64,000 nt of DNA from Botryllus schlosseri. Taxonomy: Eukaryota. The stretch lies in contig CM119372.1 in NCBI GenBank assembly GCA_051294905.1, positions 10,232,001 to 10,296,000 on the forward strand. Reading direction: 5' to 3'. Position 1 is the first letter of the stretch, and the number at the start of each line of letters is the position of its first letter. The notes under the pieces were generated by a model. That model was not told where the DNA came from. It did not search any database and saw only the letters and a list, made by a program, of their open reading frames with translations. This document shows, piece by piece, positions 1-64,000 of the stretch. The translations under genes and the position numbers were made by a program.

Positions 1-917
1 CGCAATGCGATTTCTCTCGCCCAGTCGGCCAGACGTTTAGTGTGTGTGTGACCTTCGTCAGGTCACGCAGCAATATCTCCGGAGTACATTTCAATGGAAA
101 GTGTAGATGAAATAATTTATTTGATATAAGAACTTGGAGATTATTAGTCGATATTATATTTGGAATTCTGTCATCAGTGCCATTGTTTTCATGAGAAGTT
201 ATGGGACTAGCGTCTATGCGCGGAACAGGTTTCCTCGACTTAGAGCCGAGGCGTTCGAAACAAATTTTACACCTGATTGTTGACTGTATGAAGTTTATCA
301 GAACGCGTTATCTCGAATCTATCAGAAGGCACGCGTGAAGTTGTATTAGTTGTAGTGAGAAAGTCGGGTATTAACGCTATCGACATAATGCCGACATTAG
401 CTGATAAGAAACCTGCCTTACTCCTTTGTTCGCAATTGTTTAACTTTACTAATTCAAAGTCTGCACGGTGTGAACAAACTACTGCCTGCGACATTGCGAT
501 AAGCGATTCACTCACAGGATTAAATGAAAGTATCTTTTATGAACCTGACACTAGCAAATATCCTGCTGGGAACTTTGAAGTTCGTATAAGTGGAGATGCA
601 TATTCGTGTTTTATTCGTGGATATCCTCTGTAATACCACAGCAAATGAATCGTTGCACATTGCTCGATTTTATAACAGTGCTCTATACTTTGTCAGTAAC
701 CCTGTGTAAAAGCACATGCAGTATATGTATACGCGATACTGCGCCATTTTGTATTTCGTGTCGATATCGAAACTGTAATTCGACGGGAGATGCAATGGAC
801 TTTTTCGCGACGCCTGATCATTTTTTCAGCATCCGCTATCGTTCGCATGACCACATAACCATACCAAATTTATCGGTTCTCTAGAAAATCTGTTACTGAG
901 AAGTAGCCATCAGAAAT

Positions 918-1153
918 ATGTATATGGAAGATGAAGACGCAACGCAGTCACAGCCGCCGGCTCCCCCGATCTCTTCGCATCTCGGATATTCAAGACAAAT
1001 GTACATGTATCACAATCAAGAACGCGTGGGATTAGATCAAAGTATGTATTTGCAGCGCGCGGGAGGCGGGAGTATCGGCTCGCCAACATCCCCGGGAAGT
1101 AATAATAATGTGGGAGATAGTAACGAATGTGCGAATTCCAATCCCGCAAACAG
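918..1153 (+). CDS. GATA coding exon 1
   Basis: ATG at 918; [17 protein letters not shown]...NPANR; donor AG|GTGAGT (phase 2). Confidence 0.8.
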
Positions 1154-4100
1154 GTGAGTTATTGATGTTTTTATAATCATTGTGTTTCGGCATTCAGGGT
1201 CATTATATATCAGGTCGATATTTGCTATTGTGGTTCTTGAGTGTCTTACCTATAGCACAACCCACTTTCGTTAGCCAACTGTAAGATACCGCTTATGCGG
1301 ATCGGATGACCCTGAGAAGATGAGTTAAATTATTCTTCAAATATTTTATATTTACCGAGCAAGTTAGCGTATAATATAAATTAAAAATTTGTACGGACTG
1401 CACTTCAGCACAATATGGTCATGGACGCTTTGCTGGTTAAAACAATTGCTAAATCAAAATTGATGTTTAAAAAATCGCTAACCATGCATTACTAATACAA
1501 CCATATTTTTGAACGTAATTACATAAATGATTACCAAGAAAAGACATTGGATATTTCTGCCGGACTATTGTTGCGTCCGTATGGGCATTGTAACGAATGT
1601 AAGCTAGAACTCAGCCATTTTATCTTGCATCGTATTCAGGGTGTCACAAGGCATACCTTCGCAGTACAACCCTGCCTCGCTGGAAGCGAAAATACCTTAC
1701 GACTTGTACCGTGGATCGAGTCGTTACTCCAAAGAGTCTTCCCTAGCTGACCCCTCACAAACCTTTGCGTCGAGAGGAACAGAGAAAAAATCCGGAAGTC
1801 CGGATTCGGGAGTTGAGGTGGACCGGGCCGCAGACATCGCTGGTCATATTCCTACCGGAGCGATATCAAGCATTGCTGTCAGCGGTGAGAATAGATCATT
1901 TTTTGATCCATCAAATGAAATGCTTCGGTCGGTATGAGTAATATGTAACTTTAATACTAATTATAAGTATGGTGTCCGAGAGTATTTACTTGTCAATCAA
2001 AATATCCAGATCCCAGAAACTGTATAGGCATTATTAATATTATTATATTATTTCACGCAAGATAGAGTAATTCTTAATCGGTAGGTTGCGGTTTCGATAC
2101 CCGGGCGGGTCAGACCAAAGACATGATTAGTAACACTGGTACCCATGACTTCCCCGCTTGGACCTCAGCATTACCGGGATAGCATGGATGGGTGGTGGTG
2201 GTGTAAGACTTAGAAAGCCTTACACGGTTATTTCTGCACCATCCTCGTCCAGCGACATATGCACATCATACACTCATGGTATGCACTGCACATGCACAGA
2301 TCGTGTGTATGTCAAGTCATGAGTCGGTGTATATGCCGCAAAAACACCAAGGACAACAATCAATAAACAGCGTCCTATTCAATCCTGTTATATTATAAGT
2401 TGATATTCAGTAATCCACATACGTAAGGAAATCGGCAGTCAAATAATATCAACTCAAAAGCAAGGGTATGATTCAGGAGATTTGAGTATTTTTATTTTAT
2501 TATTCTCATCGCAATAATTAACAATATGTGATTGGTTTGTGATGCAGCATCGGCTAACCAACAATGATGTTAAATGTACCATGACTAGTTGCTATACATG
2601 AGATGCATATTTTCAGTAAATACGTATCTAGATACGTACTCAATAAAATAATCTGACTGAATCCAGCGATGTGATATCGTAAGTATTACGTTAGTATTAC
2701 AAAATGAAATGTGCCCTAAATGAAGGGACAAGTCTATAGCCATGGCTCATTTCAGTAAATGCAATCTGATGACACGATTGCTTGGTTGGAATTTATTATT
2801 GAATCGGGACCTACGATCGTATCGATTGAACCCAAATGCGTAGGCTTCCATACGAAGCAATATAATGTTTATAATCGGTCCATGTCTTCAGTGTATGCAT
2901 TTATTTTGTAGGAGGGGTATGCGACTATGCGTTACCGTGATATACTAGTATCACACGATATCAACTCCCATTACTAGAAGTCATCCCGGGTGAAAGTAAT
3001 AAATGTACATTGCGGATTATGAAATCACAACGATGGAATGTAATACAAGATTTCGCGTTGTGAATCCGTCATTGTTGGCCTGTCCGGTGAATGATGCTAC
3101 TTGTTCACTTGCAGCGAATTTAATAGATCGCATAAAAGCGTCATATTCCCCTGGAATCTAAATCGATGGCTGATATCCAGTCGAATCAGATACGACGAAT
3201 GATGTAGTTCAATATTTGCCGCTAAGTAATCACACAACGCGCACATGGGCCTTGCTTTGTCCTGACTTGTTTCATTATCTGCCAACAGCTAATCAGGTTG
3301 CAACGGAGCAAAGACCGTCGTCGTATGAGGTCAATACTGTGAGCTGTTCCAGCGCCGGTCCGTATCAGGCATCCCGCTATTCTCCGATGGCGAGTGAGAA
3401 CGCGACATCTGCGAACATTTCCGATGATACTAGCTATTCTTATAATGCCGAACTGGTTAGAAGGGAAAGCAGTATTCGATCATCACACACTCAACTGGCG
3501 TCGTTGTCTCGAGATAGCGCCTACCCCGGATTTTACAGTGCCGGATACCCGGTTACTTCCCCCGTTCCAGGACAAGCAGCTAGTCATCCTCATTTCAACC
3601 CTTACCCATTGCCGATAACAGCCTACTCCAGCTCTCAAACGGCTGTGGCTAACGGAATTATTCCGGGTGCCGAGCATCCGGATATGTCGAGTCTGTCCCA
3701 CCCGGGAACGTATTCTGGATCATCGGAAGGATGGAACGGCCACCCCGGCGGCTACGGGGCTCTCGATTATTCCAGATTTGCGATGTCCATCCCGGCATCG
3801 ATTCCATACGGATATCCAGGTATGTATTTTTCGTTTACACGCTAACCAAAACGGAAATTAGTTTGATTGCAAGATACACTGTTGGTTATGGGAGATGACG
3901 ACTGGCGTATTGTTACCTTCCACGCCTACAACACCAATGGTCGTGCATTAATATAAAATGTTCAAGCAATAATGCTGATAATGCCCACTGAATTTTTATG
4001 ATACATCGATATGCATACTGATCAGCAAATGCTACATATTTTGAGGCCTAACGATAGGGCCAGCATTCAATACGCTTATACTCAGTCAGCATATTTATTT

Positions 4101-7100
4101 GTAGCTATTGTTGTTGTGGTCGTCGTCGTCGTTTAAACAAAACGATTTGGCACTTATCGCCGGCGTTTTGCACCACGATCAATGACATTACACACGTATG
4201 AAATAATGGCAAATATCAGAATGAAGTTGAAACACTCAGGTCATAGTTTGAGGTCAATTGACTTACATTGTACCGCGCGAAATATTTGAATTAATATATG
4301 GGGTTAGTGAGAATCATATTCGATTAGGATTTTTCGTGGTAATGCCATTAGCGTTTGCGATAGATTACAAGTAATCAACCTCTCAAAAGTAGTCGTTTGC
4401 TCACTTGTGACCATCAACGAATCATTGGTAACGATAAGTATTGAGGGAATATTTCCGTGATAAATCAAGTGACTGGTTGCATTTAATGTATGTCGTTAGT
4501 TCACTGATTTAAAACCTTTTTGGTCTAAGTGGACTCATTCGGCCGATACTCTAGCCGACGCACTCCCCCCGAAGAACTAAAAGGTTATATCGCCCACATG
4601 CGCTGGCTCAATGCTGGGGCTATAAAATAGATCTATCCTGCGCACGTGGCTCCGTATAACCAAATGGTGAAATTCTTCCCAGCTTGGGAACCCATGTGTT
4701 TGCCATTCAGATACTAACTATTGAATGGTTTGCAATTATTCTTGCCTACTGTCATTTTATATTTAGCAAAGGAGGGGCCGTAGAGTAGTTGACAAGTTCT
4801 TCACCTACGTTACATCTATTTACAAACGTCCACAAATTTAAGTCACCGCAGAACAAAATATAAGCTAATTCCAACAACAAAGATCGAGGCAACTTGATGG
4901 CGCTCGTATAAATCATAATTAGAGAGGTAGCAGAGCAAATAAAGAGTACTCTTTCCACGCCCCGAACACCTTTTGGTGCAATCTATTACCGAAAGCTAAC
5001 ATGGAGAGGCTCTTGCTGTAAATTACTATGTCAGCCATCACTGTATGCTCTGACTAATCTATAACTCCTTCGCACAACAAGCTTTAGACAACCGAACTAC
5101 ATGTTTATATCCCATTTCAGAGTACATGTTTCCAGATATAGGCTATTGCTTGACTGTTTCAAGCGTAACATTTCAACCATAGGTAGCATCCTATCTTCGA
5201 GAATAGCGATTATATTGTTACGATATCTATTTTGCATAAAACTCAACATCCAGCATAGGCAATAGATCGGATGCTCGACAACTATTACCATTATCAAACA
5301 ATGAATGCAGACTTTTTCAATGTGTGAAATCCATTTGGGCTCTTTACTGTTGTGTTTCAAAGTGAGGCAATGGCGCAATGCTATGGCAGGCTTTGCAACG
5401 TAACTCATATTGCATAAAGCTATGCGGTGAATGTTGAATGTGTTGTGTACCCTATGTATACAGGTTCATGTTCACTGTTCAGCCACACGGATTTCTCAAC
5501 CTAGGTTGCAATTACGAGGATGTTATAATAGATTGCGTGAAACGTAGTGGAAAAGACGTTGTCGGCAGCACAGCTGTTTCCTTTGCTATGTCCGATCCAA
5601 TTAGGGGAGTGTTGCTATGCTTCCGGCAATGAAAAATAGCATACGAGTCTTTGCTTCCGAAGTCCTGACTGTAATCCTGCGTTATCCCGTAGGAATGTAT
5701 CAAACTTCGACTAAACCTGCTAATGGAGGTGCAAAGCGGACCTGTTGTAATACTACTGTTTCTTCACTCCTCTCTTGCTTCCTGCTTAGTCAAAATACTC
5801 GTTCGCGTAATTGTTTGCGGTCTTTGACAACTGAGTGATTTATACGGAGAACATATCAGATACACCATTACCAATTCTTGTCTTGACGGGCCTGTCAAAT
5901 GTTCTGCCGAAGGATAAATACACCACCACACACAAATCGTGTTTAGAATATGTGTTAACGTTTGTAAAATGGCTAATTTGCTTCGAAACGTGTAAAAGTT
6001 CTCGTCACTCGAAACGCGTGATAGCGTAAATACCGACAAATTGAAGTGGGAGAGTCAGTGCGTTAAGCGCGTACGACGTTCGTGCTGACTGTTCATACCG
6101 CTCAGGTCAAAATGGCGACCAAACAGCGAAAGGTTGCAGTCAGTATACGCGTTTGAACTTGATTCGGTGAAAATCTATTTTGACTGTTGAAGTAGGCCTG
6201 CGCGTAGATAGGGCTGGGCACAATGATTCGAGTATTAATTGTAATGATTCGAGTCGAATAGTAAAAGAAGATTTTTTTCGAGTACTGAAATTATGCGCTC
6301 CTCGCAACTGATTGGCCGTGTCGCAGCATACGAGACATAGTATAAAGGTACGTTACTGGAAATACCACATTTCCGAATTCATGATCATCTCACAACATAG
6401 TCAAAAAGTCCAATGAAATCGGTATGGTCGAAAAAATACCGAAGTATCTTTAATGTGACGGATTGACGGATAACAGGCGTTATGTTCTTTGTGGTGCTAT
6501 AAAAGGTACATATTTGAACTTTGACATAGTACACTATTTTGGGACGTCATAATGAGTGATACTCGACTCCACGACTCGACCCGAATCGTAATACGTGATT
6601 CAGAATCGAATAACTCAGGTACTCGATTTTGCCCAGACCTATGCGTAGACACTCTGGAGTAATCAAGCCCGGTGTATAACAACTCAATAATGTCGACGAA
6701 TTAAGCCATAGCAGCCGTTAGGTCGATGGATGGACATTGAGGATTGATTTACTGTTGTCAAACAAAAATGCATTATTGGTGATGATGATTTGTCTACTCT
6801 AGATTTCTTTTCAACCCTTATCCACAACTATGTCGTGTCAAATTGCGACAAGGGGCCCGGTAACGAAATACTTCTACTGTTTTCGGAGTACTCAAAAAGG
6901 ATTTGCTTACTTGCACTAGGCTACTTACTCACGTGGTTAAGACTAATTTTACTTCTGCTCAGTACTTTGCAGTTTTTAGGCAAAACTAGGCCCAGAATAC
7001 TCAACTTGATTTACTTGGTCGCTTCTTTTACTTATACTTGAGTAGAAATTTACGACATTACTTCTACTTCTACTTGAGTGCCGAGGATGGCGACTATGGC

Positions 7101-9872
7101 CACCTTTGCATGGCGACATCTCAAAACTACTTGCTTTATCTACGTGAACCTGCTATGCATTTTGTTCGAGGCGATTTGCGCCCAAGTTATGGATTGTCAT
7201 TGCGTTATTTCGCGGTTGATAATTGTAGTTCAATTTCAGACGGACGACACTGTTGCGCACTTTGCGGGTCATCTGTCGCTGTGTGCTATCTCCGCACGGA
7301 CGGCATGGGGCGATACTGCTGCACCAATTGCGTGTATCCCGGATCAGGGCAGATGCGGATGCCGCAAAAATCGCGAGGAAAACTGGTACGTGTATAAAAA
7401 TCACTTCGTCCACATTGTCGCGAGACTTAAATGGATTTTGTGTTTGCTCTCAGAATAATAGCCGGAGCGGTCAAATATGCAGCAATTGCAGAACTGGAGT
7501 AACAACACTCTGGCGGCGAAGTCCCGATGGCAGTCCTGTATGTAACGCGTGCGGTCTATACCAGAAGCTGCATGGGGTAAGTTTGCTGGGATTGACGACA
7601 AGCCTGTTTTCAAGAACATGACATATAATCAACTTACGGCACTTCTAGGAGTGGCGTGAAGGTAGAAAGTTGGATTATGGAACTGTATATATTTAGTTAC
7701 TTGGTGATCATACTGTGGGATTTCTAGGGCCATTTTGATATGACTTTATGTGAAAATCGTATATTTTTACATGCGAACAACGTCACTCACTGAACTAAAG
7801 AGTAAAACATCCGCAACATAACAGTAAAACGCATGCATTTTTATTTTAAACCACTGTTGTAGTTTCATGTAGTGTGGAATAATAGAGTCTTTGAAGTTGT
7901 GATTTGGACGTAAAATGACTTCAGTAAGGAAAATGAGCGCTCCATAGACGCTGACGTGGGTTGACATTTCTGCAATTTTGCATAAAGCGCTTGTGAAATG
8001 TCTTGTCTTTGTAGCTCCATAATTTGTTTCACGTTGTTTTTGTCCAATCACTTATTAATGCAATTTTTGAGCTCAAGCGGATCTTTTCCGAAGTCAAGGG
8101 CATTTAGATCAGCATGGACCTCTTTGATGGTGTACGACCAACTTTCCATTTTGAGTATCAAGTTTGAAATATTTTTACAGTCGAGGCATATTTCTGTTAA
8201 CTGACTAGTCAACATTGGATCGTTGATTGAATTTTTGACGCTCTTTACAACAACTCCTTCACCTTCCTATGCATTGATTATTTCTTTCACTTGTGGAAGT
8301 CTCTCGACATAATATTCAGCAGTATACAACCAGCGATACCCCTACGAATAACTGCCTTAGTTTCTTAGTGCTTAACTCACCGCTTAAATTGGTACTTTTA
8401 ATTTAAAGTATACAATGATGTGACTTTATAACTCAAAAATATGACTATATAACTTTAAAAGCTGATTTATGACCTAACCAGCCAACCATGACTTTATACG
8501 ACTTCATAACTTTCTTAATACACCTCATATGGATGCTGTTTTTGCGTTAAAATTGATATCAGAACTAACTTACTGATGCATAGTAAAAAATATGACTTTA
8601 ATGACTTTAAATGGCCCTAATGATTTCTGTTTTGTGCCTCATACCGTTGATCATTTTCGTTTATCGTTTTGTTAATACGTTCATCACAGACAGATACTAT
8701 AACAGTATTGTGAATGATTAAATCTTTCATTAACTTATAACATTTTAGTTAACACGCAACTTCTTATACGTCCGTGACAGAATTCTTGTACTCATGTCAT
8801 TTATTGCTCCGAATAATTTAACATTTCGATTTGTATTACTCCTGATTTTATCGTTGAAATGACGCAGTTGCTCACTACAAACCTTGCACGCGGTGATCAG
8901 ACCGTTCGCGGTGACAAGCGCCACTTCTTTTTTATAATCTATAATAATAATACTGAACAAATCCATTCAAAATGAATTTTGAAATTTCAGGTCCCGCGGC
9001 CCCAATCCATGAAAAAAGACAGCATACAGACAAGAAAGCGAAAGCCCAAAGGTCAAGGAAAAGGTAAAAAGACGCAACGACGCCAAGCGTTATCAAGCGC
9101 ACATCATCCTGACGGATATAGCAATGTGGCGCAGTCATCCAGTTCCGCATCTTCACCCTCTTCCAAGCAAACTAATCGCAGCAAGGGCGGCAGTGTATCC
9201 GGCAATTCTCCGAAAGCAAATTTCTTCGCGACTACCGACACCAATCACAATATTATGACGTATCAATCCGGTGAAGGTATTGACGACATGACGGAACACT
9301 CTGCAATTTCATCGCCAGAAACAGAACGCATAATAGGCGACATGTCAAACTCGTCCCCGCACAGCGAGCAATCTGCTTGCGCTGTAGATGCCCCAGGTCC
9401 GATCCAACCAATCGAGCCTTCGTCACTCGGCAGTTCGTCTCGCCAAGATAGTTTTAGCCCAACTGCCAGGACCAGCGAGGCTAACATCTACAACGGTACT
9501 ATTCCAAATGAACCTTACCAAACCGGATACCACGCGCATACTTACAGCGACAGCGTAACGCCACGTCCTAATATCGATATGAACTCCTCACCGATGTACG
9601 GACAATATCCGCTGGTCTGTCAGCAACAACAGCCCATGGACAGCTCGAATACAAATATGCAGATTCCATCCGAAACTAACTTTTTTTCTGCTGCGACATT
9701 TAGCGAAAGACCCAGATCGGTCGCGGAAAATTATCGCGCGGTGATATCGGGCGGGTATGCGAGTAGTAACGTCGCTGCGCTCGCACCAACTAGTTTGTAT
9801 CGTGATATGCAGCAACATCAATCTTACGCCAGCGCTCATTATCCAAAGAAAGGGTCGTCTGCGCGGTGTTGA
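918..9872 (+). CDS. GATA4/5/6: GATA4/5/6-class zinc-finger transcription factor, 6 coding exons, ~733 aa
   Basis: GT-AG, phase-consistent exons 918-1153, 1640-1931, 3297-3819, 7240-7385, 7454-7576 and 8991-9872 total 2202 nt in frame. The C-finger [33 protein letters not shown] splices to [28 protein letters not shown] and QTRKRKPK are GATA4/5/6-type, whereas GATA1/2/3 have VNRPL and QTRNRK. The N- and C-terminal regions are Ser/Pro/Tyr-rich. An acceptor AG at 883-884 implies an upstream non-coding exon or trans-splicing. Confidence 0.92.
1640..1931 (+). CDS. GATA coding exon 2
   Basis: Acceptor ttcag|G completes an AGG codon; [11 protein letters not shown]...EMLRS; donor GTATGA (phase 0). 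Confidence 0.75.
2075..2190 (+). mobile_element. Probable tRNA-derived SINE fragment (third family)
   Basis: B-box-like ggtttcgataccc followed by gggtcagaccaaagac...ccccgcttggacctcagca, resembling widespread aquatic-animal SINE bodies from memory. Single copy in this window. Confidence 0.45.
3297..3819 (+). CDS. GATA coding exon 3 (Ser/Pro/Tyr-rich, activation-domain-like)
   Basis: Acceptor aatcag|GTT (alternative acceptor at 3288); donor CCAG|GTATGT in phase 1, the intron phase expected before the GATA N-finger exon. Confidence 0.8.
6209..6641. mobile_element. hAT-type MITE in GATA intron 3
   Basis: TIR TAGGGCTGGGCA...TGCCCAGACCTA; 8-bp TSD cgcgtaga/tgcgtaga; inverted partial copy at 53148-53466. 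Confidence 0.85.
7240..7385 (+). CDS. GATA exon 4: divergent N-terminal zinc finger
   Basis: Acceptor tttcag|[51 protein letters not shown]; donor GTACGT. Phases 1 to 0 match the canonical N-finger exon (EGREC...KRRL). Confidence 0.85.
7454..7576 (+). CDS. GATA exon 5: C-terminal GATA zinc finger
   Basis: [41 protein letters not shown] (C-X2-C-X17-C-X2-C); ctcag acceptor and GTAAGT donor. Confidence 0.97.
7725..8619 (-). mobile_element. Internally deleted hAT transposon with decayed transposase C-terminus (GATA intron 5)
   Basis: TIR TAGGGCCATTT...AAATGGCCCTA; TSD gggatttc/atgatttc; subterminal atgacttta repeats. Minus-strand peptide [19 protein letters not shown] matches the hAT C-terminal dimerisation motif; in-frame stops lie upstream. 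Confidence 0.85.
8991..9872 (+). CDS. GATA exon 6: basic region and C-terminal tail
   Basis: Acceptor tttcag|[23 protein letters not shown]...; TGA at 9870-9872. Confidence 0.93.
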   Translation, partial: VPRPQSMKKDSIQTRKRKPKGQGKGKKTQRRQALSSAHHPDGYSNVAQSSSSASSPSSKQTNRSKGGSVSGNSPKANFFATTDTNHNIMTYQSGEGIDDMTEHSAISSPETERIIGDMSNSSPHSEQSACAVDAPGPIQPIEPSSLGSSSRQDSFSPTARTSEANIYNGTIPNEPYQTGYHAHTYSDSVTPRPNIDMNSSPMYGQYPLVCQQQQPMDSSNTNMQIPSETNFFSAATFSERPRSVAENYRAVISGGYASSNVAALAPTSLYRDMQQHQSYASAHYPKKGSSARC

Positions 9873-10955
9873 TGAAATCGAGTCTATCTGTTGGGTTATG
9901 TCGGGCCAATGACTAAACATAACATATTTGCGATAAGTGGATCCCTAATATCGTTCGGTTTTGCCAGTTTTTCATTCTTTTTCAATGCAGCTCGATGATT
10001 CGTATATGTACATGTTTAGTTGGAATATCAACATATCTCCCTAATTCTCTGATGATGTACGACTAGCTCATCTAATTCATAGTTCGTTATTTTAGTTCGC
10101 AACCACATGTTCCCCACTGTCGTATACTCTATAAGTTAATGTTCCACGGGTATAATTCGTCAAAATTCGTAGGTTTCGCTGGACCGTTACAATGTCACAT
10201 AATTTCGTTTATTGCAAATTGGTGGGTGTTTGGAACATACATATATCTCTTATGTTGGTAAACAATTGGGAGAAGTGGACGACGGATTTCCACGAGTATT
10301 ATAAATCTTCGAAACGCTGAATGCTAAGGGAATTCAGCCATTTTTTCTGTGCTCGATCGCCAAGATATAAACTTACCACCATATCTCATTCGAAAAGTTG
10401 ATTGTCTCCGAATCTCTTGCCAGTTATGTCACAATATCTAATAGATTTATATGACATGATATTTTCGGATATTTTCGGCAAGTTGTGTGTAGCTCAGTCG
10501 GACTGCGCTCGGTCAAGATTATATCGACCTCTCGGCCTGTAGTCACCAATTTTTGTTTGACATTTTCACATTATGCCACGACTCCCCAAAAGCACACACA
10601 CAAATACACGTCGTAAAGTTAACCTATTTCGAAACCTATAATGAAATTAATAGAGAATCGTCTAACTCTAAAGCCATATGGACTTGCAGTGTCGTGTTTG
10701 AGTGACAGAAGCATTTTTCGGGATCTTTATTATATAAAGGCTTACTTTTCTTCTCCTTTCTGTTTGTTACCTGCATCTGTTTGAAATAATGTTAGCAATC
10801 ATAGACGCATTTTCAAATTTCAAGCTTAGACTATCGTAATGTTTTGAGTGTCGTCTTATCCCTTAAACTTTACTTGTCCTTACGCTGTTACATCTCGTTA
10901 TGAGTTTTGATTTCTACAAGACTATGGTGTGACCCTTTTGATGTAAATATTATTT

Positions 10956-10961
10956 AATAAA
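10956..10961 (+). terminator. Candidate GATA polyadenylation signal (AATAAA)
   Basis: AATAAA ~1.1 kb after the stop, followed by GT-rich sequence (ggtttaggtacgtttcagtggtggcgttt). Confidence 0.5.
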
Positions 10962-13506
10962 TGCCTGGTTTAGGTACGTTTCAGTGGTGGCGTTTGCCTG
11001 AATGTGGAGTACTTAGACTTTGGAGGATCTGTGCAGTGATTATGGTGTAGGTTTGCTATTGTATGGAAGGATTTGAGTGTATAATGGATAAATAGTGTGA
11101 AGTGCAGCTTATAGACGGGAACAGGAACCCCCAATAAAGCACGACACAGTGTGGTGGTATGGCGTATTTTGAGAAGATAATCATAGAGCTGTATAGATCT
11201 TTCGTTGGATAAACTGAATTAACCATATATGGGAAGGCTCGTCTTGAAAGCTAGAAGTTGGCAACCTTTTTGCTTTGGGGACCGGTTTTCGAAACGACTG
11301 AGGCGGTCTTAAAAATAATGGTCAACAACAAAAAATAATATTTCAGCTCATGGACTACAATAGGCTCACTAATGCGGGTGCCCAGTAAGGTAGTAACACG
11401 CATGTGCTCGATTAAAATGATTAACTTGATTTGTATAAATTTTCATTGGTGATCTTGACCACTATCGTTGTAAACCTTCAGCTAACTTCCAAAAGTTTAT
11501 GAACTTACCAAGACCTTTCAAAAACACCAATTTCATTGACCAAATTCAACTAAACAACAATAGTTCGCTCATCACCGATAACAATAACATGAAAAAGAGG
11601 GGGTTTAATTTATCACTATATGGGGGTGGGTGGGGGGGGGGTGGCTGACGAAGTGTTGTTACGGACATGGTTATCATACGCACAATGCATGTTCTAGAAT
11701 CTAGATGCAGGCTATAGCTTAAAGTCCTTGCGATTACGACGTTTCATTTCGAAACGTGACGTATGTACAGTATTTTCAAATAGATAACTCGATAATAATT
11801 ACTTCTGGCTGCACTCCCAAACAATCTACCCGTGATCATCGCCGTTCTGAGTTACGCTTGTAATAGAGTTCGAGTTGTGACTTGTCCCCACTATACTGTG
11901 TACTTGAACGCAGCTTTGTGTAATGTGAGGGAGCGTGTTTGCTGAATTCGCATATCGGAGCGTCCGAGTACCATTCGGCAACATTCCTGACCTTTGTAAC
12001 AGATCATACGGGTATGATATATATCGATGGAGGCGGCGAGTTATGTAGTGGGCTACGCAATGCCCATTGTCCATTGTTGTTAAGTACGAAGTGTAATGGA
12101 AATACGCATGTCAAAATACTGCTAATGATACCAACGTATGTGGCATCCTCAATAACAAATCACTCAGCATCATAACACTGGCCTCCGCCACAGTAGACTT
12201 GAATGAATGAGCTGCACGTACATTTGACATTTTGACATTATGTATTAAATATATTTATCGCGAAAGCTTGTACCATCAACTGTGAGAAATTCTCGTGGAT
12301 GTGTTGGGTACTCTTATACACTCATTTACAAGATATAGTCATGTCCAATTTATTGTGACGATTGTATTATTGCGATGTTTTTTTCTCGAGCCCACGTTTA
12401 TTCTGGATACCAAAATGATTAAATATACTTAGTGATAGATATTAAAATTACACTACTTCATACAGGTATTCTTTGTTTTGGTGAGTGTGCGCTTGCTTGT
12501 AGAGGATATGACAATATCGAGATGGGGTTGCGTAAAGGTCGCTAATAGTCTCTCTGGGAGTCTTACCTCATTCTTATTTAGCAAGTGTTGCGTCATGCGA
12601 TTGAGCGGGATTTAATATTAATCTATGGACCCAATTTTTTCGATATTAGCGTCAATATTAATAAGTTTCCGTTCGCGAGAAAGCCTTCGACATGAGTAAG
12701 AATGGGAGCTACGCATTTGCTCACCAAGGTAAGTTAAGTCATCATATCGCGGTTGAATTTGTGTAGATAGTGACATCATACTCGAGACATGTGTTCCGTT
12801 TCCCACACAACCTGTTTATTGGGAATATTTTACTGGCAACGTGCTGCGACACGACACTTCCGCACTCAATCCCTCCTTGTTCCAGCTACAAGTAATTATT
12901 TACCGAACCAATAATTATGTCTAATATCAGGTCGTTTGTCCACAACGTATCACGATCAAGGGGCTTCGCTATTGTGGTCACTGTGACCCTACCTTATGTT
13001 TAACTGATACAACAATGTAGCGTGTCAAAATCCGTCATACTTCTACAATTTATTGTTTTCGGCCTGTTTGCCGTATCTTGGATTCTGTTGGTGTTACGTT
13101 TTACAATGACGATCGCCAAGATAGTGATCGCATTCCCAATGTTTATTTTCCTACTAACTGAGATAAGGACAACGCGTCCTTGCACGAATCATTGTGCAGA
13201 ATGCGAAATCGGACGCATTATATTAGGTGCATTTTGCATCATTCTCACGTAACAAATGGGCATTATCCCGTCCAAAACAACTCGTTGACGACATAGTTGT
13301 CTCCTTACGAAAACAACATTGCTGGGGACCAACGTATGGTCTTTACTCATCACCAAAGACAACCTAATTAATGTCTTTCGAATTGGGAATTTTTTAAACT
13401 TTGAAACGGAGCATTAAAAAGAATACTGAGAAGATCGTTAATGATCAATTATGTTTGTGGTATTGATGGTGTTTGTCAACTATACTATGGTCATTCACAC
13501 CAGGCC

Positions 13507-13708
13507 GATATTCCTCAATTTTGATTCCGTATATCTGCCGACGTGTAGCACGGCCTTCGGCATTTTGTAAGACACCGCTTTCACGGATGAAATGGTTAAG
13601 AGGAGCCTAGCCACTTAGGTAGGAATTCTGGAGTCGACCTCGGTCGGACTCGAACACGCAACTCATTGGTGTTGCATCTGTGGATTGCACCACTCACCTT
13701 ATCTCGCC
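13507..13708 (-). mobile_element. tRNA-derived SINE, family A
   Basis: Minus-strand B-box GTTCGAGTCC followed by gaccgaggtcgactccagaa; homologous to 21921-22128. Confidence 0.75.
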
Positions 13709-16700
13709 AAGTAAATGATTCCGTATAATATTAGAAAATTTGATAGAAGATGTTTTGCTGCATCATGTGTCTGTTATGGTCCGTAGGCCTATATGCCATC
13801 GCCTTCGGTACTGATTAGGGATTGGTACTGACCGCTCGGGTAAATCGATGTACACCCAATCAGTGCTATATGACATTAAATAAAATTATGACGTCCTATA
13901 GTTTAAGTGTAAAAACTTTGTCTGTTGATACGAATCCTATATGTTCACTGAGTTGGTGGAAATCAAGAATACCCTTTCTGAAGTGCAAAATGCATTCCCT
14001 GTGCAGCACAAAATCCATGGAGCAGAAATCCACAAACTTCGATCAACCATTATAAAAGGTCGTGTCTGCGAAATTCAAATTTAACCAAGCCTATATAGGC
14101 CTAATTATACACGGAAAAATTCCGCCCGAGCTGTCGTTCAAAGATGCACTATAAAGAACACGTGTGTTTATTATCCAGAGGTTTCGTTACTCCGTAAATC
14201 TAAGCATTCTTAATATTACCATTAAAATACATTAAAATCCACTGACCAAAACTGTTGTATAAAACCACAGTAAAATGGAAAGCACAACGCGACGCTATAC
14301 TATTACAAGTATACAGAAGAAGGTGGATTCATATTTTGATTGACATAACCTTATGGTACAATATTGCGTTAAATCCATGCTTGCAAAGTCGGCCGGAGTC
14401 TTTACTCAGAACCACAAACCCGGTGTACCGTGTAACAATTTCTGATACACACTCCGGGAATCAACGCGTTTCGCGCGACAAGGCCTTATCTAATGTTTTG
14501 CAAAAAAACTGAGATACCGATATTTTGCGGTATAATACTGGATTAGCACGAGTAGGGATCCTATGAGAACCTCTCCAGTAAGGAGTAATCATGTTATCAA
14601 GAGCTTAAATCCCAGCAACAGCGAATGCAAGAGATTGCAACCGCAAACCAACCAAGTGGGAGGTTCCCGCAAATTAGTAGTCTCGCTTTATTTTTCGACG
14701 AAACGGTACATGGTCTAATCAATTTTGCACGCCCCATTAATAGGATTTCCAAATCTTCGTTTTGTCATCAACAGACCGATCGGTGTGGTATGGACGAGTG
14801 ACGTAGCATTGTTGTTACTACATTTACGCGTGACCGATGTACAACCCCGGTCTGTGACTACTTCGGCCATTTTCATCCACGTAGGATCGTATTGCTACCC
14901 TCTTTTGTTACATCGTTAGAGCAAACAGATTAACGCGTAAATTTCGCTAAGTGGAAAGTTGCGATAAAGGGATTTCATAGATGAGGGCGGCTTTACAACT
15001 ATTTTGTCTTGACCTTCAGAGACTCCTCCATATTCCCCACGTCCATACCCGTATAAGAGGTAGGAATGGACTCCTTATGTTACGCTTGCGATGTAACGAA
15101 TGGTTGCAGAAGGTTACCCCTCGCGAATGGGCGGGGTTGAAAGCAAGGCATTCTTACTGCGGAATATATATTTGATTTATACACATTCCTGCACTTTTCC
15201 ATAATGAGGTGCTTTGGATATCACATTGCCTATCACGATTTGTTTTGCCCCCATTAAGTAACAATTCCTCGCGAGGGGACAGCAGATTAATCACCGCGAG
15301 TCCGCGCTGTCCATAGCGCAACCCCTATCACTTAAATTCAATCGGGGGCTGACCCCTGTTTCAACCCATTCTTTCTCTATTTACCGTAAAGTGTTTTCTT
15401 CGCTAATCCGTATCGAATAACGCGACACGCGTCTTCGACGACTAAGCTCCATTCACAACGGCAAATACTGGGTGTTATCACACGGTCGCCGTATTTTTCA
15501 CGAAGCCAGAAATTTTGTTGCTCAAGTTGGACTGATTAGGGGAGATGTCGCAATGGACAAGTGCTTAAGTTTGTTCTCTAATATCGGCAGTCGGCACCCG
15601 CTATAGTCGGTTAGTGTTCAACGACAAAATAAGGTATTGCTTTTTGTGGATGTTGCTTTGCCCTTATGGCATTAAACTCCTCCGTCAACGAATGTATTTT
15701 TAAGAAACACCATTTTATTAGTCAATCTGCCTGAACTACGAGCAGAATATGGAAGCAAAACGGATGCAGCAGAACGCTTGACAGACGTCATAACATCGTT
15801 GAAGGTGAAGCCGTAAATTCACTTATCATTCATTGCATTGTAATGTTTACTGATATTGTGCCCCATGCATGAGCAAATGAAATTCACGTAATCCCAGCAC
15901 AAATTCTGCAAGGATCTAATCCAAAACAGGCGTGTGGATGAATAAGGTTGTGGAATGTAATCAAGGGATCGAGATCTAATACAGTTTGAATCATATATGA
16001 GTAAAATAACAATAATAAACTAACAGGATTAACAATGTATTGTATGTAGAAACAAAGCAAACTAATCGCGAGACAAAGCATTCGTGATATCTTAAATGAC
16101 ATATACGATCAATTAAAATAGAAAATCCAAGTAAGACATCATGACTTTTCAGGTTCAGAAAATTGATCAGTAACCTCAAAAAGATAGATGTATATCGAAA
16201 GCTTTTTGGTGTACATATATTTGGTTAACTGTCTATCGGCGAAGTGTGAGCAAGCCACATTCCCCTTCACGCTCATGCATACGCAACGCATATCCTCCTG
16301 TAAAAGATTGACAGTTAGATGTGGAAATCTTCCAAAGCAATACCGGAAATGTCCCCACACTTTGTCATTAGATTGCTATTTCTTGATAGCACAGAATACC
16401 CCATTGCATCAATAATCAGGCACTGTGATTCTATCGAAGATGTAGAAACTATTAACTGAAAGTGGAATTCGAAAAGTTGGTTAAGTGATGACTCTGATGA
16501 GTTATAGCTCAAGTAGCGTACGTGTCACCCATACCGGATGTCAGCATCCGAAAGTCGAATTGTCCCACCTTCGTCTACTGTCTACTCATTGCCGTAATTG
16601 CAGAAACAATTAGCAAATGCTCTTCTCCTTGGAATATTTCCAACATCTTTCTACAGTAACAAAACTGTTGTTTTATAAAACAAATCTGTGGCGTTTTGTG

Positions 16701-19282
16701 TTATCTAAACGCATCGCTTTCCCTTTGCGGTTCATCACGTGGTGTGTTTTGACACATAAGTGATGTCATGGTTATCTACATCATCGTGACGCGTGGAACT
16801 GGTACTAGCCTATATGTTCATTACTATATGCTCCGTTCTCTATAACGCATTTACTGACGGTCGCTCCCTCCCGATGAGAGTCAGCTGATATGCTAAGAGC
16901 GAAAAAATGTAATGTTCGTTACAATATGTAAATTATGTACCACGAGGGACTTAATATCGTGACTATCATAATCTGCAATCAAATCATTCCTCTTCCGCGC
17001 AAATTAACGTTGCTTTATTCAAACATTTTACAGTACAATCTTTACATCCAGAAACAATGTGTGTTCATTTCTGTCGAACTATAGTTATATCATGTAGGCC
17101 TAATCGTAAACACCCCCATCGAAATATAGGTTCAGAGTAAAGTCAAGGGCAGGGATCTTTGCAATCATGTATATTTGATCATGATCATTATCATCATCTG
17201 AATGAAGTACACGCCCGAAAGCTTGTTTGCAAGTTTACAACCGAATGTATATAGCCTACCGTTTACTAAAATCGTGTATTCCACCGTTGTCCACCGTAGG
17301 TATGGTGCAAATGAGGTACACGACACTTTCTATTACATGTCGCTCTCACACTGGTAGATGAAGTGAAAACGAACCAAATACACCATTGGATATGAGAATA
17401 CGTCCCAGGAATGATGTAGGCGCTGTTTACGCGTACCACGTTTTGGGGTGGTAACGCGCACTTTTTCCGCTAACGGTGCATGTTGGTTGGACGTAAATTT
17501 AGTCTTGCTATTATAACGAGCAAATTGTGCAGATTGCAATCGTTTACAATCTAAACTTTGGATTGTAACTCGTTTGGTGACCTCATTTAGCTTGATGTGA
17601 CACTTGATAAATAGCATATAGGGAGTTGCTGGATGAATGTCTGCAGTATTTACTGTAATCGTTTGAAATAGTCCTACATCGGATGGATCATGCGGAGTTG
17701 AGCTACAGCCTTCTTGAACGATTCATCGCCTTACGATTCTCAGAACATTACTAAAGTAGGAGTTGCTAAACATGTAGCTACTCGCTGAGACAGTTGTATT
17801 TCAAACTATCACCAAATAGTATAGGTTCAATTAATCCTAGATCCAGTGTGCTGATTTGAAATGTTTACATTTCATTATACCACAGAAAAAGGGTTGTACT
17901 TTGCCAATTACCAATAGTCTAAGGAGAATTGGGTGGAAAAGTTGATTCGCGTTAGGTTACAGTGATGCATACTGGTCACGATGACAGATGATTCATATCC
18001 ATTACGTGGGACGTTTTATGCTACCAGGCAGGCTTGCTCTCAAACGGAGAAGCGCGCGAGACAAAAGTAGTTTTGGAAATTCATAAAATCTCGATGGAGA
18101 TGGAATGTGGGCGCCAACAATTTGACAACGTGTTTTCCGTTTCACATGACCGTTTATATTAGTTTGTTTCTTCGAGCCCTCGAGTTTGCTGTACTTACTA
18201 CGAAGCGCCAATTTCGGTTTGTGTGACTGTGGGTGATCGATTTGTACAACGACAAATGTTTAGGATCACCGTATTAGATGTACCTAACCGTGAGATGGAT
18301 GGCTACTTCTGGAGGAGTCATAATGGCGCCCCCGTGACAATACTCAACACATGTTCTTCGTCAATACGTAACCGTGATTGTCAACGTTCCGAAGCATCTT
18401 TAGTCGAGTAAACTTTGTTGCTTACTCGGAAGACATTCGTGAAGGCTAGTCCGGGCATCGAAAGCATTCAGCGTATCATTCAACGAACTTATTGTCTCTC
18501 GGACAGAAAATATGCGGTTATGCTATGTTTAGATAATGAATGCCATATTTGTTTGTAAACATAAGTAGGCGACATCATAGTCTTTGGCTTGTGCTTATCT
18601 AGTACAGACCTCGGCATTTTACGACACGATTCTGATCTACCCGCAATTAGTTAATTTCAATTTGGAACATAAAACCTACTTTTGAACGTTAATGCGTGAA
18701 CCATGCTGTATAAACTGGACCGGAAATGAGTTTTTTAAGCCTGTTTGTGTTTAATTATGTACCGCAATTCTGTAGCTTACGCAAGCCTATGTCGTATGCG
18801 TAATCCAGATTCAAAATGAAGCCTATTTAGCGAAGTCTGACGTAGCAATTAAAATAAAAAGTAGAAAGTAACTCTTTCCATTAGTATGGTTCAACTTAGT
18901 TTGTTGCCATTGTTACATTACGAATTACACGGTCTTTCCTGTAATTTGTTACGTCATACGTTTCCAAATCCCTATTTTGTAAAACAAATTAATAAGTTCA
19001 TGTGATTCGCGTTCATCGTCACCCATAGACGGCGACCTGGAATGTCAGAAAAGAAAGGTGGAGGGGGAATGCCGAAAACAACAAAGCTACATTACAAAGT
19101 TATACACTGCTCCGGATGCATCGACCATGACCAGCTTTGTAATATCCTAAACACATTTGGTGTCTTAATAGAAAAAAGTCTCTGGGATTATTCTGATTGG
19201 AAACGAGTTGAAATGTTTCATGATTATCATTGTGTTGTATAATGACACTTCATAAATAATCTTTTTTTAAATAATATTAAAC

Positions 19283-20357
19283 TAGGGTTGCCATACGTCC
19301 GGAATTTTCCGGACATGTCCGGAATTTCACTGTTAAAACTGCGTCCGGGAGGAATTTCTAAAATATCCCAAAATGTCCGCAATTTTGAAGGCTTGAAATA
19401 AGCTCATTTTTTTTTCGTATATCAATATAAACTATATTATTTTGGGCAGATTTATGCCACATGAAATTTTTCTTCGCTCTGCGCGCGATTTAGTATCACA
19501 TGTGTTGATTTTAATATAGGGACTACCACCCTCGCACAAATTGCGATCAAAAATAAATAAAATACCCGTCATTTAAAGAAATAAATCTAATTTTAATCGG
19601 TACGGAACGGTATATCCCTATAGAGTCGGTTTAGGCCGTTTAGATGCTTTATTCAAAGATAGCGGTTCTAATCCAGGGGGTCGTTTGCCTTTATGCTGGG
19701 GTTCACGAAGATGTTGAACGTAATCAGTTTCCAAAATATGCCGTGAGTAAGTCTGGGCAAAGGTTCCGACGTTTTATTAGTAATCAGCTTATCAAGTTTT
19801 GAACTGGGCTACAGAACATTTTCAAACTGGAATGGAGTCGCGACCATAAAAGGTTGCACACCACCGGGTGTGCGGTGTTTATTTGGCTCAGTGGTGCGCA
19901 ATGCGCACCAGCATTAGGCTGTAATAATCTTATCGGTGTGACATGAACGTGACTTGATGATGTATAATTACGCTCTCTCCACCAGCTCTACCGCTAACTC
20001 TAATCATGTGGGCGGAGAGAGGATCAAAATTATATAGTAATATATGGAAGAACCAATATTATTGACAGAATTCATTCAAATCATTTAACGACCAGATGCA
20101 CATAGTAAGCCTCCAGAAGTTGCATCGTTTATCCTACGGCGAGCCCAAGATCAGTGTTTATTTGGGCGGGAGGGGCTGAAAACATGTGGCTTCGGCCCTG
20201 GTCACAACTTACGACACACAACCACATATTCCTGAGCCGGATCGTGACCACCTCTAGTCGATAGGCAAAGCTTTGCTGGTGTAACCGGATTTTGTGAATC
20301 CGCTAGGGGGCGCTAACGAGCCTCCGGAATTCGTGCCACAAAAATATGGTAACCCTA
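19283..20357. mobile_element. Non-autonomous hAT element
   Basis: TIR TAGGGTTGCCATA...TATGGTAACCCTA; perfect 8-bp TSD TATTAAAC; subterminal tccggaatt repeats. Confidence 0.92.
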
Positions 20358-20965
20358 TATTAAACCACCCACTTATACCAGCTTGTTTTCGCAATGTAAT
20401 TCAGAATCTAGAAATACAATTTATTCATCGCACTAACACAATGTAAACTTTTGGCTCGGCCCGTCAACGTATTTTCTGCTTCTCTTTTGACTCAGAGTAC
20501 AGCAGTACGGGACGATAAATGCTTATGGTAATTCGTACCACGACTTCTTTTATTACCGTAATTTAGTAGCTATATCTTGTCATATAATACACATTTGGGT
20601 TGGCCGAGCACATTGGCCACTGGCCTACGACGCTACGACATAGTGGCAGGGCGGCATAAAATCTCGAATGGATACTTACGTTTCCAATGCACCGGGCAAA
20701 ACTCTTAGCCTAACTACGATTGTGGTGTAGTAAGATACTACCAAGGTATCAGGGTTAAAACATCTCTGGTCATCATCCTGCGTCTTGTCACTTTTCAGCC
20801 CCATGCTCTGGTGAGGGGGACTAGAAAAATAGTCACACCTTCGCCGGCCAAACCCCAAAAGCGTGATCGAATTACCCGAGTGATGACCTTTCATTGAGTT
20901 ATCACCTCCCCCAATACTACTATACGTGTGCGAGTTCGCGTTCCACTGCCACTGACGTTGTTTCT

Positions 20966-20998
<33 letters not shown>

Positions 20999-21014
20999 AC
21001 AACAACAACAACAA

Positions 21015-21052
<38 letters not shown>

Positions 21053-21060
21053 CAGCAACA
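20966..21060 (+). repeat. (ACA)n microsatellite
   Basis: About 30 ACA units with a few interruptions. Confidence 0.97.
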
Positions 21061-21430
21061 ATCATTGGGTTATAATTTTCATCTGAACAAGTTACACACA
21101 ATGTACAATGCGATAAGACACAATGCGATGTAACGAACAGATAGGAGGATGTCGAACGACACGCATCAGTAGCGATCCTTTACTCTAACATCCACCTCGG
21201 CCTAGAGTGCCCGTCACAGTTCTTTTCGATTTTGATCTTTCTTGAAGCCGCGGTCCTTTCTACTAGTTCTTTCCATTCCCTGTGAGTACTTTCTTTCTTC
21301 GGGTCTTTTTTTCTGGGCTTTTTTTGTCGCCGTAAGAACGGCGACAGCGGGGGAAGAGGAGCCCAGATGAACCTCCGATGGGAATCGAACCCGGTCCCCG
21401 GCTTAGTAGGCGCTTATCGTTACTACCAGG
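20966..21430 (-). mobile_element. tRNA-derived SINE, family B, ending in a (TTG)n tail
   Basis: Minus-strand head ...gggttcgattccc (B-box); body shared with 52532-52930; 3' end runs into the (ACA)n/(TTG)n microsatellite. Confidence 0.72.
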
Positions 21431-21765
21431 GCCGTAACAGCACTTCGTCAGCCCCCTCAAAACGTTGGTTTTGGGCCCCCCATAGGGTGATAAACCGGAC
21501 TTCTGGGGGGCTTCGCCCCCCAGACCTCCCTTGTCTGCCCGCTCTTTGCCGCTTCTTGTCATCAATATTGGGTGTTCGTTTAGTGGGCCACCTATTCTGG
21601 CCTAGACGCGCGAAGCGCGAAAACTTTCAAGAATTCATTATTGAATCGGTCCGTATGATCGGGAATTGCATACATATTGCTATCAATTTTTATCCCCTAT
21701 CTGCTGATGTAATCAGATTTACCGATAGAGCTGAGTGAGATGAATTTGAAAAGGTAGGACCCCTC
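21431..21765 (+). repeat. Dispersed repeat also found at ~48670-49240 and ~62780-63110
   Basis: Shared blocks cagcacttcgtcagcccc, gcgaagcgcgaaaa, atgatcgggaattgcata and gatttaccg. Confidence 0.75.
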
Positions 21766-21920
21766 AATAGAGATGCCGAACAGTTGAGAATGCGAAACAG
21801 TAATCTACTTGCGCCAACTTGCGATTGGAAAGCGGAATGGCGTGATGGACAATTTCGTCGAGTTGTTGTTTGTGGTATTCATGGTGTTTGTCGACTACAT
21901 TGGGTGATTTGCACCAGACA

Positions 21921-22128
21921 GATATTCCTTATTTTTCATTCCGTAGCTGCCGACTTGTAGCACGGCCCACTTCTAGACCTTTTAAGACAGCGCTTACGCG
22001 GATGAAATGGCGAGAAGGAGCCAAGATAAACCTTCAACAAACCTTCAGTTCTGGAGTCGACCTCGGTCGGACTCGAACCCACAACCTATTGTTGCAGCTG
22101 TGGATTATACCACTACGCTATATCGCCA
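21921..22128 (-). mobile_element. tRNA-derived SINE, family A
   Basis: Minus-strand A-box TAGCGTAGTGG and B-box GGTTCGAGTCC; body shared with 13507-13708. Confidence 0.8.
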
Positions 22129-24170
22129 CATTTCGTCGAGTAAAATATTCCTCTGTCTCACCGACATAAATACGATAGTGAAGAATTTATTGCATATAAA
22201 AGTTATAAATCCAAGGACGATTCATATTGCTGATAACTGGAAAATCGACCGACTATGCGAAATTCTTGTCGAACTTCTCAGTAACGCAGCATTATCACTT
22301 ATTCGAATTCAAATGTTAAAGTCACGTTTCTATCGATAATTCTCGACTGAATGCAACTCTCGCCAAATACGAAAAATGGTAGTCGCCAACGTATATTCAG
22401 AGACTGTGTTGGGACGCCTCGAGTCATGACTCGAGTCAGACTTGAGTCAACTTTGTCAGATGACTCTGATCTTTTCATTGGATCGCAGTCTTGTGGTGTA
22501 TTGGAATGATGACATTGTTAATAATAAATTGATTGATCGATTGGCGTGAATTTACTCGCGCCACTTTGCAAAAATGACTTGACTTGGCATATCAAAAACG
22601 TTGATTGACTCGTGACTCGAAGCAAAATTTTCGAGTCAATCACAAGTCATCTAAAATCGGCGTTGACACGATCGACACGCTGATATGAGCTGTTCGAGCA
22701 ACCAGTTGCGAAAAATTGCGCAGTCTGGATTTACTGAACCTCATACGGTATGTCACAAATAAATTGACAACAAACAAAGTGATTTAAGCTTACTATCGTA
22801 GACCAGAAGTCTTAGCAGTGTCCTCGCTATTCACATTAACGAACCTCTTGTATGAATAATATAGGCTTACTGTAATTTTATACATTTATATCACTCGTCA
22901 ACAATTGGTGCAGGCTTACACTACACTCTGTCGTATGGATGGTGGATTGTGTCGGATATTGCGTCGTAGTAATTTGTTCAAACGTTCGTATTCTATCATC
23001 TATCATCTATATTTCTGACACTACATGTAACCTTCAGGAGGATTTTTCCTCCTTTTTCGGGTTTTCGAAAATGTCCTCCGAGGACGCCTAAATGTCGTCC
23101 ATTTTGGCAAATCGTCCTCCTTTACAGCTTTTACTGCTAGAATAATGGACAGGTTCAACTGATAATCGGCCTAAATGACGTGAAATCGGTAACACGAACG
23201 TCCGGCTGTTTTCAGTCTTGTTCAACTAACTTTTTCTGATTTGGTAAAAAAACGTCCTCCTTTCCCGATTCCAAAACATAGTAACCCTAATATATATGAG
23301 CCTTACAACGCCCCGTTGAAGATACAATCATCTCGATATTCGATTCGGAAGTAATGGTGGTTTAATGTGTGATTTAATAATCTTGCAAAATGCAATGACT
23401 TGAATCATATGCCCAAACACTGTTCAGGCGATCTGCTGCTTTGTGAACTATCTGAATTATTACAGCGTGATTCAACGCAGTGACCTTGACTACGCTTGAT
23501 TATTCCTGTAAAATTATTATTATTTGCATGGAATAAGATGTTTATTACCGATCAGCAAGTTACACTCTACTACTGGGAAGAACTTGAGTAACGAAATCGC
23601 AATGGAAAATGACGAGTGACATAAACTGGCGGGTAACGAAATGCATAATTCTTTTGAAAACCTAAAATTACACAAATGCTACGCAAGACTAAGGGTGGGC
23701 AATTGTTTTTACCTCGCGGGCCACATTCAGAACATCAATAGATTCGCGGGCCACAATATGACATATTGGGTATTATAGGCCAAGTGATAAAATCTAAAAT
23801 AGTCATACAACGCAATCATTCATTTGATTTTAGAATCTGGAATTTTGATTGGTCACATAAATTAGAGTAAACAAACATAATTGTCTGCTTTGAATACGAC
23901 CCTGACACATTAATGAGATTTCATAATGGCTTTTGCACTAGTTTACGATCAGGCGTTTACAGTACGATACAAAGCATCTACAAATAAGCGCTAAACGAAA
24001 TCAGGTGCTAGCAAGTGTAAAAAATAGACATCGTTCATTCATGTTTGAATCTTCTTCGTGAGTAGGAATATTTGATTCGGACAAGGGAACTGTGATGTTA
24101 CTGTTAAAAATCTCTGGGCCGCACACAAGCTAGAATATAACGAACTTGTACGAACTTTTGATTCTATAAA

Positions 24171-25718
24171 TCAACCTTCACAAATTGCAGACGATTTGAG
24201 GTCTTCAGTTCTCCTCGGAAACTTTTCAAGAAATTGTTCCACTTCCACCGTCGCTTTGACCGAGGCGATGTTCAATCCGGTCCTGCACCATTGACTTGGG
24301 CTATGTATTTTCCCCCTGCGATCCTTGATTTTGAATCCTTTGACTCCCAGTATCGGAATCAATCTACCCTTCCACTCCACTTCGTTTCCCCAGTCTTGCG
24401 GGCATTCGACGCAACATATTCTGTTGACGTGGGTCATGCCTGTCTTTGACAATTCCTCACCGCTTTTCTTGTGCGAATTGGACTTGTACATGGTTTGGAA
24501 GTTATTGTCATCGATAGTGTGATGGTTGCCATTGATCCTGAAACCAATGTATACATTTTGAACCACGGTTTAGTTGAAACTACAACGGGTTAAGTGTAAT
24601 ATTTCTTCCTATCGTTGACTCGAATAAGGTTTTATTCACCTAGTGCAGGCTTGAGCAACCTGCTGCCGTGGAAGGAAATTTGTGCGTTATTCAACTAGTA
24701 TGTGCTGGAGGCTGTCGACATGAAAATTGAATTCCCGAAGTGAATCCGAATTTTTTAGAGATTTAATTGATCTTAAAATTTTCTTTGCGCTATGAGCGAT
24801 TCAATGCGACTTCATTTTCCGAGTTTAACATAGTAGCGTTCTTTACAATCTGAGCCGCATAGTACAGATGCGAGCAGCGGAGGAAAATGATTCGCCCCAT
24901 ATAGAAATACAAACTTGGAACCGTGTGCTCCTCACGAAAGAAATTTATTTGTGGTACGTTTGGTAGATTCCAATATCTGACCACTATACCGACAATCCTG
25001 ATGCGAGGTCAAGAAATAACAGCATGCAACAAAGTAAATAATAACAATTAGCCCACCCGAATATGCATCATCATTTACAACTTGCAAAAAGGTTGGTCAC
25101 TCCTGACCTAGTGTTATGTCAGAAATATAACATACGCATTGGAACAATACTCGATTCAGTGCAATTATTTTGTGAAGAATTTGTGTGCCAATCAGTCACA
25201 CCAATTTGTTTCAAATTTGGTAACGGTGAACTATTATTACAGAGTCGTCCACAGTTAAAGCCAGAAGTGGTCAAATCAGTCATCGTTGATATGATGTTGT
25301 ATATGCCAAATGAATTACAAGTAGAAGAAGAGCTAAACCGCCGTGATTCGTAAAACAGAGTCCCTTTGAAATATTGGCTACATCTCTGCCTTGAGTGCAT
25401 TAAGAAGCGATAACAAGTGACCAAAGAGATAACCAGATGGGAATGGTAAAATTCGTGGAAAATTGTGTAGCTGCAGTCCGAACACCGTGGATTTCTGAGG
25501 ATGATGCACCTTCAACTTCAATTTAAGACCATGTCATATGTAGAGTGCAGTGCCCGTTAAATGACTTACTTGACAATATTCGATACATAGCAAATCGGCG
25601 TGCTGCAATGTCGACAGAGTAGCGTATCCTCATCGGTGTGCAGTTTAGGTTTCGTTGGAGCTTTTCTCTTTCTACTCTCTTCGATTTCCTGGAAAGCGTT
25701 GATTCTTCCCTCCGTTAA
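24171..25718 (-). CDS. RLR C-terminal regulatory (Zn-binding) domain exons
   Basis: TLLCRHCSTPICYVSNIV|KINGNHHTIDDNNF...RICCVECPQDWGNEVEWKGRLIPILGVKGF...SQW; stop TGA at 24173-24171. Confidence 0.92.
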
Positions 25719-28700
25719 CTGGAAAAATGAACGGCAACGCAGTCAAATTATTGTAATTGATATAAAAAAGAAATCGGAGGTTTTAGATTGATAGAATTGT
25801 TTCGGCCCCTTGCTATCTTTTCATTCTATTTCAATTCTGTGCTATTTTGAATTGGCGAAAATGGCAATCAATGATGGATTGATCGAATGATTACCGTAAC
25901 AGGAGAATCAGAAAGAAACCATGGCCATTGCAAGTATGTGTGCAAAAGCAATTAAAATGATATGGGGTGGAATTAACTTTTTGAGCTCTAGTCTAATACC
26001 GACGCAAGTCGAACATGAAATGACAATGGTTTAAGGTCTCGCCTAATACCAACCAAGGTCGAATATGACAATCAACACCTGCAATCCATCAAGATAGTTC
26101 TACTGGATGTTGAAATCATACTGAACGAGGAATACGATACTCACTCAAAATGGAACAACTGTGAGTATATATAGATATAGATAAAGGGTGGAGTCAAAAA
26201 AAGAAAAATTTGAATTTAAAAAAGTGCCTTTGATATTTGGTCCCAAATCTCGAATGAATTACTTCTATCATACTTTCAGGTTCTTGCACCCTCTAGTGGC
26301 CGTGCAATTTCACCGAACGAGCCGAAAATAGCTAATTTTGCCACATCTTCCTACTCGCTTATGCTAGAAAGCTAGTTTTGGGCTCAAAAGCTGCGGAAGC
26401 AACATGTTTCTATTTCACTTCCATAGAACTTTGTCTTGAAAATGTACAGAGAAAAGTTACAAGCGAATTATTGATTTTTAGGCCTCCAATAAAATGTCTG
26501 TTGGTTTTACCAAGTGTGCAATGCCAATTTGCATGTTACAATTTATTACATTGCTGCTTTAACAACAAAATATTGATTGGAGGACCTACGAGTTCATTTA
26601 TAGATCAACCCAGCATAATTTTGATTAGTAGAGAGAATGATTGAATCACGAACTTTCATCATATTACATCATCACAAACCTTTATGATATGAACTTGGTT
26701 AAAAGGGTATCTTCCTGTTCAACTCTACAAAAAACGATAGGCCTAGCGTAGATTGTTCAAAAAGTGAATCAGTTACAGTAAATCAGCTATATAATTTCTA
26801 TATACCTAATACCTGTATGTTTTGTTGAAAATGACGATTTTCATATCATTTGAGACATTGGTAAACTGTTTTATATATTATACATATTATACAAGCTGTT
26901 GTACTCATCTTTGGAATATTCTGGAACTTTGATAGTCAACCACAAGTCTCCCAGTAGGAGTGATGATAATTCATTTTGAAAGTGTTCTGGTTTCTGGTGT
27001 ACCTTGGAGTTGATCATATAATACTCTGGTATAATGGTGTTAAAACTGACTCCTCCATGTGTAGTATCATAGGCCGCTGGCTGTATTAACAGGTCGTTGT
27101 AATATACTCTGCCATGTGTGTGAATTGAACTGACATTGTCTAGAATATGTACAGATTCAGAATTTCATCATGTTCGACTTATAGCAGATTGTGGTTTATC
27201 ATATGTACAAGTATTTGACATACTGTTAACAGGAAAAAGATCCCAAGTCTGTCGGTGCTTGCAATAAGTTGAGCGGTGGATAAACTTTTCAAAGTGTTGA
27301 TGGTCTTCCTTCCGGAATACTCCCAGCTAAGAGACAGTTGTTTGATCACAACTAAAGTGATCAAAGTTGAGCATACCCTCAATCTCTTGTCTTTTAGTTG
27401 GGAGTACCGGTATTCCAAAAGGAAAACCATCAACACTTTGAAAAGTTTATCCACTGTGCAACTTATTGCAAGCAACAACGGACTTGAATCTTTTTCTTGT
27501 TAACATTATGTCAATTACTTGTACTATGATAAACCACAATCTGCTATAAGTCCAACATGATGAAATTCCGAATCCCTACTTATACTAGACAATATCAGTT
27601 CAATTCATACACATAGCAGAGTATAATACAGCGACCTATTCATACAGCCAGCGGCCTATGACACTGCACATGGAGAAGTCAGTTTTGAAACCAATACACC
27701 AGAGTATTATATGATCATTTTCAACTCCAATATACACCAGAAACCAGAACACTTTAAAAATGAGTTATCATCGCTCCTACTGGGAGACTTAAGGTTGACT
27801 ATCAAAGTTCCAGAATATTCCAAGGATGAGTACAGCAGCTTGTACAATATGCATAATATATAAAACAGTTTACCAATGTCTCAATTGATATGAAAATCGT
27901 CATTTTCAACAAATCATACAGGTATTAGGTATAAATAAATTATATATCTGATTTACTGTAACTGATTCACTTTTTGAACAATCTAGGCCCATTGTTTGTT
28001 GTAGAGTTGAACAGGAAGATACCCGTTTCACCAAGTTCATGACAAAGGTTTGTGATGATGCAATATGATGAAAGTTCAATCATTCTCTTTTCCTCATCAA
28101 AATTATGCTAGGTTGATATATAAATCACCCCGTAGGTCCGCCAAACAAGATTTCGTTGCTAAGCCTACAATGTAACAAATTGTAACATGCAAATTGGCAT
28201 TGCAAAATTGGTAAAACCAACCGACATTTTAATGGCGGCCAAGAAATCAGTGATTTGCTTTTAACTTTTTTTCTGTACATTTTCAAGAGAAAGTTCTATG
28301 GTAGTGAGATAGAAACATGATGCTTCCGCAGCTTTTAAGCCCAAAACTAGCTCTCTAGCATAAGCGTATATCAAGATATGGCAAAATTAGCTGTTTTCGG
28401 ATCGTTCGGTGAAATTGCACGGCCACTAGAGGGTGCAGGAACATGAAATTATGATAAGAAGTAATTCATTCGAGATTTGGGACCAAATATCAAAGGCATT
28501 TTTCGAAATTCAAATTTTTCTCTTTTTCAGTCCACCCTAAGATATGGAGAAGATATCTTTGATTATGAATTACAATACTAGTGTATGTGTGTGGTGGATC
28601 GCATAAATAACCATTGAATTTGAATAAGAAGAAAGAAACCTTTTTCTTGTATGCAGCCAGATTTCGATTGCAGAGTTTGTGAACTTTCCCGGTTACTTTT

Positions 28701-31700
28701 TTCATCAAAATCTCCTTTTTCGCCGGGAGACTGTCTCGTGGGTCGGGTTGACCGAGATGAATATGAAGCACTTCGCTGTTGGTTTTTCTGGCACGTCCTA
28801 GGGAAAAAAACGATAGCGTTAGTACCATAGACGTCGGACGCAGGTGTGCTGTGTTCATTTATTTTCTAGTTGAAAGTTTTTCAAAGTTAATGAATGAATC
28901 TGGTCAATAATATCAGTACTTGCAGCAAATATTGTGGGACACATTTGCACTGCTGGGCTTAGATTGCAAGGACAGGACAATCCATATCGAAAGTTTCAAC
29001 CCACATGAGTCGGTCATTTTGGGCCACGTTTTATCGCCGACCATCTTTCTGAAAGCGCACTTCGCAGAGTCGGATGTCGGCCGAAACTTTACATGTCTTG
29101 GTATTTCCCAGTGTGGAGATGGCAGGCCGCGCAATGCTGGTGACTAGTCCGGAACTAGCCTGCTGCACACCCTAGACCAGTGCAATGTTCATTTTAATTG
29201 CGCACTGCGCAGTGCTGACACGGGCTCTGCGCACAGAAAATCTAAGCTGCGGAAGAATATTCGAAGTGGTGACCTTTTTTTTAGTCGTTACGCGCTGTTG
29301 TTCAAGGGACCGCGCGGTGAGTTGGCGAGTGCTCGTAGACTCGTCAAAAATTAGAGGGAACAGTGGACCAGTGGTTCTCAAACTTTTTTAGACACGCCCC
29401 CATTTTTATGATAGTGAAAAATTTTGCAACCCCCTTATCGTCGTATCACAAAATGAAATCAGAATGCCAGCAATCCCAACAGATAGTTTGATGGCATGGA
29501 AGGTTATGACTGTTGATGAGAGAATTCGCAAATGTGAAATTCGGACTATACACAGAGCAATAACTATGAATTGGAGGTAAAAAATTTAAGTTGATCGCAG
29601 CTTCGTGGCCCTTCTCAGATGCTTTCAAGCACCACAGTTTGAGAACTACTGCCCTAGACTGAAGCATCCCAACGGCCTCAAGCAATACTAAGAATATACC
29701 GTTCTCTCATTATTCGGAACACCGTTACATTCAATTCTGTAAATCTGATTCTTTTTCATTATTAGTCGGGAGGGGTACTCATATTTAAAACAAGAAATGT
29801 AACGACACTAAATCACTCGTAGTGCAAAGAAAATTTCAAGTTGAATACCACTGACCCAAAACACACTACAGTATTTATTTTAATTTACGAAAAAATGGGG
29901 GGTCATGGCCGTTTTCACCGCCTGGTTACGAACAACAGTACCAACAGAACTGCTTTACACTGAACGAAGTCGGGTGCGCTGATGTTCATTTAATGGTTTC
30001 AAAGAAAGAAACCGTTACGACTTACCTTTCAATTGGACTTCTTTAATTTCGTTGTTAACGCATTCGACGGTGATCACCAAGCTACAGTTGGGGATGTCGA
30101 CGCCTTCCCCGGCTGCGTCCGGGGTACAGACAAGAACTCTGAACTTTCCTTCGTTGAAGGCCTTGATTGTTTCGCCTTGCTTCTTGTGTGTCATACCTGT
30201 GAGAATATGCGTGAACGTGTCCAATTCTTCACTAGCTTGAAAAAAACAAGAAGGAATGACGGACAAACCGTGCATTCATTCTCAGAATATGTAGAAGTGT
30301 TAGATTTGAGTGACCTTAGCATTTACCTGGCGTGTCACTTCCACTCTTCCGGCCGACTCCAATGTACATTTCACAGCCTAAGTCTCCCAATAGTGGCGTG
30401 GTTTTGACGTATTTCTGCAAAATAAAATCGACCGTACAGAGCGCAGTCTTGAGATTGGATCCCACATCTCCACACTCCCATTGATGACAATCTTAATACG
30501 GAGACGTCCAACCCACAGGAAATTTTTCGAAATGACGTACGTTAACAACTTATCGCCTGTGTAGCTTATGGCAAACTTGGATCCTGATAAATTGGAATAC
30601 ATGGATTTGTTTCTTTCCTATTCAAAGCACTGGACAGAAATCACATTGCGTCAACACCGGGATGTGACGATAGCAATGCTTTGTCGGATTCCCCGGGTCA
30701 GTACCAGTTCTTAGTTCTATAGCAGTAGTTCTCAAAATGGGTGGCGATTTGATCTTAATTAAGACTCTAAAATTGGATATTTCTCCAGCTTACGAGAAAG
30801 GCCTCTAAACATGCGACACATCCAAAATGTATCATAATGACAAAGCTGCTGAGATAACAGGTGCTGCATCTGCAATTCTCTGTGGTATATTCCATCAGTG
30901 TAATTTCGCTACGGTTTCTGGCTACTTTGACAACGTCTGTGTACAAGAAAATAGCGATACCTGAGCATCCGAAAAAGTACTTTCCGTCATACCTTAAAAC
31001 ACTCTGCGTACAACCTCCGAGATACCATCACCATGCACCGAAAGTCTCTGTCTTCCTGATTCTTTTTTTCGATTCTTTCGGTTATTATGTCGAGCATCTT
31101 ATTTTCTGCTTCCTCCACACAATTTTGCAACTCCTTCATTATATCTAGTAGTAAAAAGCATTAAAGTGTGATAATAATTAAGATTATTTCTGCAGGCACA
31201 TGAATTTCAATTGTCAAATTATTGAGAAGTTGATCGTACTGGAAATTTACTCCATTGCAGCGATTCTAAACTCCCTGTGCTCCTTGCTCACAGACAAGCA
31301 TGTTGATCAATTGGTGGGGTGGTGCTCGTGAAACTGCGGTTAGTACACCACAATGTTTTGCCATCAATGACTGCGGATGTGCAATTACGTAAAAAATGAT
31401 GATATAAAAAAATTTAATAATAAAAATAGATTATGCCAGTTCACGAGTACCTAAATCATATAAAGAATACGCCTTTCAAATTTTTACGGTGAAACGGTAT
31501 AAATAACGATAAAAATGCAAAAAAAAAAAAAGAGACATACCCAATAGGATACCGTAAAGTTCCTTTTCCATTTGAGTATTCTTTTGACTGTGCTCAGCAA
31601 ATCGTTCTTCTGCAAATTTTTCAAGCTGTGTGTAAGCATACTTGGGATGGCAATTTTCTTTCATCCTTTGTACATCTATCAGCACCTGTAATACCATACA

Positions 31701-34700
31701 AGTAAAATTTACAAGTTGCGAAAGATCGCCGTACAGCAGCCCTGGTTCTGATAAATCTTTTTGAGTTGTGGGCCGGATACAAATATATGAAAATACCCAA
31801 ATTTTGCCCGTCCAATACATGTCCACCATTGGTGTAGCCCAACCATTCCGGTCCAAGGGCCACATGAGATTTACGAACCATTGGTCAGGCCACTTGAATC
31901 CTGATTACCTTTTTTTAGTCGTCTGATAGGAGCAAACCGAATTAGGTAACGTTGAAAACAAGACTTATATTACTACGATTTAAAACTAATACCAACTATG
32001 CCATGAAAACTCTGCGTGCAACTGTGCAGTGTGCATTCATGTACTGGTTGCACGAAGCGCGAAATTTTTTCAAGGATAATGAATGAATTCGATCATTAAA
32101 AATGTTACTTGCATATATTGCGGGTCGCCTCTGTATACTGCTAGGCTCATTTGGCAAAGACAGGACTATTCGGCACTTGGACATATCAATATCGAAGATT
32201 TCGGCGAACATGCTTCTATCATTTCGTGCAAAGGTTTCATCGTTGGCGATTTTTCTGCGAGTGCAGACGTGAAGTCTCATGTTGGACGACACGTTCTCTC
32301 ATAATTGCGAATATAGTTAGACTCAATTCTGTAAATTGGGCGTACTTTTTATTTTTCAGGTGGGGTACCAATACTAAAAGCAAGAAACGAGTGACAATAA
32401 ATCGCGCAGAGTGCTAAGAAAATATCAAGTCAAATAAGTCTGCCACAAAATAATCTACTTTATGGTCATAATATACGCAGATCTACGAAAAATTTGACTG
32501 GCCCCTGGCTACGTCAATGCGTCGGAATTGATATTTCAGTCATCAACATCCCGTGTTCCGCGGTCAGGTTAATCAAGTTCACAATAAACTACCTGTGTAA
32601 TTTCGTTTTTGATATTATAACCAATTTCTAAAATGACCGCGCGGATGCTCGCGCGTGCTGATTATTCACCGCAAAATTGGACGCCGACATTGACCTAAAC
32701 TAGTTCCCTAGCGACTCCAATTTAAATAGTACTGGCCTATGGTATTGTCGAGTCTAAAATATAATAAGCGCATTTATCTATCCAGTTAGTATGCCAAATT
32801 CTCACCAGAAGGCATTCTGCACAAGACTTGGCATCTCTCCCTAAAGAGTCTTCGCTATCCCCACTGTGGTGTTCAGCGGCATGACGTACTTTGCGACACC
32901 AACTTTGAAACTCCGGATTGAATCGTTCATTTATCCCCTGTGATATCCCCCATGATATCTGCAGCAGCGAAAAATCTAAATTGAAAATATACATTAAATA
33001 TCATCTGAGGTCTGAGCCACATTCAATACTACAAAACGGCACAGCTGAATGCCTACAGCAAATACCCTTGACATGTAGAGCAAAACCTCTTGCCGATGTT
33101 AGAAATTCTAACCATTTTTTTAGTATTTTGTTGATAACTCTTGATAAGAGGCTCATTATTAACATATTATATCTCGCTAAATTTCAGTGAAAAATTACAT
33201 GAGGTACTAGAATACCCAAACAATATTAGTGCAGATGAGTGATCAAAATTATAATAAACCCGTTTACCATAATGTATATTGAGACATAGGGACATACTGG
33301 AATTGGTAAAATCTAAATATATCGAACAATGTAAGGCGTTGAAATTCTGAATCCAACGACATATTACTTATTGGTTTCGCATCCCATTATGGTTGTGTTT
33401 TACAGGTTTGAAAAGCGAAGCAAAATTTTTCAGAAAAACCCGCCAGTGCCATCCATTTAATACTTTTTTATGACCTTCACATTAAGTAAGCTCCTGTTGA
33501 TTCCATTTGAGCTTAAAACTTACTAATATTTCATTCAACAATACATCAACGCAGATATTTTCCTATCGACCATACGCACTGCAGAAAATATAGCTTACTT
33601 GACTAAGATTCAATTATCGATCAACCGCTGGACCGGGAATTAACTGGACAAGTAACGAGAATACTGATCGAGCCATTAACCATACGGTATTATTTGTCTA
33701 TATGTAACATCATTTGCTATAGTAAAAATAATAAATCGGCTAACCTTTTATTGTAGTTAGCAAGTTTAGTATTTTCGCACCACCCTTTAAAAGACAAGCC
33801 TGGAACAGATCTTCTCCGTGTTCGATATAAACAGTTTCTAAAACAAATATTTCATACATGAAACAACGAAACCCAAACTCGAGAATAGCCAGGTGTGGGG
33901 TCAGTAATAGGGTTACCATATTTTAAGAACCGAGAAAGAAAACACGTTATACAAGTGAAACAGGAAGATTTTTACGGAAAATGGTGATCGATCGAATAAA
34001 AAGTTCATTTATCTTAGCCCGTGCCTGAAAACCGGTTTCCAAGGCTAATTTAGGTTTGGTTGAGCATTTTTTAGTCAAATTTAATGGCTTTTCAGCCAAT
34101 ATTACCATTTTTCTCAACAAAACAGGACAATCAGTGCGAAACTAGCTTTCGATGATGAAGACCAGTTATATTCACTTCTAGCGCTCGCCAGCTATAGCAC
34201 TACCAATTATGCTGCTTTAAGATTGCTCAGCAGTAACAGTCACTGCTTAACAAAGTGTAACAACAGATTTTGTGTATCTACCCGTATGTTTACTAGATTA
34301 GTAATCTGGAGTGCGAGCCCTTGACCTAATCTACTGTTTGAAAGTACTTACTTGAATACTTTTCAAACCTGTACTTTTCTATTTCCACTTGAAGTAATTT
34401 TGACATGTCTAGGAAATCACATGACGTTGAATGGAAATTTACCGCGTACCTTCGGGCGCGGGCGGGCAATGATCGTTAAGCTCGTCCAAATTTTTTGGAT
34501 CCGTCACCATCGCCAGTCCACCCGTCGCGTTCATCATACCGAGAACAGCGAATATGTATTTCTCTGCGTCGTCTTCGCTTTCCGCGGCGCCTATGCCTAA
34601 TGTCGCAGTCAAGCCCACGATCTGCGCAAAACACCGGCGTAATCAATATTGCAAAAGTATAGGTACATGGAGGCTGTACTTGAAAGGCAACTGACAACAC

Positions 34701-37700
34701 CTTCAAAATTAGTGATGAAAATCCACATAAAATTTCTCACACCAAAGACCAGGGTTGTAATGACTTGACTCGAGTAATTTTCTTGAAATTGGAAAATGAC
34801 TCTACTAGAATCAATTTGTCTACTGACCTGACTAGACCTGTATTCGAGTCATTGAACATGACTCGACCAAGTCATAAGACTCGACACATTCTGTATCAGG
34901 ACCGATAATTGAAAAATAGGCCCAGAAATTGTCTTTTATCTGTTTGAATTAAAACGTTTAGAGTGAAAAAAATGAGTATAAAATGAATCCGGGGGCTTCG
35001 ATATCACCCAAGAGATTCATATATGTGAGTTGAACCTGATTTGAACTCGATACGGTACAGTAAACACCATGACTTGGACTCGGAATCGAGTCCAAATACT
35101 ATGACTCGAACTTGACCGTTGCTCCGTGACTTGACTCGGTGATGAATTGAAAATGACTCGACTTGACTCGAGTCAAAACTTTAAATGTCAAATTGACTTG
35201 TGACTCAAAATCTTGTGACTTGGTTACAACCCTGCGCCAAAGACCTTGCAATATTCAATAATCATCGATAAGCCGGTACATATATTTCGTAAGCACAATG
35301 GTAGCGTCGTGAAATCGATAACCTTCGAAGATGAAAGAGAACGAAAAAACGAAGAAATCGGTTCTTACGGCGAAAAAAAGTCCAGTAAAAGACCTAATGA
35401 AGAACGTACTGAAAAAGAAGCTGATGGAAAGAGCAAGAAAGAGTGTCAAAAGGGCCGCCGAATGAAGATTAACATTGAAAAACTGTGACATCAGGCACTG
35501 GGCCAAGGCGGGTGCCAAATTAAGAGACTGCAACTGGTCGCTTCGGCATCCTTCTCTGTTCATTACATTGCCTTCTTGTGTCTTGTGTATCGTATAGTAA
35601 ATTGTGTGTCTTGATCGGATGAAAATATATTATCCGACGATTATTCAGATATTAAGATTATTATCTGTATCTATAATCACAGGTTAACAAAATGAAAAAA
35701 AAAAAACATTTTTGAGAGAAGATTAAGGAGTGTTTAAGGTTAATGATTGATAATATGACATTAGTTTTGCCGGTTTGACCGCTAAATAAGCCCAGATTAT
35801 TGTTTCCATCCCTTAAGCATTGCACCTAATGGGAACTGAATCGTAGCTTTTTTTTACTTTTATACTTAACATAAACAGACAATTGATACTCCTCCATTGC
35901 TGTTATTTTCATGTAAATCTGTGAATCTTCCGAATACATTTTTCTCATAATAGTCAAAATGCAGAAATATTATACTGGTCCACAGATATGTTACAGTTCT
36001 AGGTTACAATTATAATTGTAAATCTTGAATGATCTTTTTGATGAATGTTTTTATCTCATCAGTGATAATGCTCTCAGTCTCTATGAATACATGGCTAGCC
36101 CTATGTATATATTCTCTGATGAACCTGAATGTTACGTTGTGGCCGTGGTGTAGCGTAGTGAGGTTCTCTTTGTTCCGCGACGCTTTGCAACACTTTCCTC
36201 ATGATTTCGCAGTACGGATGCGACATTCTCGTGTGATGGCACTCATCGAACACCAGCAAAGTGAAGTCGCAGATGGAGTGAACCTTTTTCTTCTGTAATA
36301 GTAAGACAGGGACATCGTTGCATATTCCGATTGATCAGTATTGCACAGAGGCGGTTCATAAAGTAGGCCTGGTAATACTCCTATATCTACAGAGGTGGTC
36401 AAAGTAGTAATAGTTGGTATTCAAGTAGAAATAGACGTAACGATTTCCAAATAAGTAAAAGATTAGGTATTCCAGGCCTAGTTTTGCCTACATTATCAGG
36501 TAAAAACTGTAGAAGTAGTATAAAATCATAGCCACACAAGTAGAGCAGATAGGCAAACCTTACTTGAGTACTTCAAAAGTGTAGTCCTTCGCTACTGCAA
36601 GTTTGGATTTTGCCAACTTACTCAAGTGGTTATATTTTTAGACAATTTATACTTCACAGTTTTTAGTTTTTCAGGCAAAACTAGACTTGACTCGACTCGA
36701 GTCAATTTGTGTATTGACTCGACATGTACTCGAGTCATTGTGCATGACTCGAACCAAGTCATATGACTCGAGACTAGGACGACCAAGACAGACATTTCAT
36801 TCCAACTTCGAAGAATAGTGAAGTCACCACATTATTGGAATTTCGTCTGTCAGTCCTGATTCTTGGAAAATAGGGCCAGAAATTGTTAGGACTGAGGAAA
36901 ATTACAATATTATGAATGCAAGCCATTCTATATCACTCGAGCTGAGTTGAAAAAGTGGGTTGAACCGAATTGAACTCAATACTGAACAGTGGACATAATG
37001 ACTTGGACTCGGACTCGAGTCACAACACTATGAATCGCACTCGGCCTCATCCCAAAACTAAAAAAGTGAGAGTGACTTGTGACTCGGAACCTTGTGAATT
37101 GGTTACAACCCTGCCTAGAATATTCACTACTTCGACATTCTCATAAGTAGCAATTTACGACATTACTTCTACTTCTACTTGAGAACCAACGATAACTACA
37201 TTGATCAATTCTGGTATTGCGATCAGCAACAGCAACTGACTTCGATGCAGTTGAGAAGAATTTGCGGGGTCATCACAATGACGTCGTGGGAGTATATTGT
37301 TTTGCCGTCGTCTCTATCAAATCCTTCTTCAATTCCACCGTGAAGTAAACTTATCTTGTCCCTAGGCGAGAAAAAGAAAAAAAGAGAGGTTAGGAATGCA
37401 AAGTGTTGAGGCCTTAGAGGCTAAGCTACCACTCGAATTGGAAAATCAGTCATACACCCATAACTTTGAAACCAATAAAGCAAACATTCTGCAATTTGGG
37501 CTAAATGTGCTTTGGTTGGAAATGACCAACGATTTTTTTACTTTTACCGTGTTTCGGTGATTTATTTTGGAAACAAATTGTGTTGTGGCAAAATTTTTCA
37601 CAGTGAATATTTTCTCGATGCCAAGTAGGGATTCGATTCATCATTCTAAAGAACAAGATAGAATGCTTTTTTTTTCATCCCGACAAAGGGTCTTCTGAAA

Positions 37701-40700
37701 AAGAAATCGTTTGTCGAGAAATTGAAAAAACTGATTGTTTTGATTTTGAGGTGCACTGCGTTCTAAATATGATGAGGTCTGAAATTAAAGTTGAAACTGT
37801 GAAATTCATTTTGACAGCAGCCATTTTCCTGAGAAAGCCACCGTCTTCAAAATGCAACTATAGCATTTTCACGAAAAGTACCAATTCAATCCATATATCT
37901 CTGCGGTGTAGAGATCACGGATCACCATTTGCAAAACTTCTGGCACGCATCATTTAAAGGCTGCGCATTATCAGCGTGATCAAGCAGTCACGGGGAGAAG
38001 TAAGATTGGTGAGTTGTGATTTGTCTGTGAGAACACGTGCCAGAAATTTCAAAAATGGTTAAGAAGCGCAGAGGTGACGGTGAGACACAGCAGAGGTAGA
38101 TAGAGTGGAATGACTTTTGGAGGATAATGGCCACTGCCAAACTGTTTTTCAAACTTCCTTCTTTAATTTGAGACAACATCATATTTAAAGCGCAGTGCTC
38201 CTAAAATATACTGAATTCCGGAATGCAAGCACTACAATGTGACCATGATCCACCATCCTCGGTGGGAATGTTTAACTGAATTTTTGTAAATGCACCATTG
38301 CGGTGTGGTAACCGAAAGCGATTTGAATACTCAAGCATTCAGCATACGCTTGAGTCAGTCATCCAAATGGTGTCCAGCGCTTCTACTTCAACAAGCTTTA
38401 TTTTTATTTTCGGTCACAGAGTTTATGAGAGAATTTCCACAGTCATTTAGCATTAACGGTCCAGCAAATCTGATTTTATATATTAAAACATCGACAAGGA
38501 TAATAAAGGTTCACCTGTGGTTAATAAGATACCACTTTAACTTTCGAAATTGCTGTTCAGCTAGTCCACCGGTTGGAGTAAAAAATATGACTTTCGCATT
38601 CGTCTCTTTTGCTAAATGCTCTCTTATAATCGAAGCAGCAACCGTTGTCTTGCCAGAATCTGTCGGATGAGTGGCACAGAAATTGTTACTGATTGCTGCT
38701 TACAATTTTCAACTACACCTAATTATCAAGTAGCGGTTTACCAAAATGATGAACTTCTCAATAAATGTTGAGTAATGTAAGAGAAACAAAAATAGGGATA
38801 TTTCAAATAATACTGACAGAGTTTCTCTTGGCGCAGTATCGCGAAAATAAACATCACTGTAATGTTCAATTTACCTCAAACATGGCGAAATATTGACAGA
38901 AAAACATCGCGAATTGGGATTTCAACGGGAAATTTATGGAGATGAGGCGCAAGAATTGGGAATTATGTCAGGGAATAATACGATGTAGCTTCAATCATAA
39001 ACCTTTTGATACATATACGTTGCACTACCAAAACCGCACTGAATGAGAGACATGACAATATGCTACTTTGACAGCACATTGATATACCATTATGGCATCA
39101 GCGTCCAATTGAATTTTTATATATGCCTTTTCAGATACCGTAGTAGTAATGTTGATTCATAACAAGTTCACAACATACGATTGATTAGGACAAGGTTACT
39201 ATATTAGAAACCTTAAATAGAAGAAACAAACCTCTTTGATTGCATCATATGCAGTGGGACGAATTCATCAACATTCACGGATAACACTATTACTAACTGT
39301 GATTATTAAATCTTAAGTACAAGTCATAATATTCGTCATGGTAATTCATTTACAAAATAAAAATTATCTCACTTGTAGGAGCACAAATCACAACATTTTC
39401 CCCCTGAAGAGCAATCTTGCACAATTCCTCTTGATACTTCCTCAGGACTAAAAGTGCATAATCAAGTGACAGTTCAAATCAAAGTTAATAAACCTATTCT
39501 TACCCTGGGGAGCCTCTTTATCTTCGCTTGAAGAAGGTATTGATTCCGTCGGTATCTGACATTCTAAAGGGAAATAAGATGTCATTTAACTGGAATATCT
39601 CGTGGAGTTTCCAACTCAATTACCTTTTTGTTTTGTTTTCGTGCCGCTTAAATCCTGGAAGAAAATAGTCAATCATAAATATTCAAAGTCGTGGGGATCA
39701 GTGAACTAAGGTATCGTATTTCAAAGCAACCCAAATTCATTCAATTTCAAATGCTATGGCTCAGACTTGAAATTTCAAGTAAAAAGCAATTTAATTCAGT
39801 GTTTAATTTCCTCAACTCAACTATTTGGTTACTGTTACCCTAATCAACCTGCGATATTAGTTATCTCATCTGCTCAAGTCACACAATTTACATACCGTAC
39901 ATAGATATGACGCTGGCAAGTGGCGACTAGAAATTTAACTATTCAGCCAGAGGAATGGACACAGATGTAGTTACAACTGCAACATATTTACTCACAATAT
40001 TGCGGTTAGATGGCACATAACTTGAGGACTTTGAGAGTTGTTCAGCATCCTCCACTATTACCATTTCCTCCATAGCTTCCTCCAAGTTGAAGCATCCTAC
40101 AAAGGGCAACGCAAAAAATTAGCATGGCTTGTGTATAAAAATATTGTGTTGCGACATTGACCTGATAATCATTTTCAGTCTAATTACAGCTAATTGACTT
40201 GTTACCAGACAGCGTCTGTATTTGAAGATATTCAGTCACTTCATTTCCGCCTTTAACATTGCTATCAGTCTCTGTCAATGTCTCCAGTACGAATGAATTT
40301 CATGGATTCTTCTGGACCAGAGTAATCTAATACAGTAGCATTTTGCTAACTAATGTTCTATATAATTGGAAGATATTCCATATGAATAGTCTACAGTAGT
40401 GCTATTGAACCGGTGTACACGATGCGTCAAAATATGCAGGTGCATCACAAACTTGTCACATTAAATCGGGGGTCCTCAAACTGGGGTGCTGCTAGTAAGA
40501 ATGCACATTAGCCACTGCAAATACTACAATATTGGGTTCTTGGTATCATTGCGATGTGTTGGTTTTTATGAAGATAATTTTGACACGTATATCAATTTGA
40601 CTTCTTTACTGCATATTGTCTCAAGCGAATTTTCTCTCCAAGATTGTTGTCAATTATATAGGCTACATACACAATACATAGGTTCATGCCGTTAGTGAAC

Positions 40701-41913
40701 AGGGTGCAGGGATGTGGGAGTTTGACACAACAACTTCGAGGGATTACTAAATCAAGAGGTTGAAGAGCACTGGTCTATGCAACCTTCCACACCTTTCTGT
40801 TTGCAGGAGAGTTACAAACTCTCGAAATATTAGCAGCGATTGTCTATTTTGTTGTGCACATAACTCTTTAAAATGACGGCAAAGTGCTTAAAGGGTACAA
40901 ACTGAAAGAGGTTATGGCGATGTTGGGATAAAATATCTTGTGATTGCGATATAGATTGCGCTTCTATCAACTTTGATCTTTGAAGAAATTTTAGGGGAGT
41001 CACTGGTAGACTACTCAATGTTACAAATATGTGTAGTCAATAAAAACTAACACAATCGAACATGACCCTTCAACTCACCACAGTAGTCTTGGAGAAGTTC
41101 CACGAGGGTGTGATTTTCACATAATCCAGTATCAGACCCGCTATAGTTCAGCATTTTTATAGCTTCAATGAAGTGGTCAATCCAGGTAGGTTTTTTGTAG
41201 ATAAGTTTGTGTAGAAGACTACAGACTGCATTGGAGTTTGACTTCGTCCGTGCAAGATTTTCAATTTCCTCTCTATAATCAACCATAATGGTAGAGCTTG
41301 GTAAGATCAATTTCAGAAATTCTACCTCTCATTCTCATTGAGAAAATGTCTGACCATATATTCCGCTACTTCAACAGCATGAATGCATTCGAGCGTGGGC
41401 ATCAAGTGCCCAAGGATATCTTTGAGTTTATCTATCTTCTGCATTCTTCTGAAGCATTCGAAAAAATCCGTGGTGAAGTGTTCATCTTCCAATAGAGGTA
41501 CAAGCCATTCATATTGCTTCACTGCAAAACGAAATACGTTATTCTTTTCAAACCAATAACATACTTCAGCACAATATCACCTTCTTTTAGAACGTCTATC
41601 AATTCTTGTACAACTTGCACAATACTAACGGATGAGCCGTCGGTACATGATCTCTCAAGGCATTCTACAAATCGTTCCACTCTCGTCCTTCTTGCTTGGT
41701 CATCGCTACCTTTAACGCCTCGTATGTTCATTCCACCTGCAGTTATTGGTTTCATGTCATTTAATATCAATCAGTGTATCTGATACAAGTTTATCATACA
41801 CCACCTGTGTCGAAAATCCTTGTTCCATCGAATAAGTCTATGACGTCTAAAGGCTCTAACCAGTTTTCAAAAATACCCTGAAGTATTTCGAATTTGATTT
41901 TCCGTGCTCCCAT
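24171..41913 (-). CDS. DDX58-like: RIG-I-like receptor (2xCARD, DExH helicase Hel1/Hel2i/Hel2, pincer, Zn-binding CTD), ~1000 aa; one apparent +1 frameshift as given
   Basis: Minus-strand exons: 41913-41805, 41736-41581, 41521-41326, 41272-41079, [40326-40206 cassette], 40096-39996, 39654-39624, 39563-39504, 39447-39373, 38659-38515, 37361-37241, 36292-36125, 34621-34450, 33837-33745, 32958-32806, 31685-31541, 31144-30993, 30414-30327, 30196-30026, 28797-28640, 25718-25570, 24537-24171. Motifs: Q LRKYQEEL, I APTNSGKT, TPQIL, II DECH, III GLTAT, V GEGVDIPNC, VI QLKGRAR, CTD LLCRHC and CVECPQDWG. All junction phases fit except 33745 to 32958. Confidence 0.92.
26185..28538. mobile_element. 2.35-kb palindromic (foldback) non-autonomous DNA element in an RLR intron
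   Basis: Arms at ~26185-27337 and ~27388-28538 are reverse complements along their whole length (ends AGGGTGGA...TCCACCCT; e.g. cctttgatatttggtcccaaatctcgaatgaattact in both). Spacer is ~50 nt. TSD is not cleanly resolved. Confidence 0.93.
28640..33837 (-). CDS. RLR Hel2i/Hel2/pincer exons (motifs IV, V, VI)
   Basis: NPEFQSWCRKV; ENKMLDIITERI...FRCMVMVSRR; GMTHKKQGETIKAFNEGKFRVLVCTPDAAGEGVDIPNCSLVI...EVQLK|GRAR. Confidence 0.88.
29178..29651. mobile_element. Charlie-like hAT MITE (composite)
   Basis: Perfect TSD CCCTAGAC on both sides. The right end ...TTTGAGAACTACTG pairs with an internal CAGTGGTTCTCAAACT at 29369. Confidence 0.75.
31850..32575 (+). repeat. Dispersed repeat, probably a hAT-derived left end
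   Basis: Colinear with 61648-62370 (agggccac..gagatttacgaacc...ggctacg..atgcgtcggaa); fragment at ~45200-45385. Confidence 0.8.
34450..39447 (-). CDS. RLR Hel1 exons (motifs Q, I, Ia, Ib, II, III)
   Basis: VLRKYQEELCKIALQGENVVICAPT|NSGKTTVAASII...FFTPTGGLAEQQ; DVIVMTPQILLN; FTLLVFDECHHT; IVGLTATLG. Confidence 0.93.
34750..35234. mobile_element. hAT-type MITE rich in gacttgactcg repeats
   Basis: TIR CAGGGTTGTAA...TTACAACCCTG; ccaaagac flanks both sides, offset by 2 nt on the right. Related copies at ~36685-37113 and ~22420-22645. Confidence 0.82.
36390..37213. mobile_element. MITE (CAGAGGTGGTCAAAGTAG ends) with a nested copy of the gacttgactcg family
   Basis: Ends CAGAGGTGGTCAAAGTAGT...ACTACATTGATCAATTCTG. 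The tacttctacttctacttgag body is shared with ~6870-7085 and ~56408-56632, and is interrupted at ~36685-37113 by the 34750 family. Confidence 0.65.
41079..41913 (-). CDS. RLR exons 1-4: tandem CARD-like domains
   Basis: MGARKIKFEILQGIFENWLEPLDVIDLFDGTRIFDT|GGMNIRG...ELIDVLKE|VKQYEWLVPLL...|REEIENLARTKSNSNAVCSLLHKLIYKKPTWIDHFIEAIKML. Helical CARD pattern including W..F..A; introns of 68, 59 and 53 nt. Confidence 0.8.
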
Positions 41914-41991
41914 CTCCACAATATAATTAGTTACCGTTTATAACATTACGCAGAATCATACAGAAATGTTATCACGAGCCCCCCAGAGGTG

Positions 41992-41999
41992 TTTATATA
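41992..41999 (-). promoter_or_regulatory. Candidate TATA box of the RLR gene
   Basis: TATATAAA on the minus strand ~80 bp upstream of the ATG at 41913. Confidence 0.4.
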
Positions 42000-42094
42000 G
42001 CTCAGTGGGTGTAACCAAAGAATGTAGAAGTGGGTGTAACCGGTTTCTGCATAACACGTAGCATTTTAAGTTCTAACATTAGGAAAGGGAGGAA

Positions 42095-45020
42095 GGTTGG
42101 TTCGATTGGTTTGAAATAAGGACAAATATGTTAGAAATGAGGCGAGTCTCATGTCAGAAATGAGGATAGTCATGTCAGAAATGAGGATAGTCATGTCAGA
42201 AATAAGGATAGTCGCTATATTCACTATAAAGTCAGTTACAGTACCAGGCACGACTTTCTAGTGCTGCTAACCCAGTCCGAACACATCCCAGACATGATGT
42301 CCAAACACGCCCCAGACACGATGTCCGGGTATCAACACAGGCCGAACACGCCCAAGACACCATGTCCGAATGGCAACACAGGCCGAAAACACCCCAGACA
42401 TGATGTCTGAACACGCCCCAGATACGATGTCCGGGTATCAACACGGGCCGAACACGCCAAAAAGACACCATGTCCGAATGGCAACACGGACCGAACACGC
42501 CCCAGACACGATGTCCGAGTGTCAACTCAGATCCGAAAACAACCCAGACACCATGCTCGAATGGCCGAACATGCCCCAGACACGATGTCCGATTGGCAGC
42601 ACAGGCCGAACACACCACAGACATGATGTCCAAACACGCCCCAGATACGATGTCCGGGTATCAACACAGGCCGAACACGCCCTAGACATCATGTGTGAAT
42701 GGCAGTACAGGCCGAACACCCCCCCCCCAGACATGATGTCCGAACACGCCCCAGATACGTTGTCCGGGTATCAACACGGCCGAACACACCCAAGACACCA
42801 TGTCCGAATGGCAGCACAGGCCGAACACACCCCAGACATAATGTGTGAATGGCATCATAGGCCGACCACATCCCAGACATGATGTCCAAAGTCGCCGCAG
42901 ACACAATGTCCGAACACAGCCGAGACACCATGTTTGAATGGCAGTACAGGCCGAACACCCCCCCCCCCAAGACATGATGTCCGAACACGCCCCAGATACG
43001 TTGTCCGGGTATCAACACGGCCGAACACACCCAAGACACCATGTCCGAATGGCAGCACAGGCCGAACACACCCCAGACATAATGTGTGAATGGCATCATA
43101 GGCCGACCACATCCCAGACATGATGTCCAAAGTCGCCGCAGACACAATGTCCGAACACAGCCGAGACACCATGTTTGAATGGCAGTACAGGCCGAACACC
43201 CCCCCCCCCCAAGACATGATGTCCGAACACGCCCCAGATACGTTGTCCGGGTATCAACACGGCCGAACACACCCAAGACACCATGTCCGATTGGCAGCAC
43301 AGGCCGAACACACCCCAGACATAATGTGTGAATGGCATCATAGGCCGACCACATCCCAGACATGATGTCCAAAGTCGCCGCAGACACAATGTCCGAACAC
43401 AGCCGAGACACCATGTTTGAATGGCAGTACAGGCCGAACACCCCCCCCCCCCCAGACATGATGTCCGAACACGCCCCAGATACGTTGTCCGGGTATCAAC
43501 ACGGCCGAACACACCCAAGACACCATGTCCGAATGGCAGCACATGCCGAACACACCCCAGACATAATGTGTGAATGGCATTAGGCCGACCACATCCCAGA
43601 CATGATGTCCGAAGTCGCCGCAGACACAATGTCCGAACACAGCCGAGACACCATGTTTGAATGGCCGAACATGCCCCAGACACGATGTCCGATTGGCAGC
43701 ACAGGCCGAACACACCCCAGACATGATGTCCAAACACGCTCCAGATACGATGATCGGGTATCAACACAGGCCGAACACGCCCAAGACACCATGTCCGAAT
43801 GGCAACACAGGCCGATAACACCCCAGACATGATGTCCGAATACGCCCCAGATACGAAGTCCGGGTATCAACACGGGCCGAACACGCCCAAGACACCATGT
43901 CCGAATGGCAACACAGGCCGAACACACCCCAGACACGATGTCCAAGTGTCAACTCAGATCCGAAAACAACCCAGACACCATGCTTGAATGGCCGAGCATG
44001 CCCCAGACACGATGTCCGATTGGCAGCACAGGCCGAACACAACCCATACATGGTGTCGGAACGCCCCAGACACGATGTGCTATTGGCAACACAGTCCCAA
44101 CGCCCCCCAGACACGATGTTAATAAGGTTTGTCGTGTTTGAAATAAGGTCAGTCTAGTGTTTGAAATAAGGATAGTCATGTTAGGAATAAGGATAGCCAT
44201 GTTTGATATAGGGATAGTCATGTTTGAAATAAGGATAGTCTCATGTCAGAAATGAGGATAGTCATGTCAGAAATGAGGATAGTCATGTCAGAAATAAGGA
44301 TAGTCTCTATATTCACTATAAAGTCAGTTACAGTACCAGGCACGACTTTCTAGTGCTAACCCAGTCCGAACACATCCCACACATGATGTCCGAACACGCG
44401 CCAGATACGATGTCCGGGTATCAACACGGCCGAACACACCCAAGACACCATGTCCGAATGGCAGCACAGGCCGAACACACCCCAGACATAATGTGTGAAT
44501 GGCATTAGGCCGACCACATCCCAGACATGATGTCCGAAGTCGCCGCAGACACAATGTCCGAACACAGCCGAGACACCATGTTTGAATGGCCGAACATGCC
44601 CCAGACACGATGTCCGATTGGCAGCACAGGCCGAACACACCCCAGACATGATGTCCAAACACGCTCCAGATACGATGATCGGGTATCAACACAGGCCGAA
44701 CACGCCCAAGACACCATGTCCGAATGGCAACACAGGCCGATAACACCCCAGACATGATGTCCGAATACGCCCCAGATACGATGTCCGGGTATCAATACAG
44801 GCCGAACACGCCCGAGACACCATGTCCGAATGGCATCACAGGCCGAACACACCCCAGACATGATGTCCAAGCACGCCCCAGACACGATGTCCAAGTATCA
44901 ATACAGGCCGAACACACCCAAGACACCATGTCCGAATGGCAACACGGACCGAACACGCCCCAGACACGATGTCCGAGTATCAACACAGGCCGAATACGCT
45001 TAAGACACGATGTCCGAATG
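42095..45020 (+). repeat. Left arm: complex minisatellite
   Basis: 21-bp units catgtcagaaatgaggatagt, then GC-rich degenerate units (gaacacgccccagacatgatgtcc / gaatggcagcacaggcc). A ~242-bp higher-order period is marked by poly-C tracts near 42720, 42960, 43200 and 43441. The module restarts at ~44125. Confidence 0.95.
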
Positions 45021-46215
45021 AATAATTGACCAGGATAATGGAATTTTATCGAGCGATCATTCGGAACAATGCCGATTTCCAGATTTCAGACTTGGACGGC
45101 TATATTTATTGGTGGTTCCGTTGACCTGCCAGCTTTAAAATTGTATTTGCGAAATAGCTTTCGATCAAGATCGGTATTGGTAAATTGTAGTTTCATTCAA
45201 AGTTAATTTATGAGTTCGGCCGATACTAATGTCCCTTGCATTTATTGCGGGTCGCCTGTGTTTGCCGCTGGGTTTATTTGACAAGGACAGGAATATTTGG
45301 GGCTCACACATATAAATATCGAAGACTCCTGGTTACACGTCTATAATTTCAAATGCCGATGCGAAGTTGGATGTTGGACGCACTGGCGTAGCCAGGGGGG
45401 ACGAAAGGGGCAATTTTTCACATCAGTATAACAGCTTTCGTTGAAATTCTTTTAATTTCAACTTCGGGCCACTCTGTGCATGCCGCTGACAGCATAAATA
45501 AATCAACACTCACTAAACGAGCAGGCACCTTGCCGATCGCAAAAAATACTTACTTTGTTAGGCCTACAAAAGTTTGCTCGAAATATCAAGCTTTCCGTTT
45601 GTGAATATTTTGTGACTCTCTGCTGTGAGCTTGGCCCGCAATCACACAACATTACGAGCGAAATACGCTATCATGTAAGTAGTGAGCGAATGCGATGTTT
45701 ATTCAACCAATCAATAAGATATAAAAAGAATACATCTTTGTCTAATGTAAAAAATCCAGCAGGCGTACGGGATCCCTCTTGATTCTATATGTTTATTATA
45801 TTATAAAAATCAAATCCGTGCGATCGGGGTTATTGTTATGTTGGCTATTGTATAACTTGTTAATGGGGTAATATATAAACCCGTTTAAAACTGTTCAATA
45901 TCAATGTAGCAATAGTCAGACGCCGAATACATTGTCCGGTCTGGCATAGACCGTTAAGGCGGAAGCTTATATTCCCAAACAAGTTCTCGTCGAAATCTTT
46001 GGCAAAGCGACACAAGATCTTGATTTTATGGGATTATTATATCATTTAATTTAATTGCTTTGCTTGATGACACATTTAGTAACGTTCAAATAATCAGCAT
46101 GTAGGCCTACGTCAGCATTGTGGCATATGTGACCTGAGTCGTCGCCATGTATCGTGTACGACGTACGTACATTAATATATCAATTCACCGAAATGCAGAG
46201 TTGCAATTGGCAATA

Positions 46216-46392
46216 TGACGTCACTTGACGGCATAGTTTCACTTTCGCGTTCACACAGAACATTTCAAAAAGGTTCAAGTTCACACGAACCTGAACCTTT
46301 TAGAGATTCATCCCATCCCTAGTACGTGGGGAATCCGATTTCTAGTTCCTTGGCGATTTTGAGGGTTTTCTGGTGCCCTGGCTCTTATAAAA
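46216..46392. promoter_or_regulatory. CRE/ATF + ISRE/IRF-E + kappaB-like motif cluster
   Basis: TGACGTCA at 46216-46223, TGACG half-site at 46226-46230, AGTTTCACTTTC (reverse complement GAAAGTGAAACT) at 46235-46246, GGGGAATCC at 46328-46336, TATAAAA at 46386-46392. Confidence 0.55.
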
Positions 46393-47989
46393 TATAATAC
46401 AAATACATGTGTGTTGAATGGCACTGTTTTAGTGCTATAGGTCTATATACCCGATGGCATCAATGTTCTCTAGCTTCTTCGGTATATTCCAGTGATTCTC
46501 AACCTTTTTTCCACCGCCGTCTCCTCTCAGACATTCATGGTTGCCGCTTCCATATTTAAGCATTGTACTAAAGACGATGCGGTAAAGGTCGAAGTATGGT
46601 CGCTCATGCCGGGTTTTGACTTGACCTAATTGGAATTATTTCGCTCATGAATCGCGCCCAATGACCACTCAACTATTTATCGAACTAATAATTGTATGTA
46701 CTATTTTCGGGATAAAATCAAGGTTGATATTCCGAGCGCAGGGTAGGGGCCATACCTATCAGATCGAACCCAATGTATAGTCTATATAGCGGCTAGGATA
46801 TAGCTTAGGTTCTACCCGACAGGTAAAGCCCAGGGGCTCTCAGCCTATTCTTGGTCGTAGGCCTTTTCCGGTTTGAAAATGTGTTGTGGCCCACCTCTTA
46901 TCTTAGAGTTATAATCCTGTTGATTGCGTGGTAATCGACAGCGCCGATATGCATATTTCTCTAAAATATGCGCATATTTCTTTACTGATGAGTGATGATA
47001 TTAAAATCTAGGCATAATGGGGCATGAAATCGCGCGAAGCGTGACAGAATTTTCCAAGTTGAATAAATATCCACTAACAAACGACCAACAAAATAATATT
47101 GGACCCCTTCGAGCTCCCAATTGGGGGTTTCGGTGTGGCAGTTACAGCCCTCGTAGATCATAGGCTAGAAGTCCTGAATATTATTCTGATCGCCCGCTGC
47201 TCCATTCGCATCGCGAAACACGATGATCAGATCCCGGCATCCACTGTGTAATTGGGACTTTAGTTCCACTGTTGTGTGGAATAATGATCATTCTGGACCA
47301 GCTTCGAACAATACATTGGTGAATGGGGTACTATACAGCAAAGTATCTGCGATTTCAGCTTTAATCCAATGATAAAATCAATTCATACGACTCTTACACA
47401 AATATCAGTGCATGGTCGCGGTGCTGTATCATTTCTGACTCAAAAGGTCCCCGTAATGTAGAGAAACCTGAATCGTGATTTATTAATACAAATAAAATAC
47501 AACAAATTCAAAAGTCCGCGTTTACAGTTGAATCTCTGGAATTCATCAATCCTCACAACGCATACATACGGTTAACGATATATTACGACTCAAGTAAATG
47601 GAGCATAGAAATAAGTGAACTTGTATCGTCGTTACCGCGACTGTTTTAGCAGCGGTTCATAAGTGCATTGAACCAACCAATCATCATCGTCAATTTCATT
47701 GTTCGCGATCAAAGTGTTGCTCTACTTATTCTTGCTAGCTTGGTAACAATATGTTCAAGTGAAAAGCAAAGCCGGTGGCCCGCGAGCATTTCGAATGTTT
47801 GAATCCGGCCCGCGACGTAATTTTGAGTTTGACAGCCCTGGTTTACAACGCAGGATATTTGTGGCCAGATAGTTATTGTTTTTAGTTGCTTGCTGATGCT
47901 GTATAGTAAAGCGATGCAGTGAAGGAATATGAAATTGCTATAGTTGTTGAAATTTACGGACGGGTGATCAGAATAGAACCCCGAGGAAG

Positions 47990-48360
47990 TATCTGGCAGA
48001 TGTTCAGTACGTTATCGCAAAGTATTCGAAGAAAGAGTGCGACTGTGATTCCGATTTTTGAAGACACAACTGTCCAGCATTTTGGCATATTAATATTAAA
48101 TGATGAAGATTATGCTTTTGGAGATGCTGATTATCCACTGAGGACTTACTTATTCACGCCACTATTATGGCCAAGAACATTGACCGAAAAATGTCACTAT
48201 TGTTTTCATACATAATGTTACCCTTTCTGGCATAGAGCACAGTGCTTTGGGTGTTGAAAAAATATCTCGCGCATTGCCTATATTCAAGGAAGAACCTCAG
48301 AATATAATTGTGACAATAGCCTGCCTCTGCCTTCACAATCTATCAATTCAGACGAGGAAG
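47990..48360 (+). pseudogene. Decayed PIF/Harbinger (HARBI1-like DDE) transposase fragment
   Basis: FGDADYPLRTYLFTPLLWPRTLTEK*, then frameshifted IE..CFGVLKK and NIIVTIACLCLHNL, resembling the Harbinger pattern LGDSGYPL..WLMTP...IERxFGVLK...IIxACCVLHN. Confidence 0.8.
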
Positions 48361-48438
48361 ATGGAGCTGAATTTGATGAAATACTTCAAATGGAAGCGTT
48401 GAACGCACTCGCATGGTGTCGACTCCTACAGACTACAC

Positions 48439-49776
48439 CAGTGGTTCCCAACCTTTTTTGGCTCATCGCCCCCTTTTCAAACTCCACGCCGATCATCGCC
48501 CCCCAAATATGGGGAACCGAAGAATGGGCATACAGACTGAAATCACCGGCGAGTTGACTAAGAAAAAAGGTCAACTTTTCGGCTCGACCGCAAAATTTCA
48601 CTTTCCCAGCTAAATTTTGGTGAGCTGAGTAACAAAAAAGGTGATTTCTCCGACTTGATTCCAAAAGGACCATAACAGCACTTCGTCAGCCCCCAATACG
48701 TTGGTCTTGACCCCCCCCCCTCCATAGGGCGATAAAGCAAACTTCTGCACCCCTCATACCCAACTCCCCCGATACCTCTTCACCGCTACTTCTCAGCACA
48801 AATTGTTGGACTCATTAGTTAGTCGGCTTAATTCGTGCGAAGCGCGAAAAATTTCCATCGGTATGATTGAATCGGTCAATATGATCGGGAATTGCATATA
48901 TATTTCTATCAATTTCTTATCCTCTCTCTGCTCATGTATTCAGATTTACCGGTAAAGCTGAGTTAGGTGTCTTGGAAAATGTAGGGCCCGTAAATAATAA
49001 TTTAACATATTCGGGCGAACCCGTGGGTATAATGACTTCGTTACGTAATGACATTTTGTGGCCTGTCTGCTATGCCAAAAGATATTCAAATCGCCCATAC
49101 GTACTAAACTAAAAGATTCACACGAGTTGAAATTGGTATGTCTGCACAGGCAATTAATTTTTCTCTGCGAGATGGCATAATTTTGTGGGGTTCTGATTGC
49201 CAGGACAGGAACATTTGGCGCCAGCCATTTAGGCGCATATATACAATTAAATATATATGTCTATCGTATATATATCGAAGTCGGTCAGCATAAAGGCAGG
49301 CCTTTTCCCTAAGGTTTTCGCGTTCTGGCCCACTTCTCGGAGTCGCATGTTACATGGCCTGAGACTATACATATCTCTTGGTGCGACATGGTGTGACTGA
49401 TGCCGAGATGCCCATTTATATAACTCATGCATATTATTTCTTGGAGGAAGGGTATCCAATAAGTAAGAAATATGAGACCAAGAAAAGGCGCGCAGCGCGG
49501 AATTTTTTTGAAAAAGTTGCCTAAATTTCCACAATAATTATTGTTAATTCACGAAAGAATTGTGGGCCTCCTTCGATCTCGGGCCCCCATCCCAATTGGG
49601 GTTTGGGTGTGGCAGTTACGGTCATGGACGCCAATATAGCCATTTCAACGCGCCATCGCCCCCTATCGCCCCCTTCGTCCGTTTTCGCCCCCCTATCGCC
49701 CCCTTGGCTATTTTCGCCCCCCTGGACCGACAAATCGCCCCCCGGGGGGCGATATCGCCCACGTTGGGAACCACTG
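48439..49776. mobile_element. Charlie-like non-autonomous hAT element carrying other repeat fragments
   Basis: TIR CAGTGGTTCCCAAC...GTTGGGAACCACTG; perfect TSD GACTACAC; subterminal tcgccccc repeats. Confidence 0.93.
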
Positions 49777-49988
49777 GACTACACAAATATTTGCATGACA
49801 ACGCATGATCTTGAGATTTCTCCTAGCTAGCATTCATGAATATTCTTGTTTGCAATACATTTGATTACATTCCAAAACATACTTGTGCTTTATTGCTTGC
49901 GACACGTCAAAATGAGGTAAAATGTGCATTATGGCTGTATTAAGTAAGTTCAACCTTATAAATTTGCGACACGAGATAGCGAAGTTAT

Positions 49989-52269
49989 TGGGGCGTGTTC
50001 GGCCTATGATGCCATTCAGACATTATATCTGGGGCGTGTCGGCCTGAGTTGACACTCAGACATCGTGTCTGCGGCGAGTTCGGACATCATGTCTGGGGTG
50101 TGTTCGGCCTGTGCTGCCAATCGGACATCGTGTCTGGGGCATGTTCGGCCATTCAAACATGGTGTCTCGGCTGTGTTCGGACATTGTGTCTGCGGCGACT
50201 TCGGACATCATGTCTGGGATGTGGTCGGCCTATGATGCCATTCACACATTATGTCTGGGGTGTGTTCGGCCTGTGATGCCATTCGGACATGATGTCTCGG
50301 GCGTGTTCGGCCTGTATTGATACCCGGACATCGTATCTGGGGCGTGTTCGGACATCATGTCTGGGATGTGTTCGGACTGGGTTAGCAGCACTAGAAAGTC
50401 GTGCCTGGTACTGTAACTGACTTTATAGTGAATATAGCGACTATCCTTATTTCTGACATGACTATCCTCATTTCTGACATGACTATCCTCATTCCAAACA
50501 TGAGACTATCCTTATTTCAAACATGACTATCCCTATATCAAACATGGCTATCCTTATTTCTAACATGACTATCCTTATTTCAAACACTAGACTGACCTTA
50601 TTTCAAACACGGCCAACCTTATTAACATCGTGTCTGGGGGGTGTTGGGACTGTGTTGCCAATAGCACATCGTGTCTGGGGCGTTCCGACACCATGTATGG
50701 GTTGTGTTCGGCCTGTGCTGCCAATCGGACATCGTGTCTGGGGCATGCTCGGCCATTCAAGCATGGTGTCTGGGTTGTTTTCGGATCTGAGTTGACACTC
50801 GGACATCGTGTCTGGGGCGTGTTCGGTCCGTGTTGCCATTCGGACATGGTGTCTTGGGCGTGTTCGGCCTGTGTTGATACTTGGACATCGTGTCTGGGGT
50901 GTGTTCGGCCTGTGTTGCCATTCGGACATGGTGTCTTGGGCGTGTTCGGCCCGTGTTGATACCCGGACTTCGTATCTGGGGCGTATTCGGACATCATGTC
51001 TGGGGTGTTATCGGCCTGTGTTGCCATTCGGACATGGTGTCTTGGGCGTGTTCGGCCTGTGTTGATACCCGGGCATCGTATCTGGGGCGTGTTTGGACAT
51101 CATGTCTGGGGTGTGTTCGGCCTGTGCTGCCAATCGGACATCGTGTCTGGGGCATGTTCGGCCATTCAAACATGGTGTCTCGGCTGTGTTCGGACATTGT
51201 GTCTGCGGCCTATGATGCCATTCACACATTATGTCTGGGGTGTGTTCGGCCTGTGCTGCCATTCGGACATGGTGTCTTGGGTGTGTTCGGCCGTGTTGAT
51301 ACCCGGACAACGTATCTGGGGCGTGTTCGGACATCATGTCTGGGGGGGGGGGGTGTTCGGCCTGTACTGCCATTCACACATGATGTCTAGGGCGTGTTCG
51401 GCCTGTGTTGATACCCGGACATCGTATCTGGGGCGTGTTTGGACATCATGTCTGTGGTGTGTTCGGCCTGTGCTGCCAATCGGACATCGTGTCTGGGGCA
51501 TGTTCGGCCATTCAAGCATGGTGTCTGGGTTGTTTTCGGATCTGAGCTGCCATTCGGACATGGTGTCTTGGGTGTGTTCGGCCGTGTTGATACCCGGACA
51601 ACGTATCTGGGGCGTGTTCGGACATCATGTCTGGGGGGGGGGGGGTGTTCGGCCTGTACTGCCATTCACACATGATGTCTAGGGCGTGTTCGGCCTGTGT
51701 TGATACCCGGACATCGTATCTGGGGCGTGTTTGGACATCATGTCTGTGGTGTGTTCGGCCTGTGCTGCCAATCGGACATCGTGTCTGGGACATGTTCGGC
51801 CATTCGAGCATGGTGTCTGGGTTGTTTTCGGATCTGAGTTGACACTCGGACATCGTGTCTGGGGCGTGTTCGGTCCGTGTTGCCATTCGGACATGGTGTC
51901 TTTTGGGCGTGTTCGGCCCGTGTTGATACCCGGACATCGTATCTGGGGCGTGTTCAGACATCATGTCTGGGGTGTTTTCGGCCTGTGTTGCCATTCGGAC
52001 ATGGTGTCTTGGGCGTGTTCGGCCTGTGTTGATACCCGGACATCGTGTCTGGGGCGTGTTTGGACAGCATGTCTGGGATGTGTTCGGACTGGGTTAGCAG
52101 CACTAGAAAGTCGTGCCTGGTACTGTAACTGACTTTATAGTGAATATAGCGACTATCCTTATTTCTGACATGACTATCCTCATTTCTGACATGACTATCC
52201 TCATTTCTGACATAAGACTCACCTCATTTCTAACATATTTGTCCTTATTTCAAACCAATCGAACCAACC
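49989..52269 (-). repeat. Right arm: inverted copy of the same complex minisatellite
   Basis: Reverse-complement units (ggacatcatgtctggggcgtgttc; actatcctcatttctgacatg). Two modules with 21-bp domains at ~50440-50600 and ~52150-52250. Confidence 0.95.
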
Positions 52270-52531
52270 CTGTAGAGGAAAGGTCATTTTAATGGATCTG
52301 ATATGGGGAAATCCCGCTCCTGAGAAAAGTATTCCGAAGGAGGGTTCATCTACTTGTGGATAGAGGCACTGTCGGCGATATCGCAACTGCCTGGACTGCA
52401 CCCACCCGCAGTGCCAAGTTTGCTTAGTCTGAACAAGGTAACATAATTTAAATCCTAAAAATATGCACAATTGCACATCCTGAATTCCTGATACATATCA
52501 ATGTTTTTGACACGAGTGATGTGTTGTGATG

Positions 52532-52930
52532 CGGGGGAGATAGTGTAGTTACGATAAGCGCCCACCAAGCAGACGGACTGGGTTGGATTCCCGTCGGAGG
52601 TTTATCTGGTCTCCTCTTCCCCTGCCGTTGCCGTTCTTACGGCGACAAAAAAGCCCAGAAAAAGACCCGACGAAGAAAGCACTCACGTGGAATGGAAAGA
52701 ACTCGTAGAAAAGGGCCGCGGCTCGGATTCGATTTCCGCCGTCGGAGGTTATTCTAGACGGCGACAAAAAAAGTCCAGAAAAAAAATACAATGAAGATAG
52801 AAAAAGAGCAAGAAATAGCTTCTAAAAAGGACCGACGAAGAAAGAATAACAACGAAGAAGACTGTGACATTACATCGCATAGTGTATCTTGTACATTGTG
52901 AGCGTGTCTTGGGCATATGAAAATATAATC
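52532..52930 (+). mobile_element. tRNA-derived SINE, family B, with internal partial duplication
   Basis: acgataagcgcc...gggttggattcccgtcggagg...cttacggcgacaaaaaagcccagaaaaagacccg; same body as the 20966-21430 copy. Confidence 0.72.
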
Positions 52931-53147
52931 TGTCCATCGGTTGATGGATGGATTGAAGTCCAGAATTTTAGTCGTAGGCCTACTTCCCACGAAATAGATA
53001 TGGAATGACCACGAAAGTTTCGGTCAATATAATATATGCGAGTTGAGTATGGTTCCTTCCGCACCATAGTTTTGCCCATATCGCATGTTTTTGTTTCTTC
53101 ACATTAAATAGGGCTCAACAAACCCCTTGGAACTATCGTGTCGTGAG

Positions 53148-53466
53148 TAGGGCTGGGCAAAATCGAGTACCTGAGTGATTCGATTCTGAATCACGGATAC
53201 TCGTCGAGTGGAGTCGAGTATTCGAGTATCACTTATTATGACGTCACAACAGAATGCACTATGTTAAAGTTCAAATGTGTACCTTTTACGCCACCACAAA
53301 GAACATAATGCCTGTTATCCGTCATTTTGGTATTTTTTCGACCATACCGATTTCATTGAACTTCTTGACAATGTTGTGGGATGATCATGACTTCGGAAAT
53401 GTGTTATTTCCAGTAACGTTTTCGCAGCTTTGTACTATGTCTCATATCCTGCGACACGACCAATCA
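53148..53466. mobile_element. Truncated copy of the 6209-6641 MITE family
   Basis: Starts TAGGGCTGGGCAAAATCGAGTACCTGAG and follows the reverse complement of ~6310-6641. Confidence 0.8.
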
Positions 53467-53653
53467 TGGTAGCACTGTTCAAAAGACCGCTCTATCAAAC
53501 ATGTCGGGCCTGAATGGTGGAACAAGTATATCGCCGCGGCTATCCGACACTCGTCGGGCATGTTCAGGTCCGCATTCAAGTCGAAATACAAGCAATTTAT
53601 AGTGAATGTGTAATAGTTATGCCATGTCGATTTCGTCTTCCGTCACATATACC

Positions 53654-54954
53654 CAGGCCGTGTTAATTTTGGCATATGCCAAAACTGCCAAAATAACTTA
53701 TTTTTGGCATTTTTCGATTTTTATTTTTGGCAGTTTTGGCATCGTCCTCTAAATAGATAGTTTCAGACTCGAATTAGTCACAAAAGCGCTTTATTTGGGC
53801 CAGTTTGTCAAAAGACACCACAGAATGTGCAGTATCCACGTATAATCAGTACCAATACAAACAATAAGAAAAAACCTAACGATTTCATAGGTTAATAATA
53901 TAAAACGAAACCACAAAATGTGCAGTATCCATCGGAATCGGTGCCAATAAGCAAAAAAAGAAAGAAAGCCTAACAAACACGCTCAACACCTGATTGTTAC
54001 AGCTGTTGAATAGACTTAAATCGTTTGCACTGACAGTGCTTCCAAACTCGGGTCAGCTAAGTTTCTCTAAATTCATTTCTTCATTCAACGAATCTGGGAA
54101 ATATTGGCTTCAGCAATAGCCGTTGAGGGAAAGAATGTTGCCAGTCATCCCCAAAAGGTTTTCAGAGCTTCAAAATCTTTGGAGGGCCGAACCGGCTTCC
54201 ATGCCTCATGAAAAGAGATCACTTTGCCAGTGTCATCGATCTCATCGCGGAAAGAATTTTCTTCCCGATACTTTTCCAGGAGTTTCCTGTGTTGTCTCTC
54301 AACACATTCTATTTAGTAGCCCGAGTATCGCATCTCCTTCAGTCTACCGAGATATTTTCGGAGGACTTTTGTCACTTCAGGTGGCTTTAATACTAACAAC
54401 TCGCATGGAAGAGTCCTGGGAAGGTTAGCTTGACGCAACAAGACTGTCTGGCAAAACGAGACTATGCAGCTCAGAAATAGCCAGACAGTTTGTTGCGTCA
54501 CAATGTTCAACTCGACCACAATGCAAAAATCGTGGTTGATTTTGGGGGTTCCAGTTCCATGAGCAGAATATAATTTATATTTTAATAATCAGTACAGCGG
54601 CAGCTTCTCATTGATACCCGTTTTATCAAATTTAGCGCTCGGCAAGCCGGTCAAAAATGGTCGTAAAATTGCCTTTGGACAAATGGAAAGTATGACGTAA
54701 ACCAAATGCAGTCAGCCGTTCAATCTCGCTCGCATTTAGGACACCATGCTTTCGCCCCTAATGGGTGGGCTGGACCCAGATTAAGAAACCTGCCTTTCAC
54801 ACACGCTCTTCTCGCTTGTAACGCGGTCCTGTTAACACAACACCATGACCGAAATAAACTATTTGGCAGGCCGTGTTATTTTTGGCATTTTCAAATTTTT
54901 ATTTTTGGCAGTTTTGGCATCTGGCTCCTGAAATGCCAAAAATAACACGACCTG
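53654..54954. mobile_element. Non-autonomous hAT element
   Basis: TIR CAGGCCGTGTTA...TAACACGACCTG; perfect TSD CATATACC; subterminal tttggca repeats. Confidence 0.9.
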
Positions 54955-55476
54955 CATATACCCCTTCATTTTGTCGCTTGTCCTTTTATATCATATCTTC
55001 TTTTACTTTTCATTCAGTGTGCATGCCTCTTTTTTACTTCGCCTAGTCCCTAGCGGGTGTTCGATTTCGAGTTCCGACAGCTTCCTATATTTTCAATGTA
55101 TCGCAATCTTATGGTTTTTTGAAATGATGAAATTGTTAATCCACTGAGACTGTAATATCCTAATCTGGAAACAGTGGTCGTTTGACTTTTGAACATTTTT
55201 ACACCCTGTTTGAGCAGTTGAATATTTCTGGACAAAAGATAGGGAATATATTTTCCGCTTTTTAAAAATATATTTGTAATTCGTTTCATTTCACACGGTA
55301 TCTTTACTTTGAGTTCTTCATAGTCTGAAACACTTGCATGTTTACTGTAGTATTGCCTTTAAATGACATTTTCACGATCAACCAACGCATTTGAACAAAT
55401 AGAAATGCAAGTTGTGAAAAAATCAAGTGGCCACAGCTAAATATTGACGAATTTCGCATTTTGAGTAACCACTGTT

Positions 55477-56099
55477 CAGTGTTCAGTGGCGGCTCGTGAC
55501 AATATCGGGTGGTGGGGCAAGGGGTGCACGCGATTTTTATTGTCTAAATGACGTCACAATAGTGTATTCCGATGAGAAAATGCGACTTCGTGGTTGTAAC
55601 ACCCAGTTTGTGAGGTGTATAGAGATTAGGCATTTCAAATTATTCGGAAGAAAATATGAAGTACAGTAGTTCATCTGCATACTTTAACGATTGTATCAGT
55701 AAGCGTATTGCGTGCGGCGTGATTTCATAGTTGTAGAATGTTCAATGACGAGTTCAAATCTGGAATACCCATAATAACAACGCTGAGAATCCTGAGCAAA
55801 TCTAACGCATCGAGCCTATATCTTTACACATCCCGTTTATAAAAAAAGTCTCGATGCGTTTTAATGTGCTGAAACCACGCTGGATTCTAGGGATGAAATC
55901 GGGGTGGTCAATATAATATTCAAAAAGCTAGTTACTGCAGCAGAGTCGATAGAAAGCGATTTTTCAACTGTAGGAATTTTGAAAGTTCACGGTTACTTCT
56001 TTGGAAAAAGATGTATTGGAATATAAGCCAGTCAACTCTAGCCGAGTAATTTCGACCATCGGGTAATGCCCCAGTTGCCCATACGACGAGCCACCACTG
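55477..56099. mobile_element. hAT (Tip100-like) MITE
   Basis: TIR CAGTGGCGGCTCGT (55484)...ACGAGCCACCACTG; TSD CCACTGTT at 55469-55476 and 56100-56107. Confidence 0.8.
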
Positions 56100-59000
56100 C
56101 CACTGTTAGCCTATTTCGGCAAAGCGTGCTAAGATGGTTTAAAAGCGCAAATAAAGGTCCAATGATTAGTTTCAATGTTAACGGTAACATCGTGATATTT
56201 CTTGAATTAGGCTAGGTGAAGGTTTCTCTACTCCCAACGACTAAAAATCACATATGCTTTTGAATTCGTTACTCTATGCAATGAGGGTCAGGTTTATATT
56301 TTTGCAACCAAATTGCAGTCGTAATATTGTACCCGCATTTAACATTACCATGGTGAAAAATATATTTCGAGGTTATATGCCACCAGCTCAACCGTATACA
56401 GTATACACTGAGGTGGTCAATAACCAAGTACTTCTACTTTTTCGAAGTACCCAAGTAACCTTCTTGCACTACACTTACTAAAGTGGTTATGATTTTACAC
56501 TACTGTACTGCAACTTCTTCACGGTTTTCGTTTTATAAGTAGGCCTACTTGTAAATCATCACTTCTACATGTACGTGTAGAGTTACTTCTACTTGTACTC
56601 GTGTACCAACGATTATTACTTTGAACAACTTTGAGTATAAACCAGTACGGTAATCATGTAGTATGGTACATTCTTATCCACCCGTGTACAATCCCTGATA
56701 TACGGGTTTGAATATACAGTATACACCCATGGTCAAACCAGAACTTACCTCACACGTATGCCACGGTATAAATCGAGTACAACATTTAATCCAAATTATG
56801 CATGCACGTAGGAAGTAGAAAGGTGCGCATTACGCACGCATCTTTTCGCTAAGAGTGTCCCCATAACGGATATAATATCGCATGAAGTGTTGAGTGATTA
56901 TGCACATTCTCTTCCGTTACGAAGGAAATGATAATCAATGCGGATTCCGCCTGCACAAACTTACAATTTGCGCTCTTTAAACAATTCAGAATTCTCACAA
57001 TGAGAATGTGAGCGACAGTCAATCCCACCACAAACAATATTGGATATCGGCATGGATTCGGCGGAAGAATCCAACCAGCATCAGCGATTATTTTCATTTC
57101 ACGAAGAATACCAGAATATCTACGACGAGGTTGGTCACATTATATTAGGAATAACGCAATCTCGAGTGTCGAGTTTCCGGTATGCGAACCTTCGTAATTT
57201 ATAACATAACACTCGCAAAGGAACCATCGGGAATGCTCGATTTATCCAGGGATATCTAGATATCCCTGGGTTCATCAGTATAATAAATCTTATCTTTGAA
57301 CTACAAACTCGGCAGAAATGTTTTCATATTTGTTCATAATTATTTTCATTATTGCTCGCTATATCATGCCCGCACAATGAAGAAAGATTGACCATGAATG
57401 CTAAAAACTCTCCACCGTTTTCCTAACTAAAAGAATTATTGCACGTGCATTTGCTTTTTCAGTAATGTATTGTGGTGCATGTATTCGTGCTGTAGTTCGG
57501 CGATATACTCAGGTCGGACATATGGGTATAACGTTTATTTTCATCGCGGCATAGCAATTGGTAATAAGAGAGCCAAATTGCGCATTACAATGACACACAT
57601 TAGGTAAGTGCCGTCAATTTTAGTCATTTTCTCTGACCCGACATCAAAGAGCTATGCTTCCACCTCTGTTTGCTCTCGTCTCACATGGTTCAAGATTTCG
57701 GAATATACTGTGGTGCGTTTTCACTGCAGTCTTTCGAGAGGATAATGGTTTCAGCGTCGATAGCGTAGTAAATGGGACTTCATCCGCTACGAAGACATAG
57801 TTATAGCATTCAAATGTTATGGAAACTATTCGTTTTCATTGCAAACACCCTGATGGTTGTTCTTTCTACTGGTTTTTTTTTGTTAAGCGGGCGGGGTGCG
57901 ACATGTTTACTATCAATCGGGGTGCGTCTCAAACTGTAAACATACTATGGCCCATGGCCCAGACTTCGGAATCAGGCCTATAATATTCAAGAGCAGCGAA
58001 AGCACGACATTGCCTATGTGCATGTGGACGCGAAGTACACTTGTTTCGCGACTTAATGATTTTACGAAACGAGTCCGTTCTGCACGGCAGACCATCAAAG
58101 AGCGTTGAATATTGCAGGGTTTCCAGTTTATCATATTTTAGCCGGTATACAGACCAAAAACACTGCAGCAACGTAACTTTATGCTAACTCTATGCTTTAT
58201 GCTATGTTATTCATATTCATGATGGGGCACGTTACATTGATTTACGGATCTCCATTAAACGCGGATTGTATGCGAATAGCGGTTTGATTCCGAAAAATAG
58301 TTCGCGAAAGTGATAGAACTTGATTATACGCACGATCTACTGATCTAACGTTATATAGAGCGTCCACAGGGAATTCACGGATGCCTTCGTACAATTCTTC
58401 GCGACAGAATCCCTTTTCAATTCGTCGTGCAACGCGCGCATGCGACGAACGGTAATGGCTAAATTCCACCTAATTTTACCATCAGTAAACATGCGACGGA
58501 GAAGTATGTCACTTGATTGAACATTTCGGCGAGAATATCGTGGTGACGTGCAGATAATTACTACAGAAATAGCCTGAGATCAGACCGGCAAGATTCGATC
58601 AATATCCAGTCTGCTAACAGGAAAACAGACGCGAAAGAAACTGTATTGATCAGAATATGTCAGGATTTACCCGAGATAATTCGATTTTGCTCTTAATGCA
58701 TGCTGTTGTACAACAAGCGTTAGTTCAGTGTACTAGTTCATGAAATTGTGAGACATCGTCAACTACGAATTTCATTTCACGAACACCAATAAGTGTTTGC
58801 GATGATTTCCTGCTTCCACGATTTGATGTTTCCTGCGCACATGCAATGTAGCAGATGCACAGAAATCCGTGTCATTTCTCGTTTACCGAGCCTATAGTTC
58901 TATATACCCGGGCCTGACTTCAATGTGTGTTACATACCGTATCGCTCCCATGGGTAATATCCCGACAGGGGAATCGAGCGCTTGTTCTCATTGACAACAC

Positions 59001-61416
59001 TGAAAAGGGCAGAGCATCTATCTATGACTTTCTGTGAGACTGAATTGCATCACCTATTAAGACCATTGTCTTCATAATTTATTTCGACCTACAGAACTGC
59101 GAATACATGCCGATAACTACAGCAGCATTTCAGGGCAGGATGCATGTCCCGCTGCTGGTGACCAGATATTGTAAGCATGCGCTATTACTCATCAAATAAT
59201 ATTGTTTATCGTTTGTGTTGTTGTTCATGTTCACCACCGAGCTAAGCATTGCACAGCCAGACTGTTTAGAGTCAAGTGTACCTGTTTGATGCTGGTGTGA
59301 TCAGACTAGATGACCCTCACGGTCTTATCGATCATTCCTATCTAATACCGAATACTGTGCATGCATATTTTCTGTACCACCACCACTGCCGAGTGTTATG
59401 TATTTTGGTTTGATGAAAAATAAAGACTCTCTCTCTCTCTCTCTCATTGACTAGTATGCCCTATTAAAAGAACTGACATGCTTTCCCCAAAAACTAAGCA
59501 AATCTGTATCAGCTCCCACACTCATCGGCATGGATCCAAAAATACGAACAGTCGAAAAATTCCCAAGTCATTATGTGCATCGAAGTAGCGTAACTGTGAA
59601 ATTCGGGGATCTGTCGCCGCTGACTAGAATTAAATGTCAGTACTCGTTGCAAGTTGAGTTGCATTGTTAATATTCGTATCACCGCTGTAGCTATTGTGAC
59701 CTATGATGAGAACTGAAAATAAGACTGAACAAGGACGCAATCCCAAATAAGAACAAATCTAATAAATAAGAACAAGACATATTTATAAGACATCGCCTTG
59801 CAAACTACAGGCAAATCATAAAGATAAGACGATGATGACAAAGCTGCCCAATGCTCATGCGTGGCAAGATTATTCTTTCTGCCAAACTGCGTCTTTTTGT
59901 ATATTCTGTATTGTACGTAAGCTATTATAAGAACAAAATGATTTATTCCAAACATACTTCTTAAACCTCTGAATTGTTATCAATCTCACCAACGTACTCG
60001 CCACAGACGCCATACTATACCTAGTTGTATACTCCCATATTATATATTATCAGTAATCGAGTAGAATCACCGTGGAGGGTGGTGCGTATTTTAACCGCTG
60101 TTGTGCAATGTGCAGTGCATGTGTGCTCGTGGGGCTATTCTTGAGGCTTGCACTGAGGCCGCACGTACATGTTATCGCGTACGACATCAACAGAATCAAG
60201 GAAGTTCCGTAGGCTGTAGGCCTAGTTGTTTTAATCGTGACAACTGCCTATTGCCGCCCAAAGTTGTAGTCGTTAATCTCTGTTCATAAGACAGTGCATA
60301 GTCATAGTCAGTTGTATGTTCATTATTTCCGTCACAGGTATAATACTCCTTGATGGTAATATTTTATAAAACTGCAATGCATATATAAACCTTGCTGGAT
60401 CATTAACTGACGCTGGCGCGTAGTTACACCTGAATGTTGCGAATTGATTTCATTGCATTGGCGTACATCAGGAAGGCGTGTGCCAATTTGGCAGCATACT
60501 AGCAAGCAATGGAGCGTTTCGATGCGATGAATGGCAATATTTTATTTGTCCTAATAAGTTGTAGAAATGTTGATATATGATGGAATCCAAATAAATGTAA
60601 GCCGTCCTTCTTTTTTTCGATCATTTTTAGAGCTCTGTCTGGTTGTAAGCCTATCTATGGTTTGTTCAAATTGCGCGTATAGTGTATTGAGCGGTGTATA
60701 GATTACGCCCATAGTGGCGGCAATCTTATAACGACAATTCTGCAATAAATCGATAATCGTGGAATAAAGTCATCGGTAGATATGGAATTTCCCCCTCGTG
60801 GTCACAACGACGAGCAAGCCATCGAACTAGTTGAATTGAAAAGTGACGGACGTCCTTACGAAGAGGTAACGGTTTATTTGTAATATTCAACCCTTCTTAA
60901 CGTTGATATTTCACTTATGCGACGTCACTGCATCTCATATTTGTGAGATTGTTGGTATGATGCTTCCGTTAGACGTTATTGTTTGGTTTTCACGGTGATT
61001 CGACATCAAAGACCATTGGTCATTTTCCATGCTGATAACATCTTTTATAAATCCTGAGTGAGCTCCGGAGTACGGACGTTTGTAGGATTCCGCGTGAGCA
61101 TGACAGGGCAGGACGTTTTATTTTTGTCCTAGCTGTTTTGACAATGTATGGCGATGAGGAGCCTTGATAACACCGTTAGGCGTCAGTAGAAGGCCTATGC
61201 GGATTGCTGATTGCTCAGTCAGTAAGTAGAGTCTCCATATCAATTGTGCGAGTCGCCTACGAGACGAGAGAGATTGTCGTACTGTTATAATTTAATACAA
61301 TAAGGCTAAAACGGCACTCTAGTTAATTTAACATTGCGTATCTCCTCATCGGCGGAAGTAAGTGCGTTTACCACACAGTCACATGTGCAAAATTGCACAT
61401 TGCTCGCATTGTCAAA

Positions 61417-61489
61417 TTCCGCAGGCAGAACTCGTTGCTTCCGCAGGCAGAACTCGTTACTTCCGCAGGCAGAACTCGCTACTTCCGCA
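61417..61489 (+). repeat. Short tandem repeat, ~21-22 bp x3
   Basis: ttccgcaggcagaactcgtt(g/a)c repeated three times plus a partial unit. Confidence 0.9.
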
Positions 61490-61647
61490 TGCTTTCACTC
61501 ATTTGTTTCTGGCTTGTTCCTTGTTGTTTTGACATTCATGGTGTTTCGACTTGCGAAAAATTGTCATTTACACCAAGCCGATATCTCTTATTGTGATCAT
61601 GATCCCAGATGTCCCGACGTGTCGCACGGCCCACCTTCGTTCTAAGG

Positions 61648-62370
61648 CAGGGGGAACCTTTTCGACCAGAGGGCCACGCGAGATTTACGAACCGTTGCGC
61701 GGGCCACTTGAATGTAATGACTTTTTTCAGTCGCCTGATAGGAGTTAACCGGATAAAGTATAACGGTGAAAGCAAAACTTGTAGGCCTACTAGTACGCAA
61801 AAAAATTGATAACAGTCGTGTCATGAAAACTCCGTGTGTATTCATGTCCTAGCCGCGCAAAGCGAGAAATTTGTTCAAAGTTAATGAATGAATTCGATCA
61901 ATTATATTGTTACTTGCATATATTGAGGGTCACCTCTGTATACCGTTGGACTCATCTGGTAAGGGCAGGATTATTCGGCGCTTGGAGATTTCAATATCGA
62001 AGATTTCGGCAAACATGAGGTATCACATTGCCTATGATCCTTATGCAAGTGCTGGGGCGAAGTCGCATGGTGGACGACACGTCATCTCATAATTGCGAAT
62101 ATATAGTTAGACTCAATTTTGTAAATTGAACTTATTTTTTATTTTTTATTTCCAGGAGGGATACAAACACTAAAATCAAGAAATCAAGCGACGTTAAATC
62201 ACGCGAAGTGCTAAAAAATATTAAGTCAAATAAATCTGTCACGAAATATTCCACTCTACGCTCGTATACGGAGATCTACGAAAAATGTGACTGGCCGCTG
62301 GCTACGCCAGTGCGTCGGAACCGATATTTTATCCATCAACATCCCAAATTTCGCGGCCAGGCTAATCAAA
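61648..62370 (+). repeat. Dispersed repeat, second copy of 31850-32575
   Basis: Direct similarity over ~700 bp; starts with Charlie-like CAGGGGGAACCTTTT...GAGGGCCAC. Confidence 0.8.
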
Positions 62371-63316
62371 ACTTTGTTTTATGTTCCATCGCTGTTCCTG
62401 TGAAATACTTTACGCATGAAAGATTCTAATAGTAGTAGAAGAACGCCCCATCTCACAAACAGGGCAACGCATTTCGCGGGTACAAAATCCTCCCACGACA
62501 ACTTTTTGTGTCGCCATTAGCTAGGAAACGTTTCAAATAAGGCCGCAACACATATTCGTCGGTCACTATACGACTTGTACATGCAGAGTAGTCTATTTAG
62601 AAATTCCAACGGCATACCTCACACAGTAGACCAGTTCAAGACAAACGTCAAAGTAAATTCACGTCAGCACTATCGCATCACAAGATGTTGAACCATAAAA
62701 CCAACAAAGCTATTTTCAAATTCATGAATGAATACGTCGATAACATTGGTAATTGCACAAGCACATGTTACTAATAATTATTCATCCTTTCTCAGCCTAT
62801 GTTATCGGATTTACCGGCAAAGCTGATGAAGGGAGTGTCTTAGAAAATTTAGGACACATAAAATTAATGATCTTGCATCTTCGGACGGGCCCATTGTCTT
62901 TAATGACGTGGTTCCATGTTTTGATTTCTTGACTACCCATCAGGATTCCCGCCATAGGAATCGCCAAAACGTACCGAAAATAATTTTTTCGTCGATTCCA
63001 TATCTTTATTTCTCAATGAACCCTCTGCTGGCTATGCTATGCACGCCCTATTTGTACTGTGGCGCTAATATTTCAAGGATGTCACTGTTAGGCACCAGCG
63101 ATTTAGGCGCCTATGGACAATAGACAATATGGAGATGGAAATATTGAAGGATTGAGTCAACATGCCGAGGTCACCTTACGGAGGTGCATATTGACTAAAA
63201 CTTCGCATCTCTTGATTCGTCTTCGGGGCCTATAATAGTCTCTCATCACAGATTGGACAGTTGGACACCCTTAAAATAAGCATCCCATAAGTCCTCAATC
63301 GATATCAGGAATACAC

Positions 63317-63319
<3 letters not shown>

Positions 63320-63349
<30 letters not shown>
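63320..63349 (+). repeat. (CT)n microsatellite
   Basis: About 15 CT units; a shorter one lies at ~59427-59446. Confidence 0.95.
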
Positions 63350-63352
<3 letters not shown>

Positions 63353-64000
63353 AAGTTTAATAATTCTCCAAAAAAAACACTCTATACTTCATGTTGATTT
63401 ACAAAACGTTTGGTAAGGTGGTGATGGTGATATTTAAAAATCAGATCTATCTTTTATTTGATGGTGCAGCCCGATTTTCATTATGGTCGGGATGCTATCG
63501 TGATGTTCGCATCATCATTCCCGCGGTGGCTCGCATGTCGCCTCACCTCATTAACGCAGTCGTTATCAAGGAAATCATTTCTATGGCGTAATAACAACAC
63601 TGTCGCCTACGTTCATGGTCATCGCCACATCAACGGAGTCGCTTTAGTCTCGAGTTCTACTACGACAGCTGTTGAGCTGGACGCGTCATGTTAAGATCAA
63701 CTTTTGTCAGCGTAGATGCAGCATACCTTTTGCATATTCCATCAATGTAGTTAGGGTAAACAGGAAGCGATTTCAGTAACATATGGGTCTGTGGAAGTAT
63801 TGGGTTTACGGAACAGCTTGAATTTAAGCCAGTCTCAATCAAGACCAAAAGCAAGCAGTGCCAGTTAGATGCTCTTCATTAAGCGTACGGTGATGACAGA
63901 CGATGCACAGTGAATGCTCTTGCTATGCATGTCACTAGCGCTTCGGTAAGATAAGTAATCGACTTTGCTTGAACGCGAGAAGGCTTTTGTAAGACGAGCG

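Follow-up and report, generated by a model that had tools for sequence, protein, structure and literature searches.

Probable erosion of the N-terminal zinc finger in an expressed GATA-a gene of Botryllus schlosseri

We consider it probable that the 64 kb stretch of Botryllus schlosseri DNA analyzed here (the window, 64,000 nt) carries an expressed, correctly spliced GATA-a gene, a version of the heart-and-gut regulator GATA4/5/6, whose first zinc finger has decayed by relaxed constraint and which binds DNA via its second finger. Judged from the sequence, the N-finger was likely eroded rather than rebuilt or repurposed.

Results

The GATA-a model encodes 720 amino acids, with a coding length of 2,163 nt including the N-finger exon, and all of its features lie on the forward strand. 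Coding starts with an ATG at 918, in an exon (918..1153) defined by an open frame and a GTGAGT donor; its low-complexity product is alignable to the N-termini of GATA-a orthologues, and the putative joint to the second coding exon (1153/1640) is absent from the listed contig pieces. Contigs from two runs (X1 record 2 and X2 record 9) connect the second coding exon (1640..1884) with 3289. The third (3289..3819), which is Ser/Pro/Tyr-rich and ends in phase 1, is supported by a contig and an open frame. It is followed by the degenerate N-finger exon (7240..7385; 146 nt, phase 1 to phase 0) and by the exon of the canonical C-terminal GATA finger (7454..7576; C-X2-C-X17-C-X2-C). The last coding exon (8991..9872), supported by a contig joint and an open frame, encodes a basic tail and the C-terminal region; its joint to the C-finger exon (7576/8991) is GT..AG and occurs in two runs, and in a contig the transcript extends past the coding end to at least 10599. 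The N-finger exon is flanked by TTTCAG on its 5' side and GTACGT on its 3' side, its entry codon is split with exon 3289..3819 (G|AC, Asp), and its peptide has 49 residues counting the junction Asp. The three-exon layout known from the finger region of GATA genes (PMC2383905, PMC2857956), with first finger, second finger and lysine-rich exon in the GATA456 class, is present at 7240-7385, 7454-7576 and 8991 onward.

The two junctions that the first-pass annotation had named for checking, 3819-7240 and 7385-7454, are both present in contig 9 of run X2 (2,524 nt), whose pieces are, in unbroken record order, 1774-1883, 3288-3816, 7237-7384, 7453-7575 and 8990-10599. These give joints at 3819/7240 and 7385/7454, allowing for one to three ambiguous letters per joint, and they confirm the exon at the N-finger position and phase; within it the contig has no mismatching letter. 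The contig is termed transcript-like, as the RNA origin of run X2 is presumed by the tool, and the splice support for the finger exon is this one contig from one of four runs. Two raw-read runs, X17 and X21, have almost no depth on the exons and are therefore uninformative on the inclusion level. Use of 7240..7385 in the transcript, as the N-finger exon of a GATA4/5/6-class gene, is supported.

We regard it as most improbable that this is a skipped pseudo-exon, or that another exon supplies a normal N-finger. Such arrangements have precedent in amphioxus and fly GATA456 genes, where alternative exons replace the N-finger (PMC2857956, PMC8844375), and X1 contig 6, whose start coincides with that of the C-finger exon, implies that at least two different sequences precede this exon in run X1; a retained intron is a likely cause, given the intronic contigs in that run. 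Intron 3 also has two in-frame exon candidates that passed a crude filter, neither of them finger-like. Against this, the exon is spliced in X2 contig 9, and its simple skipping gives Glu and then a stop, leaving a 338-aa product without fingers. Moreover, an HMM built from the N-finger exons of the eight other tunicate GATA-a genes, window excluded, found no canonical N-finger elsewhere, either in intron 3, where the first-pass annotation had allowed for one, or anywhere else among the 2,219 six-frame segments of the window: the finger exon scored E 1.5e-7, the C-finger exon E 2e-9 and the next segment E 0.11. With this HMM the exon reached 31.4 bits, against 12.1 for the best shuffle (2,000 shuffles, 1,996 scored). 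Finally, a Botryllus GATAa contig in PMC4893630 (supplement 1) has a predicted-protein length of 2163, equal to the model's 2,163 nt, a match of length only.

The C-finger matches Pfam GATA above the cut-off (E 1e-15) and is 85-94% identical to tunicate GATA-a fingers (query coverage 56-85%), its matches including the named GATAa of Ciona and Phallusia and GATA-type proteins of Styela and Clavelina. The whole model matches the tunicate orthologue P0021 at E 3e-90 and that of Styela at E 4e-59. In a tree of eight rows, all GATA-a-like (P0012, P0023 and P0028 were omitted as partial or duplicate), P0021 is the sister of the window protein with support of 100/99, at an overall identity of only 38%. 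The tree has no GATA1/2/3 outgroup, and the class therefore rests on identity to named GATAa proteins, by which the gene is an ascidian GATA-a (GATA4/5/6 class).

The position table places the N-finger core, C-X2-C-X18-C-X2-C, at 7254..7331. Its ligand-position Cys codons start at 7254, 7263, 7320 and 7329, and extra Cys codons start at 7251, 7284 and 7317; the X18 rather than X17 spacing, the four ligand-position cysteines and the three extra ones were thus all read correctly in the first-pass annotation. Counted back from the third Cys, the equivalents of GATA1 R216 (codon at 7293), D218, G221 and Y223 are kept, as is that of G208 after the second Cys. The V205 equivalent is Ala when the second cysteine is taken as ligand; with the first instead, the knuckle becomes C-X3-C and the V205 position Cys, Val being absent both ways. 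The core Trp is replaced by Leu, the loop has no Trp (position 8 included), and Pro-Gly stands two residues past the last Cys, with most of the helix gone. By alignment and model, 7332..7385 encodes the shortened helix, Val-Tyr-Pro-Gly, and a basic linker, R-x3-K-x2-G-K. The recognition motif had been called lost, which holds for V205, W215 and the helix; the R216, D218, G221, Y223 and G208 equivalents are kept, however, and the recognition loop is therefore not wholly lost. Pfam GATA gave no match to the finger exon at E<=10, and the gene would therefore be annotated as single-finger.

The comparison set comprised eight other tunicate orthologues, all from species that are not closely related. 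Seven of the eight have a worn N-finger, and the C-finger is near-constant. Compared with the near-canonical N-finger of P0005, core identity (out of 30) is 21 in Ciona savignyi, 19 in Styela, 18 in Phallusia, 17 in both Clavelina and C. intestinalis, 13 in the window gene, 12 in P0022 and 9 in P0021; C-finger cores retain 26-29/30. Pfam GATA finds six of the nine N-fingers, missing those of the window, P0021 and P0022. The V205 equivalent is altered in 4/9 sequences, and the loop Trp, absent in the window finger, is present in all eight others. The four cysteines are invariant in 9/9 sequences, in an alignment anchored on those cysteines, and so are R39, K43, G46 and K47 of the basic linker. 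The fingers are 26 residues apart in the window protein and in 5/8 of the others. The Ciona GATAa dual-finger domain is unusually divergent, at 56-58% identity, where other deuterostome GATA456 proteins reach 74-90% (PMC2857956, Table 1). The near-canonical finger of the stolidobranch-like P0005 points to independent decay within tunicates.

Against P0021, the window finger shares 3/25 non-ligand residues (from a single MAFFT alignment with the first extra cysteine placed in the ligand column), compared with 29-38% identity in the low-complexity flanks and 47/53 in the C-finger and basic region. It is closer to P0005, with 11/25. P0021 has X17 spacing and no extra cysteines, P0022 has X19 and, like the window finger, a doubled cysteine in the first knuckle, and six of the eight other orthologues lack extra cysteines in the N-finger.

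These counts bear on whether the finger was repurposed, its extra cysteines supplying another metal-binding site or acting as a redox switch, or its new surface binding a lineage-specific partner. We think this unlikely, although the finger holds eight potential metal ligands (seven Cys and one His within 28 residues) in a protein with cysteine at only 5/610 residues outside the finger region, has tolerated two one-residue insertions with its four core cysteines retained, and shares the doubled first-knuckle cysteine with P0022. Ciona Gata.a, moreover, binds Tcf7 and beta-catenin (PMC4859511). In contrast, the sister and most other orthologues lack extra cysteines, no conserved new motif was seen in the N-finger alignment of nine tunicate sequences, and three extra Cys in 45 positions are within chance at a 2-4% background (P 0.06-0.27; P 0.03-0.27 over 1.5-4%). 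About equally unlikely is the broader proposal that, in this colonial-ascidian lineage, the N-finger of a sole GATA4/5/6 factor became a new Cys-rich module that dropped FOG and gained new partners in budding, as the last stage of a rewiring, across tunicates, of a GATA-FOG interface that vertebrates cannot do without; if true, this module would possibly bind two metal ions or be redox-sensitive. The description of the finger as rebuilt or repurposed is thus not borne out by the sister's X17 spacing and lack of extra cysteines, the 3/25 shared residues and the chance-level cysteine count. We would see the X18 spacing and the extra cysteines as lineage-specific by-products and no new design. 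With only eight other orthologues, none of them close, these features may therefore be conserved in a narrow clade.

Structure prediction gave an alignment-based finger model with pLDDT 71 and a helix of only four residues (28-31); GATA fingers came top, weakly, in two fold searches with this model, which was itself guided by GATA sequences. The best Foldseek match was GATA3 (E 0.86) and the VIA match GATA1 (Z 3.3, rmsd 3.9, 40 aligned), neither significant. A single-sequence model (pLDDT 61) had a hairpin only and matched no zinc finger, and a predicted two-copy complex with three zincs scored 0.01, which gives no verdict. Together with the lost core Trp and the lack of a Pfam match, the low-confidence single-sequence model might suit a finger that is unfolded and acts as a mere flexible linker maintaining the reading frame. 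This we hold to be very unlikely, as the four ligand cysteines persist in 9/9 sequences (the alignment being anchored on them) while their neighbors turn over.

Discussion

Under the decay by relaxed constraint that we favor, the four cysteines would continue to bind a single zinc within a treble-clef knuckle. The FOG valine, the core tryptophan and the greater part of the helix are missing, which would end FOG docking and abolish two-finger binding at palindromic sites; GATA sites would be bound by the intact second finger and basic tail alone. With Ala at the V205 position, Leu for the core Trp and Pro-Gly after the last Cys, canonical binding of FOG or GATA DNA appears unlikely, as had been anticipated, and with a canonical C-finger and a degraded N-finger the protein would act, as also proposed, as a single-finger GATA factor. 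The four Cys are kept but most other finger residues have changed, and DNA is therefore likely read by the second finger alone. The finger exon may persist for two reasons: its omission breaks the reading frame, and its knuckle and basic linker may still be useful as a spacer. Rapid change would fit positive selection equally well.

The finger could instead play a partial canonical role, strengthening binding to double or palindromic GATA sites via the retained arginine and basic linker, probably without FOG. The R216, D218, G208 and Y223 equivalents are kept and the finger is nearer P0005, and some canonical function may therefore remain; the G221 equivalent, the R..K..GK linker invariant in 9/9 and the conserved inter-finger distance also favor this. 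We nevertheless consider such a role improbable.

Decay of the first finger has parallels. Nematode ELT-2 likewise combines a degenerate upstream C4 finger with one intact GATA DNA-binding domain (PMC7712238, bioRxiv 10.1101/2022.05.20.492891), keeping the four Cys, the Gly before the third Cys (52/57) and a loop Lys/Arg (55/57) with most DNA-contact residues lost; the survivors in the window finger are the four Cys, the Gly four positions ahead of the third Cys and the equivalent of R216. The ELT-2 loop varies in length across nematodes (X9-20). The state of the ELT-2 finger was read in the same work as relaxed selection, and retention of the worn fingers, there unexplained, was termed a mystery. 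The window finger fits an ELT-2-type C-X2-C-X9-20-C-X2-C pattern of limited conservation (X18, 3/25 against the sister). However, its decay appears to be of independent origin, in chordates, it has three extra cysteines, and the gene keeps the ancestral three-exon layout, with a near-ancestral finger distance of 26 against 36-89 in Caenorhabditis ELT-2. In Drosophila, GATAe has a very divergent first finger and GATAd has none; these two and the SrpC isoform are likewise GATA456-class factors that work without a canonical N-finger (PMC2383905, PMC8844375). They are paralogues or isoforms alongside the two-finger Pannier and SrpNC, whereas Ciona is reported to have just one GATA456 gene (PMC2857956). 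That animal GATA N-fingers are near-invariant, as the first-pass annotation had it, is too strong given ELT-2, GATAe and the seven worn tunicate fingers.

The ascidian orthologues of Ciona (Q4H3F6), Phallusia (A0A6F9DDY9), Styela (XP_039266978) and Clavelina share with the window gene a near-identical C-finger and basic tail, a KxKGK-type linker and a worn N-finger (17-21/30 against P0005). They keep X17 and the loop Trp, and all except Phallusia keep the FOG valine, whereas the window finger has lost all three. Vertebrate GATA1-6 N-fingers (PDB 3vd6, 4hc7, 1y0j) have the same exon slot, phase, Cys pattern and G208, R216, D218, G221 and Y223 equivalents, and rank top in weak sequence and fold searches with the window finger. 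The window finger differs in its X18 spacing, in the V205, W215, N226, L230 and Y231 equivalents and in a Pro that shortens the helix. V205 is required for FOG binding (PMC8844375), and V205G in mouse GATA1 and GATA4 is embryonic lethal (cited in PMC8844375).

Worn first fingers are already known in GATA factors of nematodes and flies, and the kind is not new. The present case comes from the sister group of the vertebrates, animals in which the contact between N-finger and FOG is essential, and the gene is one that Ciona is reported to have in a single copy. Tunicates form a graded series, from the near-canonical P0005 to the unrecognizable fingers of the window gene, P0021 and P0022, with C-finger and exon layout constant. 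The mainly open literature yielded no account of a degenerate GATA-a N-finger in tunicates; the original Ci-GATAa cloning paper may remark on it.

Plant and fungal GATA fingers have an X18 loop and an intact Trp-Arg recognition motif and bind DNA. Kinship to them was rejected, the window finger having neither a loop Trp nor a Trp-Arg motif and no Pfam GATA match. The top PDB sequence match was to ribosomal eL24/TRASH-like fingers (E 0.064), which share the treble-clef pattern; this kinship was dropped because exon slot and orthologue HMM indicate GATA. A search of the finger exon against longer proteins yielded no candidate, one against 1.84 billion representatives yielded two matches, to a cysteine-repeat and an Ig-repeat protein, both rejected, and exon 3297-3818 had no match at E<=1 among 1,185 candidates. 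In the ESM Atlas just small unrelated or unnamed clusters of low recognition value were obtained, to which we give no weight either way, and Rfam found nothing in positions 1-12000 of the window. A metagenome scan returned two loci (L001, L002) with identical match statistics; L001 lies antisense to a bacterial starch-enzyme-like ORF and was rejected. The CxxC patterns at 42-52 kb of the window are chance frames of a minisatellite.

Identification and splicing of the N-finger exon

Six coding exons make up the GATA-a (GATA4/5/6) model: 918-1153, 1640-1884, 3289-3819, 7240-7385, 7454-7576, and 8991-9872. Together they total 2,163 nt and 720 aa. The C-finger, in exon 7454-7576, is canonical (Pfam E 1e-15). 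The N-finger slot is occupied by exon 7240-7385, 146 nt bordered by TTTCAG and GTACGT, which, counting the final base of exon 3289-3819, encodes 49 residues in the pattern C-X2-C-X18-C-X2-C plus three extra cysteines. Pfam GATA does not detect this exon. A profile of the eight other tunicate N-finger exons, with the window's left out, scores it at 31.4 bits, versus a maximum of 12.1 for 2,000 shuffles (1,996 scored); when the window is cut into 2,219 six-frame segments, none scores apart from this exon and the C-finger exon, the next best reaching E 0.11. Because of the profile score and the six-frame comparison, exon 7240-7385 is, at the sequence level, a GATA N-finger homologue. The X18 spacing with extra cysteines proposed in the first-pass annotation is thus borne out, and the canonical N-finger exon elsewhere that it named as a possible refutation does not appear among those segments: since only the finger and C-finger exons score, no normal N-finger is hidden in the window.

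The flanking junctions, for which the annotation had sought RNA, are joined on both sides in a single 2,524-nt contig from sequencing run X2. This contig covers five of the six exons in unbroken order, has 0 differing letters over the finger exon, and has all four joints at GT/AG borders present in the window; it represents one of the four runs compared, and X2 is taken as RNA from a presumed run type assigned by the tool. Junction 1153/1640 is predicted. Exon depth is almost nil in two raw-read runs. In run X1 a long contig starts at the C-finger exon, a branch that is most simply a retained intron. Omission of the finger exon gives Glu and then a stop, yielding a 338-aa protein without fingers, and the idea that the exon is skipped is scarcely credible. 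The coding length equals the 2163 listed for a Botryllus schlosseri GATAa contig (PMC4893630 supplement 1), a match of length, not of sequence, which makes this species a probable source. GATAa is described there as a marker of the budlet inner vesicle (PMC4893630), and Gata4/5/6 has been located in the heart-forming region (PMC6399929). Across 8991-10599, the last exon with the 3' UTR, two runs have contigs that depart from the window sequence at 45-48 letters, with 11-14 gaps; X2 shows 0 differences over the four upstream exons, so polymorphism is unevenly spread.

Residue anatomy and proposed function

In GATA1 numbering, the finger keeps its four cysteines, G208, R216, D218, G221, and Y223; V205 has become Ala, W215 Leu, L214 Tyr, H222 Arg, and N226 Thr, and G229-L230-Y231-H232 reads Val-Tyr-Pro-Gly. 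In GATA1, H222 and Y223 face FOG, and N226 and L230 contact DNA. The recognition motif, called lost in the first-pass annotation, is thus not lost entirely. In a possible alternative register, Trp would become Tyr, with an insertion after the arginine, and R216 would be lost instead. V205, which FOG binding is reported to need (PMC8844375), is altered in four of nine tunicate sequences; the loop Trp is missing in the window finger alone. Disease positions listed for the N-finger include V205, G208, R216, and D218 (PMC13534945).

Three extra cysteines in 45 positions have P 0.03-0.27 at a background of 1.5-4%, although cysteine makes up only 5/610 residues outside the finger. Repurposing as a cysteine-rich module seems unlikely to us. 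Modeling guided by the alignment (pLDDT 71) gives two hairpins plus a helix of 4 residues that stops before the proline; GATA fingers top both fold searches with it, non-significantly (E 0.86; Z 3.3, rmsd 3.9, 40 aligned), and a fold search with the single-sequence model (pLDDT 61) returned no zinc-finger match. The finger may thus take a GATA-like fold, with which the alignment-guided model is compatible. An unfolded linker is very improbable.

We favor as probable a reading in which DNA is bound through the C-finger and basic tail, and the N-finger, its constraint relaxed, is left as a zinc knuckle. On this view the finger would no longer dock FOG or take part in two-finger binding. The exon's sequence, its splicing, the dependence of the frame on it, and its divergence are shown; we infer that the finger binds zinc, that it has lost its hold on FOG and DNA, and that constraint relaxed, as opposed to positive selection having acted. 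Two reasons are proposed for the exon's persistence: skipping it breaks the reading frame, and the knuckle with its basic linker would still act as a spacer.

Comparison with other tunicates

A C-finger search retrieved 24 proteins, nine of them tunicate or tunicate-like GATA-a (Styela, Phallusia, two Ciona, Clavelina, and four others; 85-94% identity); the other 15, fungal or without a name, were left out of the comparisons. A tree was built from 8 rows, with no GATA1/2/3 outgroup and leaving out P0012 and P0023 as partial and P0028 as a duplicate. In it the window gene pairs with orthologue P0021 (100/99), nested in a clade that also includes Styela and P0005 (100/100). This placement makes the source likely a styelid ascidian. 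The P0005 N-finger is near-canonical, matching solved GATA1-4 N-fingers at ~E 1e-17 per domain. Against it, 30-residue N-finger cores score 21 (Ciona savignyi), 19 (Styela), 18 (Phallusia), 17 (Clavelina), 17 (C. intestinalis), 13 (window), 12 (P0022), and 9 (P0021); C-finger cores score 26-29. Pfam recognizes 6/9 N-fingers.

Invariant in all nine are the four cysteines and linker residues R, K, G, and K. This basic linker, R-x3-K-x2-G-K (7356-7382), is constant in 9/9 aligned sequences, whereas the finger is not; possible roles for the linker are in nuclear import or in contacting the DNA backbone. Residual help from the N-finger in DNA binding is a doubtful alternative.

P0021 has 38% overall identity to the window gene, with 47/53 in the C-finger and basic region, 29-38% in low-complexity flanks, and 3/25 non-ligand finger residues. 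P0021 has X17 and 0 extra cysteines, so the window finger's oddities are absent from this nearest sequence found, though at 38% identity overall it is itself a distant comparison. Decay of the window finger is incomplete, since 11/25 non-ligand residues match P0005. P0021 and P0022 (spacing X19) equal the window finger in degree of wear but differ from it in pattern, suggesting that decay arose independently more than once. The N-fingers of P0005, P0010, P0011, P0012, P0015, P0017, P0021, and P0022 form a graded decay series. In Ciona, the FOG face is mostly kept (E203, V205, G208, A209, H222) and DNA-side residues are changed.

Relation to known GATA factors

Of 30 nematode ELT-2 orthologues, 28 carry a C-X2-C-X9-20-C-X2-C finger upstream (PMC7712238). 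Caenorhabditis ELT-2 fingers keep the cysteines, Gly at -4 from the third Cys (52/57), and a loop Lys/Arg (55/57), features that also survive in the window finger; the authors infer relaxed selection and call retention a "mystery" (bioRxiv 2022.05.20.492891). In Drosophila, the first finger of GATAe is highly divergent and GATAd has none (PMC2383905). One amphioxus GATA456 splice form lacks the first finger, and tabulated values show unusual divergence for the dual-finger domain of Ciona GATAa (PMC2857956). For Ciona Gata.a, ChIP peaks show enrichment of the GATA motif, and binding to Tcf7 and beta-catenin is reported (PMC4859511). In the literature covered, with subscription papers and several supplements outside its scope, we found no description of the tunicate GATA-a N-finger as degenerate. 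The window N-finger is real, expressed, and unusually far gone, and the gene is a chordate addition to the already known ELT-2/GATAe-like type, within a tunicate-wide gradient. It should mildly surprise GATA specialists, and with it the question of why worn fingers persist can be tested in a tractable way.

Other features of the window

ORF listing and the finger search gave no further obvious protein-coding gene or GATA paralogue in 10600-64000, small exons being outside their scope; the DNA downstream of GATA-a may be regulatory and poor in genes. A ~10 kb foldback-like element (42095-52269) has 634-nt terminal arms, 99% complementary, and consists of minisatellites with 41-, 65-, and 106-nt units together with a 21-nt repeat; no clear target-site duplication was found around it, and 45030-50586 has no ORF of at least 110 aa among those listed. 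A second foldback or MITE-like element of 2.2 kb (26230-28490) has nested inverted arms 89-94% complementary. Intron 3 holds a small inverted-repeat element (6224-6641) with very many related copies in contigs. The SINE-like repeat in intron 2 (2087-2360) has no match to tRNA or Rfam; RNA reads contain many related copies, at a mean depth of ~860 in run X17, and these extend into poly(A).

Follow-up and report, generated by a model that had tools for sequence, protein, structure and literature searches.

A 2.35-kb palindrome fills most of one intron of a gene for a RIG-I-like receptor (RLR) in Botryllus schlosseri. We consider it highly probable that this palindrome belongs to a repeated family of gene-less elements, as a copy that has since decayed; most likely it is a non-autonomous fold-back DNA transposon, which inserted into the RLR intron by chance and is likely spliced out with the intron. 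The analysis covered a 64,000-nucleotide window (contig CM119372.1 of assembly GCA_051294905.1, positions 10,232,001 to 10,296,000 of the forward strand), and all coordinates below are positions in this window.

Anatomy of the palindrome

Self-BLAST and global alignment resolved the palindrome into two long arms and a short spacer, as follows.

26185..27336, unstranded: left arm (long terminal inverted repeat), 1152 nt, starting AGGGTGG
27388..28538, unstranded: right arm, 1151 nt, with the final letters CCACCCT
27337..27387, unstranded: spacer, 51 nt, with two small hairpins and a predicted Y-shaped apex
27341..27365, unstranded: mini-hairpin TTTGATCAC-N7-GTGATCAAA, a perfect 9-bp stem with a 7-nt loop
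27367..27382, unstranded: second mini-hairpin, a 5-bp stem with a 6-nt loop

When one arm was aligned globally with the reverse complement of the other, we counted 1025 matches, 111 mismatches and 31 gap columns in 10 events. This corresponded to an arm-arm identity of 90.2% (87.8% with gaps counted) and a K2P distance of 0.105; BLAST returned the self-hit of the palindrome at 86.8% identity. The original prediction, made by eye, had described arms of this kind around a spacer holding the first mini-hairpin, and its coordinates proved right. Identity was fairly uniform along the arms, ranging from 0.84 to 0.95 per tenth of their length. The arms contained no tandem repeats, TRF reported no array between 21061 and 42113, and Rfam gave no match to the element at E values up to 0.5.

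The duplex between the arms included 11 perfect runs of at least 21 bp, the longest of 41 bp. RNA folding of the inner 721 nt gave −484 kcal/mol (z = −45.9 against 20 shuffles), and the minimum free energy structure of the whole intron was predicted to pair arm with arm along their full length. As had been proposed, the pre-mRNA is thus predicted to be able to form an imperfect duplex of ~1.15 kb. In the predicted fold, the apex at 27341-27382 was a Y-shaped junction with two small ears, a shape that we take to be reminiscent of hairpin telomeres or of a fold-back priming site. When the spacer was shuffled 20000 times by mononucleotide, only 20 of the shuffles produced a stem of at least 9 bp.

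Two further features of the element were observed. A CTCF-like motif lies ~100 nt inside each end (26286-26299, minus strand; 28423-28436, plus strand); the window held 3 matches against 0.08 expected, two of them being this mirrored pair. The observed/expected ratio of CpG was 0.54 in 26185-28538 compared with 1.04 across the window, and this low value may come from methylation-driven decay.

The host gene and its intron

The palindrome lies within a gene on the minus strand, whose relevant parts are listed here.

24171..41760, minus strand: RLR gene (CARD-like region, DECH helicase and C-terminal domain, CTD); its extent and 5' end are approximate
30026..30196, minus strand: RLR exon with helicase motifs V-VI (PF00271, E 3.9e-12)
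28640..28797, minus strand: RLR exon, 158 nt, with the end of motif VI and the pincer helix
25719..28639, minus strand: host intron, 2921 nt, GT..AG
25570..25718, minus strand: RLR exon, 149 nt, with the pincer end and the first CxxC of the CTD
24171..24537, minus strand: last coding exon, RIG-I C-terminal domain (PF11648, E 1.6e-12; PDB matches)

The Pfam matches to RIG-I_C-RD and Helicase_C were both above the cut-off, and in PDB the CTD exon matched chains of LGP2, RIG-I and MDA5. The DECH motif was present as well. CARD_2 was matched weakly (E 2.2e-4, below the cut-off). The six exons from 31144 to the stop at 24171 formed a single open frame across the host intron; a frame test with a seventh, upstream exon gave 2 stops, with that exon's border one base off. 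Judged from these helicase, Helicase_C, pincer and CTD features, together with a weak CARD match, the host gene is a RIG-I-like receptor, in agreement with the original prediction. Searches with exon queries found no full-length relatives of the RLR, which is weak evidence.

The palindrome starts 101 nt past the donor and ends 466 nt short of the acceptor, and so fills most of the intron, as had been described. Its folding had been predicted to shorten the effective intron from ~2.9 to ~0.6 kb. The arithmetic was sound: the intron measured 2921 nt in full and about 567 nt without the palindrome.

Helicase motifs IV-VI of the RLR (30026-31144, minus strand) read FRCMVMVSRR, TPDAAGEGVDI and QLKGRAR. 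They diverge from the helicase consensus, which suggests a fast-evolving RLR paralogue. Another intron of the gene contains an inverted repeat of 86 bp with 78% identity at 37745-38206.

The element is present in many copies and in a second sample

Four of 24 listed sequencing runs, two of DNA contigs (X5 and X6) and two of RNA (X22 and X24), were aligned to positions 23800-30700 at 85% likeness. Copies were estimated from summed contig depth, which is a rough proxy that gives the order of magnitude only and differs from true copy number. The depth of X5 was 77 in unique bins. In seven inner bins of the element, it was 1420-8476, i.e. about 18-110x single-copy with a mean of about 56x, and three of the four outer bins reached 43,500-53,000 (about 560-690x), the fourth about 65x. 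The X6 profile over the palindrome had the same shape. An X5 contig joining arm and spacer had a depth of 1250, about 16x single-copy, which implies that this apex is shared by some 16 copies or more. One contig skipped 26449-28169, as expected of an internally deleted derivative. As an order of magnitude only, these depths put the number of long copies in the tens and that of elements with common ends in the hundreds. By the same proxy, X5 and X6 both indicated the dispersed multiple copies that are expected of a fold-back transposon.

The X6 contigs, which came from another sample and another study with a different organism code, bridged both insertion junctions (25598-26248 with 5 differences and 28474-29288 with 13 differences). 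The insertion is therefore not private to the assembly. No empty allele was found among the 15 of 225 joints listed, and the shared insertion could be fixed. The original prediction had named a high-copy, polymorphic insertion without effect on expression as part of the outcome that would speak against it. The depth bore out the multi-copy part. The polymorphic part was not borne out, as the second sample carried both junctions, which fits an old insertion without demonstrating selection.

The palindrome might instead be a one-off, non-mobile product, either a local inverted duplication or an assembly artefact. The target-site duplication (TSD) is ambiguous, as described below, and no second copy of the 2.35-kb palindrome was found within the 64-kb window, both of which would agree with such an origin. 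However, a 10% difference between the arms is not expected from a fold-back assembly error, and neither the bridging of both junctions in another sample nor the multi-copy depth at the spacer-arm junction in X5 fits it. We regard this explanation as extremely unlikely.

Short repeats in neighbouring intron sequence, at 24700-25150 and 29200-29600, had a far higher copy, with X5 depth up to 546,000. They were the source of most RNA reads on 23800-30700.

This copy has decayed without a bias for RNA pairing

Variant sites were taken from the 40 best-supported of 924 rows. Fourteen of the 40 lay within the element, all but one of them (13) in the arms and the last in the spacer. For 12 of these 13 listed arm sites, other copies had the base found in the opposite arm of the present copy. 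These results indicated that the arms of the family are more symmetric and that this copy has decayed. At the remaining arm site, 27465, the two arms had the same base and the family another; this suggests either a subfamily or conversion between the arms. The indels between the arms coincided with 7 of the 9 element indels listed, with shares of 12-100%. The simplest reading is that the arms were near-identical at insertion and then drifted by about 5% each.

Selection for an RNA stem is expected to favour changes that preserve G-U pairs on the transcribed strand. Among the arm mismatches, transitions giving G-U numbered 31 on the transcribed strand and 27 on the other (p = 0.69), and 53 were transversions. 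The bias expected from selection for RNA pairing was thus absent from this copy.

Ends, target site and superfamily

The inverted repeats extend to both termini and enclose a short spacer, as in fold-back transposons. The candidate TSDs in the flanks are the following.

26179..26184, plus strand: left flank, AGATA at 26179-26183 or TAA at 26182-26184
28538..28544, plus strand: right flank, TAA at 28538-28540 (then G) or AGATA at 28540-28544

The TAA reading needs one base of asymmetry, and the AGATA reading needs one terminal mismatch. The TA-rich flanks permit TAA, AGATA and 2-bp readings, the longest candidate being 5 bp.

None of the 12 arm frames had any Pfam match, and no transposase remnant was found in them. 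A phmmer search with one arm frame against 1.84 billion proteins returned only a repeat-inflated archaeal match, an SBBP-repeat protein whose score was built up from several repeats that all aligned to a single 31-residue stretch. Other candidates were rejected too. A reading as an NCLDV capsid had the top rank in the ESM Atlas (0.96), but its recognition value of 1852 was below the 2300 mark, and Pfam, which includes Capsid_N, gave no match. Pattern searches gave 0 and 1 metagenome matches and 2 viral matches, with alignments of only 19-29 nt that we attribute to chance, and a viral match to a 97-aa arm frame covered only 16 residues. No genuine relative of the element was found in the metagenome and viral contigs scanned.

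We compared the ends with those of known superfamilies. PIF/Harbinger elements have a TWA TSD and terminal inverted repeats (TIRs) that start with A or G and are 5-1042 bp long, and NuwaII, with a C|TNA|G target, is present in a tunicate (PMC4482050). The palindrome resembles PIF/Harbinger and NuwaII (PHIS) in that its TIR starts AGG/GGG and TAA is one possible reading of its TSD. It differs in that an asymmetry of one base is needed for TAA to flank both ends, in that its arms of 1151 nt exceed the reported range, and in that no transposase or Myb/SANT ORF was found in it. PHIS/Harbinger-like ends are our leading guess for the superfamily.

Tc4 duplicates TNA within CTNAG, and its consensus sequences are reported only from nematodes, arthropods and tardigrades (PMC11071193). 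It is termed a fold-back element in the title of a 1991 paper by Yuan et al., to which PMC6829131 and PMC11071193 refer. Compared by description, Tc4 of C. elegans is likewise a gene-less, nearly all-palindromic DNA element of kilobase size, whereas the arms of the palindrome here are 10% diverged. Of the C|TNA|G target shared by NuwaII and Tc4, the right flank has TAA-G but the left flank lacks the C. Foldbacks of the FB/Galileo type have arms of tandem subrepeats and a 7-9-bp TSD. The palindrome shares with the Drosophila FB/Galileo elements its long inverted arms and, in this copy, the lack of coding capacity, but its arms are free of tandem repeats and it has no 7-9-bp TSD. Palindromes with Maverick/Polinton ends have a 6-bp TSD and AG/AGT-repeat termini; here the termini are AGGGTGG and there is no 6-bp duplication. 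Given an ambiguous TSD and searches that found no autonomous partner, we only infer the superfamily and even cut-and-paste mobility.

RNA evidence and possible effects on the host gene

The RNA reads examined, about 6% of X24 and 3% of X22, were shallow and of low power. The summed X24 depth in bins of the CTD exon was about 2.6-5, and 5 of 9 X22 reads ended at 28799, beside the acceptor of the pincer exon. The RNA reads on exons, together with these read ends, indicated that the RLR gene is expressed. Depth in both shallow runs was zero in the repeat-free intron bins, 25186-25416 in the next intron and 25879-26109 in the host intron. No spliced read across the host intron was seen among the 15 of 225 joints listed. 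A>G/T>C changes were not in excess over C>T/G>A changes in X24 (63 vs 68) or X22 (102 vs 111), at low power, and the DNA contigs gave 148 vs 147 and 117 vs 123. These tallies span the whole 6.9-kb stretch, come mostly from reads of other repeat copies, and neither show nor exclude editing.

In X22, which is a single-cell run, 158 and 81 reads had loose ends at 26971-27011. By eye, about 20 of the 30 loose letters before 26971 still agreed with the arm. These reads come from a diverged relative of the arm interior that is transcribed elsewhere and may be the parent element or a donor gene.

The hairpin could modestly alter splicing or transcription of the host gene, by bridging the intron or hindering the donor, as a putative side effect without dsRNA signalling. 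Pairing would put donor and acceptor about 0.57 kb apart, skipping of the next 149-nt exon would shift the frame with loss of the CTD, and a new exon of Ciona TCF derives in part from a MITE (PMC12865960). However, the arm-arm duplex contains neither splice site, and a simple pattern scan of the minus strand found no strong donor- or acceptor-like match in the intron. We consider such an effect improbable. The pattern scan found one AATAAA in the host intron, at 26547 on the minus strand.

The original prediction also proposed a possible feedback loop, each induced RLR transcript being a potential self-ligand or siRNA source. In a fuller version of this idea, an old palindromic transposon would have been retained in the RLR intron as an exapted autoregulatory element; its transcribed hairpin would escape as a retained intron, a stable lariat or siRNAs and feed back on RLR signalling or expression. 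The induced pre-mRNA would thereby give kilobase dsRNA that tunes the sensor's own activity. We judge both the escape with feedback and the tuning to be very improbable. The very stable predicted duplex and the presence of the insertion in a second sample agree with the proposal. So does the report that, in C. elegans without ADARs, siRNAs arise via DRH-1/RIG-I from palindromic repeats inside genes (PMC7084138). However, the element belongs to a multi-copy family, and its arms have decayed without a strand-specific G-U bias and with 10 indels between them. The unique intron bins had zero RNA depth and there was no A>G/T>C excess, both at low power. In human cells, intronic dsRNAs are for the most part kept out of the MDA5-immunogenic set because they are removed by splicing (PMC12695637). 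A feedback loop is unlikely because cytosolic sensors normally do not meet intronic dsRNA. The functional part of the original prediction was thus not supported, and nothing that we found shows that the hairpin regulates the RLR gene.

Related RNA structures are known. In C. elegans, most editing clusters are found in DNA transposons, some of them self-palindromic and thus ADAR substrates, and introns are enriched in such clusters (PMC4317174). The source on human cells states that in vitro protection assays found mostly intronic dsRNAs and that intronic inverted Alu pairs undergo nuclear editing with no MDA5 immunogenicity (PMC12695637). The palindrome resembles mammalian intronic inverted Alu pairs in that both would give long, imperfect, intramolecular dsRNA in pre-mRNA, built from repeats; it differs in that one self-palindromic DNA element supplies both the ~1.15-kb stem and the 51-nt loop, in place of two SINE copies.

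A model for the palindrome and its neighbourhood

The decayed fold-back transposon, which we prefer, may have originated in a copy-back event at one end of a parent transposon, and it would have been mobilised by a transposase supplied in trans. It probably inserted by chance into the RLR intron with its arms near-identical at that time. The pre-mRNA would then fold transiently into a hairpin, which may be edited by ADAR in the nucleus, and the hairpin would be degraded with the lariat before reaching a cytosolic sensor.

A second foldback of 10.2 kb is located at 42095-52269, with satellite-like arms made of 21-, 41- and 106-bp units. Its outer 634 nt are 99% complementary, indicating that it is young, and it lies about 0.3 kb upstream of the first CARD-region frame of the RLR, whose promoter it could affect. 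Since this second foldback sits just upstream of the same RLR gene, no special cause is required for a palindrome in the RLR intron. The window also contains a GATA-family transcription factor gene (3174-9872, plus strand), whose nearest named match is from Styela clava at 32% identity.

If the feedback loop were true, a dsRNA sensor would use its own transcript as a ligand or siRNA source, for which a non-exhaustive search by title and abstract opening found no published account; it would be a transposon-made autoregulatory loop in the antiviral immunity of an invertebrate chordate. As a decayed transposon copy, the palindrome is of little importance and adds one more fold-back transposon. 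It would be of modest use as an arm-divergence clock, and likewise as a clean natural experiment on the fate of kilobase-long intronic hairpins in an invertebrate chordate.
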